Positions 1-64,000 of a stretch of 64,000 bases of DNA are shown in pieces. How positions within the stretch are numbered: the stretch's first letter is position 1; the number at the start of each line of letters is the position of its first letter. Below the pieces are notes generated by a model. That model saw only the letters and a program-made list of their open reading frames with translations. It was not told the origin of the DNA and searched no databases. The translations under genes were made by a program, and so were the position numbers. Location of the stretch: positions 124,001-188,000 of the IMG/VR virus record IMGVR_UViG_3300043399_000297, one strand, 5' to 3'.

Positions 1-296
1 AATATGATGAGGTTGCAATAAGCGATGACAAGATTATCGTGGCCACGTATGGTGTTGCAGCAGTAGGCATTAATATTCCTAGAATTTTCAATCTTGTTCT
101 TATTGAGCCTGGTAAGAGCTTTGTTCGTGTTATTCAGTCAATAGGTAGAGGCATTCGTAAAGCAGAGGATAAGGACCACGTGGAAATCTGGGATATCACA
201 AGCACTTGTAAGTTTGCAAAACGACATTTGACTCAGCGCAAACAATTCTACAAAGAAGCTAATTATCCCTTCAGTTTGGAGAAATTAGATTATTAA
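1..296 (+). CDS. uvsW: C-terminal part of an SF2 DNA helicase (T4 UvsW-like); 5' end lies outside the window
   Basis: Frame is open from the window start. It carries the SF2 motifs ATYGVAAVGINIP (motif V) and IQSIGRGIR (motif VI) and a UvsW-like HLTQRKQFY tail. Confidence 0.85.
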   Translation, partial: YDEVAISDDKIIVATYGVAAVGINIPRIFNLVLIEPGKSFVRVIQSIGRGIRKAEDKDHVEIWDITSTCKFAKRHLTQRKQFYKEANYPFSLEKLDY

Positions 297-300
297 TTTC

Positions 301-329
301 TTGACTTGTTATAATATTGTTGCTATGAT
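301..329 (+). promoter_or_regulatory. sigma70-type promoter (TTGACT-N17-TATGAT), probably leaderless into ATG 336
   Basis: -35 at 301-306, -10 at 324-329, ATG 6 nt later. Confidence 0.7.
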
Positions 330-335
330 ACTAAT

Positions 336-836
336 ATGCGAATACTAACATTAGAAAATACAAATTATAACCTAGAGACACTTCCTGAGGAAATTGATGA
401 CCTTAGGTTTGCTATTCTAGATAACTCTACTCCTTCAAATGTAGACTATCATTTTATTCCATTGATCTTTTTGGAATCATTTAATAGTCCTGCACTTGTA
501 TTGAAAATAGCAAATAAAATTATCAAGATGCCTATTGATTGGCAAGTATTGATAGGAGAGCAAGAACACGGTGATTTAGAATCATTGCCACTATCAAGTC
601 TTAATGACAGAGGGTTTAATGTTTTTGAGTTTAATCCACTAACTTCGTATGCTCCGGGATTTCTACCTATTGAGATACTAGACATATATCCAGAAGTAAC
701 TTGGTATGCACCTAGATTAAAGAATGGACAATTTTTAGCCGTACCTATAGATGAAGGAGAAAAGCCAAGATGCGTTTACTTTGTTAAAGAAGTCAGTAGA
801 AATTGTGAAGTAGTTGACTATAGCCAAGTATATTAA
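336..836 (+). CDS. hypothetical phage protein (166 aa)
   Basis: Long ORF directly after a promoter; no motif recognised with confidence. Confidence 0.75.
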   Translation: MRILTLENTNYNLETLPEEIDDLRFAILDNSTPSNVDYHFIPLIFLESFNSPALVLKIANKIIKMPIDWQVLIGEQEHGDLESLPLSSLNDRGFNVFEFNPLTSYAPGFLPIEILDIYPEVTWYAPRLKNGQFLAVPIDEGEKPRCVYFVKEVSRNCEVVDYSQVY

Positions 837-846
837 GGAGAAGACA

Positions 847-978
847 ATGACTAGTGTAATTGAATCCTATAAGAAGCAGAGTAAGAAGAAAGAGGGCGAT
901 GTAATGGGAGTAATTCGCACACTTTTCCCTGACATTGAAGTTGAAACCTTTTTGCAAAATAGGAATAAAAATGTCTAG
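847..978 (+). CDS. small hypothetical protein (43 aa, MTSVIESYKK...), below the ORF-track cutoff
   Basis: Strong SD (AAGGAG) upstream of ATG 847; stop overlaps the next ATG (971). Confidence 0.55.
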   Translation: MTSVIESYKKQSKKKEGDVMGVIRTLFPDIEVETFLQNRNKNV

Positions 979-1402
979 TGGAAAAACTATCGCTAATTCA
1001 CAACACGCCAAAGTAATTAATGTTACGAGTAAAACTTGGACATTGCCGAACCCTGCGACAGTTCCGGCAGGAAAGATTCAAGTATATTATGATAATACAA
1101 CGAAGAAGGAAAAGAAGATGGGTTGGTTTAGAAGAAAGTTTATGGAGTGGTCTCAGCGAGCCTGGGAAGACGGTAAGAAAGAACTGCATCATTTAAATGA
1201 AGTCAGACCTCACGAAGGCGTTAGTGGAAAGTCTAGTGTTCGTTTCACCGTTTATGCTGCGTCAGGAGGACATATCATTGAATATTACAAGCAAGATCGC
1301 TATAGAGATAGTGAAGGTCCTGAACTTGTTATCGTCAGTACCGGTGATAGCCTCGGTACAGCAGTTGAGCATATTCTTACACTAGAGGCACTAAAGTCCT
1401 AA
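971..1402 (+). CDS. hypothetical protein (likely start ATG 971)
   Basis: ORF in operon; its TAA shares a base with the next ATG. Confidence 0.7.
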   Translation: MSSGKTIANSQHAKVINVTSKTWTLPNPATVPAGKIQVYYDNTTKKEKKMGWFRRKFMEWSQRAWEDGKKELHHLNEVRPHEGVSGKSSVRFTVYAASGGHIIEYYKQDRYRDSEGPELVIVSTGDSLGTAVEHILTLEALKS

Positions 1403-1989
1403 TGGCTAAAGATAAACTATCAGTAGATGAAAAGTTTGAGAAGGTTGAGTTTGACCTTTTTGAAGCACTTGCGGCTATTGATAGGAAAGACTACGACTAT
1501 TATGATAGGTTAACTACAGAACAACAGCGTAAGTTTGTTCCTTTTATGCTAATTCATTGGGTCAGTGCTATCAAGGGTAGCAAGGATTTACAGTCATATT
1601 ATCTTCGAAGCACTGACTATCACGCTAATAGATATTTGTTCAATGAGTATGTGCAGAAAAATCCTAAACTACAATGGCTGATGCTATGTGCAGCAAGTCC
1701 GAATCGAGGAAAACAGTTCCATCAATGGATCCCGCACATAAAAGAACGTGTATCTAAACTGAAGGAATCACCCAAGAGTAGTGACATAAAGGAATATTTT
1801 AAAAAGGTATATCCAAAAGCATCTAGTTCAGATTTGTCATTAGTCACTGAGGTTTTTGTTGATAGTCATAGAAAAAAGATGTATATTGCAAACAAGTTTC
1901 CTGAACTTAAATATGATGAGATAGAGCTATTAAGTGACCTTATTACGAACGAAGATATCCAAGACTACGAAAAAGCCTCAGGTAACTAA
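1402..1989 (+). CDS. probable clamp-loader small subunit (T4 gp62-like)
   Basis: Pattern DLFEAL.AID.KD..YY...FVPFML..W.S...N...QW..L...FHQWI resembles phage gp62-like proteins; the large subunit is at 59991. Confidence 0.5.
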   Translation: MAKDKLSVDEKFEKVEFDLFEALAAIDRKDYDYYDRLTTEQQRKFVPFMLIHWVSAIKGSKDLQSYYLRSTDYHANRYLFNEYVQKNPKLQWLMLCAASPNRGKQFHQWIPHIKERVSKLKESPKSSDIKEYFKKVYPKASSSDLSLVTEVFVDSHRKKMYIANKFPELKYDEIELLSDLITNEDIQDYEKASGN

Positions 1990-2662
1990 AACAGAATTTC
2001 AATGTGAATTCTGTAATAGGTATTTCCTGAAGGAAACTACTATGATTAGCCATTTATGCGAAACAAAGCGTAGATGGCAAGACCGCGATATGCCAGGCAA
2101 TCGTATAGGATTTCAATCTTGGCTTGAGTTCTATAAAAGAAACACTGCAAGTAAGAAGCAAAAGACATATCAAGATTTCGCAAAGAGTGCATATTATATT
2201 GCCTTTGTCAAGTTTGGACATTATTGTGTTGACATTAAATGTATCAATGTGAATAGATATGCAGATTGGTTATTGAAGAATAATATCAAGATTGATAGTT
2301 GGTGTAGTGATAGCAATTATGATAAGTTTTTGATCGACTTCTTGAAAAATGAAGATCCATTAGATGCTATTGCGCGCAGTATTGAAACTACAATTGAATT
2401 GGCCAAGAAAGAACAAATACAAAGCAATGACTATTTAAGATATGGTAATAAGAATCGTATCTGTCATCTTATAACGAATGGTAAAATTAGTCCTTGGATG
2501 TTATATCAAAGCGAGAGTGGGATTGAGTTTGTTGAAAGTTTAGACGAAGGGCAGCAGAAATTAATCATTGACTATATCAATCCTGAACAGTGGGCATTGA
2601 AGTTTAGAAAAACTAATAACATTGATCAAGTGAAAGAGTTATTGAAAAAAGCAGGTTATTGA
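1934..2662 (+). CDS. hypothetical protein with an N-terminal zinc finger
   Basis: FQCEFCNRYF...SHLC motif. Confidence 0.7.
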   Translation: MTLLRTKISKTTKKPQVTKTEFQCEFCNRYFLKETTMISHLCETKRRWQDRDMPGNRIGFQSWLEFYKRNTASKKQKTYQDFAKSAYYIAFVKFGHYCVDIKCINVNRYADWLLKNNIKIDSWCSDSNYDKFLIDFLKNEDPLDAIARSIETTIELAKKEQIQSNDYLRYGNKNRICHLITNGKISPWMLYQSESGIEFVESLDEGQQKLIIDYINPEQWALKFRKTNNIDQVKELLKKAGY

Positions 2663-2688
2663 ATAAATATATTTGAAGAGGGTTAAAA

Positions 2689-3024
2689 ATGGCTGCGCGT
2701 TACACAAAAATTACTTATTCTAGACCAAATATTCAAACTCCATGGTTTTGGGAGTCGCCTGCTGGATTGCAAGACACTTCCTTAAATGCCGGATTACAAG
2801 GATTTTATTCTTCACAATTGAATAACTTGGTATATTTTAATGAGACACGCTCTCAAAATTTATTGTCTACTATATTTGAATATAATTTTCCTGATTTTGA
2901 TGCCTGGATGACTTTCAATAATTTAACGGCTGAGGAAGTTTTTCCTATAGACATTTTACCTGCTGAGAAAGCATATAATGCAGAACACGGAATAACTTAT
3001 GTTTTGGAAACCAACGAAATCTGA
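2689..3024 (+). CDS. hypothetical protein, probably late-expressed
   Basis: TAAATA box at ~2664 and GAGGG SD upstream. Confidence 0.6.
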   Translation: MAARYTKITYSRPNIQTPWFWESPAGLQDTSLNAGLQGFYSSQLNNLVYFNETRSQNLLSTIFEYNFPDFDAWMTFNNLTAEEVFPIDILPAEKAYNAEHGITYVLETNEI

Positions 3025-3030
3025 TTTTTG

Positions 3031-3059
3031 TTGACAATTACGAATAGGTCGTGTATCAT
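3031..3059 (+). promoter_or_regulatory. sigma70-type promoter (TTGACA-N17-TATCAT), leaderless into ATG 3066
   Basis: Consensus -35, 17-nt spacer, ATG 6 nt after the -10. Confidence 0.7.
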
Positions 3060-3065
3060 TACAAA

Positions 3066-3287
3066 ATGAGCGCGACCTATTTTCATATGAGTCAGGATTT
3101 ATTTAACAAGTGGACATATGCTTTGATTGATGAAGCATACGATTGGAAACAACTTGGACTTTCAAATGAATATTGCAATGATATATCAATGCCTAAATAT
3201 GGGTTGAGGCTCATCAATTGGCAAGACCGATCGTTTTATATTATAGACGAAAAGAAATATGCAATCTTTCTATTGAGGTACCAATGA
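3066..3287 (+). CDS. small hypothetical protein (ends IFLLRYQ)
   Basis: ORF; start placed at ATG 3066 by promoter geometry. Confidence 0.6.
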   Translation: MSATYFHMSQDLFNKWTYALIDEAYDWKQLGLSNEYCNDISMPKYGLRLINWQDRSFYIIDEKKYAIFLLRYQ

Positions 3288-3502
3288 GTATATTCAAAGA
3301 TGAAAGCCCATACAGTGTCCTTGTCGGTGACAGCAAAATCATCGATGAAAATGAGGTATTAGATTGGTGTCGTAATACTGAAGGGTTCCAGGGCGTAATT
3401 ACAACTGATGTATCTGATGTTAGTGCTACTGATGATATTATCTATACCTATTTGTTTGACACTCAAGAAGCTGCAACTTGGTTTAAATTAAGGTGGTTAT
3501 AA
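3284..3502 (+). CDS. small hypothetical protein (ends WFKLRWL)
   Basis: ATGA overlap with the previous stop. Confidence 0.6.
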   Translation: MSIFKDESPYSVLVGDSKIIDENEVLDWCRNTEGFQGVITTDVSDVSATDDIIYTYLFDTQEAATWFKLRWL

Positions 3503-3744
3503 GAAGTAGCTGGTACGATATTAAACGAGGTTGGGAACAAACTAATCCGGGATGGTATGAAAAGATCATATACATAGAAGATCCACCCGAAACAATAAAA
3601 AGATATTACGAAATATTAGAATGGATTTATGAAAACTTAGATAGTTGTGAACGACATTGCAGGTGGCGATATAACGGCAACTATCTATGTTTTAAGTTTA
3701 GATATGAAAGACATTACTTATGGTTCAACCTAACTTGGGGTTAA
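3493..3744 (+). CDS. small Trp-rich hypothetical protein
   Basis: Overlapping ORF in operon; ends WFNLTWG. Confidence 0.6.
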   Translation: MVIRSSWYDIKRGWEQTNPGWYEKIIYIEDPPETIKRYYEILEWIYENLDSCERHCRWRYNGNYLCFKFRYERHYLWFNLTWG

Positions 3745-4001
3745 CCCCAATAAATTATGAATATATAGACGAACAACCAACTCCTCCTAGAAAGATTAAA
3801 AAGACAGTTCCTTCTAATGACGGTGGTTGGGAAGATAGAACTTTTATCCGTATTCCAGTCGGAGAACATAAAATAAGTGAATTAGAAATTTGGTGTAGAT
3901 CATATTACTATGAACCTCGTTATCTTGGTCCCTGGTTCAAAGTTTCTGGCTATATCATATTAGACGAAAAGACATATACGCATTGGAAGTTGTGTGAGTG
4001 A
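3720..4001 (+). CDS. small hypothetical protein
   Basis: Overlapping ORF in operon. Confidence 0.55.
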   Translation: MVQPNLGLTPINYEYIDEQPTPPRKIKKTVPSNDGGWEDRTFIRIPVGEHKISELEIWCRSYYYEPRYLGPWFKVSGYIILDEKTYTHWKLCE

Positions 4002-4683
4002 TCTAACAACCGGTGAAGGTTACATATTCCTAGAGAATATTATACCACACGATCTTATTGATGGGATCAACAGTAAACTAGATACACTATATCCTGTTCG
4101 TGCATCCAGTGCAGGTAAGCAATATGCAGAAAAAGATGACATAAAGAATCTACCTGATATTAGCGTTTGGTGGAGTCAAATGACTATGGATTGGCCAGAA
4201 GTATATTTGATCAATGACTTCTTAATTACACAAGTAAGTAAGGAGTTAGATAACTCAGTTTGGTATGCTAGCGATATAGTCACGATTAACGGTGATAGTA
4301 AGTGGGTGAATCCACATGTGGATACCCCACATAGATTTGATCAATGGAATATGGATGATAGACTGTTAGGAGTGCAGTGCATCGTTTCATTGCAAGATAC
4401 TACTCCTGAAATGGGAGCAACTGGATTTGTACCAAACAGTCATATACCAGACTGGGACATTCATCTATGCTATAACGGTGCATATAACAAATATTTTTAT
4501 GATTTTTGTGAACAGAAACATATGCCGAAAGGTAGTGTATTGATGTATAACTGTAGATTGCTTCATAGTAGTATGCCAAATTATTTTCATGAACCTCGCC
4601 CAATGCTCTTGCTAAATTATCTAAACGGTGATATAGTAGAAGATGTGAAAAAGATAGATAATATTTGGAGTTCAAATGGCTAG
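3994..4683 (+). CDS. phytanoyl-CoA dioxygenase (PhyH) family 2OG-Fe(II) oxygenase
   Basis: PHVD (HxD) motif, GATGFVPNSH, and KGSVLMYNCRLLHSSMPN..PR (distal His and Arg). Confidence 0.85.
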   Translation: MSDLTTGEGYIFLENIIPHDLIDGINSKLDTLYPVRASSAGKQYAEKDDIKNLPDISVWWSQMTMDWPEVYLINDFLITQVSKELDNSVWYASDIVTINGDSKWVNPHVDTPHRFDQWNMDDRLLGVQCIVSLQDTTPEMGATGFVPNSHIPDWDIHLCYNGAYNKYFYDFCEQKHMPKGSVLMYNCRLLHSSMPNYFHEPRPMLLLNYLNGDIVEDVKKIDNIWSSNG

Positions 4684-5233
4684 GCATTGTATGCTGGATA
4701 TGGAAACGCTTGACACTGCACCGTCAACTGTTATCCTCACGATTGGTGCAGTGATTTTTGATCCGCGCGGTATGGGAGTCACTGATACTCTTGATCTTCG
4801 CCCCACGATTGATGAACAGACCGACACATATGGTCGCACTATAAGTGACGCTACTATGCAATGGTGGAGCGGCCAGAGTCCAGAAGCGATTGAAGAAGCT
4901 ATGGGTGATCGTGATCGTATCCCATATCGTGACGCAATGGAAAAGCTTTATAAGTTCTGCTGGAACTGTGATAAGGTCTGGGCTAACGGGTCAATCTTTG
5001 ATATCGCAGTGGCAGAAAGTGCATTTCGTGATCTTGAAATGCAGATGCCCTGGCAGTTTTGGAACATTCGTGATTGTCGCACTATTTATGATCTTGCCGG
5101 TGTATCGTTGAAGGATGCAAAGTATCAGACTAAGACTACTCACAAGGCCGTAGAAGATGCTATACACCAGGCTATTGTTATTCAAGACGCATACAAGATT
5201 TTTATGAAGGCTGGATTGACTCATATCCGATGA
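4676..5233 (+). CDS. DEDDh 3'-5' exonuclease
   Basis: MLDMETL (ExoI), WANGSIFD (ExoII), HKAVEDA (ExoIII). Confidence 0.85.
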   Translation: MARHCMLDMETLDTAPSTVILTIGAVIFDPRGMGVTDTLDLRPTIDEQTDTYGRTISDATMQWWSGQSPEAIEEAMGDRDRIPYRDAMEKLYKFCWNCDKVWANGSIFDIAVAESAFRDLEMQMPWQFWNIRDCRTIYDLAGVSLKDAKYQTKTTHKAVEDAIHQAIVIQDAYKIFMKAGLTHIR

Positions 5234-5454
5234 ACACTGAAAAAGAAAATATTTGGCGAACACTGCAAGGGTTGAAGCCTATTCAGCCATTAAAGTGTCG
5301 TTTGGGGTGGCATCGTTGGACTAGCTTTGAAGTGACTGACGGTGATTATGGAATGGGATATGGAGCTGCTGCAAGATGTAATTGTGCGGATTGCGGATTA
5401 CCCAGAGTAGAATATCCCGTCAGATTATTAGGTCCTAAAAATAATGCAAATTGA
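5230..5454 (+). CDS. small Cys/His-containing hypothetical protein
   Basis: CRLGWHRW...CADCG motif; overlaps both neighbours. Confidence 0.6.
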   Translation: MNTEKENIWRTLQGLKPIQPLKCRLGWHRWTSFEVTDGDYGMGYGAAARCNCADCGLPRVEYPVRLLGPKNNAN

Positions 5455-6013
5455 TAGTGACATTGACATTGATGTTGGGAATCGTGATCAACTGTTATCA
5501 GTGATCAAGCATATTCCTGCCGCAATGCGCAAAGTCAATCCTATCCGCAAACATCCAAGTGGTATCTATATCACAGATATTCCCTATGATCCTATAAACG
5601 ATATGGCATCAATTGATTATGTTGAAGCCGAACAGAGAGGATATTTTAAACTAGACATTCTTAATGTCCACGTATATGAAAAAGTAAAGGACGAAGAACA
5701 TTTAGTTAGATTGATGGAAGAACCAGATTGGTCTATGCTCAATGACAAATCTATAGTTGAAAAACTAATACACCTTAATAATTCATTCTATGTTATTCAA
5801 AGAATGCCAGAGCCAATTAATAGTATCCCTAGACTTGCTATGTTTCTAGCAGTTATTCGTCCTGCTAAAAAGCATCTGCAAGGGTTATCTTGGAAAGAAG
5901 TTGCTAAAACTGTGTGGGATAGAGATGTAGACGGGTACAGCTTCCGAAAGTCTCACGCAATAGCTTATGCCCAATTAGTTGTTGTTCATATGAATTTATT
6001 GAGGGGAGTATAA
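5444..6013 (+). CDS. dnaE: DNA polymerase III alpha (DnaE)-like fragment carrying the catalytic aspartates
   Basis: SDIDID, KHPSGIYI, GYFKLDILN and YSFRKSHAIAYA match DnaE PDxDxD, HAGGVVI, GLVKFDFLG and YGFNKSHSAAY. Confidence 0.85.
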   Translation: MQIDSDIDIDVGNRDQLLSVIKHIPAAMRKVNPIRKHPSGIYITDIPYDPINDMASIDYVEAEQRGYFKLDILNVHVYEKVKDEEHLVRLMEEPDWSMLNDKSIVEKLIHLNNSFYVIQRMPEPINSIPRLAMFLAVIRPAKKHLQGLSWKEVAKTVWDRDVDGYSFRKSHAIAYAQLVVVHMNLLRGV

Positions 6014-6276
6014 TGGCCGAAATCAAAATCAAGCGTAAGCCTGTAAGAATGAATGAAAATATGACAGCTATGCAAATTAGGCGTAAGCATATAAACATTA
6101 CTGGAAAGATCACAACACTACAGGAGCAGATTAAGCAATTGCAGGAACTATGTCAGCATACAAATGTTGAGAAGAAGTATAAAGCCAACACAGGCAACTA
6201 CGATCCCTCTGCTGACAGTTACTGGATTGATTGGAGATGCCCGGATTGCGGCAAACGATGGATAACAGACCAATGA
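6013..6276 (+). CDS. hypothetical protein with a zinc-ribbon-like C-terminus
   Basis: CQH...CPDCGKRW. Confidence 0.6.
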   Translation: MAEIKIKRKPVRMNENMTAMQIRRKHINITGKITTLQEQIKQLQELCQHTNVEKKYKANTGNYDPSADSYWIDWRCPDCGKRWITDQ

Positions 6277-6485
6277 CTCACTTAACTATAGTTAAATGGC
6301 TAGGAACAATAGGTATCATTGGTTCTACACTACTTAGAGCATTTGATTATCATATTGCTGATATGACAGTAGGCTTTATTGGTACTGCTTGCTGGGCATA
6401 TGCTGCTATTAAAGAGAAAGATTACCCTCTGCTTACGGTTAACGGATTCGTATTAGCAGTATTAGGATATGGACTTATTAGATGA
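6273..6485 (+). CDS. small membrane protein
   Basis: Three hydrophobic segments; ATGA overlap at 6273. Confidence 0.6.
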   Translation: MTHLTIVKWLGTIGIIGSTLLRAFDYHIADMTVGFIGTACWAYAAIKEKDYPLLTVNGFVLAVLGYGLIR

Positions 6486-6826
6486 AACCACTAATTAAAC
6501 ACGCAAGATCGTTTCCAGTATCAATTTACATTGCTGGAAGTTATAGTAAGGCAATTAAGCTGGTACAGGAATACTGTGACGAAGTAGGATATTGCGTCAC
6601 AGTAGAATCTACTTATTATGTATACAAAGGAGGAAGCGAACACGGAATTCGTGTAGGACTTATCAATTACCCTCGCTTCCCTAGTGATCCTTCTACCATT
6701 ACCAAGAAAGCATTTGAGATTGCTGAAAAACTACGAGTAGGGTTGAATCAAGAATCCTATTCAGTGGAAACTCCATTAGAAACGATTTGGTATAGTTATA
6801 GAACGGGTGATGTAAGTGAAGATTAA
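6482..6826 (+). CDS. hypothetical phage protein
   Basis: ORF coupled to both neighbours; contains GLINYPRFP. Confidence 0.7.
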   Translation: MKPLIKHARSFPVSIYIAGSYSKAIKLVQEYCDEVGYCVTVESTYYVYKGGSEHGIRVGLINYPRFPSDPSTITKKAFEIAEKLRVGLNQESYSVETPLETIWYSYRTGDVSED

Positions 6827-7076
6827 TTACGGAATATTAGCTAGGGCTTTTTGGGATAGCATCAAGTTTCCTTTACTAATACTAGGGTTACTAGCATTGG
6901 TTGCTACTGTGGTAATACCTATATTCTATTTTCTAGGTCCTAATGCAGGATTCCCGGTAGTCATAGCACTGCTTGTGTTTAGTCTGTTGGTAATGTTCAC
7001 TATCGTGAGATATAGAGAGTTGATGGAGGAACATAGAAAAGAACAGAAGAGGATAATTAACACACTAATGAAATGA
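6816..7076 (+). CDS. membrane protein (2 TM)
   Basis: Two long hydrophobic stretches. Confidence 0.6.
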   Translation: MKINYGILARAFWDSIKFPLLILGLLALVATVVIPIFYFLGPNAGFPVVIALLVFSLLVMFTIVRYRELMEEHRKEQKRIINTLMK

Positions 7077-7189
7077 TAGACTTTTTAAAGTTTGTTTTCG
7101 TTGTTGTCTATATAGTTACAATAGAAGTTTATGATAGGATATTTAATGCAGATAAAGTTGTTAGAAGAAGGAAACGAATTACTGACTAA
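7073..7189 (+). CDS. putative 38-aa membrane peptide (MIDFLKFVFVVVYIV...)
   Basis: ATGA overlap with the previous stop; hydrophobic N-half and basic tail; overlaps the def start. Confidence 0.3.
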   Translation: MIDFLKFVFVVVYIVTIEVYDRIFNADKVVRRRKRITD

Positions 7190-7664
7190 TGCCTGTGAAG
7201 AATGGGACTTTGAGAAAGACGGTGATCCTACCGAGTTAGTCAAAGATTTGTTCACCGCGTTAGTTGAGTATGGCGGTGTTGGGCTTGCTGCCCCGCAATG
7301 TGGAATTATGAAGAACATCTTTGTAATGGGCAACTTCCAGAAATTGACAGCCTGCATTAATCCTGTTGTAGTTGAAACGAGTGATAATGCAATAGTTGAT
7401 GTAGAAGGATGCTTGAGCTTTCCGGGACTATGGCTTAAGGTAAAAAGACCTACTAGTGTAACAGTGCAATATCAGAATATTGAGGGCAAGACTGTTCAGG
7501 AAGAACTAGATGGACTTGCTGCAAGGGTGTTCTTGCACGAATTTGATCACTTGTTTGGCATTACATTTGATAACAGGGTAGGGGAATTAAGTTTGAAGAT
7601 GGCTAGAGAAAAGAGAAAGAAGTCAATAAAGAAACTATCTAGGGCATCCGCTTCACAAGCGTAA
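7146..7664 (+). CDS. def: peptide deformylase
   Basis: GVGLAAPQ, EGCLS and HEFDH signature motifs. Confidence 0.95.
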   Translation: MQIKLLEEGNELLTNACEEWDFEKDGDPTELVKDLFTALVEYGGVGLAAPQCGIMKNIFVMGNFQKLTACINPVVVETSDNAIVDVEGCLSFPGLWLKVKRPTSVTVQYQNIEGKTVQEELDGLAARVFLHEFDHLFGITFDNRVGELSLKMAREKRKKSIKKLSRASASQA

Positions 7665-8016
7665 TACTACGTCTTTTAGAACGTTTTTTAGCAAAGTCAG
7701 TCATACTAACTATAGGACCATGAACGATTTCCAGCCCCTTGTTATTGAATGTCTTGATATAAGGCTTAAAGATATTCCATTCTGTTTTCAGAAAAATATT
7801 AATGGGAATCGATCTATTCGATTCCCACCACCATATATCACCTAATTCTAAAAATTTTGCTTTTAACTCTATCTCAACAATCGCACCGTAATCATATAAT
7901 GTTGTAACAGTGTCATCCCTATTTTGGATTATGCCCACGTAATCTTGATTACTGTAGGTGCATATGGTGATGAAAGGATGGTTGTCGCTCAGCTTCTTTA
8001 AAAAATCTTCATTCAT
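7639..8016 (-). CDS. hypothetical phage protein
   Basis: ORF preceded by a minus-strand TAAATA box (~8028-8033). Confidence 0.7.
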   Translation of the reverse strand: MNEDFLKKLSDNHPFITICTYSNQDYVGIIQNRDDTVTTLYDYGAIVEIELKAKFLELGDIWWWESNRSIPINIFLKTEWNIFKPYIKTFNNKGLEIVHGPIVSMTDFAKKRSKRRSITLVKRMP

Positions 8017-8101
8017 AATAGTGAAAGTATTTACACTATTTTACCCAAACTATATATTTTCATATTTTATTAGCTAAATACGTTATCAAAGGAGAAACAT
8101 T

Positions 8102-8869
8102 TTGTATAGCACTAATGTATTTTTATACACACAGCGTCAAATTGTCGTGCTCCTAATAGGAAATTCACCGAGGAAGTATATGCCAGTATATGCCAAGCCA
8201 CTAACTCTACATAAAGGCGTAGACAACAAGATACAGTTTCAGTTCTTGAACCAAGAACAGAAGCCAGTTGACATTACAGGCAAAGAAATCACCTGTAGAA
8301 TAATCAACTATGACGGCACACAAGTATTAATAAGAAAAGCATTGACTCTTGAATTGTCAGTGACTGGTATTGCTGCACTTTATCTAAATGCTGCTGAAAT
8401 TGAAGATATCGTTCCTCAAAAAGCTTACTATAGTTTAGAGATTCCAGTAGGTGAGTTTGATTTCCCTGTATTTGTTGATCAAAATGCAGGAGCAAGAGGC
8501 GATATGAATATCGTTAATTCGGTACTTCCATCCTTTGTCCCTTCCCAATCAGTTACGATTCCAACAGGACAAGCGTTTCCCAATATTAGCAACAACTCGG
8601 GAAATGCGAACTATGTATATTCCACAAGCGTTATCAATACACAGGATAATCCTATTCTTACTATTCAGGCTAGATATGATGAGTATTATGGTAATGTCGC
8701 AATACTAGGTTCTACTATTGTTGATGGTGATTGGTATCCTATTGTAGAAGAAACCGACTTTGCTAATGTAACTGAGACTAAGGGGTATACTATAAAAGGG
8801 TATCATCCCTTCGTAAAGATGGAATTCACAAGCAATGCGGGAACCGTAACTAACGTATTGTCCCGATAA
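8102..8869 (+). CDS. probable virion structural protein (beta-rich)
   Basis: Late TAAATA box at 8075, AAGGAG SD, TTG start. Confidence 0.6.
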   Translation: MYSTNVFLYTQRQIVVLLIGNSPRKYMPVYAKPLTLHKGVDNKIQFQFLNQEQKPVDITGKEITCRIINYDGTQVLIRKALTLELSVTGIAALYLNAAEIEDIVPQKAYYSLEIPVGEFDFPVFVDQNAGARGDMNIVNSVLPSFVPSQSVTIPTGQAFPNISNNSGNANYVYSTSVINTQDNPILTIQARYDEYYGNVAILGSTIVDGDWYPIVEETDFANVTETKGYTIKGYHPFVKMEFTSNAGTVTNVLSR

Positions 8870-8872
8870 TAT

Positions 8873-8901
8873 TTGACTTTACAATAGAAACCTGTTAAAA
8901 T
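8873..8901 (+). promoter_or_regulatory. sigma70-type promoter (TTGACT-N17-TAAAAT), leaderless into primase GTG 8908
   Basis: 17-nt spacer; start codon 6 nt after the -10. Confidence 0.65.
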
Positions 8902-8907
8902 ACATTT

Positions 8908-9885
8908 GTGTTTGATATATTAACCATTGTTCCTGGTAAAAAGAAGACAACTGGCAAGGGCTGGGTAAGCTTTAATGCACCTTGTTGCCACAATAGGGGA
9001 CATAGGCCAGACAAAAGAAGTCGCGGCGGCATCAAATTTGATGGTGATACTAATTGGTCATATCACTGCTTTAACTGTGATTTCAAATGCGGATTCATTT
9101 TGGGAAACACTTTTAGTAAGAACTTGAAGATGTTTTTGTCTTGGTGCGGAGTACCAGACGAGCAGATTACTAAATGGAACTTTGAGAGTCTACAACAAAA
9201 AGACTTAATTGAATATATCAAAGTAAAGAAACAGAAATCAAAGGTAAAATTTAAAGAAACTAAACTTCCTGAAGATGCTATACTCATTGATGAGAATAAC
9301 ATAGATCATAAAAAGTATGCAGACTATATTAAAAGTCGCGGATTATCAGTCAATGACTATCCCTTTATGATCACGCCAGATGAAGAGGGTAGAAACAGTA
9401 ATAGAATTGTCATACCCTATACATTTGAGGGCAAAATCGTAGGTCATATTAGTAGATATCTTGACAATCGTATTCCTAAGTATATTAAAGAGCAGCAAGT
9501 AGGATATGTGTTTGGATATGATTTACAGAAACCTGAATATGAAGTATGCGTTGTGGTCGAGGGTATATTTGATGCGCTGAGTATCAATGCGTGTGCATTA
9601 ACTCACGATACTATAAGCGACGAACAGGCAGAAATACTAAGAAAGCTTAATAAAAAGATAATAGTAGTGCCTGACTTAGATAAGTCCGGAATGACAATAT
9701 GTGATAGAGCAATTGAATTGGGATTTTATGTATCTATTCCTAATTGGGACGATGACATAAAGGATACCAATGATGCTATATTAAAGTATGGCAGAGTCCC
9801 TACATTACTAAGTATCTTACAGTCAGCAACTAATAGTAAGATTAAGATAGAATTACAGAGGAAGAAAATTGCTAAAAGAATATAA
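8908..9885 (+). CDS. DNA primase (T4 gp61/DnaG-like)
   Basis: N-terminal Zn motif (PCC...YHCFNC); TOPRIM VVEGIFDA and PDLD. Confidence 0.9.
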   Translation: MFDILTIVPGKKKTTGKGWVSFNAPCCHNRGHRPDKRSRGGIKFDGDTNWSYHCFNCDFKCGFILGNTFSKNLKMFLSWCGVPDEQITKWNFESLQQKDLIEYIKVKKQKSKVKFKETKLPEDAILIDENNIDHKKYADYIKSRGLSVNDYPFMITPDEEGRNSNRIVIPYTFEGKIVGHISRYLDNRIPKYIKEQQVGYVFGYDLQKPEYEVCVVVEGIFDALSINACALTHDTISDEQAEILRKLNKKIIVVPDLDKSGMTICDRAIELGFYVSIPNWDDDIKDTNDAILKYGRVPTLLSILQSATNSKIKIELQRKKIAKRI

Positions 9886-11281
9886 CACCGACGTTCAAGA
9901 ACTATTTTTAAGAATGATGGTAACTAACGCAGAGTTGTATACTCGCGTTATGAACATTATGAATCCTCAGAACTTTGATCGTAGACTTAGGCCGGTTGCT
10001 GAATTCTTAGTTGATCATACTAACAAGTATAGTATTATGCCTGATCCAACGCAGATTAAGGCTACTACAAGCGAAACTATTGAAGCAATACCTGACTTAA
10101 CTGAGGGGCATTATGAGTGGTTCTTGGAAGAGTTTGAAGCGTTCACTAAACGCCAAGAACTTGAAAGAGCTATTCTTAAGGCAGCAGACTTGCTTGAGAA
10201 GGGTGAGTTTGATCCTGTTGAAAAACTAGTTAAAGATGCTGTTCAGATTAGCTTGATGCGTGATATGGGCACAGACTATTTTGCTGATCCTAAGCAACGA
10301 CTAGACAAATACTTTAATCAGGGTGGTCAGGTATCTACAGGCTGGCCTCAGCTTGATAGAGTTATGTATGGCGGAATGAGTCGCGGTGAGTTGAATATCT
10401 TTGCAGGTGGTTCAGGTTCTGGTAAAAGTCTCGTGATGATGAACATCGCATTGAATTGGTTAGAGCGCGGACTAAGTGGCGTTTATATCACATTAGAACT
10501 TAGTGAAGAACTTACTTCACTTAGAACCGATGCTATGCTTACAAGTATGAGCACCAAAGATATTCGTAAGAACCTAGATGATTCTGCATTGCGTGTCAAG
10601 ATGGCAGGTAGAAAGATGGGTACTTATCGTGTTAAGAAATTGCCCGCTCAAAGCAATGTCAATGCTATCAGAGCATATATCAAAGAAGTTCAAATTCAGA
10701 CTGGGATCAAGATCGACTTTGTTATGGTTGACTATCTTGATCTTGTTATGCCTGTGTCAGTCAAGGTCAATCCCAACGATCAGTTCATTAAAGACAAGTA
10801 TGTTTCGGAAGAACTTCGCAATCTTGCAGAAGAACTTAATGTATTGTTCATCACTGCTAGTCAGTTGAACCGTAGTGCAGTTGAAGAAATTGAGTTTGAT
10901 CATAGTCATATTGCAGGCGGTATCTCAAAGATCAATACTGCTGACTATGTGTTTGGTATCTTTACTTCACGATCTATGAAGGAGCGCGGCAAATATCAGA
11001 TTCAATGTATGAAAAGTCGTAGTTCTACTGGTGTGGGACAAAAGATTGACCTAGAATATAATATCGAAACTATGCGTATTACTGATGAGGACCCAGAAGA
11101 GGGAAGAACACATACCCAAACACCTAGTCAACTTATGAGTCAAATACGGCCCGGGCCGGGAGGAATTGTTTCGCCGGGCTCGAATGGCCCGGCTGCAACA
11201 ATAGAAAATACACCTAAGATAAATGCAAATGTGGATGGAGCTAAACTAAAATCATTGTTGAATTCTCTCAAGAAAACTTAA
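9869..11281 (+). CDS. replicative DNA helicase (DnaB/T4 gp41-like)
   Basis: Walker A GGSGSGKS, ITLEL, VDYLD, TASQLNR. Confidence 0.93.
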   Translation: MLKEYNTDVQELFLRMMVTNAELYTRVMNIMNPQNFDRRLRPVAEFLVDHTNKYSIMPDPTQIKATTSETIEAIPDLTEGHYEWFLEEFEAFTKRQELERAILKAADLLEKGEFDPVEKLVKDAVQISLMRDMGTDYFADPKQRLDKYFNQGGQVSTGWPQLDRVMYGGMSRGELNIFAGGSGSGKSLVMMNIALNWLERGLSGVYITLELSEELTSLRTDAMLTSMSTKDIRKNLDDSALRVKMAGRKMGTYRVKKLPAQSNVNAIRAYIKEVQIQTGIKIDFVMVDYLDLVMPVSVKVNPNDQFIKDKYVSEELRNLAEELNVLFITASQLNRSAVEEIEFDHSHIAGGISKINTADYVFGIFTSRSMKERGKYQIQCMKSRSSTGVGQKIDLEYNIETMRITDEDPEEGRTHTQTPSQLMSQIRPGPGGIVSPGSNGPAATIENTPKINANVDGAKLKSLLNSLKKT

Positions 11282-11312
11282 ACTTTGAATAAATACGATA
11301 TAGGATCTTATT

Positions 11313-11567
11313 ATGCAAAAGAAAACAAGAAGCCTTCTTGAAGAATTACAAGCATATGGCGACACCCGTGATATTAATCACATTATTGAATCACGGGCAT
11401 CAAATGTAATCACTAGCGCCATCAATTTACTTGAATTGATACAAAAAAATTATTCTTCTGAAAAGGCTGAAATACTTGAAAGGAAACTTTTGAGTGCAAT
11501 CAAGAGCAAAGATCAAACTAGATTTGCTAAGGCTGTAAGGAAGAAAAATGAAGATAAACGAGATTAA
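11313..11567 (+). CDS. hypothetical protein, late
   Basis: TAAATA box at 11290 and an SD. Confidence 0.7.
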   Translation: MQKKTRSLLEELQAYGDTRDINHIIESRASNVITSAINLLELIQKNYSSEKAEILERKLLSAIKSKDQTRFAKAVRKKNEDKRD

Positions 11568-12858
11568 TCAACCTCAACAAGTTGATGAAGGTATTAGAGA
11601 TTCTCTAACAGGGCTATCTCAATCCTTGATAGGTGATTATGGTACTGCTGCAATTAAAGGAATGTTTACTGGTAAGGGTACTAAAAAGCAGTTAGAATAT
11701 GATACCTTCTTCAAAGACTTCTTCAATGATGCAGTCACTTCACTACAAAATGGAATCAAAAGCGGAATTGTTGACAAAAACCTATCAATGTCTGGTATAC
11801 CCGCGCCTGCAGGCGACGGTGAAGTTGATCCACCCACCGTTACTCCTGAACCCGGCGAACCGGGAGGGGGTCCTACTCCCGGTCCTACTCCAGGTCCTAC
11901 ATCAGGAGGTGGCATTACTACAGGAGGCTCTATATCAGGCAGGAGTCCTACCACAAGTATGTCTATAACACGTTCGGCAGCACCCGGATCTCCAACTTCC
12001 ACAACAACGCCCGGAGCACCCACTCCCAAAACATCTGCTACTGCCCCGGCGGTTGCAGCTAAAAAAGCACAACAACAAACAACACAAAATATCAATAATT
12101 ATATTAAGCAAGCAGCGCAAACACTTAACACAGCTACTGATAAAAATCAAAAAATTGCGCTCACAAAAGAATTAGTGAACGCGATGGCTGATAGGCAAGG
12201 ATCTCCCGAGTGGAATAATGCACTTGCTACTGTTCAGCAAATTATTAAGAGAGGAGGAGTAGATCCGGGATTTGCAAATGCTGCTATCGGCAATCTCAAA
12301 GCAGGCAAAACAATGTCTGAAGCTTGGAGAATCTATTTTGCTAATAAACTTATTGAAGCTGTAGGTCTAACTTGGAAAGATTTGGGTCTTTGTGTTCTGA
12401 AGGAAAATAAAAAATATTTTGTTGCTAGCACAAAATTTGCAAAATTAAATTATATCTTCGAAAGTATACTTGAAGCAGACACCGGAGTTAAGAGTGTGGG
12501 TGACTATATGCTAGAGTGGTTCACTGCTTGGATGGGAGGCACTGCTTGGGATTCGTATAAACCTAAAATTATTCAGTTATGCCAAAACATTGAAAATAGT
12601 TATAGAAAAGGTAACTGGAAAGAAGCAATAAGAACACTAGCTAAAGCCGCGTATGCGATTCCTGGAGTAGGTAAAGCAAAGGGTCTTGCAAACGTTCCGG
12701 GTGCAGCAGGATCTGAAGCTCCCGGCGCTACTAAAAAGCCAACTGCCGACTTCGGAGCACCTAGCGGCGGGTCTTCTACACTGGCGGCTCAGTTGGATGC
12801 TTTAAAGAAAGAAGATCCTGAAGGATTCAAAAGATATATGGATAGTTTAAGGTCCTAA
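11548..12858 (+). CDS. putative internal head/ejection protein with a Pro/Thr-rich linker
   Basis: MKINEI...VDEG N-terminus; low-complexity PT segment. Confidence 0.55.
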   Translation: MKINEINQPQQVDEGIRDSLTGLSQSLIGDYGTAAIKGMFTGKGTKKQLEYDTFFKDFFNDAVTSLQNGIKSGIVDKNLSMSGIPAPAGDGEVDPPTVTPEPGEPGGGPTPGPTPGPTSGGGITTGGSISGRSPTTSMSITRSAAPGSPTSTTTPGAPTPKTSATAPAVAAKKAQQQTTQNINNYIKQAAQTLNTATDKNQKIALTKELVNAMADRQGSPEWNNALATVQQIIKRGGVDPGFANAAIGNLKAGKTMSEAWRIYFANKLIEAVGLTWKDLGLCVLKENKKYFVASTKFAKLNYIFESILEADTGVKSVGDYMLEWFTAWMGGTAWDSYKPKIIQLCQNIENSYRKGNWKEAIRTLAKAAYAIPGVGKAKGLANVPGAAGSEAPGATKKPTADFGAPSGGSSTLAAQLDALKKEDPEGFKRYMDSLRS

Positions 12859-12861
12859 CAT

Positions 12862-14004
12862 ATGAATGATCTAAGAACAATCATTGATAAAATTACTGAA
12901 CTCAGTACTATTACTGAGGCTAAAGGACACCTAGACCATCCTGAGGATCTTGTGTTTTTAGAAGACGAAGCTGGCGCGCAAAGAGCTATTCAAGCGATTG
13001 AAGCTACTGTTTTAAATCCGCAGACAGTAACAATCAAGTGGGACGGATATCCTGCTCTAATTTTCGGTAGAGGTCCTGATGGTAATTTTACTATTATGGA
13101 CAAGCATATGTTCAACAAAAAGGACGGATCCGGCAGACAAGTTTACAGCCCTAAAGCATTCGTTGAATATGATAGGGCAAGAGGCGTTGACCGCGGCGAT
13201 TTGTATAATCTAATTAATACAATATGGCCGGGGTTAGAACAAGAAGATAGAGGCTCTAACGGCTACTATTGGGGCGATCTATTATTCAGCAGACCATTAC
13301 AGGATGAAAACGGGGTATTTAAATTTAGAGCCAATCCAAATGGTATTGCCTACACAGTAGATGCTGACAGTGATGTTGGTAAACTGTTAACCGATAAAGT
13401 TGCTGGTATAGCCGTCCATCAATTTATTCCCGCTAATGCAACAAGCACAGATGATGCTACTCCGTTGAACGGGACAATTGGAAATCTACAAAATACTAGC
13501 AATGTTGCTATTGTTCCCAGTAAGATGCCTATTACTCCTAAGTTAAAAATGCCAAAGCAGCTTGTAAATGTCGCTCAGCGAGAATTAAATCAATATGGAC
13601 CCTCTATCAGAGATTTGATGAATACTGCGCCTCAAGCTAGAAACACGTTCAATCAATTGTTTACTACCTATATCAACAAGAAGATTGTTAGTGGTAATCT
13701 TTCAAACTTGTTAAAGGGTTTTATGGACTATGTTCAAACAAGGCCAATGAGCGACAAAATGAAAGCTAAAATTATGGAGCATCTTAAAGTCAATAAAGAA
13801 GGCTTGTTGGGCGCATTCAAAGTATGGGTAGCTATTTACAATCTTAAAATGAATGTAGTGAAACAACTTGATCAAGCAGCAGCACATAGCCCAGTTAAAG
13901 GCTATCTACAGGATGGTACCCAAACACAAGAGGGATTTGTCAGTCAAGGTCTCAAGTTCGTAGACAGAATGGGCTTCAGTCGCCAAAATCTAGCCGGCCG
14001 ATAG
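12862..14004 (+). CDS. ligase-like nucleotidyltransferase-fold protein
   Basis: TIKWDG (KxDG motif I) and QEGFV...LKFVDR (motifs IV/V). Confidence 0.55.
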   Translation: MNDLRTIIDKITELSTITEAKGHLDHPEDLVFLEDEAGAQRAIQAIEATVLNPQTVTIKWDGYPALIFGRGPDGNFTIMDKHMFNKKDGSGRQVYSPKAFVEYDRARGVDRGDLYNLINTIWPGLEQEDRGSNGYYWGDLLFSRPLQDENGVFKFRANPNGIAYTVDADSDVGKLLTDKVAGIAVHQFIPANATSTDDATPLNGTIGNLQNTSNVAIVPSKMPITPKLKMPKQLVNVAQRELNQYGPSIRDLMNTAPQARNTFNQLFTTYINKKIVSGNLSNLLKGFMDYVQTRPMSDKMKAKIMEHLKVNKEGLLGAFKVWVAIYNLKMNVVKQLDQAAAHSPVKGYLQDGTQTQEGFVSQGLKFVDRMGFSRQNLAGR

Positions 14005-14082
14005 TCCAAAACCGAGTTTTTTTCTTCCTGGGATAAATACTTTTATGAGCTATGCGCTCACATTTATATAAGGAAAAATAAA

Positions 14083-14457
14083 ATGGCACAATTTACTCGC
14101 GTTAATGGTGATTTGGATCCGGTACTATGGCTCGATGCACCTGAATATAGCAATCCTGGCTCAACCTCAGCAGTTACTAGTGGTGTAACAGTTCAGCCCC
14201 AGGGCCCAAAGCTTGAATTCTTCACAATTACAGGCAACGGCGCGCAGATTGCAACTAACATCAATGCAGTATTCCAGACTGTTCAGCAGCTTGCAACCGT
14301 ATATCTCTATGAGTATACCAACGCAACTGATGACACTCTTGCTATTGCTGTTTATCCAGTAGAAGCTTGGACCACTACTACACTTGACAACGCACTTTCA
14401 AATGCTTGGACAAGTGCTAACGTTTCAGTAGCAACTGGTGCAACTTTCAACGGCTAA
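14083..14457 (+). CDS. small probable virion protein
   Basis: Own TAAATA box (14034), leader hairpin, strong SD and a terminator. Confidence 0.65.
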   Translation: MAQFTRVNGDLDPVLWLDAPEYSNPGSTSAVTSGVTVQPQGPKLEFFTITGNGAQIATNINAVFQTVQQLATVYLYEYTNATDDTLAIAVYPVEAWTTTTLDNALSNAWTSANVSVATGATFNG

Positions 14458-14482
14458 TAGTTAGCTAAACAAATCTACGAAG

Positions 14483-14513
14483 ACCCGGGGCTAGAAATAT
14501 CCCCGGGTTTTTT
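14483..14513 (+). terminator. Rho-independent terminator
   Basis: ACCCGGGG...CCCCGGGT stem followed by a T-tract. Confidence 0.85.
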
Positions 14514-14530
14514 ATTATTCTAAATACTTT

Positions 14531-14974
14531 ATGTCTTATCGTATTAGATGTTATACGTTGTTTAATATTACACAGACGGGAGTGTTGAATAGATCCAAAC
14601 CAAACGAAACCGACATTGGCAATTGGGTAGAAAACCGAAACACACAGTGTAATTTTGATACAATACTTCAGGTTATCTCGTTAAGATCACAACCTGATGT
14701 GGTGAAGTCACCCACACAGAAAATTGTTACTGAAGATGATTTACAAAACTTTGGATTTTTATATACTATAGAGGAAGAAAACGCTAATATATGGCAGTTT
14801 GATTTTGAAGTTCAACATCCTAGTGTTTTCGAGAACGGAATTACAGAGTTTGGTGCATTGTATAATGATTGTAATGGAGTTCCTATGATAAACTGCAACA
14901 ATCAATTGAAAAATGTACCAAACTTTTTGAATATAAGTGACGAGTTATCTAATATATACTTTGAGGTAATATGA
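14531..14974 (+). CDS. hypothetical protein, late, probably leaderless
   Basis: CTAAATACTTT directly before the ATG. Confidence 0.7.
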   Translation: MSYRIRCYTLFNITQTGVLNRSKPNETDIGNWVENRNTQCNFDTILQVISLRSQPDVVKSPTQKIVTEDDLQNFGFLYTIEEENANIWQFDFEVQHPSVFENGITEFGALYNDCNGVPMINCNNQLKNVPNFLNISDELSNIYFEVI

Positions 14975-15435
14975 AGAACGCAGTTAAACTTGTTAAGTTT
15001 TTCGACAGGGAGTTACCTCACTGTGCAGATGAACTTATTGTTCCTTTAGAAAAGAACACTTACTTATTGTTCAATAAGTATAGAGTTATTCAAGAACAAG
15101 ACAAGGTGGTTGCATATGATATGAATTATAAAGAATCAGTTGACTTTTCGAGTTTAAAGGTAGCAGTTTCATATTGCACATTGATGCATAACAAAAAATA
15201 TAATCAAGCTAAACGATTGAAGACTATTGACTTGAAACTAATAAGCTTAACCTTTGATGCATCGATTCACAAACAACGATTAAAACAAAGTATAGATGAA
15301 GATTCTAAAATACTGTATACTACTAAGATCCAGGAAGATTTTTATCAAAAGAGATTATTACGTGATGAGATGGATTATTTCATAAATAGTTCAAAGGATA
15401 TGTTATCAAGAAAATTATCCCACAATTTTAATTAA
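14971..15435 (+). CDS. hypothetical protein
   Basis: ORF overlapping the previous stop. Confidence 0.65.
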   Translation: MKNAVKLVKFFDRELPHCADELIVPLEKNTYLLFNKYRVIQEQDKVVAYDMNYKESVDFSSLKVAVSYCTLMHNKKYNQAKRLKTIDLKLISLTFDASIHKQRLKQSIDEDSKILYTTKIQEDFYQKRLLRDEMDYFINSSKDMLSRKLSHNFN

Positions 15436-15472
15436 TTGTGATAAATACAATATCAGGATGGAAGAATAACCT

Positions 15473-16213
15473 ATGAGACTTACCGATTTAGATAAAACTA
15501 ATACCCCAGTCAAAGCATTGAAAGAAAACTTTGCAATGGATTTTGATGTATCGACCCTTGATAAATCAAAGACTAGAAATATGCTTACTAAGGTTAAGGG
15601 TCTTATCAATGAGACAAGGAAATCTAAAGATTTCCACACCGCACAGAAGAATCCTTCTTATATGAAATTGATGTTTATGGAGCAAGCTCTTACTCAGCAT
15701 ATGAAAGTTGCAAAGAGTCCTCGTATCGTATTTGAAAACGAAGAAGTAGAAAAGAGCCAGGTTATTCTCGCTGCGCAGGATATGATTGATTCAGTGCAGA
15801 AGATGTATGAAGACATTAATGATATGCTAGTTAAAGAACTTCCTGCTCTAGTTGACTCAATTCAAAGCGAGATTGGCGTCACCGAAAGTGATACGTTTAA
15901 CTCACAGGCAAGTGAAGCTCTTACTACTCTTAATTCAACATTGCAAGAAACACAGACTGCACTTAAGGGTGCATTGGGTGCATTGACTGGTCAAGCACCT
16001 GGTGATATGATGGGCGGAGAAATGCCCGAATTAGGTGCTGATATGGGAGCAGAGATGGGCGCCGAAATGGGTGCAGATGCAGAAGCAGAACTAAATGCGC
16101 CGGCCCCGGGCGCAGGTCCTGCAGGTGGAGGAGCACCTGAGCTTCCTCCTGTTCCAGATATGGGCGGAGAAGAAGAAGCTCCTGGCGCAGCAGTTGGTCG
16201 TCCCAAAAGATAA
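15473..16213 (+). CDS. putative head scaffold/core-type protein (coiled coil with an acidic Gly/Met/Pro tail)
   Basis: Late box at 15442; helical body; GAEM repeats. Confidence 0.55.
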   Translation: MRLTDLDKTNTPVKALKENFAMDFDVSTLDKSKTRNMLTKVKGLINETRKSKDFHTAQKNPSYMKLMFMEQALTQHMKVAKSPRIVFENEEVEKSQVILAAQDMIDSVQKMYEDINDMLVKELPALVDSIQSEIGVTESDTFNSQASEALTTLNSTLQETQTALKGALGALTGQAPGDMMGGEMPELGADMGAEMGAEMGADAEAELNAPAPGAGPAGGGAPELPPVPDMGGEEEAPGAAVGRPKR

Positions 16214-16548
16214 TGCGTCTTTTTGAACTAGTGGATCAAGATAGTCTTGCAATTAAAATAGATGTTTTGGTTCAGCAATTAGAACAAGACTATAAAGAGG
16301 GTAAGATCAATGATGATTTTACCCTCGATGATCTTATTCGATATTTTAGTGATAATGAAGTTGTGTTAGGTAAAGAAGACTTATACAATATGATTAAAGT
16401 TCCTCCTATGAATGACTTGGTAAAAAATATTCAAGGTGACAAAGTAGTATTTGCGGGACAAGAAGAAGAACACGCTGATAGACCGGAAGATGGCGGCGAC
16501 AATGAAAAAACAGTTAAACAGATGGCTAAAAGAGCAATGAAAATTTAA
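16213..16548 (+). CDS. hypothetical acidic protein
   Basis: TAATG coupling; MRLFEL N-terminus. Confidence 0.65.
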   Translation: MRLFELVDQDSLAIKIDVLVQQLEQDYKEGKINDDFTLDDLIRYFSDNEVVLGKEDLYNMIKVPPMNDLVKNIQGDKVVFAGQEEEHADRPEDGGDNEKTVKQMAKRAMKI

Positions 16549-16590
16549 CCATAACTGTTGATAACACATAAAATAGTGATATAATATTAT

Positions 16591-17277
16591 ATGGCTATAA
16601 CAAACAAATTCCCTTATCAAGAAATGAAGCGTGAAACGACTACTGAAGGTCGTAAGTATGTAACTCCAGATGGATCAAAGCTTCCTAGCGTCACTACGAT
16701 ATTAGACGCAACTAAACCAATCGAAGCAAAGAAAGCTCTCATTGAATGGCGCCGCAGAGTTGGCGAACAAAAAGCTAAAGAAATTACAGCCGAGGCAGCA
16801 GGTCGCGGTACTCGAATGCACAAGTGGCTTGAGAACTACATCTTAAATGATGACACGGGTGAACCAGGTGGTCATCCTGCAAGTCAGCAATCACATAGGA
16901 TGGCACATACTGTTATCAAGGAAGGTCTATCCAACTGTGATGAATTTTGGGGAACAGAAGTTTCCCTCTATTTCCCTCAAATCTATGCAGGTACAACAGA
17001 CTTAGTTGGAATTCACGATGGTGCAGAAGCTATTATGGACCACAAACAAACCAATAAGCCCAAGAAGCGTGAATGGATTGAAGACTATTTCTTGCAGTTG
17101 ACTGCTTATGCTAACGCTCACAACGAAGTCTATGGAACTAAGATTCGTAAGGGTGTAATCTTTATGTGTAGTGCTGCAAACGAATACCAAGAGTTCATTG
17201 TTGAAGGCAATGAGTTCGATGAATGGAGCAATCGCTGGTGGAAGCGAGTAGAGGAATACTACACCAAGTTCCTATAA
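16591..17277 (+). CDS. PD-(D/E)XK exonuclease (lambda-exo/MGME1-like)
   Basis: LPSVTTIL, RGTRMH, AGTTDLVG and MDHKQT motifs. Confidence 0.85.
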   Translation: MAITNKFPYQEMKRETTTEGRKYVTPDGSKLPSVTTILDATKPIEAKKALIEWRRRVGEQKAKEITAEAAGRGTRMHKWLENYILNDDTGEPGGHPASQQSHRMAHTVIKEGLSNCDEFWGTEVSLYFPQIYAGTTDLVGIHDGAEAIMDHKQTNKPKKREWIEDYFLQLTAYANAHNEVYGTKIRKGVIFMCSAANEYQEFIVEGNEFDEWSNRWWKRVEEYYTKFL

Positions 17278-17319
17278 CCTAGCATAAATAAGTGTATTCA
17301 GTAGGCAAAGAATACACTT

Positions 17320-20300
17320 ATGGCAATTATCCAGATTTCAAAAATCCAACAACGCTCAGGTAATTTAGTAGACCTGCCGCAACTTGACGAAGCCGAATTT
17401 GGCTGGGCGACTGACGAAAAACGTCTTTTTATTGGTAAAACCACCCCAAACGAAAACATTGAAATATTAACCTCATATTCGCATATTGCATTCAGTCAAA
17501 TTGATGGTTCTGTAGGCAATCTCAATATTAACCCATTAACCGCCGCTAATGGACAACCACTAGTGTTTGATGGAGACAATTGGGTAAATAAGGGAGGAAT
17601 TGCGGGAGGCTTAATTACATTAGGTGATGTATCTAATGTTAAAATCGACGGGGGTGCAATCGGATATGTTCTTGAGACAGATGGGTCCGGAAATTTAAAT
17701 TGGACTCCTAAGGGAGCAATAGTTGCCTATATTGAAAATGTGTCTCAAGCCAATCCCGGTATTGTGACAACTACAGCAAATAATGCATTCGTTGATGGGT
17801 TGCGAGTTACTATAACTGGTGCTCAAGGAATGACTCAGTTGAATGGTAATTCCTATTATATTGATGTGTTGACTGCTAATACTTTTGCTCTTTACACGAA
17901 TTCAACTTTATCAGCTACAGGCAATACTCTATCTTTTTCTCCCTATGCCTATTCAACAGTATCTGCTACTACTGCAAGTACCAACAGGATTACTGTAGGT
18001 AACTCTGCACCCCTTTCATTGAACGCTCCTGTAAAATTTTCAGGAAATATTGCAGCAAATGGCAGTGGCAATGTAACAAACTTAAATACTTCGACTACAT
18101 TTTATGTAAAGTCTAAAGATTCGGGTAACACTTGGATTACTGTTTCTGATACATTGTTACCGAACGGCGTAGCTGGAAACACTTATATACTCGCTACGTC
18201 AACGAGTTTAAGTGCTGCTGTATATCAAACCGGAGGTAGAGCAGTTTCTTCATTATCCGGGGGAACTTCTAGTGCCAATGCTCAAGGTACTAATACCTCG
18301 GTTCAGTATAACGCAGGTGGATTTTTAGCAGGAGGAACCGATCTTACCTTTGATTATGTCGGTAAAGTATTAACTGTTAATGGTACTGCTAATATAGTAA
18401 ATGTCAACGCCGGCGGTAATGTAGTGGGAAATAGATTTATTGCTAATGTGGCTACTGGTACTGCTCCTATTCAAGTGACTTCAACTACTCGTGTAGCAAA
18501 TCTTAACGTTGCATACTCAAACGTAAGTGACTTTGGTGTTGTTACTGCACAAACAACAGGGACATTTTATCCTACCTTTATCAATGGAACAAGTTCGGGT
18601 AATTATGCATTAAGTGCAAACAGTGCTTTCAGCGCAAATATTACATCTGGCGTGTTTAATGCCGGCGGATTTACTGCATTAGGAAACATATCTGCTAATA
18701 ATTTATCAATCAGTAATTTAGCAAACGTAGGTTCAAACCTCAATGTATCCGGTAATATCACTGCTCCGAGATTAATATCCAATATTGCAACTGGCACTGC
18801 GCCATTAACTGTAACTAGCAACACTCGTGTTGCAAACTTGAATGTTAATTACGCAAATGTAAGTGATTTCGGAGCTGTTACTGCACAAACAACAGGAACA
18901 TTCTATCCAGTTTTTGTAAGTGGTAGTTCAAGTGCAAATTATGCTTTGGGTGCAAATGCTAATATTTCGTTTAATGCAGCAACCGGAAATCTTGCTGTAA
19001 CATTGTTGAATGTTACGTCAAATGCTAACGTTGGTAACTTAGGGACAGCAGCACTTGTTGCAACGGGCAATGCTTCGTTTACGGGTGCAAACGTTTATGT
19101 AGCAGATATCGGAAACCTAAAGATTCCTGGAGGCTCAAGTGGATATGTATTACAAACAGACGGTACTGGTAACTTAAGTTTTGCTAACCCTGGTGCAGTA
19201 GTTGCTTCTCCTGCAGGTTCAAATACACAAGTTCAGTTCAACGATAATAATGTAATGAACGCAACAAGTGCATTTACATTTAATAAAGCAACTAATAATG
19301 TCAATGTAAACGGCAATACGATCACAAGTGGACTTGTTTCCGGCGGAACGTTAAATATAACCGGCAATGCTAATATCGGTAATCTCGGATTAAGTGGAAT
19401 TATAACTGCTTCTGGTACAATAACAGGCGGAAACTTATCAACTGGCGGCACATTAAATGCAACCGGCAATGCTAATGTAGGCAACATTGGAGCTACTAAT
19501 GCAAATATTACTGCGATCACAGTTTCAAGCAATGCTAATGTTGGCAATTTAGGTGCAAGTGGAATTATAACTGCTTCTGGTACAATAACAGGAGGCAATT
19601 TAGCGACTAACGGAACGTTGAATGTAACCGGTAATGCCAATGTAGGTAATATCGGAGCAGTTGCTGCTGTGTTCACTGGTGCAGTTTCAGGGGCCACCTT
19701 AAATATAACAGGTAATGCTAATACAGGTAATTCAAGAACCGGTGCTCTTGTAGCAACAGCTAACGTTTCGTTTACCGGATCTAATATTAGTTTAGGTGAT
19801 GTTGGCAACGTAAAAATTACCGGCGGCTCAAGTGGTTACGTGTTGTCTACTGACGGTTCAGGTAATTTAACTTTTGCTAACCCTGGAGCAGTTGTTGCTT
19901 CTCCGGCTGGATCAAACACCCAAGTTCAATTCAATGACAACAACGTAATGGGGGCAAATAATAATTTCACCTTTAATAAAACAACCGGTAATTTGAATGT
20001 TCCTGGAAATATTGTCGCCGGCACTACTTTAGTGGGAACAGGGTTAACTATTAACGGCAATGGTACTCTCACCGGAAACTTAACTACTCAAAAGAACCTT
20101 TCAGTTGGATTATCAGCAACTATATCCGGCGCGTTGAATGTCAATGGGCAAACAACACTGGGTCTTGCTAGCGGCACTTTTTCAGGGAGTGGCGCCGGAT
20201 TATATTCAATTAACGGTGGAAATGTCAGTAAAGTAGCCAATGCTGTTTATGCAGATAATGCAGGGTATGCAACTACTGCGGGAAGTATAACATCTATTCC

Positions 20301-20751
20301 GGCCGGAACAAAAATGTTGTTTGCACAGACCTCTGCTCCCACCGGATGGACTAAGGATACTACATATGATAACGCGGCTCTCAGAGTAGTAAGCGGTGCC
20401 ACCGGAGCAGGTGGCTCAGTAGATTTCACTTCAGCATTTACCTCACAGGCTGCGGGCGGCACAGTAGGTGATACTGCATTATCTGCGAATCAAATGCCAT
20501 CCCACACACACTATACTGTAGCCGATGTTCTGGGATCTGGAAAAATCACTTCGTCATCTCCGATTGCGTGGTGGAATGGAAACAACCCCGGTGAAGAAGA
20601 ATATGAATTGGCTGACAGCTATGGCAACCCGGCTACACTAGGTATTACTAGCAGTACGGGCGGATCAGCATCACACACTCACTCATTTTCGGGAACCAGC
20701 ATTAATCTCGCTGTTAAATACGTAGACGTTATTATCGCAACGAAAAACTAA
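17320..20751 (+). CDS. tail fibre protein (1143 aa)
   Basis: N-terminal QQRSG...LDEAEFGWATDEKRLFIG anchor, Asn/Gly/Thr repeats, collar-like C-terminus (PTGW...QMPSHTH...HTHS). Confidence 0.85.
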   Translation: MAIIQISKIQQRSGNLVDLPQLDEAEFGWATDEKRLFIGKTTPNENIEILTSYSHIAFSQIDGSVGNLNINPLTAANGQPLVFDGDNWVNKGGIAGGLITLGDVSNVKIDGGAIGYVLETDGSGNLNWTPKGAIVAYIENVSQANPGIVTTTANNAFVDGLRVTITGAQGMTQLNGNSYYIDVLTANTFALYTNSTLSATGNTLSFSPYAYSTVSATTASTNRITVGNSAPLSLNAPVKFSGNIAANGSGNVTNLNTSTTFYVKSKDSGNTWITVSDTLLPNGVAGNTYILATSTSLSAAVYQTGGRAVSSLSGGTSSANAQGTNTSVQYNAGGFLAGGTDLTFDYVGKVLTVNGTANIVNVNAGGNVVGNRFIANVATGTAPIQVTSTTRVANLNVAYSNVSDFGVVTAQTTGTFYPTFINGTSSGNYALSANSAFSANITSGVFNAGGFTALGNISANNLSISNLANVGSNLNVSGNITAPRLISNIATGTAPLTVTSNTRVANLNVNYANVSDFGAVTAQTTGTFYPVFVSGSSSANYALGANANISFNAATGNLAVTLLNVTSNANVGNLGTAALVATGNASFTGANVYVADIGNLKIPGGSSGYVLQTDGTGNLSFANPGAVVASPAGSNTQVQFNDNNVMNATSAFTFNKATNNVNVNGNTITSGLVSGGTLNITGNANIGNLGLSGIITASGTITGGNLSTGGTLNATGNANVGNIGATNANITAITVSSNANVGNLGASGIITASGTITGGNLATNGTLNVTGNANVGNIGAVAAVFTGAVSGATLNITGNANTGNSRTGALVATANVSFTGSNISLGDVGNVKITGGSSGYVLSTDGSGNLTFANPGAVVASPAGSNTQVQFNDNNVMGANNNFTFNKTTGNLNVPGNIVAGTTLVGTGLTINGNGTLTGNLTTQKNLSVGLSATISGALNVNGQTTLGLASGTFSGSGAGLYSINGGNVSKVANAVYADNAGYATTAGSITSIPAGTKMLFAQTSAPTGWTKDTTYDNAALRVVSGATGAGGSVDFTSAFTSQAAGGTVGDTALSANQMPSHTHYTVADVLGSGKITSSSPIAWWNGNNPGEEEYELADSYGNPATLGITSSTGGSASHTHSFSGTSINLAVKYVDVIIATKN

Positions 20752-20763
20752 CAGGATATATTA

Positions 20764-21066
20764 ATGAAACTAGAACCCGGAAAATTTTGCCCACTGCTTA
20801 AAAAAGATTGCATAGGCTTGCAATGCTCTTGGTTTATGCTAATTAGAGGTAAGCATCCACAGACAGGTCAAGACGTTGATGAATGGGGCTGCGCTATGAC
20901 TTGGTTACCTATACTAATGATTGAAAATAGTCAACAGCAGAGACAGACCGGTGCTGCTGTAGAAAGTTTCAGAAATGAAGTAGTAATGGCAGCAGAAAAA
21001 AGTCAACAGCGTTTGCAACAAGAAAATAATACGCCTCCGTTATATATTAATACTTTTCAAGGCTGA
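20764..21066 (+). CDS. Cys-rich fibre-associated protein
   Basis: CP..KKDC...QC.W...WGCA motif directly after the fibre gene. Confidence 0.6.
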   Translation: MKLEPGKFCPLLKKDCIGLQCSWFMLIRGKHPQTGQDVDEWGCAMTWLPILMIENSQQQRQTGAAVESFRNEVVMAAEKSQQRLQQENNTPPLYINTFQG

Positions 21067-21110
21067 ATGTTTTTATTAACATAGCATATAATTATTTCTT
21101 ACCAATAAGA

Positions 21111-21190
21111 TAAATACTTTCAAGCTCAAGAGAGTTTATGCAGTCCCCGCTGCGTAGAGGCTAGAACCCTCTTATATAAGGAGAAAACAA
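21111..21190 (+). promoter_or_regulatory. late promoter plus structured 5' leader
   Basis: TAAATA at 21111-21116; stems AAGCTC/GAGTTT, TATGCAG/CTGCGTA and GAGG/CCTC precede the SD. Confidence 0.5.
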
Positions 21191-22459
21191 ATGGGACGCC
21201 CACTAAAGATTGCTAAAGCACAAGCAGTCATTACAATCACAAACACAACTAACTCAACTGATCTAGTTACAACTAATGCAAACTTCACTAATCTTGGTAT
21301 TATTGCAGGTATGCCGTTTGTAACTGCATCGAACATCGGCGGGCTTGTCGCCGGAACACTATATTGGATTCTTAAGGTAGTAAACTCAGGAAATAACAGC
21401 ACTTTCACTGTTTCTGAAACTCCGTTAAATGCTAATGTAAATAGCACACCCAAAGATTTGTCAACTGCATCAGGCACTGTTTCAACTACAGTTGGTCCAG
21501 TTGATGCGTATTTCAATAATCCAAACGGTCCTCAATGGCCAGCAACAAATGCCAATACTTACTCAGTAGTAGGCGGTAATACATCAATTTATGGCAAACA
21601 AGTACTTTGCAATGTTGCGCTAGGTCAAACAGGTTCAGGTGTAATCTATTCATACACTACGAGCCCTGTAATTGGTGGTCTAGGAACAGATTTTGCCAAC
21701 ACTAGCGGTACAGGCACTGTTATTCAGTATGTGCAAGCAAATGGTGTTCCAGCTACTCTTGGATATGTAAGCAGCAATGCTCAGCCAAACATTGAGATTT
21801 CAAATGCAACTGCAACTGGTAATTTCTTGACAACAGTAGGTAATGCATTAACTTTGAGTTTAAATCTTCCGGTTACTCTAACAGCCGATATCGGTGGTCT
21901 AACAGCAGGAACTACTTATTTCGTTAAAACAACTCCAAATGCAACTGCATTTTCAGTGTCATTAACGCCGGGCGGAGCTAATGTTGGATTAAGCAGCGAA
22001 GATGCAACTTCTTACGCAAATCAGGACTTGGTCACTTTCGCAGCTAACGCAGCAGCAGCTACTTCAGCCGCTGCTTATATCTTTGCAACACCAGAAGCAG
22101 GATATATTGTTCGTCAGAAGGGCAAGCAGAAGTATCTTGTTAAGGGAGCCACATCAGGTCTCGTTGGACAGTGCTACACTGCAAACGTTGCAAATACTGC
22201 AATGCTTCCAAACACTATGACTATCACTGCAACCTATGCCAACAGTGCAACAGTTAAGGTTCAGAGTTTGAGCGATCACACTGCTGAATTGTTCACTGCA
22301 ACATCAGGTGGACCTGCAACAAGCACTGACAACATTAACAATGCTGCCCCTGCTTTTGCAACGTTCAACACCGCTGTTGCTGCTAACTCGACTCAGTTGT
22401 ATGATTTCAGTTATGGCAACGCACAACCTTACCCGATCGTACAAATCGGCAACGCATAA
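21191..22459 (+). CDS. virion structural protein
   Basis: Late promoter, strong SD, two copies of a GG..AGT.Y(W/F)(I/V)...F.VS.T beta module. Confidence 0.7.
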   Translation: MGRPLKIAKAQAVITITNTTNSTDLVTTNANFTNLGIIAGMPFVTASNIGGLVAGTLYWILKVVNSGNNSTFTVSETPLNANVNSTPKDLSTASGTVSTTVGPVDAYFNNPNGPQWPATNANTYSVVGGNTSIYGKQVLCNVALGQTGSGVIYSYTTSPVIGGLGTDFANTSGTGTVIQYVQANGVPATLGYVSSNAQPNIEISNATATGNFLTTVGNALTLSLNLPVTLTADIGGLTAGTTYFVKTTPNATAFSVSLTPGGANVGLSSEDATSYANQDLVTFAANAAAATSAAAYIFATPEAGYIVRQKGKQKYLVKGATSGLVGQCYTANVANTAMLPNTMTITATYANSATVKVQSLSDHTAELFTATSGGPATSTDNINNAAPAFATFNTAVAANSTQLYDFSYGNAQPYPIVQIGNA

Positions 22460-22469
22460 GGAATAAAAT

Positions 22470-22787
22470 ATGGCTCAGCCTTCACCACAATTTGCTAGTG
22501 CTAAGACTGAGACCGAAGTCGCAGTCCTTCAGGTCCAGTTCGAAAATATCAACGAAAAGGTAGATAATTTGAAAACTGACCTGAAGGAAATGCGAGAAGC
22601 AATTAACCACACAAGTGAAACAGCCTTTAGACTTATTAAAGAGTTCAAAGAAGATAATGCTAAGGCACATAAGGAAGTTGCAGATAAGATTTCTGCTTTA
22701 GAAAAATGGCGCTGGATGCTTATGGGCGCAGGAATCTTAGCCGGAGCATTAGGTTGGCCAGTGCTATCTAAATTGCTTGGTATCTAA
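22470..22787 (+). CDS. coiled-coil protein with a C-terminal TM helix (holin/XhlA-like candidate)
   Basis: Heptad pattern followed by LEKWRWMLMGAGILAGAL. Confidence 0.5.
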   Translation: MAQPSPQFASAKTETEVAVLQVQFENINEKVDNLKTDLKEMREAINHTSETAFRLIKEFKEDNAKAHKEVADKISALEKWRWMLMGAGILAGALGWPVLSKLLGI

Positions 22788-23185
22788 GTAAGACTGTTTA
22801 ATTTCTCTATAACAATATCAATATTAACCGTAGAAAATAATCCCGGATGTAATGGTTTAGGATATAACCCATTCATAACCCAAGCATAACCACAGTGTTC
22901 ATAATTTAGTTCGGGTACAAACTCATCTTCTATTTCACAAAAAAAGGTATGATACACGAAGTTGCCATTGACAAACTTTTGTATGGGTATTAGTTTGATA
23001 TCCTCGTTGAAAAAACCAATTTCTTCATTACATTCTCTTGCGATACCATCGAATAGTGTTTCGTTTTGTTCGATCTTTCCGCCAGGTATGCTCCACGTTG
23101 GATTTTTTTGATCGGATCGTAATAGATAGAGATATCGGTCAGTTTTCTTGCTATGAAAGAATACGCCGGCTGCTTGATGGGTCAT
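22784..23185 (-). CDS. Nudix hydrolase
   Basis: Nudix box GGKIEQNETLFDGIARECNEEIG. Confidence 0.9.
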   Translation of the reverse strand: MTHQAAGVFFHSKKTDRYLYLLRSDQKNPTWSIPGGKIEQNETLFDGIARECNEEIGFFNEDIKLIPIQKFVNGNFVYHTFFCEIEDEFVPELNYEHCGYAWVMNGLYPKPLHPGLFSTVNIDIVIEKLNSLT

Positions 23186-24558
23186 ATTACTATACTATAG
23201 TCGCCCTGATCGTACCAACCTTCATATGATTTTACCCACATCCCTTCAGTAGGAACATATCTATATTGCACATTAGTGGTTAAATTAGTTACAAATTCAA
23301 TTGAGGTTGCATTTAAACTATCAAATGATACTACCCACTCCATTGTATTGGTGTCAAACTCTATAACATCATTGGCACTAGCAACTAAGTTGCCCCAAGA
23401 TACAGTAGTATCGTTGTCATATCCAATGTTCTCTACAATTAAATATCTTACTCCGGGAGTCGGCCCGGGTAATCCTGCATTAGGACCAGTCAACAACGGA
23501 TTAATAATGGCGTTTATCGGAGACAGCGTGTTCTGTGGCAAGGTGTCTTCATCAATATTGTAAATTAAGAATCTGTCATCGTTAGGATTAGGAACTATTG
23601 TTCCCACGATATCGTCTTCCATATATGGATTTTGTAACCAAATCTGGCTAATTCCCGGTTTTACAGCTCCATATACATTTAATAAACTTGACCAATATAA
23701 ATCAGTATTGGGATTTATCGGTTGTTCAAAGCTATCGTTAGGTGGAAAGAATGGTTCATTTGCCGGAAGTAGTTGTAGTTGATTACCCATTAACAGTAAT
23801 TTGTATCCATATGGTGTAATCTTTTGTCTAGTTCCGAGTAACAAATCTTCGTCCTGCATATCTTGTAAAGCATTTCCTTTAAAGATACTTGCAATGATTT
23901 TATGAATAACTCCCATCTTCTTGAGTTTAGAACTAGTGCTGATCCATATTGGCATATAGAACTTCCAAGTCAAAATATCAATTGGATTTTGTGTTCCTTG
24001 CGGGATCGTTCTACTAGTGAAGGTTATGCCATCCTGGTATACAACTGAAAGAGAAGTCCAGTCAATAAAGTTATCAGTGCTTTGAATTTCTAAAGCAGGA
24101 TTAAATAACGTGCCCAATTGCTCTACTATTTCAAGTTTCTGATTATAGTTTGTGGTCCAAAAATCAACAGTCACTCTAAGAGTGTATGGTACTGGCATTA
24201 ATCTTTCGACTGTGAATGCCTGCCCTTGCGTAGTCTCGTAAACTTGAGTATCTTGATTATATGCTCGTTGTCTCACGTTAATTCTGTCAACGAAAGTAGG
24301 ATCCTGCGTCCTCTTTTGATCATATTCTAACCCGCTAATGTAGTAAGTAATCATAGGTGCAGAGGGAAGATTGCTTGCACTATTGTTTGCAATAATAGTA
24401 GATGCTTGTCTGCTACTATCACCGTACATAATAGGAACTCGCATATATATTGGATTACCGTTCGGATCTTTACCCCTAGTTACTTCCCAGTTGCTAAAAA
24501 TCTTAGCAAACTGAATCAAAAACCGACGTATTTGGTTATCATAAAAATATTGTGCCAA
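23182..24558 (-). CDS. tail terminator / sheath stabiliser (T4 gp15-like) with a C-terminal extension
   Basis: YFYD.QIRRFLIQF..IFS, VPIMYG, PVPYTL, EQL..LFNP. Confidence 0.8.
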   Translation of the reverse strand: MAQYFYDNQIRRFLIQFAKIFSNWEVTRGKDPNGNPIYMRVPIMYGDSSRQASTIIANNSASNLPSAPMITYYISGLEYDQKRTQDPTFVDRINVRQRAYNQDTQVYETTQGQAFTVERLMPVPYTLRVTVDFWTTNYNQKLEIVEQLGTLFNPALEIQSTDNFIDWTSLSVVYQDGITFTSRTIPQGTQNPIDILTWKFYMPIWISTSSKLKKMGVIHKIIASIFKGNALQDMQDEDLLLGTRQKITPYGYKLLLMGNQLQLLPANEPFFPPNDSFEQPINPNTDLYWSSLLNVYGAVKPGISQIWLQNPYMEDDIVGTIVPNPNDDRFLIYNIDEDTLPQNTLSPINAIINPLLTGPNAGLPGPTPGVRYLIVENIGYDNDTTVSWGNLVASANDVIEFDTNTMEWVVSFDSLNATSIEFVTNLTTNVQYRYVPTEGMWVKSYEGWYDQGDYSIVI

Positions 24559-24569
24559 TTATTAAATCC

Positions 24570-26306
24570 TTATTCTGGTGGCAAAACGTCTGGCTTCGGT
24601 TGAAGTATTGATGACAGTGGTTGTGCTTCAGGAACCAATTTACCTTCATTATTTACATAAATTTCTTGCTTGTCATTAATAAATCCTGAGAGCAGTGCCT
24701 GATCAGCTAACGTAAATCCTGTATCAGTTCTTACATTTTCAGAGATTCTAATCCACAATTGCCCGTCCCAACGATATAACAACTGCGGAGCATAATCAAT
24801 ACGTAAGAAATAGTCACCCACTTGCGGGTTTTGTGGGAAACTAATACCAGCACCGGTTGTACCATATGGTCCAGTTACTCCTGCAGGATAACCGTTTGGT
24901 GTCGAACCATCCCCAGTTAGATATCCTGCGGAATAACCGAATGATCTTGGGCTTGCTCGTGCTATATATTGGAATCTAGGATCGCAGTCAGCACGATAAT
25001 CCATTTGTTGTGTAATATCACCGGTGAATCCAGGAGCAGTAGGATCAGCGTCGGCAGTAGCATAGGTGTTGTCTGCGGTGCCATATGGCCCATATACAAT
25101 GCCATATGATTCAACAGTTAATATCTTTGTACCTTCTACTGCTCCGGACCCACCGTCAGTTCTAGAGGGTGCTTGTTCTATGATTTGCAGACTTGCTTGC
25201 ATAAACTTATCAATTGTTCCACCGTCTGCGGTCATATTATAAATTGCATCTAGTGCTTCGGAGGAAATTTTAATTCCGGCACTTGGATTTTTATACTTTG
25301 AATTTCTAAAAATTGTTATCTTACCTAATGCAGGAGTAAATCCAGGAGTAGTACCAGGCTGCACGTTAACGTCAATCGGCGGCGCGGGTTGGTCATACTT
25401 ACGAGATAATACACCGTTTGATTCGTATTCCCCGTAAGTAGGAACAATATACAATTTACTTGTATCATACCCTGATAGTGGAACTAGTCTTTGTGCTTCT
25501 TGTAATTGAGCATCGTTGATTGCAATATTTTTGTTATACGTAGAAAGAATATCAGCAAGACTGCCGTTGTCTACTACCTTCCAATATGTTTCGTTTGGAG
25601 GAGTGATTCCAATCGGAACTTCTATTAATGCCTCGTAAACTTTGCCGCCATATGTTACTGTATATCCGGCCGGATACGTTTTAGCAGAATCGTAATCGCC
25701 TAAATAATTGTCTTGCTCTACAGGCTGATCTAATATGTCTTTGAATTCTTCGCTGTTTACTAGTGGTTCACACTTGATACGCCATAGATGAGGGTACCAA
25801 GTTTGACTAAAGCCTTCACTTGCATAGTTAGAATCAGTGATTTGATAGAATCGCTTTAACGCAACGGGAATAGTCTCGTTTAATGGATTATAATCTAGTA
25901 AGTGTGGAAGTTCCAATACGTCACCAACCATCAATTTACGACCTATAATGTCTATCATATCATTGTAGTGGACGGTGATAAAGATTATATCATTGTTCAG
26001 GAACAAACCAAATTGGCTTAAATCAAAGTCTAAGTTTTGAACATTATAGTGACCGCGCAGTCGATAAATGTTTGGATCATACTTACGATCACGGTTTTCT
26101 AAGAACAACAAGTCTTGAATCTGTGTAGGATTAGGTTCAAGATATTGTGGTTGAGTGTAATCAGTAGATGGACCCTGATTGGCTATACCTATATACTTGT
26201 GAATATATAAGTCGGTACCACCGACCGTAAACATCTCTGAGATATTTCGGTCTAGAAAACGATAATCGTTTTGTTTGTTCGAACGGTAAAGTGATAGCTT
26301 TGGCAT
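24570..26306 (-). CDS. neck/head-closure protein (T4 gp14-like) with extensions
   Basis: DLLFLENRDRKY, LSQFGL, GRKLMVGDVLELP, WRIKCEP; adjacent to the gp15-like gene. Confidence 0.7.
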   Translation of the reverse strand: MPKLSLYRSNKQNDYRFLDRNISEMFTVGGTDLYIHKYIGIANQGPSTDYTQPQYLEPNPTQIQDLLFLENRDRKYDPNIYRLRGHYNVQNLDFDLSQFGLFLNNDIIFITVHYNDMIDIIGRKLMVGDVLELPHLLDYNPLNETIPVALKRFYQITDSNYASEGFSQTWYPHLWRIKCEPLVNSEEFKDILDQPVEQDNYLGDYDSAKTYPAGYTVTYGGKVYEALIEVPIGITPPNETYWKVVDNGSLADILSTYNKNIAINDAQLQEAQRLVPLSGYDTSKLYIVPTYGEYESNGVLSRKYDQPAPPIDVNVQPGTTPGFTPALGKITIFRNSKYKNPSAGIKISSEALDAIYNMTADGGTIDKFMQASLQIIEQAPSRTDGGSGAVEGTKILTVESYGIVYGPYGTADNTYATADADPTAPGFTGDITQQMDYRADCDPRFQYIARASPRSFGYSAGYLTGDGSTPNGYPAGVTGPYGTTGAGISFPQNPQVGDYFLRIDYAPQLLYRWDGQLWIRISENVRTDTGFTLADQALLSGFINDKQEIYVNNEGKLVPEAQPLSSILQPKPDVLPPE

Positions 26307-26330
26307 ACATTTATTTATCGAAAAAAACGG

Positions 26331-26359
26331 TTGACACGGCTACACTAAACTGCTAAAAG
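26331..26359 (+). promoter_or_regulatory. sigma70-type early promoter TTGACA-N17-TAAAAG
   Basis: Consensus -35; TGC immediately before the -10. Confidence 0.6.
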
Positions 26360-26397
26360 AGAGAAATGCAATGCCGCATTAACATAGACGGAAAAAT

Positions 26398-26874
26398 ATG
26401 ATGTTTAAGTATAAGTGCAATCCTGAGTTTTTTGATCATCAAGGGAACCCCTATTTCCCGGCATTTTTTAGAGGGAAGGAGCTGCCCGGATACTACTTTG
26501 TTTTCCGAGAGGGCAAGATAGTGTTTATGAGTAATCGCCGGGGATCACTTAAGCCGCTGTCACCTAGCGTTAGTGGTAAAAGCAAATACCCTAAGGTTAG
26601 TGTAACTGTTGATGAGTTTGGCACCAGACTCACTCCTCATATTCATCAAATTGTTGCACAGACTTTCCACGATTATCCTCTACCGGACGGGGTTACCGAA
26701 GCTGAATGGCGCCGAACTCCTGCTTCTATTAAGAAGCATTTTGATTCACATTATTGGGAAGCAAATCACATCGACCACGATCATTCTAACTTCCATCCAA
26801 ACAACTTGGAGTGGGTATCCCGCGGTACCAATGTCGATAAGTATCACGAACATCGCTTGGAAAATGAAGATTGA
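26398..26874 (+). CDS. HNH endonuclease-like protein
   Basis: IHQIVAQTF...ANHIDHDHSNFHPNNLEWVS..TN. Confidence 0.85.
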   Translation: MMFKYKCNPEFFDHQGNPYFPAFFRGKELPGYYFVFREGKIVFMSNRRGSLKPLSPSVSGKSKYPKVSVTVDEFGTRLTPHIHQIVAQTFHDYPLPDGVTEAEWRRTPASIKKHFDSHYWEANHIDHDHSNFHPNNLEWVSRGTNVDKYHEHRLENED

Positions 26875-26887
26875 CCTGAGTTTTCGG

Positions 26888-26916
26888 TTGACATAGTTAC
26901 CCAAAACTGCTATAAG
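26888..26916 (+). promoter_or_regulatory. sigma70-type early promoter TTGACA-N17-TATAAG
   Basis: Consensus -35 and 17-nt spacer. Confidence 0.7.
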
Positions 26917-26941
26917 AGAACTATAGCAAGGAGATAGTGAT

Positions 26942-27172
26942 ATGCTCAAGCCCGAAACCCGCGCAAAGGTCATTGAACTTAAGAGCCGATTGCATCGTGC
27001 AGAAGATCGGGAACTTATCGACAGTCTGGTTAACGCAGTTGAACAGTTCCATAAGGAAAACGAACGTCTTAAACAACGTAACCTCGAGGATAGCTGGCGC
27101 AACAGCCCCGATCGCAGCGGCGGACAGTTTAGTGATAGTGAAATTCTTGACAGCTACAGGAATCGTTGGTAA
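26942..27172 (+). CDS. small early hypothetical protein
   Basis: AAGGAG SD; coiled-coil character. Confidence 0.7.
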   Translation: MLKPETRAKVIELKSRLHRAEDRELIDSLVNAVEQFHKENERLKQRNLEDSWRNSPDRSGGQFSDSEILDSYRNRW

Positions 27173-27348
27173 TGACCATTGAAGACCGCGCATTTGAACT
27201 TCTCCGCGAAGCTCTGCCCGGGCTTAATGAAGGGCAATATCGTATAATCAAGGAAACTTCTCACCCTTTATGGGAAGAGGCAGTAAAGATTGCCACTAAA
27301 GAAGATGAAGATTGGGCCTTTCTCACTAAGCGTTGGGAGCAATTATGA
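27172..27348 (+). CDS. small hypothetical protein
   Basis: TAATG coupling. Confidence 0.55.
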   Translation: MTIEDRAFELLREALPGLNEGQYRIIKETSHPLWEEAVKIATKEDEDWAFLTKRWEQL

Positions 27349-27695
27349 CTACTAATGCATACCTCTTTATGTGGAATCAGTATGGTATTGAATCCATCAT
27401 TCCGATCACACAGTATGAAGATCAAAGTAAGCTTGACATGTGGAAGATTCTCAAGGAAGAACCTACAGGTAAGAATCCTCTTGATGAAATCATTAGTGCT
27501 ATGATGATGCGGGCCCGATTCAATACAGAGCGTAGTTTTGAAATCTATGCTATGGATTGTGAAGAAGGCATCACCGAAGAAAATCTGTGGGAATTTTGGG
27601 ATAATAGTCCTCAATGTGCTGCTGACCTAACTCGTCAAAAGGGTGTATGCATCTTTAGCAATCGTAATATGCTAAACGAAGTCAAGATTAGGTAA
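27345..27695 (+). CDS. hypothetical protein
   Basis: GGAG SD and ATGA overlap. Confidence 0.65.
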   Translation: MTTNAYLFMWNQYGIESIIPITQYEDQSKLDMWKILKEEPTGKNPLDEIISAMMMRARFNTERSFEIYAMDCEEGITEENLWEFWDNSPQCAADLTRQKGVCIFSNRNMLNEVKIR

Positions 27696-27703
27696 CTTTT
27701 CAA

Positions 27704-27732
27704 TTGACATTGTTTGCCCATTTTGCTATAAC
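27704..27732 (+). promoter_or_regulatory. sigma70-type early promoter TTGACA-N17-TATAAC
   Basis: Consensus -35 and 17-nt spacer; downstream TATAGCAAGGAGATA leader is shared with the 26942 gene. Confidence 0.7.
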
Positions 27733-27757
27733 AAATATATAGCAAGGAGATATTGAA

Positions 27758-27940
27758 ATGTCCGACTTTGATACATTGTTTGACCTATTGAAGATTCGTT
27801 ACAAGAACGATGCTGATCCTAGTCGCAGTGCATATCTATATCTCGCTCATCTGTTTCGTACCCACGTTCCAGAAGATGCAATGAAGTTTTACATTAAAAA
27901 TACCGAAAAAGCTATAATTATTAACACTCTCAAAGCTTGA
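27758..27940 (+). CDS. small early hypothetical protein
   Basis: AAGGAG SD. Confidence 0.6.
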   Translation: MSDFDTLFDLLKIRYKNDADPSRSAYLYLAHLFRTHVPEDAMKFYIKNTEKAIIINTLKA

Positions 27941-27951
27941 GGAAATACAAG

Positions 27952-28158
27952 ATGGGATATCGTGTTCTTAATCGCACTGATCGTGACAAGTATCAGCCTC
28001 GCAAGGGTCTTGAAGGTCCGTTCTTCTATCCTAATGGTCGTGTGACATATTACGATCCGATTGAGGGCGCGTATTGGGACCCTACAACCGACTTTTACCT
28101 CTCTTATGAGGAACAAGTTGAGCTACAAAATATGATTTTTGACAAACTTAAGGCTTGA
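27952..28158 (+). CDS. small hypothetical phage protein (LEGPF...YYDP.EGAYWDP)
   Basis: GAGG SD before ATG 27952. Confidence 0.65.
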   Translation: MGYRVLNRTDRDKYQPRKGLEGPFFYPNGRVTYYDPIEGAYWDPTTDFYLSYEEQVELQNMIFDKLKA

Positions 28159-28183
28159 CATTTCAAGCCTACCGTTGTATAGT
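28155..28183 (+). promoter_or_regulatory. sigma70-type promoter TTGACA-N17-TATAGT
   Basis: Near-consensus elements. Confidence 0.75.
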
Positions 28184-28214
28184 GATACATAAGCTTAAAA
28201 CTTAGGAGTAAATT

Positions 28215-29468
28215 ATGGCTCGTCGTGCAATCGTTACTAAGGTTCGCAAGCCCAAGAAGACCACAGTTCGTGTTGGTAAGAAGGGTGTTGCCCTCGCTTC
28301 GTCTGGTAATACACTTACGAAGGATTTTCGCCCTAAGGATAGTGATGTTCTGCGGTATGGTCCTGAACCCAGCTTCACTGACAGCCAGCCCATTGAGGAA
28401 CAGCGTCAGTCTATTCTTTCCGACGCATATAATTGGTATTCGCGTTTCTGCACTCACAAGGATTCCAAGCTGTTCCTAATTCAGTATCTTGAAGATACTA
28501 ATATGAGCAAGGATGTTGTCAAGTTAGTGCGTAAGGCCCCTGACAATCGTATGGTTACGACTGCTGGTTGGGCTGCTCGTTGCGCTACTCGTGGTCTTGT
28601 TCTGACCGAGAAGCAGAAGAATTATATTCAGGCTTGTGTTGATCGTCTAGTTGACTTTGCTAAGGCTGGTGTTAAGGACGAGCCTGCCGAAGGCGAAGAA
28701 ACTGTTGTTGAAAAGCCCAAGCGCACTGTCAACATTCAGGAAGTGATGCGTGAAAAGGCTGATGAAGCACTGAGTGATGTTGAAGCACTGTTTGATGAAT
28801 TCATCACTGCCGGTTGCCCCAAGGACTTTTCTGTAGACAAGAAGATCATTGGTTTTCTGACTAGCCGCAATGTTCTCCCCCAACACATTGCCAACGCTAT
28901 CAAGCGTTATACTAGCCTGCTTAACGAGTATAATGAAGCAGTTGCTGGTAACGATGACCAAGTCAAGGAAGCATATTCCAGCTATGGTAAGATGCAGTTG
29001 CGCTATACCGTCAAGTTTATTGAAGATATCATTGCAGAACTGAATGGTTATATCGGTCTTAAGCAGGCTACGAAGAAGGTTCGTGCTAAGAAGGTTGTTC
29101 CGGTTGAGAAGGTCGTGGCGAAGGTAAAGTTCCAAAAAACCAACGATGCACTTGGTATCACAAGTGTCAGTCCCGTCAAGCTGCATCAGTGCGCCGAGGC
29201 GTTCCTGTATGATACTGCTAAGCGCAAGATCATTTGGTTGGTTGCTGACGAGTATAGTAAGTGCTTGATTGTCAAGGGCAATGCAGTAATTGGGTTTGAC
29301 AAGAAAAAGAGTATGAGCAAGACTGTTAGGAAACCGGAAGAGTTCCTTAAGGGAATGATGAGCGCAAGTCGCCCGAACACTCGCAAGATGATTGACGATA
29401 TCAAGGCAGTTGCAGCGATCCCGAATGGTCGATTCAATGAGAATATTGTTATCCTTAAGGTTTGGTGA
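28215..29468 (+). CDS. hypothetical basic phage protein (417 aa)
   Basis: Strong SD, biased codon usage, C-terminal KTVRKPEE...NGRFNEN..ILK motif. Confidence 0.8.
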   Translation: MARRAIVTKVRKPKKTTVRVGKKGVALASSGNTLTKDFRPKDSDVLRYGPEPSFTDSQPIEEQRQSILSDAYNWYSRFCTHKDSKLFLIQYLEDTNMSKDVVKLVRKAPDNRMVTTAGWAARCATRGLVLTEKQKNYIQACVDRLVDFAKAGVKDEPAEGEETVVEKPKRTVNIQEVMREKADEALSDVEALFDEFITAGCPKDFSVDKKIIGFLTSRNVLPQHIANAIKRYTSLLNEYNEAVAGNDDQVKEAYSSYGKMQLRYTVKFIEDIIAELNGYIGLKQATKKVRAKKVVPVEKVVAKVKFQKTNDALGITSVSPVKLHQCAEAFLYDTAKRKIIWLVADEYSKCLIVKGNAVIGFDKKKSMSKTVRKPEEFLKGMMSASRPNTRKMIDDIKAVAAIPNGRFNENIVILKVW

Positions 29469-30072
29469 TCGTCTTGCACGAATCCCCGTGCCATCTGACG
29501 AAATTACCCTTGTTAACTGTCTTCCCGCAGTGTTCGCAAGTTAATTGATACTCTGGTTTGCACATTGGATTATTTTTCCCGGTCTTGTTAGCGTTTAGTG
29601 CCGACAGGGCCGGGTTTTTCTTCCCACGCATTGCACTCGGTTTCCCATACATTGGATTCTTCTCGCCTAAGTTTTCCGAGTTGCGTCTACTAAGTTCGGG
29701 GTTCTTGGTACCGAACATAGGATGTTTTTCTCCCTGGCGTTTTCTATTTCTCTCTGCTGTATCAGGGCGAGACTTCCCAAAACAAGGATGATTTACCCCT
29801 GCTTCGGAACCGCCTGTTTCCGGTATACGGTTGGCCCACTCATCGCTTTCTACAACGTTCCATAGTTCGGAATAATATACGCCCCAGGTTGTCAGTTCTT
29901 CTTTAGTTTGGCACTCTTTCAATATCACTGTAGTTACATCATTTCCGTGTTCAAGGATATGAGGTATCCAATCAATGCCGGAACCTTTATATTTGAATGG
30001 ATCTTTTTCTGTTTTACCTAGGTATTGTAGACCGGTTTTGTTGTGGGTCTTCTTATACAAATAAATAGTCAT
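29455..30072 (-). CDS. free-standing GIY-YIG-type (Seg-like) homing endonuclease with NUMOD3-like repeats and a C-terminal zinc knuckle
   Basis: IYLY...YLGKT..Y.GSG..W...WAN..PETG; NPMYGK/HPMFG repeats; CEHC...RWH...C. Confidence 0.8.
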   Translation of the reverse strand: MTIYLYKKTHNKTGLQYLGKTEKDPFKYKGSGIDWIPHILEHGNDVTTVILKECQTKEELTTWGVYYSELWNVVESDEWANRIPETGGSEAGVNHPCFGKSRPDTAERNRKRQGEKHPMFGTKNPELSRRNSENLGEKNPMYGKPSAMRGKKNPALSALNANKTGKNNPMCKPEYQLTCEHCGKTVNKGNFVRWHGDSCKTITKP

Positions 30073-30140
30073 TGCTGATACTCCGCTATAGTGTTAGAGT
30101 GGTTAGATGCGTCAACATCGTGAACCACACTTTTATTTAG
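30073..30140 (-). promoter_or_regulatory. late promoter plus conserved two-hairpin leader of an endonuclease gene, copy 1
   Basis: Homologous to 33040-33107 and 61575-61640, with compensatory base changes. Confidence 0.8.
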
Positions 30141-30204
30141 TCCTTTTTACTTGACTTAGAACCATTAATCTAATATATTAAACAAATCATCAAAAGGAGT
30201 TATC

Positions 30205-30645
30205 GTGGGAAACAATGTCAATTTAAGTGAGTATGCAAAGTTTGTGTTGGCTGTATGCAGTGAACCTAGCAAGAATCTTACTGCGTATATGGATCGGCTT
30301 GACGAATTAGATGCAAACTATGATCCGAAGCTTATGGGGTATGGTCCGGACATCAATGTTCCTTTGCTATTAACCGCAGCTTTGGGTTTGGGATCGGAAT
30401 CCGGAGAATTCCAAGAAATCGTAAAGAAGGTCTATTTCCAAGGAAAACCAATGACGGATGAAACCGTCCATCACGCCAAGCGTGAACTCGGGGACATTAT
30501 CTGGTATTGGGCTAACGCTTGTAATGCGCTTGGTCTTGATCCTGACGATGTTATTGCAGAGAATGTCAAGAAGCTTGAAGCACGATATCCGGGTGGCAAG
30601 TTTGATGTTCACTATTCAGAAAATAGAAAGGACGGAGACCTGTAA
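30205..30645 (+). CDS. mazG: MazG-like NTP pyrophosphohydrolase
   Basis: GLGSESGEFQEIVKK...ELGDIIWY...N..KL.ARY. Confidence 0.9.
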   Translation: MGNNVNLSEYAKFVLAVCSEPSKNLTAYMDRLDELDANYDPKLMGYGPDINVPLLLTAALGLGSESGEFQEIVKKVYFQGKPMTDETVHHAKRELGDIIWYWANACNALGLDPDDVIAENVKKLEARYPGGKFDVHYSENRKDGDL

Positions 30646-30854
30646 TGGGTCTCGGTCCAAGTGTCTGTGGTAGATGTAGGGTATTTTCTAATTACGTGCC
30701 CAATGTGATTCCTAATAAGCGGGGATATTGGGTATGCCCAGTATGTGACCTAGAAACACACGATAGTCTATTTGAATTTACAAGGGACGATCAGCTAGTT
30801 ATAGAAATCAATACACAAATTATTAGAGAGAATAGAGGTCAGAGCGTTTCCTGA
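30645..30854 (+). CDS. small zinc-ribbon protein
   Basis: CGRC...CPVC. Confidence 0.55.
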   Translation: MGLGPSVCGRCRVFSNYVPNVIPNKRGYWVCPVCDLETHDSLFEFTRDDQLVIEINTQIIRENRGQSVS

Positions 30855-30879
30855 TAAATAAGATTAATAGGAAACAACT

Positions 30880-31665
30880 ATGGCAGCAGACCTTTTAGCA
30901 ACACCAAACAATTATGATCTTCAAGAATACAAGAATGCTCTCTTTGAAAATCTACGCCTGCGTTTAGGCGGAGATATCATTGATCTTGAGTTGGATCCGC
31001 AGCACTATGAAGCTGCCTACAACTATGCTATCAAACTATACAGGCAAAGAGCGCAGAACGCAACGATTGAAAGCTATACGCTTTTTATGGTTGAAAAGAA
31101 CGTATATGAGTATACGCTTCCGGAAGAATTCATCAACGTAAGATGCTTGTATCGTAGAACGGTGGGCTTGGAAACAGGTCCATCGTCCACTGCGTTTGAT
31201 CCATTCTCAAGTGCAATTCTCAACACCTATCTACTCAACTACAACTACACGGGCGGCCTTGCTACATACGACTTCTACGCTGGATATGTAGAGCTTACAG
31301 CACGTATGTTCGGTGGCTATCTCAATTATACATTCAACCCAGTAACCAAACTCTTGAAGATCGTGAGAGACTTTAAGGGCACAGGAGAGCGTGTTTTGAT
31401 TTGGGCTGACGTTCAGCGTCCTGAGTTAGAATTGTTGCAAGACCCGGGTGCCGGTGTATGGATCGGTGACTATATTCTTGCTATTCTAAAAGGGATCATT
31501 GGCGAAGCCCGTGAAAAGTTTCAGTCAATCGCCGGACCTGGTGGAGGCACATCATTAAATGGTTCTGCAATGAAGGCTGAAAGTAAGGCCGATCAGGAAC
31601 GGTTAATTATGGAACTTAAGGCTTATGTGGACTTTTCACAACCCCTGACATGGATACAGGGCTAA
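30880..31665 (+). CDS. neck / head-tail adaptor protein (T4 gp13-like)
   Basis: LRLG..IIDLELD, GEAREKF...GG.SLNG; late box at 30855. Confidence 0.85.
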   Translation: MAADLLATPNNYDLQEYKNALFENLRLRLGGDIIDLELDPQHYEAAYNYAIKLYRQRAQNATIESYTLFMVEKNVYEYTLPEEFINVRCLYRRTVGLETGPSSTAFDPFSSAILNTYLLNYNYTGGLATYDFYAGYVELTARMFGGYLNYTFNPVTKLLKIVRDFKGTGERVLIWADVQRPELELLQDPGAGVWIGDYILAILKGIIGEAREKFQSIAGPGGGTSLNGSAMKAESKADQERLIMELKAYVDFSQPLTWIQG

Positions 31666-31711
31666 ATTAACTTGGATTCACGGATGAGGACTACTATCGG
31701 GCAACACAAGG

Positions 31712-31740
31712 TTGACATTTTTAAAGAAATGTAATATCAT
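31712..31740 (+). promoter_or_regulatory. sigma70-type promoter TTGACA-N17-TATCAT, leaderless into ATG 31747
   Basis: ATG 6 nt after the -10; no SD. Confidence 0.7.
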
Positions 31741-31746
31741 ATAAGA

Positions 31747-32397
31747 ATGACAAATAAAATTATCTCCATCTCCGGATTGATAGGATCAGGAAAAGACACC
31801 GCCGCCGACTATCTCTGCACGGTACATGGTTTCAAGCGTATGAGCTTTGGTGCCAGTCTCAAGGACGCAGTAGCAGTCATTTTTAATTGGAATCGCGAAC
31901 TACTAGAAGGGTCAACTAAGACTAGCCGAGAATGGCGAGAAGAAGTTGACACTTGGTGGGCAGATCGTTTAGGCATTCCCAATCTAACTCCTCGTTGGGT
32001 ACTACAGCAATGGGGAACAGAAGTTGCTCGTAAGGGTTTCCATGATGAAATCTGGGTTGCGAGTGTAGAGAACAAACTTCTCAACAATAAAGATGATATC
32101 GTAATCACTGATTGTAGATTCCCCAACGAACTTACTGCTATCAAGAACGCAGGTGGTATCACAATGCGAACTCATAGAGGCAAGGCTCCCAATTGGTTAG
32201 ATATCGCTGCAATTATAAACACTACTACGGACGAAGCCGTAAAGATTCACTGTCTAGAGCAAATTGAAAAGTTCAACGTTCATGCTAGCGAGTATTCTAG
32301 CGTTGGTCTAGCGTATGATTATCATCTAGACAACAATAAGACGGTAACAGAATTGCACGAACAAATTGAGAGTATTTTACGCCAATCTACAATTTGA
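31747..32397 (+). CDS. deoxynucleoside monophosphate kinase (T4 gp1-like)
   Basis: GLIGSGKDT P-loop, TPRWVLQQWGTE, ITDCRFPNE, HASE. Confidence 0.92.
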   Translation: MTNKIISISGLIGSGKDTAADYLCTVHGFKRMSFGASLKDAVAVIFNWNRELLEGSTKTSREWREEVDTWWADRLGIPNLTPRWVLQQWGTEVARKGFHDEIWVASVENKLLNNKDDIVITDCRFPNELTAIKNAGGITMRTHRGKAPNWLDIAAIINTTTDEAVKIHCLEQIEKFNVHASEYSSVGLAYDYHLDNNKTVTELHEQIESILRQSTI

Positions 32398-33039
32398 ATT
32401 ATGCCAACGATTGAAGTTGCCCATGCCCGCTACTTTCTTATGACAGTGCGGGCATTCAAATACCGGGTCCTTTTTACCATACCTAACACTCTTTTCACCC
32501 AATTGTGAATTTCTTCTTTTCTCGTTTGATTCGGGAGTTTGAGTTTTTCCAAACATATGGTTATCAGGGCCTAATTGACAGGTCTTCATCCTAGCACTTT
32601 GATCTGGTCTTTTTCTACCAGTGAGTTTTTTACTATGCTCGGGTCTTTTTCTACCTATTTTAGGTAAGGCAGCTTTTCTCTTGTGTTCTTCTGTGTGTTT
32701 TCTACCGGCTTGTGCAATTCTAAGTTTTTCTTTAGTTTTTGCTGATCTGGGAACGCCAACCTTCCCACCAACTCCCCCGCCGGTTTCTGGAATTTTATTA
32801 GCCCATTCTGTGCTGTCTGCAACACTCCATAGCTTGCTGTAATATCTGCCCCAGTAGTTTAATTCTTCGTTGGATTGGCATTCCTTGAGGATTTCAGTAG
32901 TTACATCACACCCGTGTTCTTTGATATGCGGTACCCAATCTGTACCAGAACCCATATACTTATACGGGTCTTGGATAGTTTTTCCGAGATACTTGAATCC
33001 GGTTTTGTTGTGGGTTTTCTTGTACAAATAAATAGTCAT
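32377..33039 (-). CDS. free-standing GIY-YIG-type (Seg-like) homing endonuclease with NUMOD3-like repeats and a zinc knuckle; paralogue of 29455-30072
   Basis: MTIYLYKKTHNKTG..YLGKT N-terminus nearly identical to copy 1; CPHC...RWH..C. Confidence 0.8.
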   Translation of the reverse strand: MTIYLYKKTHNKTGFKYLGKTIQDPYKYMGSGTDWVPHIKEHGCDVTTEILKECQSNEELNYWGRYYSKLWSVADSTEWANKIPETGGGVGGKVGVPRSAKTKEKLRIAQAGRKHTEEHKRKAALPKIGRKRPEHSKKLTGRKRPDQSARMKTCQLGPDNHMFGKTQTPESNEKRRNSQLGEKSVRYGKKDPVFECPHCHKKVAGMGNFNRWHNSNCRLA

Positions 33040-33107
33040 AGCTGATACTCCTTGACAGTATTAGAGTAGTTGGGGATTGCCGTCCCGCGAACTACATCTT
33101 TATTTAT
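33040..33107 (-). promoter_or_regulatory. late promoter plus conserved two-hairpin leader, copy 2
   Basis: See copy 1; the TAAATA overlaps the stop of the 33100-33456 gene. Confidence 0.8.
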
Positions 33108-33456
33108 GCCAATCTACGAGCAAATCTCCGCGCTTCCAAGTTATCTCTTTGCGCTTCACTACCTCAACGCAATTGAGACAAATTGACCTAAGGTTAGTTA
33201 GATTGACATTAGTTAAGTCTCCGTCTATGTGGAATACAAGCATTTGCGTTGGGTAAGACGCTTTGAATCCGCAACATTCACATATTGTCTTTTTTTTGTA
33301 TCCAGCCTTCTCCCATATATAAAGTTGTGGCTTTTTCTTGGCCCTTTTCTTTCCGCAACTATCACATATACTGCGATAGTAGGTTTTGCCATTGCGGATG
33401 TAATTTATTGCGCAATAGTTCTTATTACATTCCTTGCATATGGGTCTTTTCAACAT
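33100..33456 (-). CDS. zinc-binding HNH-like protein
   Basis: Several CxxC pairs plus FHIDGDLTNVNLTNLRSICLNC. Confidence 0.7.
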   Translation of the reverse strand: MLKRPICKECNKNYCAINYIRNGKTYYRSICDSCGKKRAKKKPQLYIWEKAGYKKKTICECCGFKASYPTQMLVFHIDGDLTNVNLTNLRSICLNCVEVVKRKEITWKRGDLLVDWHK

Positions 33457-33519
33457 AACACTATTTAGTCATTTTCACCTTTAAAGGTTCCGTTAACCAC
33501 ACTTTTTTATGTTTTTTGC

Positions 33520-33595
33520 TAAATATCTCTAGAACCTTAGTAATCGTTACTAGGGCAGGTGGTAAACCTCATAATCATACGAAGGAAAAAATAAT
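33520..33595 (+). promoter_or_regulatory. late promoter plus two-hairpin leader of the tail sheath gene
   Basis: TAAATA 33520-33525; stems CCTTAGTAA/TTACTAGGG and AGGT/ACCT. Confidence 0.5.
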
Positions 33596-36500
33596 ATGGC
33601 ACTCGTTTCACCAGGTGTAGAAGTTACAATCATTGACGAATCTCAATATCTTCCAGCACCAACTAATACTATTCCATTCGTCTTGCTTGCAACTGCACAA
33701 GATAAAGCAAATCCAACTGGCACAGGCGTAGCATCAGGTACTACAGCCGCAAATGCTGGTAAGTTGTTCCAAGTAACAAGTCAGCGTGATCTTGTTGCTC
33801 TTTATGGAAACCCATTCTTCTACACAACTGCAAACGGTACTCCAATTCAGGGCTATGAACTTAATGAATATGGGCTGCTTGCTGCTTATTCTGCATTGGG
33901 TATCACAAATCGTGTATACTGCTTACGTGCAGACATTGATCTTGCAAGCTTAGTAGGACAAACTGGTAGACCAACTGGTAACCCTGCAAATGGTACATAT
34001 TGGTTAGACACTACTACATCAACTTGGGGCATTTATGAATTTGATTCAGTAACAGGAACATTTGCTCTGCAAACACCAATTGTAATTACTGATCCTGATC
34101 AAATAAGCGGAAGTTATCCCATTAACTCTTTGGGTGTAATTGGAAGTTATGCAGTAATTGCAATTCCTACATATGATTGGCCAAGCCAAACAGCCGCCGG
34201 ACAATTCTTTTATAAAAATGATGTTAATCAGTGGGTAAGAATTGGTACCGCTGAATGGTTAAACTCTTGGCCTACTGTTCAGGGCACACTAGCCCCAGGT
34301 TCTTTAACAATGAATAATGAGCTTACTATTACTTTAAGTGGTATGGCAACAGTGTCAGTATCAGTAAGTTCTTCGCCCGACAATACTGTAGCAGATTTGG
34401 TGAATCAAATCAATACATTTGCAAACGGTGGTAATTTGGGAAGTTTATTTGCTGCTTCAGTGAATGGTAAATTAGTTCTTTATTCCAGACAAACAGGCGG
34501 CGATATTACATCATCTGTTCCTTATGAGGTAACAATTGGCGGCACGGCAGGACTATTGACACAATTAGGAATTTCTGCGGGAACATATTATCAGCCTATA
34601 GTTTCTTATGGAACATCCGCTCAGCAGCCATTATGGCAACAAGGACAATCATATCCTGCACCAACTGGATCAGTTTGGATCAAGATAGGAACTGCAGGTT
34701 CAGGTTTAAATTCAGTAGTTTCTGAATTTAATTCTACTACTGCTAATTGGGTGGCAAAAACGGTATCTTACGCTACTGCTGACTGGAGCGCGATAGGCAG
34801 TCTCGATTCATCAGGTGGTAAAAATATTCCAGCAGGAACCGTATACGTACAATATGATTACGATACGAGAGTAACAGGTGGTATTATACAGAAATATCCG
34901 GCAACTCCTATCTATTATTGGGAAAGACTTGCAGAAGGCCCTACTGTAGTTACTGGGACTAACACCTCACCCTCATTCACAAATGGACCATATGATTTAT
35001 TAGTACAAATATCTGTTCCGGGAACGTCAACATTAGGCAATTATTACACGGTCGTCCTCGGCGATAACACTGATGCAGAAGATTTTGTAAATGCTTGGAA
35101 CACTGCTGCTATCCCATATACTATAGCATCTTTAACTTCGGCAGGAGCAATACAATTAACACACACGCAAGGAGGCGTGATTGTTCTAAGCGATATTCTT
35201 TGGGATACGACTGGTGTAAGTTCTGGTTTACTTGAAGAAGCCGGATTTGTACCGGGATCGACCTTAGGTGCAAAATACGGACCTGCTGTTATGACTATGC
35301 TTAATGCCGGTCAGGGCCCAAGCTATCCTGATTCTACTACAAGTGGAGTTGGATCAGGTTTCGAAATGACAATCAGAGGTCAATATCAAACTTATTATTT
35401 CGAGACAGATAACTTCGTTGATGCCGGCGGCGGATATGCAGTTGGTGACACTATAACAATCAATGGTTCATACTTAGGTGGTTCATCTGGAACAAATAAT
35501 TTGGTTGTTGCTGTTACAAGTGTAGACGCAGGAAATGGCAACGCTGTTACAGGCATTGCATACGTGTCAGGAACTGCTGCATTAACCTATCAAGTACAGT
35601 TATCAAATTGGGTAGAGTTTGATATGACTGCTAACGAGGGTTCACCTACACAGGCTCCTGATGATTTGACCAATTGGTTCTATAGTGTTGTTGATGAAGT
35701 AGACATTATGGTTAATACCACTAGCGGTTGGTATGGCTATAGAAACGTTTCATATGATAATAACGGTTTCCCCCTTCCTTCAGGTATTAATACTACTGAT
35801 CCAAACGGACCTATTGTAAGTGCAACTAAACCAACCACTCAATCAGATGGTACAGCACTTTCATACGGTGATCTTTGGATTGATACTAGTGATGTTGAAA
35901 ATTATCCAATTATTAATCGTTGGCAGTCTGTTAGCGGCGTAAATCAATGGGTAAGAATTGATAACACTGACCAAACATCATCAAAAGGTGTATTATTTGC
36001 TGACGCACGTTGGGCTACAAATGGAACTACTAATCCAGCAAACGATCCGATTCCGTCTATTGTGAGTTTGTTAACAAGCAATTACTTGGATCTTGGAGCT
36101 CCTGACGAAGATTTGTATCCAGTTGGTATGTTGTTGTTCAACACTCGACGTTCAGGATACAACGTCAAGCAATATCGTGTTAATTATTTTAACACTGATA
36201 GATTCCCTGATCAACCCATTCCTGATCAAACAGATGCTTGGGTAACTATTTCAGGCAATCAGTCAAACGGTAGTCCATATATGGGTCGTAAGGCACAGCG
36301 TGCAGTTGTAGTTAAGGCACTACGTGCAGCAATTGATACTAATAGCGCAATTCGCGACGAAGATAATCCATTCAACTTAACTGCTTGCCCTAACTATCCT
36401 GAATTGCAGCCTAATATGGTTGTTCTAAACAACGATAGAGGAAATACAGGTTTCATCGTCGGTGATACTCCAATGAGACTTCCAGATGATGCTACTGCAA

Positions 36501-37228
36501 TTCAAGCCTGGGCAACTAACGCAGCCGGAGCTACATCTACTGGCGAAGAAGGTCTTGTAACTCGTGATACATATCTCGGACTATTCTATCCATCAGGTAT
36601 CACCAGCGACTTGAATGGCAATTTAGTAGCTGTTCCTGCATCACATATGATGTTGAGAACTATTCTTAGAAACGATACTGTTGCTTATCCTTGGTTCGCA
36701 CCGGCTGGTACTCGTCGCGGTATTATTGATAACGCAACAAGTATTGGTTATATTGATAGCGCAACTGGTGAATTCCAAGTAATTAAGACTAGAATTGGTA
36801 TTCGTGATGTTCTTTACACAAATCAGATTAATCCAATGGTATTCTTTACTGGAAATGGATTATTGAATTATGGAAATAAAGTAAGCTTTAATTCACAGTC
36901 AGCACTTGATAGAATCAATGTTGCAAGACTTATTGCTTATATCCGTCGACAGTTGACAATTGCTGCAAGACCGTTCGTGTTTGAACCAAATGATGCAATT
37001 ACTCGTCAGCAGGTTACATCTGTAATTCAAACATTGTTTATTGATCTTGTTGCAAAACGTGGTATTTACGATTATCTCGTAGTTTGCGATGAATCAAATA
37101 ATACTCCGGCTCGTATCGACAGAAATGAGCTTTGGGTAGATATTGCAATTGAGCCAGTTAAGGCAATTGAGTTCATTTACATTCCGGTAAGAGTTCTCAA
37201 CACTGGCGAAATTGCAGCATTAGGTTAA
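33596..37228 (+). CDS. tail sheath protein (T4 gp18-like), 1210 aa with large internal insertions
   Basis: SPGVEV N-terminus; PWFAPAG.RRG, RINVARL, FVFEPND, P.KAIEFI. Confidence 0.95.
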   Translation: MALVSPGVEVTIIDESQYLPAPTNTIPFVLLATAQDKANPTGTGVASGTTAANAGKLFQVTSQRDLVALYGNPFFYTTANGTPIQGYELNEYGLLAAYSALGITNRVYCLRADIDLASLVGQTGRPTGNPANGTYWLDTTTSTWGIYEFDSVTGTFALQTPIVITDPDQISGSYPINSLGVIGSYAVIAIPTYDWPSQTAAGQFFYKNDVNQWVRIGTAEWLNSWPTVQGTLAPGSLTMNNELTITLSGMATVSVSVSSSPDNTVADLVNQINTFANGGNLGSLFAASVNGKLVLYSRQTGGDITSSVPYEVTIGGTAGLLTQLGISAGTYYQPIVSYGTSAQQPLWQQGQSYPAPTGSVWIKIGTAGSGLNSVVSEFNSTTANWVAKTVSYATADWSAIGSLDSSGGKNIPAGTVYVQYDYDTRVTGGIIQKYPATPIYYWERLAEGPTVVTGTNTSPSFTNGPYDLLVQISVPGTSTLGNYYTVVLGDNTDAEDFVNAWNTAAIPYTIASLTSAGAIQLTHTQGGVIVLSDILWDTTGVSSGLLEEAGFVPGSTLGAKYGPAVMTMLNAGQGPSYPDSTTSGVGSGFEMTIRGQYQTYYFETDNFVDAGGGYAVGDTITINGSYLGGSSGTNNLVVAVTSVDAGNGNAVTGIAYVSGTAALTYQVQLSNWVEFDMTANEGSPTQAPDDLTNWFYSVVDEVDIMVNTTSGWYGYRNVSYDNNGFPLPSGINTTDPNGPIVSATKPTTQSDGTALSYGDLWIDTSDVENYPIINRWQSVSGVNQWVRIDNTDQTSSKGVLFADARWATNGTTNPANDPIPSIVSLLTSNYLDLGAPDEDLYPVGMLLFNTRRSGYNVKQYRVNYFNTDRFPDQPIPDQTDAWVTISGNQSNGSPYMGRKAQRAVVVKALRAAIDTNSAIRDEDNPFNLTACPNYPELQPNMVVLNNDRGNTGFIVGDTPMRLPDDATAIQAWATNAAGATSTGEEGLVTRDTYLGLFYPSGITSDLNGNLVAVPASHMMLRTILRNDTVAYPWFAPAGTRRGIIDNATSIGYIDSATGEFQVIKTRIGIRDVLYTNQINPMVFFTGNGLLNYGNKVSFNSQSALDRINVARLIAYIRRQLTIAARPFVFEPNDAITRQQVTSVIQTLFIDLVAKRGIYDYLVVCDESNNTPARIDRNELWVDIAIEPVKAIEFIYIPVRVLNTGEIAALG

Positions 37229-37237
37229 GAAATAAAG

Positions 37238-37270
37238 TTTAGAGTGGGTACAAAGTGCCCACTCTAAAAA
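37238..37270 (+). terminator. strong hairpin (terminator or processing site) between sheath and tube genes
   Basis: TTTAGAGTGGGTAC-AAA-GTGCCCACTCTAAA inverted repeat. Confidence 0.6.
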
Positions 37271-37298
37271 GATAAATACTTTTATAGGAGAATACAAA

Positions 37299-37937
37299 AT
37301 GGCAACAGCCTCTCAATCATTGTTCAACATGACCGTAGCATCTGATAACGCGGGCGGCAACCAAGGTCTGTTGATGCCTAAACTACAGTTCCGCTTTAGA
37401 GTCAACTTCTTGAACTTTGGGGTTGATGCAAATGGTGGTCTTCAGTTGACAAAGCAGGTTATGGACTGTGCAAGACCTCAAGTGCAGTTTGACGAAGTTA
37501 CATTGAACGTTTACAACTCAACAATGTATCTTGCAGGTAAGCATAAGTGGCAAACACTTGCAATTAACATTCGTGATGATGCATCAGGAACAGTTTCTAA
37601 GGCTGTAGGACAGCAGTTACAGAAGCAACTTGATTTTGTTGAGCAGGCATCTGCTGCAACCGGTCAAGACTACAAGTTTCAAACAAATATCGATATCTTA
37701 GATGGTGGTAATGGAGCATTAGCTCCAGTAACATTAGAAACTTGGGAACTATATGGTTGTTTCTTGCAGCAGGTAAACTATCAGACATTAAACTATGGTA
37801 CAAGTGATGCCGTTTCAATTGCATTAACGCTACGCTATGATAACGCAATTCAGGCACCTCTTGGTTCTGGTGTTGGAACAAACGTTGGTCGTGCGTTCGG
37901 CGGAGCATCAGCAACTGGTATTGGCGCTACTACTTAA
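37299..37937 (+). CDS. tail tube protein (T4 gp19-like)
   Basis: Follows the sheath gene; YLAGKHKW, WELYGCF, LRYD. Confidence 0.9.
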   Translation: MATASQSLFNMTVASDNAGGNQGLLMPKLQFRFRVNFLNFGVDANGGLQLTKQVMDCARPQVQFDEVTLNVYNSTMYLAGKHKWQTLAINIRDDASGTVSKAVGQQLQKQLDFVEQASAATGQDYKFQTNIDILDGGNGALAPVTLETWELYGCFLQQVNYQTLNYGTSDAVSIALTLRYDNAIQAPLGSGVGTNVGRAFGGASATGIGATT

Positions 37938-37953
37938 TAATTAGGACTATTTA

Positions 37954-39204
37954 ATGTCACTAGGAAATTGGGGACAATCTTTACTCAATGTCGCTGCTAA
38001 TTTAACTGGCGGCGACATTGACCTTAAAGACTACCAACACGCATCTAAAACTTTTAGGACTAATTCATATGAATATGCTCCTAAGTTCAAATTTCTATTC
38101 CATACTTATTTTGAAATTAATCCAGAAGCATATGGACAAAATGTTAACTATGGCTTATTAGTTAAAGAAGTAAAGCTCCCTACGTTTAGTTTCCAGACAT
38201 ATCAACTAAATCAATACAATAGAAAAAGAATAGTTCAGACTAAAATAAAATATGAACCCATTGAAATAACGTTTCACGATGACGGAGGAAATAACGTTAC
38301 TAAATTATGGGAAGCATACTATCGTTATTATTATAATGATGCCAGTAAACCGCAAAGTGTATTAATGGGATCAAGAGGATCGAGTTTATCAGGGGATTCA
38401 AGCGACCCTCTTACTTCATATAATGATAGAAATATATACACTGATAGTATTTCCGGAGATGATGACTGGGGTTTTATAGGCGGAGCAAATAAGCAAGATG
38501 ATAAAAAGGCTCCCTTCTTTAAGAATATAACTGTTTTTGGATTAAACCAGCATAATTTTACCGCATATACTCTAGTCAATCCTGTAATTACAAATTTCTC
38601 GCACGACACCTACAACTATAATGAAGGCGGAGGAATAATGCAAAATAGAATGACAATAGACTATGAAACTGTTGTATACAACTATGGAGCATTAGACGGA
38701 AGGGATCCAAGTCAAATAGTTACTGGATTTGGAGAAACAGCACACTACGATACTGATCCAAGTCCAATTATGAACGGCGGCGCAAATGGGACAATATTGG
38801 GTCAAGGTGGACTAATTGATGCAGCAGGCGGAACAATTCAATCACTTACTGATGGTAATATACCGGGTGCAATTAGAAATGCAGGAATTGCATACGACAA
38901 TATTAAAAATCCAAACTTGGTAGAAAATTCTGCATTAGCAATAGCCGGTATGTTCTTTAATACATTGTCTAATGCTCCGAAGAATAGAAATACTAATTTT
39001 TCTTCTCCTACAGCAGGTTCTACACCTGGTCCATTAGGAACAGCGAGCAGCCCAACTATTGCTGCTAAACAAAAGCCTGACGTATTAAGAAACGATCCTA
39101 CATCAGGATACCCTGTAGATGGTTCAACTCTACTAAATAATTATAATGGTAAGGGTTTTCCGGTCGATGCACCGTTCAAAACCGGGCCTATAGTTAGCGC
39201 GTAA
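37954..39204 (+). CDS. tube-like baseplate protein (gp48/gp54-like tube initiator)
   Basis: Tube-fold pattern LVKEVKLP...NQYNRKR...YEPI.ITFHDD...YE. Confidence 0.65.
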   Translation: MSLGNWGQSLLNVAANLTGGDIDLKDYQHASKTFRTNSYEYAPKFKFLFHTYFEINPEAYGQNVNYGLLVKEVKLPTFSFQTYQLNQYNRKRIVQTKIKYEPIEITFHDDGGNNVTKLWEAYYRYYYNDASKPQSVLMGSRGSSLSGDSSDPLTSYNDRNIYTDSISGDDDWGFIGGANKQDDKKAPFFKNITVFGLNQHNFTAYTLVNPVITNFSHDTYNYNEGGGIMQNRMTIDYETVVYNYGALDGRDPSQIVTGFGETAHYDTDPSPIMNGGANGTILGQGGLIDAAGGTIQSLTDGNIPGAIRNAGIAYDNIKNPNLVENSALAIAGMFFNTLSNAPKNRNTNFSSPTAGSTPGPLGTASSPTIAAKQKPDVLRNDPTSGYPVDGSTLLNNYNGKGFPVDAPFKTGPIVSA

Positions 39205-39209
39205 ATGAT

Positions 39210-39569
39210 ATGACTAGTATAGTAGATGTAAAACAAATAGACAACACGATTAAAGTTTTTGATAACTTTTATAATACCCAATTGAAGGTAAATGCGGCTG
39301 ATTGGGATATTGTATATTCATATTTTTATGGAACTAGCAAGAACAAAACAATAGCTAATAATTTTGCTAGTTTGTTGTTTAGGATTGCACAAGAAGGTAA
39401 TTTTAGTGTATTAGATTTGTTAGCTACTATCAAAGGCACCAATACTAAATTACAAATGAACGAAATAATATGTTATTATTTAAATACATTTAGATTAAGA
39501 GCCACATTATACGGAATAGGAATCGTGCCAAAACCCAATCAGGCAGTGCAAAGAAACGTAGTTCTATGA
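39210..39569 (+). CDS. hypothetical protein
   Basis: ORF in the tail operon. Confidence 0.7.
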   Translation: MTSIVDVKQIDNTIKVFDNFYNTQLKVNAADWDIVYSYFYGTSKNKTIANNFASLLFRIAQEGNFSVLDLLATIKGTNTKLQMNEIICYYLNTFRLRATLYGIGIVPKPNQAVQRNVVL

Positions 39570-39570
39570 T

Positions 39571-40005
39571 ATGGGTAATTGGGCACAAGGCAAATATACA
39601 CCTAAAAATCCAGAAAAATATATAGGAAATCACATACCAAAATATCGTTCTGGTTGGGAACTTACATTTATGACATTCTGTGATTCAAACAAGAGTGTTT
39701 TATATTGGTCAAGTGAAAGTATTAGAATTCCATATCGTCATCCATTGACAGGTAAACCAACTATCTATGTACCGGACTTCTTTGTAGTCTATGAGAACAA
39801 GTTTGGTAAGAAAATAGCTGAAGTAGTAGAAATCAAACCTAAAAAACAAAGTCTTATTGAAAGCAAAGTAGCCAGCGCAAGAGATAGAGCAATAGTTGCA
39901 ATCAATCACGCTAAATGGAAAGCAGCAGCAGCATATTGTCAATCACAGGGGTTTGCCTTTCGAGTAATTACGGAAGATGATTTGTTCTATAATGGGCGTA
40001 AGTAA
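39571..40005 (+). CDS. head completion nuclease (T4 gp4-like, TnsA-like fold)
   Basis: KNP.KY.G...YRSGWE...WSSE...Y.PDF...EIKP. Confidence 0.9.
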   Translation: MGNWAQGKYTPKNPEKYIGNHIPKYRSGWELTFMTFCDSNKSVLYWSSESIRIPYRHPLTGKPTIYVPDFFVVYENKFGKKIAEVVEIKPKKQSLIESKVASARDRAIVAINHAKWKAAAAYCQSQGFAFRVITEDDLFYNGRK

Positions 40006-40017
40006 CTAAATACTTTT

Positions 40018-40503
40018 ATGACCCGAAAGCTTGAAGAATTGTTTGAATTGGCATCATCCGATGACACCGACCTCACTATCCCATTACCTGAAGTTACTGA
40101 AGAAGTAACAGAAACTGCATTAAGCACCTTAGAAAAAATTGAAAATGCTTTACCTCAAGTAAAAGGACTTGAAGCAGCAGACAATGAAATGGATGAACTA
40201 GCAGATATGGCTACTGCTAGCTATAAGGATCTAATGGATCTTGGAATGCAAGTGGAATCCAGATTTAGTTCCGAAATCTTCAACAGCGCAAGTAGTATGT
40301 TAGGTCACGCTATAACCGCAAAGACTGCTAAAATTAATAAAAAGCTAAAGATGCTTGATATGCAATTAAAGAAGGCACAACTTGATGCTAGACTTGCTGC
40401 CAAAAATGAAGAAGTTGAAAATACTCCACTAGGTGAAGGACAAGCACTTGATCGTAACGAATTGCTTAAGATGCTCTCCAACAAAAATGAAAACAAAGAA
40501 TAA
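40018..40503 (+). CDS. helical protein, possibly a terminase small subunit
   Basis: Late leaderless start and coiled-coil character; function inferred only. Confidence 0.35.
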   Translation: MTRKLEELFELASSDDTDLTIPLPEVTEEVTETALSTLEKIENALPQVKGLEAADNEMDELADMATASYKDLMDLGMQVESRFSSEIFNSASSMLGHAITAKTAKINKKLKMLDMQLKKAQLDARLAAKNEEVENTPLGEGQALDRNELLKMLSNKNENKE

Positions 40504-40531
40504 ATACATAATAGAATATTAGAGGCCACTA

Positions 40532-41158
40532 ATGAAAAGTTTAAAATACTACCTGATGGAATCAATACACACTTACAACTATAGAATTAGAGTTGCGGGT
40601 GACATTGATGACAATAAACTAGAGTTGCTAAAATACAACTTACAAAAGTTTAGCCCAGTTCGCATTAGCGAACCTAAAACTACTCCTATTCAGAAAGCAG
40701 TTGCAGGATTTCCTGGCATCAATAACGAGAGAGTTACAACAATTGAAATGGATTGTCGTTATCCTGTAATTGATGCATTTGTAAAGCAGATGGCACAACT
40801 ATTAGGTATTGATCCAAATCGTGTAAGAATGGTCAATACTAACTATGATGATAGTATAGACAGTGAAATGGACGGATATGTCAATCAAATGGATCACAGT
40901 CCTCTATTAACTCACGAAGAACTTGAAGAACAGCACGGTGCAAAAGATGCAGTTAAAGCATATGGAAATATGTATCTTGACAGCATTAAAGAGCAGACCA
41001 AAGACGATAAGATTGTAATCCCGTTTGAAGGAAAACCCACTCCACCTGCATTCGATCCATTTAAGCCAGAGACATATGTAGATAAGAAGGGCCAAACAAG
41101 CCCGATGAGTCATATCACTCGTCCTGCAAAGCCACAAACCGGCGCACACAAGGGATAA
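40532..41158 (+). CDS. putative internal head protein
   Basis: N-terminus MKSLKYYLMES resembles the T4 capsid-targeting sequence. Confidence 0.5.
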   Translation: MKSLKYYLMESIHTYNYRIRVAGDIDDNKLELLKYNLQKFSPVRISEPKTTPIQKAVAGFPGINNERVTTIEMDCRYPVIDAFVKQMAQLLGIDPNRVRMVNTNYDDSIDSEMDGYVNQMDHSPLLTHEELEEQHGAKDAVKAYGNMYLDSIKEQTKDDKIVIPFEGKPTPPAFDPFKPETYVDKKGQTSPMSHITRPAKPQTGAHKG

Positions 41159-41162
41159 TAAG

Positions 41163-44024
41163 ATGAAAGATATTTTAGATAAACTTACGGAACTTGAAGC
41201 GACTGCGCCGAAGCCAAAGAAGATGTTAACTGAAGATTCAGCTACTCCTCCTGTAAATACTAGCCCAGCTACATTGAAAGACTTCTTTGAATCAGCATTG
41301 AACAAGATACCTATCCCAGGCGAAAAGACTGGCGGAGGAGTAGGTCAGCCTGCATTCTTAGCAACTACTGACCCACAACTTCAAAAAACATTAGGTCCTA
41401 TGATCGATCAATTAGCAAAAGATAAAAAATTAGTAATGATGACTCCGGGACAGCCTGGACAGCCGGCTGGTACACAGACAGCTACTCCGGGGCAACCGGC
41501 ACAAGCTGGTGCAACTGGCCAGCCACAAGCAGGACAACAGCAAATGCGTGAAGGAAATGATACAGTAGAAGAAATCATTCAAACTCTTAAGGCAAGAGGT
41601 AAGGCAGCATTACCGAGGATTACTAGCGAAATTATTGATTTTGTGAAAAGTAATCCGAAGTTTGCATTAGTTGAGCCCTATAAAGGCTATTATAAAATTG
41701 TGCCGGATGCAGACAAGGATAATCACGTTTTTCCTGATCGTGGCGGACGAATTATTGTCAGTGGCGGACAGGCACTTAACGAAAGAGACGAAGGTAAGCC
41801 AGGCAAGAACTTTGCTAAGATTGCTAAGAGTGCCGGTAAGCGTTATGGTAGTAAGGAAGCTGGTGAACGTGTAGCCGGCGCAGTTCGTGCAAAGCTAGCA
41901 AAGCAAGGTAAACTTGAAGAAGAAATGGATGAAGGTCTCGGAGACAAAATCAAGAAAGGTGCTAAATCAGTAAAGCGTTGGGGTCAAGGATGGGATATAG
42001 GTCGTAACACAGCCTCTGTGAAATATGACACCGACACTCTTAGCCCCGATGCAGTTGATTGGACGCTTGGTAGAGATTCAGTAGAACATTCACCACTTGA
42101 TTTACAACAAAAGCTACTCAAGCGCAAAATGAGAAAAGGCGAACTTGAAGAAGGCGCAAAGGTTGATCGCATGGTCAAGCACATTGAAAAGTCAGAGCGT
42201 AAGCTAGGCAAGAGTAAAGAAAAGGCTTCGGACATTGCCTGGGCAACTGCTAACAAGCGTGGTATGCTTGACAATAAGAATAAGAAAGTTAAAGAAGCTG
42301 ATATCCCATCAACACAAGGCGTAGATACAGAAGGCGCAAATCTCGGTGCTGGCAGAAGCCCAACAACACTTGAAGGAAAAACTATGAAGAAATTAAAGCC
42401 AGACTTTTTTGATGCTGACGGTGATGGCAACAAGAAAGAGCCAATGAAAAAAGCTATCAAAGATAAAAAGAAATTGAAGGAAGGTGCAAGTCGTATTGAT
42501 CTTGCTCGCCGTAGAGGACATTTACACGGTTTAGAAAATGCAGAACATTGTGGTTCTAAGTATGAAGACTTAGATGAGCGCAAAGCATATTGTGAAGGTT
42601 ATAAGACCGGACTTGACGAATGCTATGGAATGGGCGTTTACGAAGCTGCTCCCGCAATGCCGCCTGCAACAGTCGGTGGTATGGCAGACGGTGCTATGGA
42701 TGAGGGCAAGTTTGGTAAAGCTTTGGCTACAGCAGCCGGCATTGGCACTTTAGCAGCAGGTGCTGGTATGGCAAAAGGTGCATACGACTACCATAAGACA
42801 GATCCGCGCATCGGTATGTCACAGTATGATTTGGACAAGATGGGCGGAAGAGATTTCACTAAAGAAGATGAGTTTGATGAAGGTAACGCCTTTAGCAAAG
42901 CCGTAAGAGACGCAAAGAGCGATGGGATTCAGCCTGGTGAAACAATCAGAGTAGGTGGGAAAACTTACCCAGTTAAGGAAGAGGATTATGCATTTGAATC
43001 ACTTGATCGTCAATTGAATGCATTACTTAACGAAGGTGAAGTAAACGAAGGACTCTCTGTGTCAGTTTCTAAGGGACAGCAGAATAGCCCTGACTCAGTA
43101 ACTATCACTGCACAAGATGCTGACGCCGATCAACTATTACAGCTTGTAAAGCACGCTGGTTTAGGATTGTTTGGTGATGATCACGCAGAACCATCAAGTG
43201 CAATGTCAGTTCAACCTGCACACGGTGAGCCTGATGAAGTTGGCTCAGGTGGAGTAGATATTGACGTAGTAGATGGTTCTGACGATATGCTTTCTCTTAT
43301 GCAGAAATTAACCGGAATTCAAGGAACAGATATGGATGACGGTGACGAAGATTATGCTGATGAAAAAGGTTCAAGTGACGAATTTCACAGCCACGATGAT
43401 TCAGATGACGAAGAAGGTGATGAAGAAAACACCGATGAATCAACTTGCAACGAATGCGGTATGATGGAAACAAAGTGCTGCTGTGGTGACAAGGAAGAAG
43501 TTGACGAAGTAGAAACTCCAGATCAACAGGAATTTGAAGTAGCTGAAGAAACTGACGCACAAGCAGATGAAGAAGCGGAATCACAAGAAGATGCTGCATT
43601 AGCAGGTGCAGATTCTGGAAATGATGAAGAAGTTACTGAATCATTTTTTGAAATGCTTCAGCGTTTAGACAGTTTAGCAGAAGGCTCAGGTGATAAGCCA
43701 AAGCATCCTGAACACGATAAGAAGGATGACAAGGACTATGATGACGCTGAAGATGATGAAGAAGACGACGAAGAAGACCTAACTGAAGGCCTTAACGAAT
43801 GGGCTAATCAAGTAGGTAAGGGTCCAGGTAAGGGCACAGATGCTAGCTTTGAAGAAGACATTGAGTTTATGACTAAAGTTATTGCTGGTGGACTCAACAA
43901 GCCTAAGTCAACTGGTCAGACTACAGTTCCTGTAATTGCTGGTCAACACGAGCGTATGCACGATCACGTTGGTAAGACAAGCGACACCGTTGATGACTGG
44001 ACTAAGTTAGCCGGAATTAAGTAA
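41163..44024 (+). CDS. large acidic modular protein, likely an internal head protein processed by the prohead protease
   Basis: Many hydrophobic-x-E(G/A/S) sites separating short modules. Confidence 0.6.
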   Translation: MKDILDKLTELEATAPKPKKMLTEDSATPPVNTSPATLKDFFESALNKIPIPGEKTGGGVGQPAFLATTDPQLQKTLGPMIDQLAKDKKLVMMTPGQPGQPAGTQTATPGQPAQAGATGQPQAGQQQMREGNDTVEEIIQTLKARGKAALPRITSEIIDFVKSNPKFALVEPYKGYYKIVPDADKDNHVFPDRGGRIIVSGGQALNERDEGKPGKNFAKIAKSAGKRYGSKEAGERVAGAVRAKLAKQGKLEEEMDEGLGDKIKKGAKSVKRWGQGWDIGRNTASVKYDTDTLSPDAVDWTLGRDSVEHSPLDLQQKLLKRKMRKGELEEGAKVDRMVKHIEKSERKLGKSKEKASDIAWATANKRGMLDNKNKKVKEADIPSTQGVDTEGANLGAGRSPTTLEGKTMKKLKPDFFDADGDGNKKEPMKKAIKDKKKLKEGASRIDLARRRGHLHGLENAEHCGSKYEDLDERKAYCEGYKTGLDECYGMGVYEAAPAMPPATVGGMADGAMDEGKFGKALATAAGIGTLAAGAGMAKGAYDYHKTDPRIGMSQYDLDKMGGRDFTKEDEFDEGNAFSKAVRDAKSDGIQPGETIRVGGKTYPVKEEDYAFESLDRQLNALLNEGEVNEGLSVSVSKGQQNSPDSVTITAQDADADQLLQLVKHAGLGLFGDDHAEPSSAMSVQPAHGEPDEVGSGGVDIDVVDGSDDMLSLMQKLTGIQGTDMDDGDEDYADEKGSSDEFHSHDDSDDEEGDEENTDESTCNECGMMETKCCCGDKEEVDEVETPDQQEFEVAEETDAQADEEAESQEDAALAGADSGNDEEVTESFFEMLQRLDSLAEGSGDKPKHPEHDKKDDKDYDDAEDDEEDDEEDLTEGLNEWANQVGKGPGKGTDASFEEDIEFMTKVIAGGLNKPKSTGQTTVPVIAGQHERMHDHVGKTSDTVDDWTKLAGIK

Positions 44025-44040
44025 TTTTACTACAAACTAA

Positions 44041-44071
44041 AATAGCCGGGCTAGTTCCCGGCTATTTTTTT
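44041..44071 (+). terminator. Rho-independent terminator
   Basis: AATAGCCGGG-CTAGTT-CCCGGCTATT plus a T-tract. Confidence 0.9.
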
Positions 44072-44127
44072 GGCTATCGTCAATTCTCCCAAAAAGATAA
44101 ATACACTATAAGAAGGTATTTTAACGG

Positions 44128-47100
44128 ATGAGCCAACGCAATATAGATTTTGGTAGTTTTCCAAATGATCCCGGTGCAGATGCAATTAGAACCGCTTTTC
44201 AGAAAGTTCAAGAGAACTTTAGTGAGCTTTTCGCCGGTCAAGAACAGCAAGCTGTTCTTTCGGTAAACAAGACACCGGGTGCGGGAATTACAGTAAATGC
44301 TCCTACAGGAAATGTAGTAGTTAGTGCAAAAATTGCTTGTGTGCAGATACAAACCTCTACATTAGGTTTGGGTACCGGCGCTGGCCCTAATACTGCAAAC
44401 GTTGCTATTATTACTCAAGGTACAACCCCTTTCATTATTGACATTCCTGAAACAGTAAACAACGTAGCAAATATTAACTTAAGTAATACTTTAGTAACGA
44501 ATAATGTAGTAGCAAATGCTAACATAAGTGCTAATAATATTTCAGTTACGTCAAACATATCGTCCGGTAATATCTCTGCCACCAATCTTGCACTATCTGC
44601 AAATGCTAATGTTAGCAATGTAAATGCAGCAAACGGGACGTTTACTGCCAATGTAAGCGCAGTAAACTATAGTGGAACAACATTAGCCACAACCGGTAAT
44701 ATTACAACTAGTGCTGGGTTTTTAGTTGCACCAAATGCCAGTATTTCCGGAAACATTACATCAGGAAATGCTAATTTGGGTAATTTAGCTAAAGCTAATT
44801 ATTTCCAAGGTGATGGTAGTCTATTAACCAATGTTACTTCTGCTGCTAACTCACAGATAGTATTAGGTACAAGCAATGTAAAAATACCCACATCAGGTGG
44901 CAATGTTAATACTTCAGTTGGTGGTGTAGCTAATGTTTTGGTTGTAACAACAACCGGTGCAAATATAACAGGCACATTAAATGCAACCGGAAATAGTAAT
45001 GTTGGTAACTTAGGTACAAGTGGACTTATTACTGCTACTGGCAACATTACCGGTGGCAATTTAATCGGTACACTGGCAAATGGCAATAGTAACGTTTCTA
45101 TTCCAGCAGCAGCCGGCAATGTTAATATTTCAGTCAATGGAACAGCTAATGTTCTTGTCACTACTAGCACAGGAATCAATGTTGCTGGCACACTAAATGC
45201 AACTGGTAATAGTAATGTCGGTAACTTAGGTACAAGTGGACTTATTACGGCTACTGGAAATGTCACCGGCGGTAATATCAACACATCTGCTAAGGTTGTA
45301 GCATCAACATTAACATCAAACGTAGCAACAGGTACTGCTCCTTTAACAGTCACATCAACAACTCGTGTAGCTAACTTGAATGTTGCCTATGCAAACGTAA
45401 GTGATTTTGGAGCAGTTACTGCACAAACTACAGGAACATATTATCCAGTTTTTGTAAGTGGTAGTTCAAGTGCAAATTATGCTTTGGGCGCAAATAGCGT
45501 ATTCAGTGCTAACTTGGCAAACGGCGCATTGATTGCTACTACATTCGTCGGCGCATTGAGTGGCGCTGCAACAAGTGCAACTACAGCTGGTACAGTGACA
45601 ACAGCAGCGCAACCAAATATTACAAGTGTAGGCAATCTCACTTCATTGATTGTAATCGGTAATATTACAGGCGGTAATTTAATTGGTCCTCACGCGAACG
45701 GCACAAGCAATGTCAATATTCCAACTGCTAGTGGTAATGTTAACGTTTCGGTTGGTGCAACTCCCAATGTTCTTGTCATTACTTCAACCGGCATAAATGT
45801 TGCGGGCACATTAAACGCGACCGGCAATGCTAATGTCGGTAATATCGGTGCTACTAATGCAAACGTAACTGCGATCACGGCAACCGGCAATGCTAATGTC
45901 GGTAATATCGGTGCTACTAATGCAAACGTAACTGCGATCACAGCAACCGGCAATGCTAATGTCGGTAATATCGGTGCTACTAATGCCAACATAACTGCAA
46001 TCACCGTATCAGCTAATGCTAACGTAGGCAACTTAGGCACAACTGGACTTATTACTGCAACCGGAAACATTACAGGTGGCAATTTACTTGGTACTCACGC
46101 GAACGGCACAAGCAATGTCAATATTCCAACTGCAAATAGTAACATCAATCTTAGTGTTAATGGATCAGCAAATGTTCTAGTCGTGACTAGCACAGGCGTT
46201 AATGTTGCTGGTACATTTAATTCAAGTGGCAATGCTAACGTAGGCAACTTAGGCACAACTGGACTTATTACGGCTACTGGAAATATTACAGCGACCGGCA
46301 ATGTAAGCGGTGGTAATTTATTAACCTCAGCCGCAGTCATTGCAAGCACATTAACTTCCAATGTTGCAACTGGTACTGCTCCTTTAACAGTTACCTCAAC
46401 AACTCGCGTCAGCAATTTGAATGTTAATTACGCCAATGTAAGTGACTTCAATGTTGTAACTGCTCAATCTACAGGTACTTATTACCCGACATTTATTAAT
46501 GGAAGCTCAACTGCAAATTATGCATTAGCTGCTAATAGTGCGTTCAGTGCAAATCTTGCAAATGGTGCATTAACTGCTACGACATTTGTTGGGTCATTAA
46601 GCGGAGCTGCTACGAGCGCAACTACAGCCGGTACAGTGACCAATGCTGCTCAGGGCAATATAACCTCAGTCGGCACATTAACAAGTTTAAATGTAAGCGG
46701 AAACATCACCGCACCAAACATCACAGCTAATACAGGAATATTTGCAGGTAACGGGTCTGGATTAACTAATCTAACTGGTGCAAATGTGACAGGAACTGTG
46801 ACAAGCGCAACTAATGCTGCTGCTGTTCTACAAAACACTTCAAGTGCAACTACCGTTTACCCAACATTCAGCACATCAAGTGCAAATGGAAACTCAAGTG
46901 CAGTTATCAATACAGGAATCACCGCTAACTTAGCAAATGCAAGTATAACTGCTACAACATTTGTAGGTGCTCTATCAGGTGCTGCTACAACAGCAGGAAC
47001 TGTAACAACAGCATCACAACCAAACATTACAAGTGTTGGCAATTTGTCAAGCTTGACAGTAACAAGTAATATTACATCAGGTAATGCTAATCTCGGTAAC

Positions 47101-50100
47101 TTAGCTAAAGCTAATTATTTCCAAGGGGACGGCGGATTACTTTCTAATATCTCTGTAGCAGCCGGCTCATATATTCTCAATGGTACAAGTAACGTTACAG
47201 TTGATGCAAGTGGCAACGTAAGAACGAGCGTTGCAGGCAATGCTAATATATTCATCGTTACAGGCGCCGGCGCCAATGTTAACGGAACATTCACTGTAAC
47301 TGGAAACGCTAATGTTGGTAATCTAAACGGCGCCAATACTATTGCAGGTAATTATCTAACAGGAACATTAACTACTGCATCGCAACCTAATATCACTAGT
47401 GTAGGAAACTTGACTTCATTAACGATGGCAGGTATTGCTAATCTAGGTCCTAACGGTAATGTAATTATTACGGGTGGAACGAATGGCGCATTCTTAAAGA
47501 CGAATGGATCTGGATCATTATCTTGGGATACTGCAACATTAGTTCCTGCGCAAGGTTTGAATACACAAGTTATCTTCAACGACGGCGGATCAACTTATGC
47601 AGGTAATGCTAATCTAACGTTCAACAAGACTACCGGTAATTTAAGTGTAGGCGGTGGATTAACTGTAACAGGCACTTCTACATTTGGAAACGTGTATGCT
47701 AATTCAGGCACAATAGGTGCTTCGTTATTGACCGGTACATTAACTACAGCAGCACAACCTAATATCACGAGCATAGGAGCATTAAGTTCATTAATCGTTA
47801 ATGGTAATATTAATGCTAGTAGTTTAACATTAAGCAACTATGCTAATGCTAAGTTTTTAACAGCTACTGCTGGAACATTAACCGCTAGCACTCCTGCCAT
47901 AAGTGTAACCCAAACTTGGAATAATGCGAGTGTCGCATTTACGGCGATAACAGCGAATATAACTGACACCGCTAGTGCAGCGGGTTCTGAGTTAATTGAC
48001 TTGCAGGTAGCTGGTGTGACTGAATTCGCAGTAGACAAATCAGGAAACGGAACATTTGCCGGAACTCTTACTGTAACAGGAAATGCTAATGTTGGTAACT
48101 TAGGTACTGCTGGTCTTATTACTGCAAGTGGTAATATTACAGGCGGCAATTTAAATACATCAGGCAATGTTACTGCATCAAGATTAATTTCAAATGTTGC
48201 AACAGGCACTGCACCATTTGTTGTCACTTCTACTACGCAGGTAGCAAATCTCAGTGTTGCGACAGCAGGTTCTGCTACCACAGCAGGTTCTGCTACCACA
48301 GCAGGAACGGTAACAACTAATGCTCAACCTAATATTACTAGCGTTGGTACATTAACATCACTCGGAGTAAGTGGAAATATCACGGCTGCAAATATTACTG
48401 CAAACACAGGAATCTTTGCCGGAAATGGATTTGGACTAACTAATTTGACTGGTGCTAATGTAACCGGAACAGTTAGCAGTGCAACGAATGCTGCTGCATT
48501 ATTACAGAACACGAGTGCAGCAACTACCGTTTACCCAACATTCAGCACATCAAGTGCAAATGGAAACTCAAGTGCAGTTATCAATACAGGAATCACCGCT
48601 AACTTAGCAAATGCAAGTATAACTGCTACAACATTTGTAGGTGCTCTATCAGGTGCTGCTACAACAGCAGGAACTGTAACAACTGCTGCACAAGGCAATA
48701 TAACCTCAGTCGGAACTTTAACTTCACTTAATGTTAGTGGTAATATCACTGCTCCCAATATTACTGCTAACACCGGCATATTCGCAGGTAACGGATTTGG
48801 ACTTACAAATATTGCAGGCGGTAATGTTACTGGTCAGGTTGGTAACGCATTAGTTGCCGGCACAGTATATACGGCAGCACAACCCAATATTACAAGTGTC
48901 GGCACCTTGTCTAGCTTGAGCGTAACTGGAAACACGACTAGTGGTAATTTAATAGGTACATTAGCAAATGGTAATAGTAATATTGCTATCACTTCGAATG
49001 CGAACATCACATTCTATGTAGCAGGTAATGCTACAGCGAGAGCAGTGTTCACGACAACCGGTGCAAACATTAATGGTACTGCTAACATAACAGGAAATGC
49101 TAATGTCGGTAATTTGGGTGCTGCACAAGTATTTGCAACCGCAAATATTACAGCTCCGCAGATTATTTCAAATATTGCTACTGGTACTGCTCCATTCGTC
49201 GTAACTTCTACTACCCAAGTAGCAAACCTAAGCGTTGCTACCGCAGCTAGTGCAACTACTGCTGGTACAGTTACAACTAATAATCAGCCAAACATTACAG
49301 GTGTCGGTACATTAACTAACCTTTCTGTAGCTGGAAATATAACAGCCGGCAATGCAAATGTAACCGGACAGTTAATATCTACCCTAGCTACTGGCAATGC
49401 TCCTATTCTAGTAAGTTCTACCACTAAAGTGGCCAATCTCAATGCTGATTTATTAGATGGTTATGATACCGCTACTGCAAACACCGCGAACACGGTCGCA
49501 ATAAGAGATGCAAATGGCAACGTTTCTGCTAATTTCTTTGTCGGTAACGGTAGTCAACTAACAGGTATCATTACAAGCGTATCTAATGTAACAAACGGAA
49601 CGTCTAATCTCAATATTGCAACGTCCGGCGGTAATGTTACGGTTAGTGTTGCGGGTAATGCTAATGTAGTTACAGTAACTGGTACCGGTGTTAATGTCTC
49701 CGGCACGTTAAATACAACAGGTAATGTTTCGTTTACTGGTGCAAATGTAAGTGTAGGAAATGTCTCAAATCTTAAGATTACCGGCGGAACTGCAAATGCA
49801 TTGTTGCAGACTGATGGTACAGGTAATCTGAGTTGGACTACTCCAACTACTGCATATGTATATACTCAATCTGTTGCTGCTACAAGTTGGGTAATAACTC
49901 ACAACTTAGGTATTCAGTATGTTAATGTTCAACTCGTAGATGCAACAGGAAATAGTTGGACTGGTAGATATAACTATCCAACTATCACATTTAATAATAC
50001 AAGTGCATTAACTGTAACTTTCGATAGCGCACAAGCTGGATATGCCGCTGTAACTTCAGGCGGGGGATCACAGGGTCCTCAGGGCCTTCCGGGAGCATCA

Positions 50101-51498
50101 GGCGGCGGATCAATATCAAATGGATTATCAAATGTAACCATTGCTACCTCCGGCGGTAACGTTACTACATCAGTCGGCGGCGTTGCAAATATAATTGTTG
50201 CTACAACGACAGGGGTTAATGTCTCTGGAACATTGAACGCAACTGGAAATGCTAACTTCGGTAATGTGGGTGCTACAATAGGATCATTCACTAATGTAAG
50301 TGGAAACGGTTCTACTTTATCTTCTATTACCGGCGGAAATGTCACTGGACAGGTAGGAAACGCATTAGTTGCAGGAACCGTTTATGCTGCTTCTCAGGGC
50401 AATATAACCTCAGTCGGCACATTAACTTCACTCGGTGTGAGTGGAAATATCACTGCTCCTAATATTACTGCAAACACAGGAATCTTTGCAGGTAATGGCT
50501 CCGGTCTTACAAGTATTACAGGTGGTAATGTAATTGGTGCAGTTGCCAACGCCACTTACGCCACGAGTGCAGGCTTAGCAACTAGTGCAACAACGGCCGG
50601 AACTGTAACAACTGCTTCTCAGGGCAATATAACCTCAGTCGGCACATTAACTTCACTTGGCGTGAGTGGCAATATCACTGCTCCTAATATTACTGCTAAT
50701 ACCGGCATCTTTGCAGGTAATGGCTCCGGACTTACAAGTATTACAGGTGGTAATGTAACAGGTTGGGTAGCAAATGCTAACGTGGCAAACTACACAGTTG
50801 CTGCTGCCACATCTACTGGTACATATTATCTCTCACTTTCATCTGCTACATCAGGTAACATTGCCTTAGCAGCTAATACTAATATTAACGTAGCGGTTGC
50901 AACCGGTGCTCTTAATGCTGCTTTACTAGGCGGTGTTCTTACTACAGCATCACAGCCAAACATCACTAGTGTTGGTACGTTAACAAGTCTCTCAGTAACT
51001 GGTAATATAACTACTGGTAATTTAATTGGTACATTAACAAACGGAAATAGTAATATATCTATACCTTCTGCTAATGGAAATATTAATATTAGTTCTGGTG
51101 GTAATGCTAATATATTAATTGTAACTGGCACGAGTGTAAATGTAACAGGAACATTGAATGCTACCGGTGCAATAATTTCCGGAACTGCCAATGTTACGAG
51201 TAACGCAAATATTACACCCACTACTTCAGTCAATCAATATAATGTGACTGCGTTAGCTGTGGCAGCAAATATCCTTGCACCAACTGGTACTGCGTTCGAT
51301 GGACAAAAACTATTAATACGACTTAAAGACAATGGGGTGGGTAGAGCATTGACTTGGACTACAACATCAGGTGGTTATAGAGTCATAGGAACAACATTGC
51401 CAACTACAACCACAGCTTCTAAAACTACATATGTAGGATGTGTGTATAATTCCGCAGATACTTTCTGGGATGTAGTAGCTGTGACAACACAGGCTTAA
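44128..51498 (+). CDS. long tail fibre / adhesin-like virion protein (2456 aa)
   Basis: N-terminal G..PND..AD.IRTAFQKV.ENF.EL anchor; many QPNITSVG.L and GNANVGNLG repeats. Confidence 0.85.
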   Translation: MSQRNIDFGSFPNDPGADAIRTAFQKVQENFSELFAGQEQQAVLSVNKTPGAGITVNAPTGNVVVSAKIACVQIQTSTLGLGTGAGPNTANVAIITQGTTPFIIDIPETVNNVANINLSNTLVTNNVVANANISANNISVTSNISSGNISATNLALSANANVSNVNAANGTFTANVSAVNYSGTTLATTGNITTSAGFLVAPNASISGNITSGNANLGNLAKANYFQGDGSLLTNVTSAANSQIVLGTSNVKIPTSGGNVNTSVGGVANVLVVTTTGANITGTLNATGNSNVGNLGTSGLITATGNITGGNLIGTLANGNSNVSIPAAAGNVNISVNGTANVLVTTSTGINVAGTLNATGNSNVGNLGTSGLITATGNVTGGNINTSAKVVASTLTSNVATGTAPLTVTSTTRVANLNVAYANVSDFGAVTAQTTGTYYPVFVSGSSSANYALGANSVFSANLANGALIATTFVGALSGAATSATTAGTVTTAAQPNITSVGNLTSLIVIGNITGGNLIGPHANGTSNVNIPTASGNVNVSVGATPNVLVITSTGINVAGTLNATGNANVGNIGATNANVTAITATGNANVGNIGATNANVTAITATGNANVGNIGATNANITAITVSANANVGNLGTTGLITATGNITGGNLLGTHANGTSNVNIPTANSNINLSVNGSANVLVVTSTGVNVAGTFNSSGNANVGNLGTTGLITATGNITATGNVSGGNLLTSAAVIASTLTSNVATGTAPLTVTSTTRVSNLNVNYANVSDFNVVTAQSTGTYYPTFINGSSTANYALAANSAFSANLANGALTATTFVGSLSGAATSATTAGTVTNAAQGNITSVGTLTSLNVSGNITAPNITANTGIFAGNGSGLTNLTGANVTGTVTSATNAAAVLQNTSSATTVYPTFSTSSANGNSSAVINTGITANLANASITATTFVGALSGAATTAGTVTTASQPNITSVGNLSSLTVTSNITSGNANLGNLAKANYFQGDGGLLSNISVAAGSYILNGTSNVTVDASGNVRTSVAGNANIFIVTGAGANVNGTFTVTGNANVGNLNGANTIAGNYLTGTLTTASQPNITSVGNLTSLTMAGIANLGPNGNVIITGGTNGAFLKTNGSGSLSWDTATLVPAQGLNTQVIFNDGGSTYAGNANLTFNKTTGNLSVGGGLTVTGTSTFGNVYANSGTIGASLLTGTLTTAAQPNITSIGALSSLIVNGNINASSLTLSNYANAKFLTATAGTLTASTPAISVTQTWNNASVAFTAITANITDTASAAGSELIDLQVAGVTEFAVDKSGNGTFAGTLTVTGNANVGNLGTAGLITASGNITGGNLNTSGNVTASRLISNVATGTAPFVVTSTTQVANLSVATAGSATTAGSATTAGTVTTNAQPNITSVGTLTSLGVSGNITAANITANTGIFAGNGFGLTNLTGANVTGTVSSATNAAALLQNTSAATTVYPTFSTSSANGNSSAVINTGITANLANASITATTFVGALSGAATTAGTVTTAAQGNITSVGTLTSLNVSGNITAPNITANTGIFAGNGFGLTNIAGGNVTGQVGNALVAGTVYTAAQPNITSVGTLSSLSVTGNTTSGNLIGTLANGNSNIAITSNANITFYVAGNATARAVFTTTGANINGTANITGNANVGNLGAAQVFATANITAPQIISNIATGTAPFVVTSTTQVANLSVATAASATTAGTVTTNNQPNITGVGTLTNLSVAGNITAGNANVTGQLISTLATGNAPILVSSTTKVANLNADLLDGYDTATANTANTVAIRDANGNVSANFFVGNGSQLTGIITSVSNVTNGTSNLNIATSGGNVTVSVAGNANVVTVTGTGVNVSGTLNTTGNVSFTGANVSVGNVSNLKITGGTANALLQTDGTGNLSWTTPTTAYVYTQSVAATSWVITHNLGIQYVNVQLVDATGNSWTGRYNYPTITFNNTSALTVTFDSAQAGYAAVTSGGGSQGPQGLPGASGGGSISNGLSNVTIATSGGNVTTSVGGVANIIVATTTGVNVSGTLNATGNANFGNVGATIGSFTNVSGNGSTLSSITGGNVTGQVGNALVAGTVYAASQGNITSVGTLTSLGVSGNITAPNITANTGIFAGNGSGLTSITGGNVIGAVANATYATSAGLATSATTAGTVTTASQGNITSVGTLTSLGVSGNITAPNITANTGIFAGNGSGLTSITGGNVTGWVANANVANYTVAAATSTGTYYLSLSSATSGNIALAANTNINVAVATGALNAALLGGVLTTASQPNITSVGTLTSLSVTGNITTGNLIGTLTNGNSNISIPSANGNINISSGGNANILIVTGTSVNVTGTLNATGAIISGTANVTSNANITPTTSVNQYNVTALAVAANILAPTGTAFDGQKLLIRLKDNGVGRALTWTTTSGGYRVIGTTLPTTTTASKTTYVGCVYNSADTFWDVVAVTTQA
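45818..46005 (+). repeat. three tandem 63-bp repeats (ATGNANVGNIGATNAN(V/I)TAIT)
   Basis: Near-identical DNA units with period 63. Confidence 0.85.
46846..47009 (+). repeat. ~164-bp direct repeat, second copy at 48520-48683
   Basis: Identical by eye; offset 1674 bp (in frame). Confidence 0.85.
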
Positions 51499-51507
51499 GG
51501 ACAAAAG

Positions 51508-52491
51508 ATGGCAACTAAAACTGTTCTAGTCACTTCCGGTACTACTTGGACACTTCCTAGCGATCTTGACACGTCAGTCAACGTCACTGTCGTTTGTATT
51601 GGTGGTGGTGGTGGTGGCGCTAGAAGTGGCGGCAGTGCTGGGGGTGGTGGGGGCGGTGGGGGCGCTTGGTCAAAAGTATCGCTTTCTATGGCCGGCCTTG
51701 CTCCTGGAAGTTCATCAGTTTTTATTAATATTGGCAGTGCTGGTTCTGGTGGTATTTCTGGATCAGCTAGTGGTGGTAGTGGTGGCGATACTTGGCTGAA
51801 TAAAACAGCTAATATTGCTCCTACTACTTCTAGTGATGGCGCTTTAGCCAAAGGCGGCGGGGGCGGGTTTTCCGGCGGAAACGGTAATAGCGGTGGTTCA
51901 GCAGCAACTGGAGTTGGAGATACAAAAAATTCTGGTGGCGCCGGAGGCGCTGGTTTCTGGGGTGGCGGTGGTGGTGGCGCCGCCGGAAACGAAACTGGCA
52001 ATGGCGGAACTGGTGGTACTTCTGCAACTGGTGGTGTTCGAGGTGGCGGCGGAGGCGGCGGTACAGGAAGCGCAGGTACTACTACGTCTAGCGGCAATGG
52101 TGGTAATGGCGGATTAACATATCTAGGTGCAGCTGGAGGTACTGGTGGTTCATCTGGCACTCCTGCAGGGGGAGTAGGTTCAAATGGCGGCGGCGGTGGT
52201 GGCGGCTACTCTGTTACTAGTGGTACTGGAGGCAGCGGCGGCGCTGGAGGTAATGGTACTGAATATACCATCACCGCAGGAGGCACTGCAGGGTCAGGTG
52301 GTGGCGGCGGCGGCGGGGGTTATGGCACTACTGCTAATTATATAGGCGGGTCTGCTGGTAATTATGGCGGCGGCGGTGGCGGCGGCGGATATAGTACTGG
52401 TAATGGCGGAAATGGCGCGCAAGGTGCATTGATCATAACTTACACTGTTGCTGTACCTAGCACAGGCAATATGCTTATGATGTTCTTTTAA
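51508..52491 (+). CDS. glycine-rich virion (fibre-associated) protein
   Basis: TSGTTWTLP...V.VVCIGGGGGG...GAQGALIITY architecture. Confidence 0.75.
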   Translation: MATKTVLVTSGTTWTLPSDLDTSVNVTVVCIGGGGGGARSGGSAGGGGGGGGAWSKVSLSMAGLAPGSSSVFINIGSAGSGGISGSASGGSGGDTWLNKTANIAPTTSSDGALAKGGGGGFSGGNGNSGGSAATGVGDTKNSGGAGGAGFWGGGGGGAAGNETGNGGTGGTSATGGVRGGGGGGGTGSAGTTTSSGNGGNGGLTYLGAAGGTGGSSGTPAGGVGSNGGGGGGGYSVTSGTGGSGGAGGNGTEYTITAGGTAGSGGGGGGGGYGTTANYIGGSAGNYGGGGGGGGYSTGNGGNGAQGALIITYTVAVPSTGNMLMMFF

Positions 52492-52527
52492 CTAAACAAT
52501 AAATACTTATATATAGGAGAATATAAA

Positions 52528-52701
52528 ATGGCAAAACCAAAATCAAGTGGCGGTTCTAACAAAGGAAATAAAGTATCTTTTTCAGATCAAGTAAAGGGAA
52601 AGACTACGATTGGTCTTAGTAGAAACAGTATTAAGTTTGGTACTATGAATAAAAACAAGCGTAGAAGCTATAAGGCATATCGAGGTCAAGGGAGGCCATA
52701 A
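52528..52701 (+). CDS. small basic protein (57 aa, ends KRRSYKAYRGQGRP), absent from the ORF track
   Basis: Late box at ~52500, AGGAGA SD, TAATG coupling to the endolysin. Confidence 0.75.
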   Translation: MAKPKSSGGSNKGNKVSFSDQVKGKTTIGLSRNSIKFGTMNKNKRRSYKAYRGQGRP

Positions 52702-53324
52702 TGACTCAAGTAACACTAGACTTGTTGAAACAATTATGTCCATCAACTAAAGCAGCGACTCTTGCAAAATATGTTGAGCCGTTGAACACAGTTGGTAGTC
52801 ACTATGATCTTTTTGCTAATCCAAAAAGAATGGCTGCGTTTCTTGCTCAAGTAGCACACGAGTCTGGTGGTTTCAACTTCACCAAAGAAGGATTGAATTA
52901 TTCTGCACAAGCACTAAACAGAACATTCAAGAAGTATTTTCCCACAGTTGCAAGTGCGCAACCATATGCTCGCAATCCGCAAAAGATTGCAAATAAAGTG
53001 TATGCGAATCGTATGGGCAATGGTCCAGAAAGTTCAGGCGACGGATATAAGTTCTGCGGTCGTGGATTAATTCAATTAACCGGCCGCAATAATTATACAC
53101 GCTTTGCAACTGCAATTGGTAAAACACTTGATGAAGCTATTCAATATCTTGAGACTCCTGAAGGTGCAGTAGCAAGTGCGGCTTGGTTCTGGGATGTGAA
53201 CAAGTTAAACATTTATGCTGACAAGGGTGACTTTGTTGGATTAACTCGTAGAATAAATGGCGGCACTAATGGTCTTGCTGATAGACAGCATCATTATGCA
53301 ATTGCGTTAAAGGCGTTAACCTAA
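52701..53324 (+). CDS. glycoside hydrolase family 19 endolysin
   Basis: AAFLAQVAHESGGF, GDGYKFCGRGLIQLTGRNNY, SAAWFW, INGGTNGL.DR. Confidence 0.93.
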   Translation: MTQVTLDLLKQLCPSTKAATLAKYVEPLNTVGSHYDLFANPKRMAAFLAQVAHESGGFNFTKEGLNYSAQALNRTFKKYFPTVASAQPYARNPQKIANKVYANRMGNGPESSGDGYKFCGRGLIQLTGRNNYTRFATAIGKTLDEAIQYLETPEGAVASAAWFWDVNKLNIYADKGDFVGLTRRINGGTNGLADRQHHYAIALKALT

Positions 53325-53332
53325 GGATTATT

Positions 53333-56155
53333 ATGGCTCAACCAGTTTGGATTACTAGTGCAGGACAAATAGGTTCATTCCCTTCTGGATCTAAAATTAT
53401 ACCTGTGTTCCTCGAGGCTGAGCCGGTAGCGCCTGCAACTTCATTAACGTTTGCGATCATAAGTGGTAATTTACCAGATGGATTACAAATTACTGACAAC
53501 GGGATTATATATGGAATCAGCAATCCCGTTTTTGAAAACACAATAAGTACATTTGTAGTGCGAATTACCGATAATTTAGGAAATATTAACGATAGGACAT
53601 TTTCTATATTAATGTCTGGTATAGATGCCCCTGAATTCACTACCCCGGCTGGGAATATTCTTACTACGATTGATAGTATATGGACTGAATTGCAAATCGA
53701 ATATACTAATCCAATACCCAATACTGATATCTTAATTAGACTCATACAAGGTAAATTGCCTCCGGGGCTTGAAATTAATCAGTATGGGCTTATTAGGGGA
53801 TACCCAGAACCTCCTATCTATCTAACAAACGCCGGATTGATTAATACTTCTGCAACGGAAACTAAAGACAACACTATTATTTGTTATAATACATCTGGCT
53901 TTTTTGCAGGTAGACCAATTAACTTCACTGGAGACACGTTTGGTGGTATTGTAGCTAATTTCACGTATTATGTTAAATCAGTAATTAACAGTACAACATT
54001 CACTATTTCAACGTCAGTAGATGGTCCTACATTTGGATTAGAAAACGATACAGGATATATGAACATAACTTTACCTGATTATCAGGTAGGAACTCCAACT
54101 AAAAAAACTTATAGCTTTACTCTTAAACTACAAAGTGCATATGGTTCAAGTATACGTGCATATAGAATGGTTATTATAAATCAAAACTTACCAATTCCTG
54201 AGGGCGGACCCGGTAGGCCAATACATTCTCGCATACCTACAGCACTCAATACCAGACCATTAAGCTATAACATATATGAAAATGACATTAATTATAATTA
54301 TTATTCTTTTCCTCCTAACAGTAAGGGAACAACCTATCCGCCAAACACCCCTGCTTATATAGGAAAATATAGTAGCGATAATCTGTTTTCATTTAGGATA
54401 TTAGGATATGATTTTGACGAAGATGATGTTGAATATGTATTCACTGATTTACCAAATGGATTGACCGGCGATACTTCTTCAGGGTGGATTACCGGATATC
54501 CTATTATTGCAGATAATAGTATAGGAAAATTTGAGTTTAATGCGGCAGTAAGAAAAAGAGTTTATCCATCTGTTCAGTCTCCTTTCTATAGTTTTTCATT
54601 TTACTTAAGAGACAACGTAGGTGGTGATATAATTTGGCTTTCTAATAACAACCTAGGAACAATTTTTAACGATACTACTAGTGTTTTCAAAATACAAGCG
54701 GTTTGCGATCTTGATCTTCAATATACTATTGACTCGGGTTCGTTGCCACCTAATTTAGTTCTTCAAGAGAACGGTGAAATAACCGGCGTTGTGGCATTTC
54801 AGCCCACAACTGATTTATTGGAACAAGGAGATTCAACAACTTTTACTTTTACGGTAAAAGCGTATTCACCGAATTATCCAGTTGTCAATAGTACCAAAGA
54901 GTTTACAATTACAGTATTTCAGAAGTTTAGTCAACCGATGGATACATTATATATTAAATGCACTCCTAGTGTTGAAGACCGAGACTTATTAGCGTCATTG
55001 TTAAACAATACTGAGTTGATTCCGAATGAATTCATTTATAGACCGGACGATAGTAATTTTGGCAAGGCAAGTTCAATTATATATGAACACGCATATGGAA
55101 TAAATGCCAGTAATTTTGACGAATATGTTGCAGCAGTTACTAAAAATCACTATTGGAGAAACATAACTTTAGGTGAATTGAGAACAGCAATAGCGCGTGA
55201 TGAGAACACCGGCGAAATAATATATGAAGTGTTATACAGTGTAGTGTATGATAATCTAGTAAACTATAATAAAGATATTGAGTTTAATGTTTTCGATCAA
55301 ACATTGATTATTAATCCAAACGGTGTTAGTATTTCAAAGCAGATTGATTGGCCAAGACCTATCCCATTATATTTGGGTCAGTGGTATACTAGCGAGACTA
55401 ATTTATATACTAGCTATATAATGAATCCAAATGGGCAAGATTATTATACAAGTTTAACCCCGGGCTTTGCACAAACATTATATCCGAATAGTCTTCCTAA
55501 TATGCGTCAACAAGTTATTGATGAGTTGGGGCAGGAACAAAATACTTACGTATTGCCATTATGGATGACAAGTCAGCAACTAAATGGATCTAGCTTAGGA
55601 TTCACGCCGGCTTGGGTAATATGCTATACAAAACCAAGACGATCCTACACAACACAAGCTACACAAACTAAGAGTATCGATAATATCATTACAGTGGATA
55701 GCACTGAGGGCTTTATAGTAAACAAGCCATTAATATTTACTGGTAAAACATATGGTAACATTGTTAACAATCAAACTTATTATATTAAACAAATAGTTTC
55801 TGAAACTGAAATTATTATTAGCGAGACAATAGAGGGACAGGCATACACATTAGTTGATTCAACTGGTAGTATGGATGTAACATTCTTAGAAGTTGCGTAT
55901 AGTGAAATCATCAAAGAAAATATTGAAAATAATTGGACAACTCCTGCTGGAACGCCCTTCGTTCTAAATAAGATTAACTTCAAGATTGATAGATTCACAG
56001 TAGACAAAAGCACAAGCTATGATTATGATAATAATCTTAATCCTCCCGCCTGGATAGGCTTGCCTAGTGCTACTCCTGTACCCGATCCTAAGGATTCTAA
56101 GAACTTTTATGTTTGGTTCCCTAGGCAAACTATTTTATCCGATAAAACACAGTAA
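53333..56155 (+). CDS. virion/baseplate protein with putative Ig-like repeats
   Basis: Repeated G.LP.GL.I...G.I.G motifs. Confidence 0.7.
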   Translation: MAQPVWITSAGQIGSFPSGSKIIPVFLEAEPVAPATSLTFAIISGNLPDGLQITDNGIIYGISNPVFENTISTFVVRITDNLGNINDRTFSILMSGIDAPEFTTPAGNILTTIDSIWTELQIEYTNPIPNTDILIRLIQGKLPPGLEINQYGLIRGYPEPPIYLTNAGLINTSATETKDNTIICYNTSGFFAGRPINFTGDTFGGIVANFTYYVKSVINSTTFTISTSVDGPTFGLENDTGYMNITLPDYQVGTPTKKTYSFTLKLQSAYGSSIRAYRMVIINQNLPIPEGGPGRPIHSRIPTALNTRPLSYNIYENDINYNYYSFPPNSKGTTYPPNTPAYIGKYSSDNLFSFRILGYDFDEDDVEYVFTDLPNGLTGDTSSGWITGYPIIADNSIGKFEFNAAVRKRVYPSVQSPFYSFSFYLRDNVGGDIIWLSNNNLGTIFNDTTSVFKIQAVCDLDLQYTIDSGSLPPNLVLQENGEITGVVAFQPTTDLLEQGDSTTFTFTVKAYSPNYPVVNSTKEFTITVFQKFSQPMDTLYIKCTPSVEDRDLLASLLNNTELIPNEFIYRPDDSNFGKASSIIYEHAYGINASNFDEYVAAVTKNHYWRNITLGELRTAIARDENTGEIIYEVLYSVVYDNLVNYNKDIEFNVFDQTLIINPNGVSISKQIDWPRPIPLYLGQWYTSETNLYTSYIMNPNGQDYYTSLTPGFAQTLYPNSLPNMRQQVIDELGQEQNTYVLPLWMTSQQLNGSSLGFTPAWVICYTKPRRSYTTQATQTKSIDNIITVDSTEGFIVNKPLIFTGKTYGNIVNNQTYYIKQIVSETEIIISETIEGQAYTLVDSTGSMDVTFLEVAYSEIIKENIENNWTTPAGTPFVLNKINFKIDRFTVDKSTSYDYDNNLNPPAWIGLPSATPVPDPKDSKNFYVWFPRQTILSDKTQ

Positions 56156-56179
56156 TAAATACATTATGGAATTATTAAT

Positions 56180-57460
56180 ATGAGTCAGATTAACACTAAC
56201 GGCATCAACGTAAATTATCCAATACCCGGGAAAAACAATAGTTCTCAGGGGTTCCGTGATAACTTTACTCAAATAAAAACCAACTTGAATACTGCCAGTG
56301 CGGAAATCACTGACCTGCAAAACAAAGTTGTATTGAAAGCTGCACTAGATAATTCGACATTAAACAATGATATGGCTAATACATTGATTAGCAATTTATC
56401 GACTAGAGGATTTAGAGCTACTACATATAATTTAGGAAACGCTCTTTCAGGTACAGTGTTAGTCGATGTTAACAAAGCAGATGTGCATTATGGTACTGTC
56501 ACTCAGGATGTTTTGTTACAATTTGGCAGTTGGGCTCCTACTAACACAGAAAGTAATGTTGTTGTAAGACTTACTATAGCTAATACTGATGCTACTGTGT
56601 CGTTGCCCAGTCAATGTGTAAGTAGTAACAATAACTTTGGTGTAACTTTACTTGAGAATTATGCTAATGTTGCAAACACTGCAACATTGACTGCGCCCGC
56701 AAATACTCAAATACTTGAATACACATTCAGCACTATTGATTGTGGTAATACTATTACAGTATCACCTATTAATAGACCATTCCAATCAACACAGATAGTA
56801 AATAGAAATCCTCCCCCGACTGGGATTCCAGGCGACGTAACAGGTACTGTTAGTGTAGGGACCTCACAATCTCAACTATCAATTACAAATACTTATGCAA
56901 ATGATGAGATATTAACGTCAAGCACTAGCAGTATGTATATTGATATGCCCGTAACATTTACCGGCGAACTACTAGGCGGTATCACAGAAGATACTACTTA
57001 CTATATCAATAATATTGTAAATGGAAACACTTTTACTATCTCATCAACTGCGGGAGGCGGAAACGTAAATCTTTCTGCTGACAGTGGTAATATGTATTTA
57101 AACCCTGTCAGCTATATGTATGTATGCACTAACAATTTTTCAGCAAACATCGAAGAAAAAGATGTAATTAACACTTATTCAACCGGCAACATCATCAAAC
57201 TGAGCAGCACAGTTGATCTAACTGAAAACTCTCCGATCATCTTTACTGGAAATACTGATAGTGGAAATACTAATATTCTTGAGAATGAAGTTTATTATAT
57301 CAAGACTATTAGTTCACCCAACATTACTATAAGTCAAAGTCGCTTTAATGGTATTGCAGGAACTGAATACGCAGTTGGTAATAAAACAAATGTAGACGCT
57401 GTAGCAACTGTATACGTTGGTCCTGACATTTGGAAAAGAATACAACTGAATAACTGGTAA
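56180..57460 (+). CDS. virion structural / short fibre protein
   Basis: N-terminal YP.PG.NN.SQGFRDNF..IK..L..A..EITDLQ anchor; late box. Confidence 0.7.
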   Translation: MSQINTNGINVNYPIPGKNNSSQGFRDNFTQIKTNLNTASAEITDLQNKVVLKAALDNSTLNNDMANTLISNLSTRGFRATTYNLGNALSGTVLVDVNKADVHYGTVTQDVLLQFGSWAPTNTESNVVVRLTIANTDATVSLPSQCVSSNNNFGVTLLENYANVANTATLTAPANTQILEYTFSTIDCGNTITVSPINRPFQSTQIVNRNPPPTGIPGDVTGTVSVGTSQSQLSITNTYANDEILTSSTSSMYIDMPVTFTGELLGGITEDTTYYINNIVNGNTFTISSTAGGGNVNLSADSGNMYLNPVSYMYVCTNNFSANIEEKDVINTYSTGNIIKLSSTVDLTENSPIIFTGNTDSGNTNILENEVYYIKTISSPNITISQSRFNGIAGTEYAVGNKTNVDAVATVYVGPDIWKRIQLNNW

Positions 57461-57461
57461 T

Positions 57462-57704
57462 ATGGAACATCCATTCATTGATAAATCTACGCTTGCTGAC
57501 AAGTCACTAGAAGAATTGCAAGATACCATATCTGGATTAATGAACAAATTGACTTTTGCATATCGAACTGGTAATGGTCCATTAATTCATCAATTACAGA
57601 TGGTGATTGAAAGCTATAGAGGTCAATATTCTAAAAAGATGGATGAGATGTTCGCTAAGCAAAAACTAAACAATCAAATCAACATTCAGTCGGATAAATT
57701 ATGA
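57462..57704 (+). CDS. hypothetical protein
   Basis: Helical ORF in operon. Confidence 0.65.
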   Translation: MEHPFIDKSTLADKSLEELQDTISGLMNKLTFAYRTGNGPLIHQLQMVIESYRGQYSKKMDEMFAKQKLNNQINIQSDKL

Positions 57705-58252
57705 ACACTAGGATTGAACGAGACTTCTATTTTCACGCTGCACTACACTTCAAAAAGGAGTTTTACGTTAATACCTATGACATTACGTTATCTATGCTCA
57801 TAGATACAGACAGTGCAAGAGAACAGCAAGTGGCTATGGACAGGATATTACATTATCTGAAATGTATATTCAGTGATTGTATCTTTGTTCACTGTTTAGA
57901 TACTGAATCTATCAACAAATACAAAATGGCGGGCATAAGAGTTTGTGAACTACCAGAAGAACCCTGGGACCAAGTTGTAGCAATGGTAGTTTTAAACAAG
58001 TTAAATGCTATAATGGAAAATAGAATACGTATTACTGATATGGTATTGGCTAGTGCGATGAGCGAGGGTGTTAGATATTCAATCGTCAGTGAAGAAGCAG
58101 AAAGTGTATTAGCTGGAAATAACTGGTGGAATAACGCAAGTATGTCAATTACAAATGAGAATGGTTATCCTGGAGAGAACGTAGTCAAGTTATTTCACGA
58201 AGACGATTGGATTAGTTTGGGGTTATCCTGGAAAGAAATGGGTAAAACTTAA
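57701..58252 (+). CDS. hypothetical protein
   Basis: ORF overlapping the previous stop. Confidence 0.7.
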   Translation: MNTRIERDFYFHAALHFKKEFYVNTYDITLSMLIDTDSAREQQVAMDRILHYLKCIFSDCIFVHCLDTESINKYKMAGIRVCELPEEPWDQVVAMVVLNKLNAIMENRIRITDMVLASAMSEGVRYSIVSEEAESVLAGNNWWNNASMSITNENGYPGENVVKLFHEDDWISLGLSWKEMGKT

Positions 58253-58254
58253 TA

Positions 58255-58283
58255 TTGACATTATGTTAAGTTAGTGCTATCTT
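58255..58283 (+). promoter_or_regulatory. sigma70-type promoter TTGACA-N17-TATCTT, leaderless into ATG 58290
   Basis: ATG 6 nt after the -10. Confidence 0.65.
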
Positions 58284-58289
58284 GACACT

Positions 58290-58796
58290 ATGGAAAGAGA
58301 CAAGTTCGGCCAAATCATATATAATGAGAATGACTTAATAGACTTGTATCTATCCAATCCTGACATTAGCTTAAATAACGTTATCGTAAATAAAAAAATA
58401 GTATTCAATAATGAATTGTCACTAGAAAATATACCGGAACTGATTGACTACCTGGTTAGTGATAGTAGCATTGAAGATTTTGATAAAGAATGTCAGAACA
58501 ATTGGTTTCTTCCTGACGAATACAAAACTTTTGATATTGCACAGTTTGTATTAGATCAATGCACTAATCAGGAAGAACTACAACGTGCTGGTGAAGAGTT
58601 ATTGCTTTACCAAGAACGTGATATGTTTATGTTACTTAGATATCTAAAATACTTTGTAGATACGATGAGGAAACATAAAATAGTATGGGGAGTTGGGAGA
58701 GGCTCTAGCGTTAGTAGTTTTGTATTGTTTTTAATTGGTGTCCATAAGATTAATTCATTATACTATGACCTTTCTGTTGATGAGTTTTTAAAGTAA
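58290..58796 (+). CDS. dnaE: DNA polymerase III alpha (DnaE)-like fragment, N-terminal palm part
   Basis: RAGEEL...VWGVGRGSSVSSFVLFLIGVHKINSLYYDLSVDEFLK corresponds to DnaE GPGRGSGAGSLVAYAL.IT.LDPL.FDLLFERFL. Confidence 0.85.
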   Translation: MERDKFGQIIYNENDLIDLYLSNPDISLNNVIVNKKIVFNNELSLENIPELIDYLVSDSSIEDFDKECQNNWFLPDEYKTFDIAQFVLDQCTNQEELQRAGEELLLYQERDMFMLLRYLKYFVDTMRKHKIVWGVGRGSSVSSFVLFLIGVHKINSLYYDLSVDEFLK

Positions 58797-58836
58797 GGTT
58801 TTCGCTGTATAAATAAAAATGACAAGGAGTTAATTT

Positions 58837-59313
58837 ATGGGTGTTTATAGATCAGCACAAGGAAAAACAATTGATATGGCAAGACTTGCTGCAATGAACG
58901 AAAGAGTTCGTGCGGTAGGTAATATGAACGTCAACGCTAGAGGTGATACTATTGACAGTAACGGTAGAGTTGTCGTTCCTGTTACTAAAAAGGTAGGAGA
59001 AGCTTACCAAAAGACTGTAGCAAATAGAGCGGCAAATCTTCTCAAGAAGAAAAGAGAAGCTGCCGAAATTGCTGCTGCAAACAAGGCTCAGTCTACTAAC
59101 CAACAAAAAGTTAAAAATGAAGTTATTGCTGAACCCGTAGAAGAAGAAATCGAATTATTGGAAGAGGAATTTGAATTAGAAAATGACGAAGATGCACTTG
59201 CTATCGAAGTATTGAAGGCCGAAGAAAACAAAAAGAACTTTGTCGTTAAGCCTGCAAGTGAAGCTCCTGACTTCTTTGATCCAAATATTGATGTAACTAC
59301 TAAGAAAAAGTAA
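58837..59313 (+). CDS. hypothetical protein, late
   Basis: TATAAATA box, AAGGAG SD, RAVGNMNVNARGD motif. Confidence 0.75.
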   Translation: MGVYRSAQGKTIDMARLAAMNERVRAVGNMNVNARGDTIDSNGRVVVPVTKKVGEAYQKTVANRAANLLKKKREAAEIAAANKAQSTNQQKVKNEVIAEPVEEEIELLEEEFELENDEDALAIEVLKAEENKKNFVVKPASEAPDFFDPNIDVTTKKK

Positions 59314-59315
59314 AA

Positions 59316-59684
59316 ATGGCAAATCAAATACACATTACAAAGCACAAGATTGAGAAGATTACTCCACTAAAGGATACTATTTTAGTTCACGGAATGGAGT
59401 TTAAAGAGCGTCTAAGTAGGGGTGGAATCATTCTTATGGACGACGATATGAAAAGCCAAGGCATTCGGCCAAGATGGGCGCAGGTCTACGCTGTTGGTCC
59501 GGATGTTACAGATATTAAAGTAGATGATTATATTATGATAGCACACGGTCGCTGGAGTCGTGGGATAGCAATTGAAGACGAAGACGGCGAGAAAACGATC
59601 CGTAAAGTAGATCCAAATGACATTTTATTAATTAGTGATGAACCAGTAGAAGATTATACAATGAGTGATAAGGTTATTGCTTAA
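59316..59684 (+). CDS. groES: GroES-like co-chaperonin
   Basis: PLKDTILV...SRGGIIL...VYAVGP...IKVDD. Confidence 0.85.
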   Translation: MANQIHITKHKIEKITPLKDTILVHGMEFKERLSRGGIILMDDDMKSQGIRPRWAQVYAVGPDVTDIKVDDYIMIAHGRWSRGIAIEDEDGEKTIRKVDPNDILLISDEPVEDYTMSDKVIA

Positions 59685-59816
59685 ACGAATATTGAGAAAC
59701 ATTTCTAGTAGGGCCGTGAGCCGAGAATCACTATTTGTTTAAGACTTTAAAGTGAGAAAAAAATACCCATATTAGTAAAATTCCGTACTATGGTCACTTT
59801 AAATAATGGAAAAATT

Positions 59817-59987
59817 ATGAAAAATCAAACTAAAAAAGAAATAGTTGCTCTTGCTGCATTAATAGGTGCAGCAGGAGCAGCAACCTATATGTTCTTAAAG
59901 ACATACAAATCCATTCGTGATTTGGAGAACATTGATCTTGACATTGGCGATGATAGTGTGTTATCTTCTCTTTTTAAGAAGGATTAA
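59817..59987 (+). CDS. small protein with an N-terminal membrane anchor
   Basis: IVALAALIGAAGAATYMFL. Confidence 0.5.
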   Translation: MKNQTKKEIVALAALIGAAGAATYMFLKTYKSIRDLENIDLDIGDDSVLSSLFKKD

Positions 59988-59990
59988 TCA

Positions 59991-60914
59991 GTGAAGAATC
60001 GGTTGTGGGTTGAGAAATATCGCCCATCTAAAATAGATGATTATGTGTTTGTTGACGATAGACAAAAGAACACAGTTGAGCAGTGGATCAAAGACGAGTC
60101 TATTCCCCATCTATTGCTTTCAGGCGATCCCGGCACAGGTAAAACTACATTAGCTAAGGTTCTTATCAATGAACTTAATGTAGAAGACTTTGACGTTCTA
60201 GAAATCAATGCTAGTAGAGAAAATGGCATTGACAACCTTAGAGAAAAAATCAATGGCTTTGTGCAGACTATGCCTTTCGGCAAGTTCAAGGTTGTTTTGT
60301 TAGACGAAGCTGACTATCTTACTCAGCCAGCACAGGCAGCATTGCGTAATGATATGGAAGCATATCACGAAACAGTCAGATACATTTTAACTTGTAACTA
60401 TCAGCACAAAATTATTCCTGCGTTGAAAAGTCGTTGTCACGAATTCCATATCGCAAAGCCCGATATCACGGAATACACAACTCGTGCCGCTACTGTTCTT
60501 ATAAACGAAAACATTGAGTTTGATCTAGATGACCTTGACACATATGTTCGTGCCTGTTATCCCGATCTAAGAAAGTGTTTGAATCAGTTACAGCAGAATA
60601 GCATCACTGGTTCTCTTGCCAAGCCACAGTCAACTGGTAGTGGCGAAGATGAACTATTGGTCGCTGCTACAGAATTGTTCAAGAGTGGTAAGATTCTTGA
60701 AGGTCGTCAGCAATTGTTACAATATATCAGTCTATATCCAACTCGGGTAGAAGATGTGGTAAGATGGGCATATGACAATCTTGATCTTTGGGGTAAGACT
60801 CAAGAGAGCAAAGATGCTTCAATTGTGATCATTCGCAATACGTTAGCAAACCTGCCCTTAGTAGGGATACCTGAAATAAGCATTGCGGCCATGATGGTTG
60901 AATTATGTAGCTAA
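59991..60914 (+). CDS. clamp-loader large subunit (T4 gp44 / RFC-like AAA+)
   Basis: [30 protein letters not shown]. Confidence 0.95.
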
Positions 60915-61574
60915 TTCCCAACCCTTGACTGATTTGTAATATTTTGTGCGGTTGACCAAATTATAAATATTACTGGCTGAGGCACTGATGTAATTACAGA
61001 AATCGTATTTTGTCATGGTAACTACTTCTTGAGTTTCTTTGTTTCTAAATGAATATAAAGTGTGATCATATTGGTGGTTACCGGCACCTGTTCTATTTCT
61101 ACTTCTAGTCGCTCGTACTTCCGGAGAACTCATACGCTTCTTAAACGCCTCACGACTTTTTTGGCTTTTTGCAGGGTGTCTTTCACCCAAAGACAGCATT
61201 CTCTCGGATTGCAGTGTTCGGTATTTTTCTAATTTGTTGTGACTGTTCTCGCCTGATATTCTTAGAATATGCTCTTCGGTATGCTTATATCCGCTACATC
61301 CGTCTCCACCGTCGGTGAGATTTCGTAGTATGCCGGTGTCATTATCTACTCTACCGTACCATCGTATCATCCGTCTTTCTAACGCAAACGCTCCGGTTTC
61401 GGTGAGATTTTGTTCAAGAAATACAATTCTTGAAAGGTCATCTGGAACCTTAAGTTTTCCGTGATTAGCAAACGCTCGGTTCCCGTTGCCTTTTCCTATG
61501 TAATAAGGGGTTCCTGCTTTAGCTGTAGTTGAGTCATTTTTTCGTAGATATGCGTAGACATAATAAATATTCAT
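60903..61574 (-). CDS. free-standing GIY-YIG-type homing endonuclease (different clade from the other two)
   Basis: YYVYAYLR...PYYIGKG.GNRA...E...I..YGR...[10 protein letters not shown]; helical repeats; KGW C-terminal DNA-binding motif. Confidence 0.8.
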
Positions 61575-61640
61575 GCTGATTCTCCTTAACAGAATTAGAG
61601 TGAGTAGGAATGCCAGTTCCGTGACTCACAACTATTTATA
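61575..61640 (-). promoter_or_regulatory. late promoter (TATAAATA) plus conserved two-hairpin leader, copy 3
   Basis: See copy 1. Confidence 0.8.
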
Positions 61641-61653
61641 CTAGGAGGTTATT

Positions 61654-61968
61654 ATCCGTTACTTATTGATTAGTTTCCTCAGAAAGATGGGTGGACAGAT
61701 TGACGAAATGGTCAGTGTTGGCAAAAGAGTTCGTGATAGTGATAAGATCAATGCTAATGTCATTCTTGACTTTGCTGATAAAAAGATTATTAAGTGTATC
61801 ATTGAGGGCAATGAACACGACTCTACCTTTGAGCAACTAAGAGATTATTATTATAAGGTCTATCCTAACTTAATTGATCAGTTAGAGCGTGAGGCTAATA
61901 TTACTGCAATGCAAGAGCAGCCAATGAATAGACAGCAGCGTAGAGCGCAAGAAAGTAAAAAGAAGTAA
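61654..61968 (+). CDS. hypothetical protein; start either a non-canonical ATC at 61654 or TTG at 61666
   Basis: AGGAGG SD at 61643-61648; in-frame stop at 61642-61644. Confidence 0.65.
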   Translation: MRYLLISFLRKMGGQIDEMVSVGKRVRDSDKINANVILDFADKKIIKCIIEGNEHDSTFEQLRDYYYKVYPNLIDQLEREANITAMQEQPMNRQQRRAQESKKK

Positions 61969-61989
61969 ATGGGGCTTTCGCCCCATTTA
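61966..61989. terminator. hairpin between convergent genes, likely a bidirectional terminator
   Basis: TAAATGGGGC-TTTC-GCCCCATTTA. Confidence 0.8.
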
Positions 61990-61991
61990 CT

Positions 61992-62765
61992 TTATGAATA
62001 CATATTCAATATGTGTTCAATAATTTCGTGACGCCTAATATCCTTATTAGTAAATTCACAAGATACCATACCTGGCACACGATACTCTATAATTTTAGAT
62101 TTCAAATCTAATAATCCGTTGTCGGGAGTTTTTCTGTCGGTTTGTTCAACGTCGCCAGTAATGACAATCTTACTGCCCTCACCAATTCTTGTCATTAGCA
62201 TTTTCATCTGACTAGGCGTTGCATTCTGGGCTTCATCCAGAATAATCCAACTGTGCTTAAAGTTACGGCCTCTGCAAAAGGCTAGTGGGGTTATTTCAAT
62301 AACTTGTTCATCTATCATATACTCCAATTCTTTAGTTGAGTAAAACTCTTTCAAAACATCAAACAATGGTCTGACCCACGGTTCCATCTTTGAGTTCAAG
62401 TCGCCGGGTAAGAACCCGTGCTTTTCATCATCAACAGCAACCGCGGGTCTTGTTAGTAGAATCTTGTCACACTGACCACTACGCATAGCTTGAATTGCTG
62501 CAAGCATTGCAAGATATGTTTTACCAGTTCCCGCAGGGCCACTCACCACGACTATATCTGTGTCAGGGTCAGTTAATGCGATTATATATTTTTCCTGATT
62601 TACCGATTGCGGTATTAGTTCGATGGACTTTTTGGTCCTCTTGGGACTGGCTTGATTGAAGTCAATTGTCTTTGATTCATTACTATAGAAAGGTTTACTT
62701 TCATAATCTTTTTTCTGTGTGTATCGTGTGTCTTTTCTTAGTGCGCTTGTTTTTCTCTTTGTCAA
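61992..62765 (-). CDS. phoH: PhoH-like ATPase (likely TTG start at 62765)
   Basis: GPAGTGKT, LTRP, GFLPG, RGRNF, ILDEAQN, TGD..Q.D; AGGAGA SD before the TTG. Confidence 0.93.
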   Translation of the reverse strand: MTKRKTSALRKDTRYTQKKDYESKPFYSNESKTIDFNQASPKRTKKSIELIPQSVNQEKYIIALTDPDTDIVVVSGPAGTGKTYLAMLAAIQAMRSGQCDKILLTRPAVAVDDEKHGFLPGDLNSKMEPWVRPLFDVLKEFYSTKELEYMIDEQVIEITPLAFCRGRNFKHSWIILDEAQNATPSQMKMLMTRIGEGSKIVITGDVEQTDRKTPDNGLLDLKSKIIEYRVPGMVSCEFTNKDIRRHEIIEHILNMYS

Positions 62766-62929
62766 GTATGGTCTCCTGATACCGTTTGAAAGCATTTGCT
62801 CTCAAACTTACTTAGATAGGGGATAATGAGTAAACTATGAGTATGTGAAAAATAGTTTCCTATGATAAATATAAAGCTTATTGCTAAAGTTGTTTCCTTC
62901 TTATTATAGCTGGAGAGATAAATACATAT

Positions 62930-63550
62930 ATGACTACTTTACCAGCAGATAAATTCTTTAACGATATTGACTTCGTTTCTATTGTAGATACTATCAAGGG
63001 TGTCTATATGAGCGACGGATCTATGTCCACATTACTCGATTTTGAACGAGTATTAGATGAAGCCGACTTGTATGCCTTTAAAAATTGGATCGTCGGTGAA
63101 TTAGTTGATGGTCCAGTTATCGGACGATACAATTGCAAATGCACATTCATGTGGCCATACAAGTTAATGCCAGACCCTAGAGGGGCATTACGTTTGGTAA
63201 ACATAGGGTGCAAAGTTACATTTGGTAAAGGTAAAATCAAAGTTCCCGTTCAAGTTAAAGACTATGAAGACTTTGAGCCCGGTACAAGATATCCTAAGTG
63301 GAAAGAACATAAAGTTTGGTTCATAGAGATTGTAGTACCTGCTGACTTAATGGATGACATTAAAGAAGGTTCTATTGATCTTGCTGACCAGTCTATTGAC
63401 TTAAGTGAAATTGAAGACGCATACGATGAAGACCTAGACGATTCAACTAAAGAAGATGCAGGATCAGACACACAAGCAGAAGAAAATCAGCCACTAGGCG
63501 GAGCTCCTGGTGAAATGGCAGCGCCCGGTCCAGAAATGGGGATGATGTAA
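62930..63550 (+). CDS. hypothetical phage protein, late
   Basis: GATAAATA just upstream; acidic tail. Confidence 0.75.
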   Translation: MTTLPADKFFNDIDFVSIVDTIKGVYMSDGSMSTLLDFERVLDEADLYAFKNWIVGELVDGPVIGRYNCKCTFMWPYKLMPDPRGALRLVNIGCKVTFGKGKIKVPVQVKDYEDFEPGTRYPKWKEHKVWFIEIVVPADLMDDIKEGSIDLADQSIDLSEIEDAYDEDLDDSTKEDAGSDTQAEENQPLGGAPGEMAAPGPEMGMM

Positions 63551-63551
63551 T

Positions 63552-64000
63552 ATGAGCCTAGATTACATGGACCTTGAAGGTCAACTTAAAGACACTATTA
63601 CAGTTGATGAGTATGCTGCTAAGATGGGTGAAGACAAAGATATTATCACCATAACATTTACTACTAATTCAAAATTAGCAGCAGAAGATTTAGTAACTTG
63701 GTTTGAATTGGGATATAAATTTGTTTTAGATGCAAGCGTCAGCGATGGTGAAATCGAACCCGGACAATGGTTAGTATTTGTTGAAATCAAACGTAGAAGT
63801 AAAGCTCCAGAACAAATAATTAGTTTGTTGACGGACCTAGAAACATTAACTGGTTATAAACTCAAAGATTGGAATATAATCATTGATGATGAAGAATATG
63901 ACGCAGATGAGCATTTACTTCATCAAACTATGATATTAAATCCAAACGAATACAAAAAAGATGATGAAGTAGAAGAAGAACTTAATGAGTTCAGAACAAT
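63552..64000 (+). CDS. hypothetical protein (MSLDYMDLEGQL...), runs off the window end
   Basis: Open frame from ATG 63552 to the end of the window. Confidence 0.7.
   Translation, partial: MSLDYMDLEGQLKDTITVDEYAAKMGEDKDIITITFTTNSKLAAEDLVTWFELGYKFVLDASVSDGEIEPGQWLVFVEIKRRSKAPEQIISLLTDLETLTGYKLKDWNIIIDDEEYDADEHLLHQTMILNPNEYKKDDEVEEELNEFRT

What the first reader, a model, noticed from the sequence alone, without database searches (positions are those of the whole stretch)
60903..61640. The same leader is attached to a different endonuclease clade
Seen: copies 1 and 2 precede close paralogues (MTIYLYKKTHNKTG...; zinc-knuckle tail). Copy 3 precedes a dissimilar protein ([11 protein letters not shown]...PYYIGKG; KGW tail). 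The HNH gene at 26398 has no such leader and uses a sigma70 promoter. Inference: the leader is older than, or moves independently of, the ORF it controls. That would point to a shared trans-acting factor acting on all such selfish genes rather than sequence-specific autoregulation.
Basis: partly seen in the sequence, partly recalled or inferred. Interest (0 to 1): 0.6.

Follow-up and report, generated by a model that had tools for sequence, protein, structure and literature searches.

The report
Antisense RNA module heading phage homing-endonuclease genes
The shared "leader" in front of unrelated selfish nuclease genes in this freshwater jumbo phage is a portable control module about 85 bp long with two face-to-face late promoters, and its conserved structure folds on the opposite strand, pointing to an undescribed small antisense RNA that could restrain all these genes together.

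Summary
The same module of about 85 nt precedes copies 1 and 2 (SegE-like GIY-YIG) and copy 3 (a different GIY-YIG clade). It occurs 7 times in the 244-kb phage record, also before HNH genes, and in more than 200 IMG/VR loci before at least six nuclease-domain families.

The module belongs to the inserted cassette: an empty site lacks it. At one shared site, two phages carry the same module with different ORFs, and homology breaks at codon 4. The leader tree and ORF family are nearly uncoupled.

The module begins with ATAAATA, this phage's late-promoter box, which also sits upstream of tail tube and adaptor genes.

The new point is that the conserved structure lies on the antisense strand. Wobble pairs, an 8-bp hairpin built from the "invariant" blocks, and folding energies all favour that strand (177 of 191 modules).

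A second ATAAATA box, encoded by HEG codons 3-4 in any reading frame, sits 5 nt before that structure. The structure ends in a hairpin plus U-run.

Best reading: a cis-antisense RNA of about 65-70 nt covering the HEG Shine-Dalgarno site, like IS10 RNA-OUT. No RNA data exist, so transcription and repression are inferred.

The parts
60903..61574 (-). Copy 3 homing-endonuclease ORF (223 aa), GIY-YIG clade F0. Its first 12 nt (ATG AAT ATT TAT) belong to the conserved module.
   Evidence: ORF and translation. PHROG 15526 at E 2e-24. The family profile hits GIY-YIG structures 9u75 (E 6.5e-4) and UvrC. Absent from the empty site in relative L231.
61633..61640 (-). Sense late-promoter box TATAAATA, which should drive the HEG mRNA. 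On the + strand it is the U-rich tail of the predicted antisense-RNA terminator.
   Evidence: Sequence. About 40 of the 52 + strand ATAAATA boxes in the record lie in intergenic DNA just upstream of an ORF start, including tail tube, head-tail adaptor and virion protein genes. The box is present in 100 of 107 modules, 3-5 nt before the hairpin in 80 of 88.
61575..61632 (-). HEG 5' untranslated region: hairpin P1/P2 (61629-61600), CUCUAAU, Shine-Dalgarno GGAG (61585-61582), AUCAGC.
   Evidence: Alignments A1-A3. The 14 sense-strand pairs are 96.2% paired, against 72.7% after shuffling.
61563..61569 (+). Antisense late-promoter box ATAAATA, the reverse complement of HEG codon 2 third base plus codons 3-4. 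It faces the sense box across about 65 bp.
   Evidence: TATTTA follows the ATG in 93 of 107 modules, in three reading frames. Its distance to CAGC is fixed at 5 nt in 123 of 180 while the ATG floats. TATTTAT is purged from 227 other ORFs, 9 observed against 62.5 +/- 6.9 expected.
61575..61640 (+). Predicted antisense RNA of copy 3, about 66 nt. It has a 5' hairpin P3' (61576-61598: 8 bp, 7-nt loop CCUUAAC carrying the anti-Shine-Dalgarno bases), a hairpin P1'/P2' (61600-61629), and a U-rich tail (61630-61640).
   Evidence: The + strand folds at -19.1 kcal/mol (z -3.1); the - strand folds at -13.8 (z -1.1). The 19-pair antisense structure is 98.4% paired in 150 modules. Transcription has not been shown.
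29455..30072 (-). Copy 1 HEG ORF (205 aa): SegE-like GIY-YIG clade F1, NUMOD3 repeats, C-terminal zinc-knuckle tail.
30061..30140 (.). Copy 1 module. Antisense box 30061-30067 (+), predicted antisense RNA about 30073-30140 (+), sense box CTAAATA 30134-30140 (-), P1/P2 30099-30128.
   Evidence: Fold energy is -16.9 on the + strand and -13.9 on the - strand.
32377..33039 (-). Copy 2 HEG ORF (220 aa), a paralogue of copy 1 (45% identity).
   Evidence: PHROG 314 homing endonuclease, E 3e-16.
33028..33107 (.). Copy 2 module. Antisense box 33028-33034 (+), predicted antisense RNA about 33040-33107 (+), sense box ATAAATA 33101-33107 (-), P1/P2 33066-33095.
   Evidence: Fold energy is -19.4 on the + strand and -15.9 on the - strand. 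Relative L075 has the same flank and module but an HNH ORF.
26398..26874 (+). HNH endonuclease gene without the module (the comparison case).
   Evidence: Pfam HNH_3 and PHROG 959. No covariance-model hit.

Best explanation
The "leader" is a portable control module of about 85 bp that forms the 5' end of free-standing homing-endonuclease (HEG) cassettes. It occurs in an abundant lineage of freshwater jumbo phages whose closest cultured relatives are PA5oct-like and which use a T4-type ATAAATA late promoter.

The module holds two face-to-face late-promoter boxes.
- The outer box starts the HEG mRNA at or near the base of a hairpin, giving a 5' UTR of about 62 nt with a GGAG Shine-Dalgarno site.
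- The inner box is written on the other strand by HEG codons 3-4. That is why proteins of all families start M-x-I-Y.
- The inner box is predicted to start, 5 nt further on at GCUG, a small antisense RNA of about 65-70 nt.

The predicted antisense RNA has three parts:
- an 8-9 bp hairpin whose 7-nt loop carries the complement of the Shine-Dalgarno site;
- a second, bulged hairpin;
- a U-run, which is the complement of the outer promoter box and acts with the second hairpin as an intrinsic terminator.

The antisense RNA is complementary to the whole HEG 5' UTR. It would therefore limit HEG translation and/or mRNA life. Because the modules of different cassettes are alike, it could act across copies, like IS10 RNA-OUT multicopy inhibition.

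Status of each step:
- Shown from sequence: sharing across ORF families, cassette membership, promoter identity of the box, and selection for antisense-strand folding.
- Inferred: that the inner box fires, that the RNA ends at the U-run, and that it represses.
For: **Shared and independent of the ORF**
- 7 copies in the genome, before two GIY-YIG clades and HNH genes.
- More than 200 IMG/VR loci, before families that Pfam recognises as HNH, GIY-YIG/SegE and TnsA-like.
- 71 family changes on the leader tree, against 85.8 +/- 3.1 for shuffled labels and a minimum of 5.
- ORF swap behind the same module, with the homology break at +12.
- The empty site lacks both module and ORF.

**The box is the late promoter**
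- About 40 of 52 + strand boxes sit in intergenic DNA just upstream of ORF starts, including tail tube and adaptor genes.
- The motif is purged from other ORFs on both strands: 3 observed against 35.9 expected, and 9 against 62.5.

**Antisense-strand structure**
- Non-Watson-Crick cells are mostly A.C, which is G.U on the other strand: 48 against 13, and 22 against 4.
- One pair reads GC 70, AU 13, AC 24, GU 0, with the A.C cells spread over 21 stem haplotypes.
- The invariant CTCTAAY and ATCAGC blocks pair only on the antisense strand. They give an 8-9 bp hairpin in 98 of 104 modules that were collected without reference to those blocks. Its energy is -6.8 against -2.8 kcal/mol, and the antisense fold is better in 102 of 104.
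- RNAalifold gives -20.7 for antisense against -12.6 for sense.
- The 19-pair antisense structure is 98.4% paired, with 383 compensatory cells against 83 after shuffling.
- The same holds in cassettes co-oriented with host genes (25 of 27) and anti-oriented (56 of 58).

**Promoter geometry**
- TATTTA is kept in three reading frames.
- The spacing box-N5-GCUG is fixed while the ATG floats.

**Terminator**
- The U count after the antisense stem averages 6.5 of 10, and it stays at 4-8 in the 10 modules that lack the sense box.

**Cross-talk is feasible**
- Cross-copy duplexes among the six reliably placed copies are -46 to -97 kcal/mol.
- Related genomes hold 1-13 copies.
Against: - No transcript evidence. 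Only DNA runs of one freshwater sample hold the sequence. Start, end and even existence of the antisense RNA are predictions.
- No gp55-like sigma was found with Sigma70_r2 in this 71%-complete record, so late-promoter use rests on motif position alone.
- In copy 3 the U-run is poor (AACUAUUUAUAC).
- The U-run and the sense promoter are the same bases, so their conservation cannot be apportioned between the two roles.
- Watson-Crick pairs fold on both strands, so a sense-strand role for P1/P2, such as a 5' stabiliser, is not excluded.
- Sequences are related, so shuffle controls overstate significance.
- Two module copies on one contig (L099) keep TATTTAT but have another sequence in place of the sense box.
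Confidence: 0.55

Rival explanations
1. A sense-strand leader only, working like T4 I-TevI or Aeh1 mobE. A late promoter is followed by a structured 5' UTR. The hairpin stabilises the 5' end of the late mRNA. In longer read-through transcripts the ATAAATA box pairs with UAUUUAU just after the AUG and hides the start region, so the nuclease is made only late.
For: - The late box sits directly upstream of every copy.
- The predicted start falls at the base of P1, since the spacer is 3-5 nt.
- ATAAATA and TATTTAT are exact complements, and they pair in the MFE of 56 of 185 long transcripts. Pairing probability over AUG to +13 is 0.53 in long transcripts against 0.42 in late ones.
- This mechanism is documented for T4-type HEGs (PMC2988022, PMC3014915). 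Hairpins with TATAAATA were seen upstream of metagenomic HEGs (PMC2677866).
Against: - Shine-Dalgarno pairing probability is the same in long and late transcripts, 0.55 against 0.55, and the long-range stem is absent from the MFE in 70% of modules.
- About two thirds of cassettes, and all 7 in this genome, lie antisense to their neighbours, so there is little read-through to silence.
- It does not explain the excess of A.C over G.U, or the 8-bp hairpin that exists only on the antisense strand.
Confidence: 0.15
2. A PeSL-like composite promoter/terminator that insulates the cassette and serves as a recombination point. The hairpin plus U-run stops any transcription leaving the cassette on the antisense strand. 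The repeated 85-bp module provides homology for swapping ORFs. There is no regulatory antisense RNA.
For: - The antisense hairpin is followed by a U-run.
- An ORF swap has its breakpoint at the module edge.
- The copy-3 site is hyperplastic in relatives, which carry different small ORFs there.
- Zinc-knuckle tails are shared by GIY-YIG and HNH families.
- PeSL motifs are known to mediate modular shuffling in T4-like phages (PMC2839356, PMC4122927).
Against: - A bare terminator needs neither the 5' hairpin P3', with its anti-Shine-Dalgarno loop, nor a promoter box held at a fixed 5-nt distance in front of it.
- The genome removes ATAAATA from both strands of other ORFs but keeps it in all 7 HEGs.
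- Recombination homology alone does not select for compensatory base changes.
Confidence: 0.2
3. One reading: a dedicated trans-acting protein, such as a translational repressor or RNase, recognises the conserved hairpin and single-stranded blocks of the sense leader on all HEG mRNAs.
For: - Nearly invariant bases (CRC bulge, CUCUAA, CAGC) sit beside freely covarying stems.
- The module is shared by unrelated ORFs, so the nucleases themselves are unlikely regulators.
Against: - The "invariant single-stranded" blocks are explained as a base-paired helix on the other strand.
- No RegA or RegB homologue was found in the record, though the record is only 71% complete.
- No candidate protein was identified.
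Confidence: 0.1

Closest known systems
IS10/Tn10 RNA-IN / RNA-OUT antisense control, and IS200 art200
   Same: - A selfish gene's 5' end carries two face-to-face promoters.
- The inner one makes an antisense RNA of about 70 nt with a stable stem-loop, complementary to the translation-initiation region.
- The RNA acts in trans, so repression rises with copy number (PMC5006887).
- In IS200 the sRNA is encoded opposite the tnpA 5' UTR (PMC4513863).
   Different: - No sequence or structural homology.
- The target here is a homing endonuclease in a lytic phage, not a transposase.
- Both promoters are phage late boxes.
- The predicted RNA covers the Shine-Dalgarno site and the whole UTR but probably not the AUG.
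- Its terminator U-run doubles as the sense promoter.
- Nothing here has been shown experimentally.
T4-type control of homing endonucleases by a late promoter plus an RBS-sequestering hairpin (I-TevI, I-TevII, I-TevIII, segB, Aeh1 mobE)
   Same: A late TATAAATA promoter lies directly upstream of the HEG and a conserved RNA structure sits at the initiation region. Unrelated nuclease families (GIY-YIG and HNH) share the same regulatory logic (PMC2988022, PMC3014915).
   Different: - In T4 the hairpin is a sense-strand structure that buries the RBS in read-through transcripts, and the promoter lies inside its 5' arm.
- Here the RBS is no more buried in long transcripts than in late ones.
- Most cassettes here are antisense to their neighbours.
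- The structure here is selected on the other strand.
Hairpins with TATAAATA upstream of free-standing GIY-YIG and Vsr-like HEGs in GOS metagenomes (Dassa et al. 2009, PMC2677866)
   Same: Metagenomic phage HEG cassettes, some from fresh water, of different nuclease families carry a conserved 5' hairpin with a late-promoter box and two mutually complementary motifs. A solitary hairpin remains where the HEG was lost.
   Different: Their sequences are not held here, so identity with this module could not be tested. They interpreted the hairpins as sense-strand translational attenuators. An antisense RNA, an inner promoter and extension of the module into codons 2-4 were not described.
CfrI antisense RNA of cyanophage S-PM2
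   Same: An antisense RNA in a T4-like phage that runs opposite a homing-endonuclease gene, with a presumed regulatory role (PMC2984593).
   Different: CfrI is about 225 nt and links the HEG with psbA. It is a single locus, not a multicopy module heading many HEG families. There was no Rfam match between the two.
PeSL composite promoter/terminator motifs of T4-like phages
   Same: Short, repeated promoter-plus-stem-loop motifs at gene-cassette borders in hyperplastic regions. They act as exchange points between unrelated sequences (PMC2839356, PMC4122927).
   Different: PeSLs combine an early promoter with a terminator and are not tied to HEGs. The module here uses late boxes on both strands, reaches into the ORF, and contains a Shine-Dalgarno / anti-Shine-Dalgarno hairpin.

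Membership tests
cis-encoded antisense RNA control (IS10 RNA-OUT type) | A promoter on the opposite strand inside the 5' end of the target gene, facing the target's promoter | tested here: met
   By sequence only. An ATAAATA box lies at +12..+6 on the other strand in 93 of 107 modules and in three reading frames, with fixed 5-nt spacing to GCUG. The motif is otherwise purged from ORFs. Promoter activity was not measured.
cis-encoded antisense RNA control (IS10 RNA-OUT type) | A discrete small transcript with its own conserved secondary structure and terminator | tested here: met
   Structure: 19 pairs, 98.4% paired, 16 with compensatory changes. The wobble asymmetry favours the antisense strand. 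A hairpin plus U-run is present. Transcript ends are predicted, not observed.
cis-encoded antisense RNA control (IS10 RNA-OUT type) | Complementarity to the translation-initiation region of the target mRNA | tested here: met
   The predicted RNA is the exact complement of the 5' UTR from -1 to the mRNA start. The loop of P3' carries CCU, the complement of the Shine-Dalgarno site, in 81 of 104 modules. The AUG itself is probably not covered.
cis-encoded antisense RNA control (IS10 RNA-OUT type) | The antisense RNA is made and lowers target expression, in trans as well | not testable with these tools
   No RNA run holds the sequence. Only duplex energies between copies could be computed.
T4-type late-promoter plus RBS-sequestering hairpin (I-TevI / mobE) | A late promoter TATAAATA directly upstream of the HEG | tested here: met
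   The box is present in 100 of 107 modules. The same motif precedes structural genes in this genome.
T4-type late-promoter plus RBS-sequestering hairpin (I-TevI / mobE) | A stable sense-strand structure that buries the Shine-Dalgarno site and AUG in read-through transcripts but not in late transcripts | tested here: not met
   Shine-Dalgarno pairing probability is 0.55 in both transcript types. The box:UAUUUAU stem is in the MFE of only 56 of 185.
T4-type late-promoter plus RBS-sequestering hairpin (I-TevI / mobE) | The HEG is embedded in, and co-oriented with, an upstream early or middle transcription unit | tested here: not met
   All 7 copies are on the minority strand of the genome. In other contigs, 63 cassettes are anti-oriented and 33 co-oriented.
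Any Rfam 15 family | A covariance-model match on either strand | tested here: not met
   cmscan at E<=1 over six copies with flanks gave only one chance-level hit elsewhere in L003.
GIY-YIG homing endonucleases (copy 3 ORF) | A GIY...YIG catalytic domain recognisable by profile | tested here: met
   The F0 family profile hits GIY-YIG domain structures 9u75 (E 6.5e-4) and UvrC 1ycz (E 0.04). The single protein has no Pfam hit.
GIY-YIG homing endonucleases (copies 1 and 2 ORFs) | A GIY...YIG catalytic domain recognisable by profile | tested here: inconclusive
   7 of 30 family members match SegE_GIY-YIG (best E 5e-4) and 4 match GIY-YIG (0.014). There is no PDB hit. NUMOD3 and PHROG homing-endonuclease hits are present.

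The most novel reading that the evidence does not exclude
The module encodes a previously undescribed family of phage small RNAs. These form a common, copy-number-sensing brake on many unrelated homing endonucleases at once. Antisense RNAs from any cassette, or from a co-infecting relative, would pair with the leaders of the others, so the total HEG load of a jumbo phage (1-13 cassettes) is regulated as one network. The module's rigid overlapping code (promoter = codons 3-4; terminator U-run = the other promoter) would also make it the unit that recombines new nuclease domains onto an already tamed expression platform.
Probability: 0.35. Interest if true: 0.8.

Novelty: new variant of a known kind. 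Interest (0 to 1): 0.7.

Why it matters
Homing endonucleases are the main selfish elements of large lytic phages. How phages tolerate many of them is known only from a few T4-type cases, where a sense-strand hairpin and late promoter act together.

A conserved small antisense RNA gene built into the 5' end of the cassettes would add a second, transposon-like mode of control. It would explain why unrelated nucleases share one "leader" and the odd M-x-I-Y N-terminus.

The module is abundant: more than 200 loci were recovered under capped scans, with up to 13 copies per genome. It is compact and easy to test with reporters. It could also serve as a marker for HEG cassettes in metagenomes, and as an example of extreme overlapping coding in which promoter, terminator, codons and RNA structure share the same bases.

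Tried and rejected
- **Rfam.** No family matched on either strand.
- **Cultured phages.** No match to the region by megablast or to the module by blastn in INPHARED. The module seems confined to uncultured relatives.
- **RNA evidence.** Only two DNA runs of one freshwater sample hold the locus.
- **M-x-I-Y as a protein-level feature.** Rejected. The same TATTTA(T) occurs in three frames (MxIY, MIFI, MYL), and conservation stops at +12.
- **TATTTAT as an outward promoter for the neighbouring host gene.** Not favoured. It is equally conserved in co-oriented and anti-oriented cassettes, and a hairpin plus U-run lies between it and the neighbour.
- **Antisense hairpin as a terminator of host read-through only.** Not favoured. 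The antisense folding advantage is the same where host genes run the other way.
- **Pseudoknot between the P2 loop and AUCAGC, and extended pairing with the 16S 3' end.** Checked by eye on the copies. Neither is conserved.
- **K-turn reading of the CRC bulge.** The 3' strand lacks the G.A pairs.
- **RegA, RegB and Sigma70_r2 searches in the record.** All negative. These say little, because the record is 71% complete and gp55-like sigmas are divergent.
- **Single-linkage clustering of whole ORFs.** It merged families through shared NUMOD3 repeats and tails. It was replaced by clustering of residues 5-95.
- **Supplement of Dassa et al. 2009.** Not held, so identity of their motifs with this module stays open.
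- **Coordinate of the seventh genomic copy.** It was mis-set. Its row there should be ignored.
Full report
**What is at the coordinates**

The window is part of a 244,022-bp IMG/VR virus record. It has 38.8% G+C, is about 71% complete, and comes from a freshwater metagenome. Its clamp loader is 51% identical to that of PA5oct-like jumbo Pseudomonas phages. IMG/VR holds at least 285 relatives.

At 60903-61574 (-) lies a 223-aa [14 protein letters not shown]...PYYIGKG. Directly upstream on the same strand are:
- TATAAATA (61640-61633);
- a 3-nt spacer;
- a bulged hairpin (61629-61600);
- CUCUAAU, GGAG, AUCAGC, and the ATG.

The same arrangement precedes 29455-30072 (-) and 32377-33039 (-). The proteins of copies 1 and 2 are 45% identical. 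Neither resembles the copy-3 protein by BLASTP or by profile comparison.

Copy 3's family is nevertheless GIY-YIG: its profile hits 9u75 and UvrC. The family of copies 1 and 2 is weakly SegE-like GIY-YIG. So within the window the leader spans two clades of one superfamily.

**How far the sharing goes**

A covariance model built from 107 non-redundant modules finds seven copies in the record and nothing else at E<=1. All seven are on the minority strand. The four copies outside the window precede three HNH endonucleases and one frameshifted GIY-YIG remnant. The HNH genes carry the same zinc-knuckle tail as copies 1 and 2. The HNH gene at 26398 has no copy.

Two capped IMG/VR scans were run. One was anchored on the 3' block and one on the hairpin only.

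The ORFs behind the module fall into at least six N-terminal domain families:
- two GIY-YIG clades;
- a PYTYLIGW family;
- classical GIY-YIG;
- two HNH types.

Pfam adds TnsA-like nucleases among the rarer ORFs. Related genomes carry 1 to 13 copies.

**Is the leader tied to its ORF?**

On a maximum-likelihood tree of 150 leaders, ORF family changes 71 times. The minimum is 5, and shuffled labels give 85.8 +/- 3.1, with 0 of 1000 shuffles reaching 71. There is a trace of co-descent, but the two are largely uncoupled. The tree rests on 84 nt and is poorly resolved, which inflates the count.

Pairwise figures agree. Among leader pairs that are 90-95% identical, only half share the ORF family.

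Two direct cases support this.
- **ORF swap.** Contig L075 is syntenic with the window around copy 2 and has the same upstream flank and module. Homology ends 12 nt into the ORF. An HNH gene like genomic copy 6 follows instead of the GIY-YIG gene, and flank homology resumes after the stop.
- **Empty site.** Relative L231 has only about 70 nt between the clamp loader and the next gene. There, neither the ORF nor the module is present. The module is therefore part of the inserted cassette (about 60906-61650), not of the host locus.

**The box is this phage's late promoter**

Of the 52 ATAAATA boxes on the + strand, about 40 lie in intergenic DNA, most of them 5-30 nt upstream of an ORF start. 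These include genes for tail tube, head-tail adaptor and a virion protein.

In 227 non-HEG ORFs the motif is strongly purged on both strands:
- coding strand: 3 observed against 35.9 +/- 5.7 in codon shuffles;
- opposite strand: 9 observed against 62.5 +/- 6.9.

From established knowledge of T4, gp55-dependent late promoters consist of TATAAATA about 6 nt before the start. The spacer between the box and the first G of the hairpin is 3-5 nt in 80 of 88 modules. The HEG mRNA should therefore begin at the hairpin base.

**The module runs into the ORF**

Conservation continues to +12 and then stops. Proteins of all families start M-x-I-Y. The same TATTTA(T) is also found one or two bases earlier, giving MIFI or MYL. 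The distance from CAGC to TATTTA stays at 5 nt (123 of 180; 4-6 nt in 173) while the ATG shifts inside it.

The constraint is therefore on nucleotides, not on amino acids. TATTTAT is the reverse complement of the late box.

**The structure belongs to the other strand**

On the sense strand a 14-pair structure is well supported. It is 96.2% paired against 72.7% after shuffling, with slid controls at 32-46%. It was confirmed on the second, independently anchored set.

The exceptions to Watson-Crick pairing, however, are lopsided.
- A.C or C.A cells outnumber G.U or U.G cells by 48 to 13, and by 22 to 4 in the second set.
- One pair reads GC 70, AU 13, AC 24, GU 0, with the A.C cells on 21 different stem haplotypes.
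- A.C on one strand is G.U on the other.

The nearly invariant "single-stranded" blocks CUCUAAY and AUCAGC turn out to pair with each other on the antisense strand through G.U pairs. This extends the 3-bp sense helix to an 8-9 bp hairpin with a 7-nt loop.
- In 104 modules collected without reference to these blocks, the antisense fold is this hairpin in 98.
- Its energy is -6.8 against -2.8 kcal/mol for the sense fold, and it is the better fold in 102 of 104.
- The loop carries CCU, the complement of the Shine-Dalgarno site, in 81.

RNAalifold gives -20.7 (antisense) against -12.6 (sense).

On 150 modules aligned in antisense orientation, a 19-pair structure is 98.4% paired. Shuffles give 83.6% and slid controls 32-50%. 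There are 383 compensatory cells against 83 after shuffling, and one G.U pair is conserved in 148 of 150.

The three window copies fold better as + strand RNA:

| Copy | + strand (kcal/mol) | - strand (kcal/mol) |
|---|---|---|
| 3 | -19.1 | -13.8 |
| 1 | -16.9 | -13.9 |
| 2 | -19.4 | -15.9 |

The advantage is the same whether the cassette runs with its neighbours (25 of 27) or against them (56 of 58). It is therefore not a by-product of host read-through.

**Model**

Reading the + strand at copy 3 gives, in order:
- ATAAATA (61563-61569);
- 5 nt;
- GCUG..., opening hairpin P3' (61576-61598);
- one base;
- hairpin P1'/P2' (61600-61629);
- a U-rich tail, which is the complement of the sense promoter.

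This is the anatomy of a small RNA gene with its own late promoter and an intrinsic terminator, lying face to face with the HEG promoter. Its product would be complementary to the whole HEG 5' UTR, including the Shine-Dalgarno site.

The nearest functional analogues are the following:
- IS10 RNA-OUT, a 69-nt RNA that acts in trans and underlies multicopy inhibition (PMC5006887);
- IS200 art200 (PMC4513863);
- CfrI, an antisense RNA opposite a HEG in cyanophage S-PM2 (PMC2984593).

Cross-copy duplexes among the six reliably placed copies in this genome are -46 to -97 kcal/mol, against about -130 for cognate pairs. Action across cassettes is therefore thermodynamically feasible.

**What is shown and what is inferred**

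Shown from sequence:
- the module exists and is shared;
- it is part of the cassette;
- it is independent of the ORF;
- its box is the genome's late-promoter motif;
- its structure is selected on the antisense strand;
- the inner box sits at a fixed distance from that structure.

Inferred:
- the inner box fires;
- the RNA ends at the U-run;
- it represses the HEG.

No RNA data exist for this phage. No gp55-type sigma, RegA or RegB was detected in the incomplete record.

**Rivals**

Three rivals are set out under Rival explanations:
- a purely sense-strand T4-like leader;
- a PeSL-like promoter/terminator insulator and recombination point (PMC4122927);
- a dedicated RNA-binding protein.

The sense-only model fails on Shine-Dalgarno accessibility, cassette orientation and the wobble asymmetry. 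The insulator model does not explain P3' or the fixed inner promoter. Recombination at the module is nevertheless likely to be real and is compatible with the main model.

**Known or new**

Control of phage HEGs by a late promoter and an RNA structure is established (PMC2988022). Conserved hairpins with TATAAATA upstream of metagenomic GIY-YIG and Vsr-like HEGs were reported in 2009 (PMC2677866). I could not compare those sequences with this module.

I found no description of any of the following, either in Rfam or in the searchable literature:
- an antisense small RNA built into HEG cassettes;
- an inner promoter encoded by codons 3-4;
- this RNA family.

I therefore rate it a new variant of a known kind, that is, cis-antisense control of a selfish gene, resting on computational evidence only.

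Noticed in passing
G000:C1:207852-208017 (outside the window; identical in L071): The fourth module copy heads a broken GIY-YIG gene. The ORF stops after 30 aa, and a 205-aa frame continues on the same strand. Intact modules before ORFs of 4-37 aa also occur in L018, L037, L048, L065, L069 and L075. Modules therefore outlive their nucleases.
   Followed up: partly
window 60915-61690, compared with L229, L233, L249 and L231: The gap between the clamp loader and the next gene is a hot spot. Relatives carry unrelated small + strand ORFs there (139, 153 and 96 aa) or nothing (about 70 nt in L231).
   Followed up: partly
window 61666-61968 (+): The listed TTG start is probably wrong. By homology with L231 (MNGQIDELV...), the gene starts at the ATG at 61687.
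   Followed up: partly
window 60962-60969 (+): A further TATAAATA lies on the + strand inside the 3' end of the copy-3 HEG, about 50 nt after the clamp-loader stop. It could start a long transcript antisense to the whole HEG.
   Followed up: no
whole record G000: ATAAATA is purged about 7- to 12-fold from both strands of ordinary ORFs. This implies the late-promoter box is active in either orientation and is selected against inside genes.
   Followed up: yes
window 29455-29560 and 32377-32470 (-), and genomic HNH copies at G000:C1:197748, 233076 and 64649: The C-terminal zinc-knuckle tail (C..C...NF.RWH...C) is shared by GIY-YIG and both HNH families. Nuclease domains and DNA-binding tails are shuffled independently, behind the same module.
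   Followed up: partly
G000:C1:198401 and 65257 (+): Two long + strand ORFs (475 and 488 aa) have their first possible start codon inside the antisense of a module (the ATG in GCTGATG). Their real starts were not checked. If they are real, the host gene's 5' end overlaps the predicted small RNA.
   Followed up: no
L099:2824-2926 and L099:4335-4437: Two modules on one contig have TGACAACAA in place of the sense ATAAATA box but keep TATTTAT, the hairpins and an A-rich run. This may reflect a phage with a different late motif, or cassettes without their own mRNA promoter.
   Followed up: no
window 26331-26359 (+): Upstream of the module-less HNH gene is TTGACA-N17-TAAAAG. The -35 is perfect and the -10 weak, and the consensus scan did not report it.
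   Followed up: partly
window 44128-51498 (+) and 51508-52491 (+): There is a 2456-aa ORF full of 60-300-nt internal repeats shared with 17320-20751, apparently fibre-like, and a Gly-rich ORF with GGTGGY repeats. Late boxes precede 17320 and 44128.
   Followed up: no
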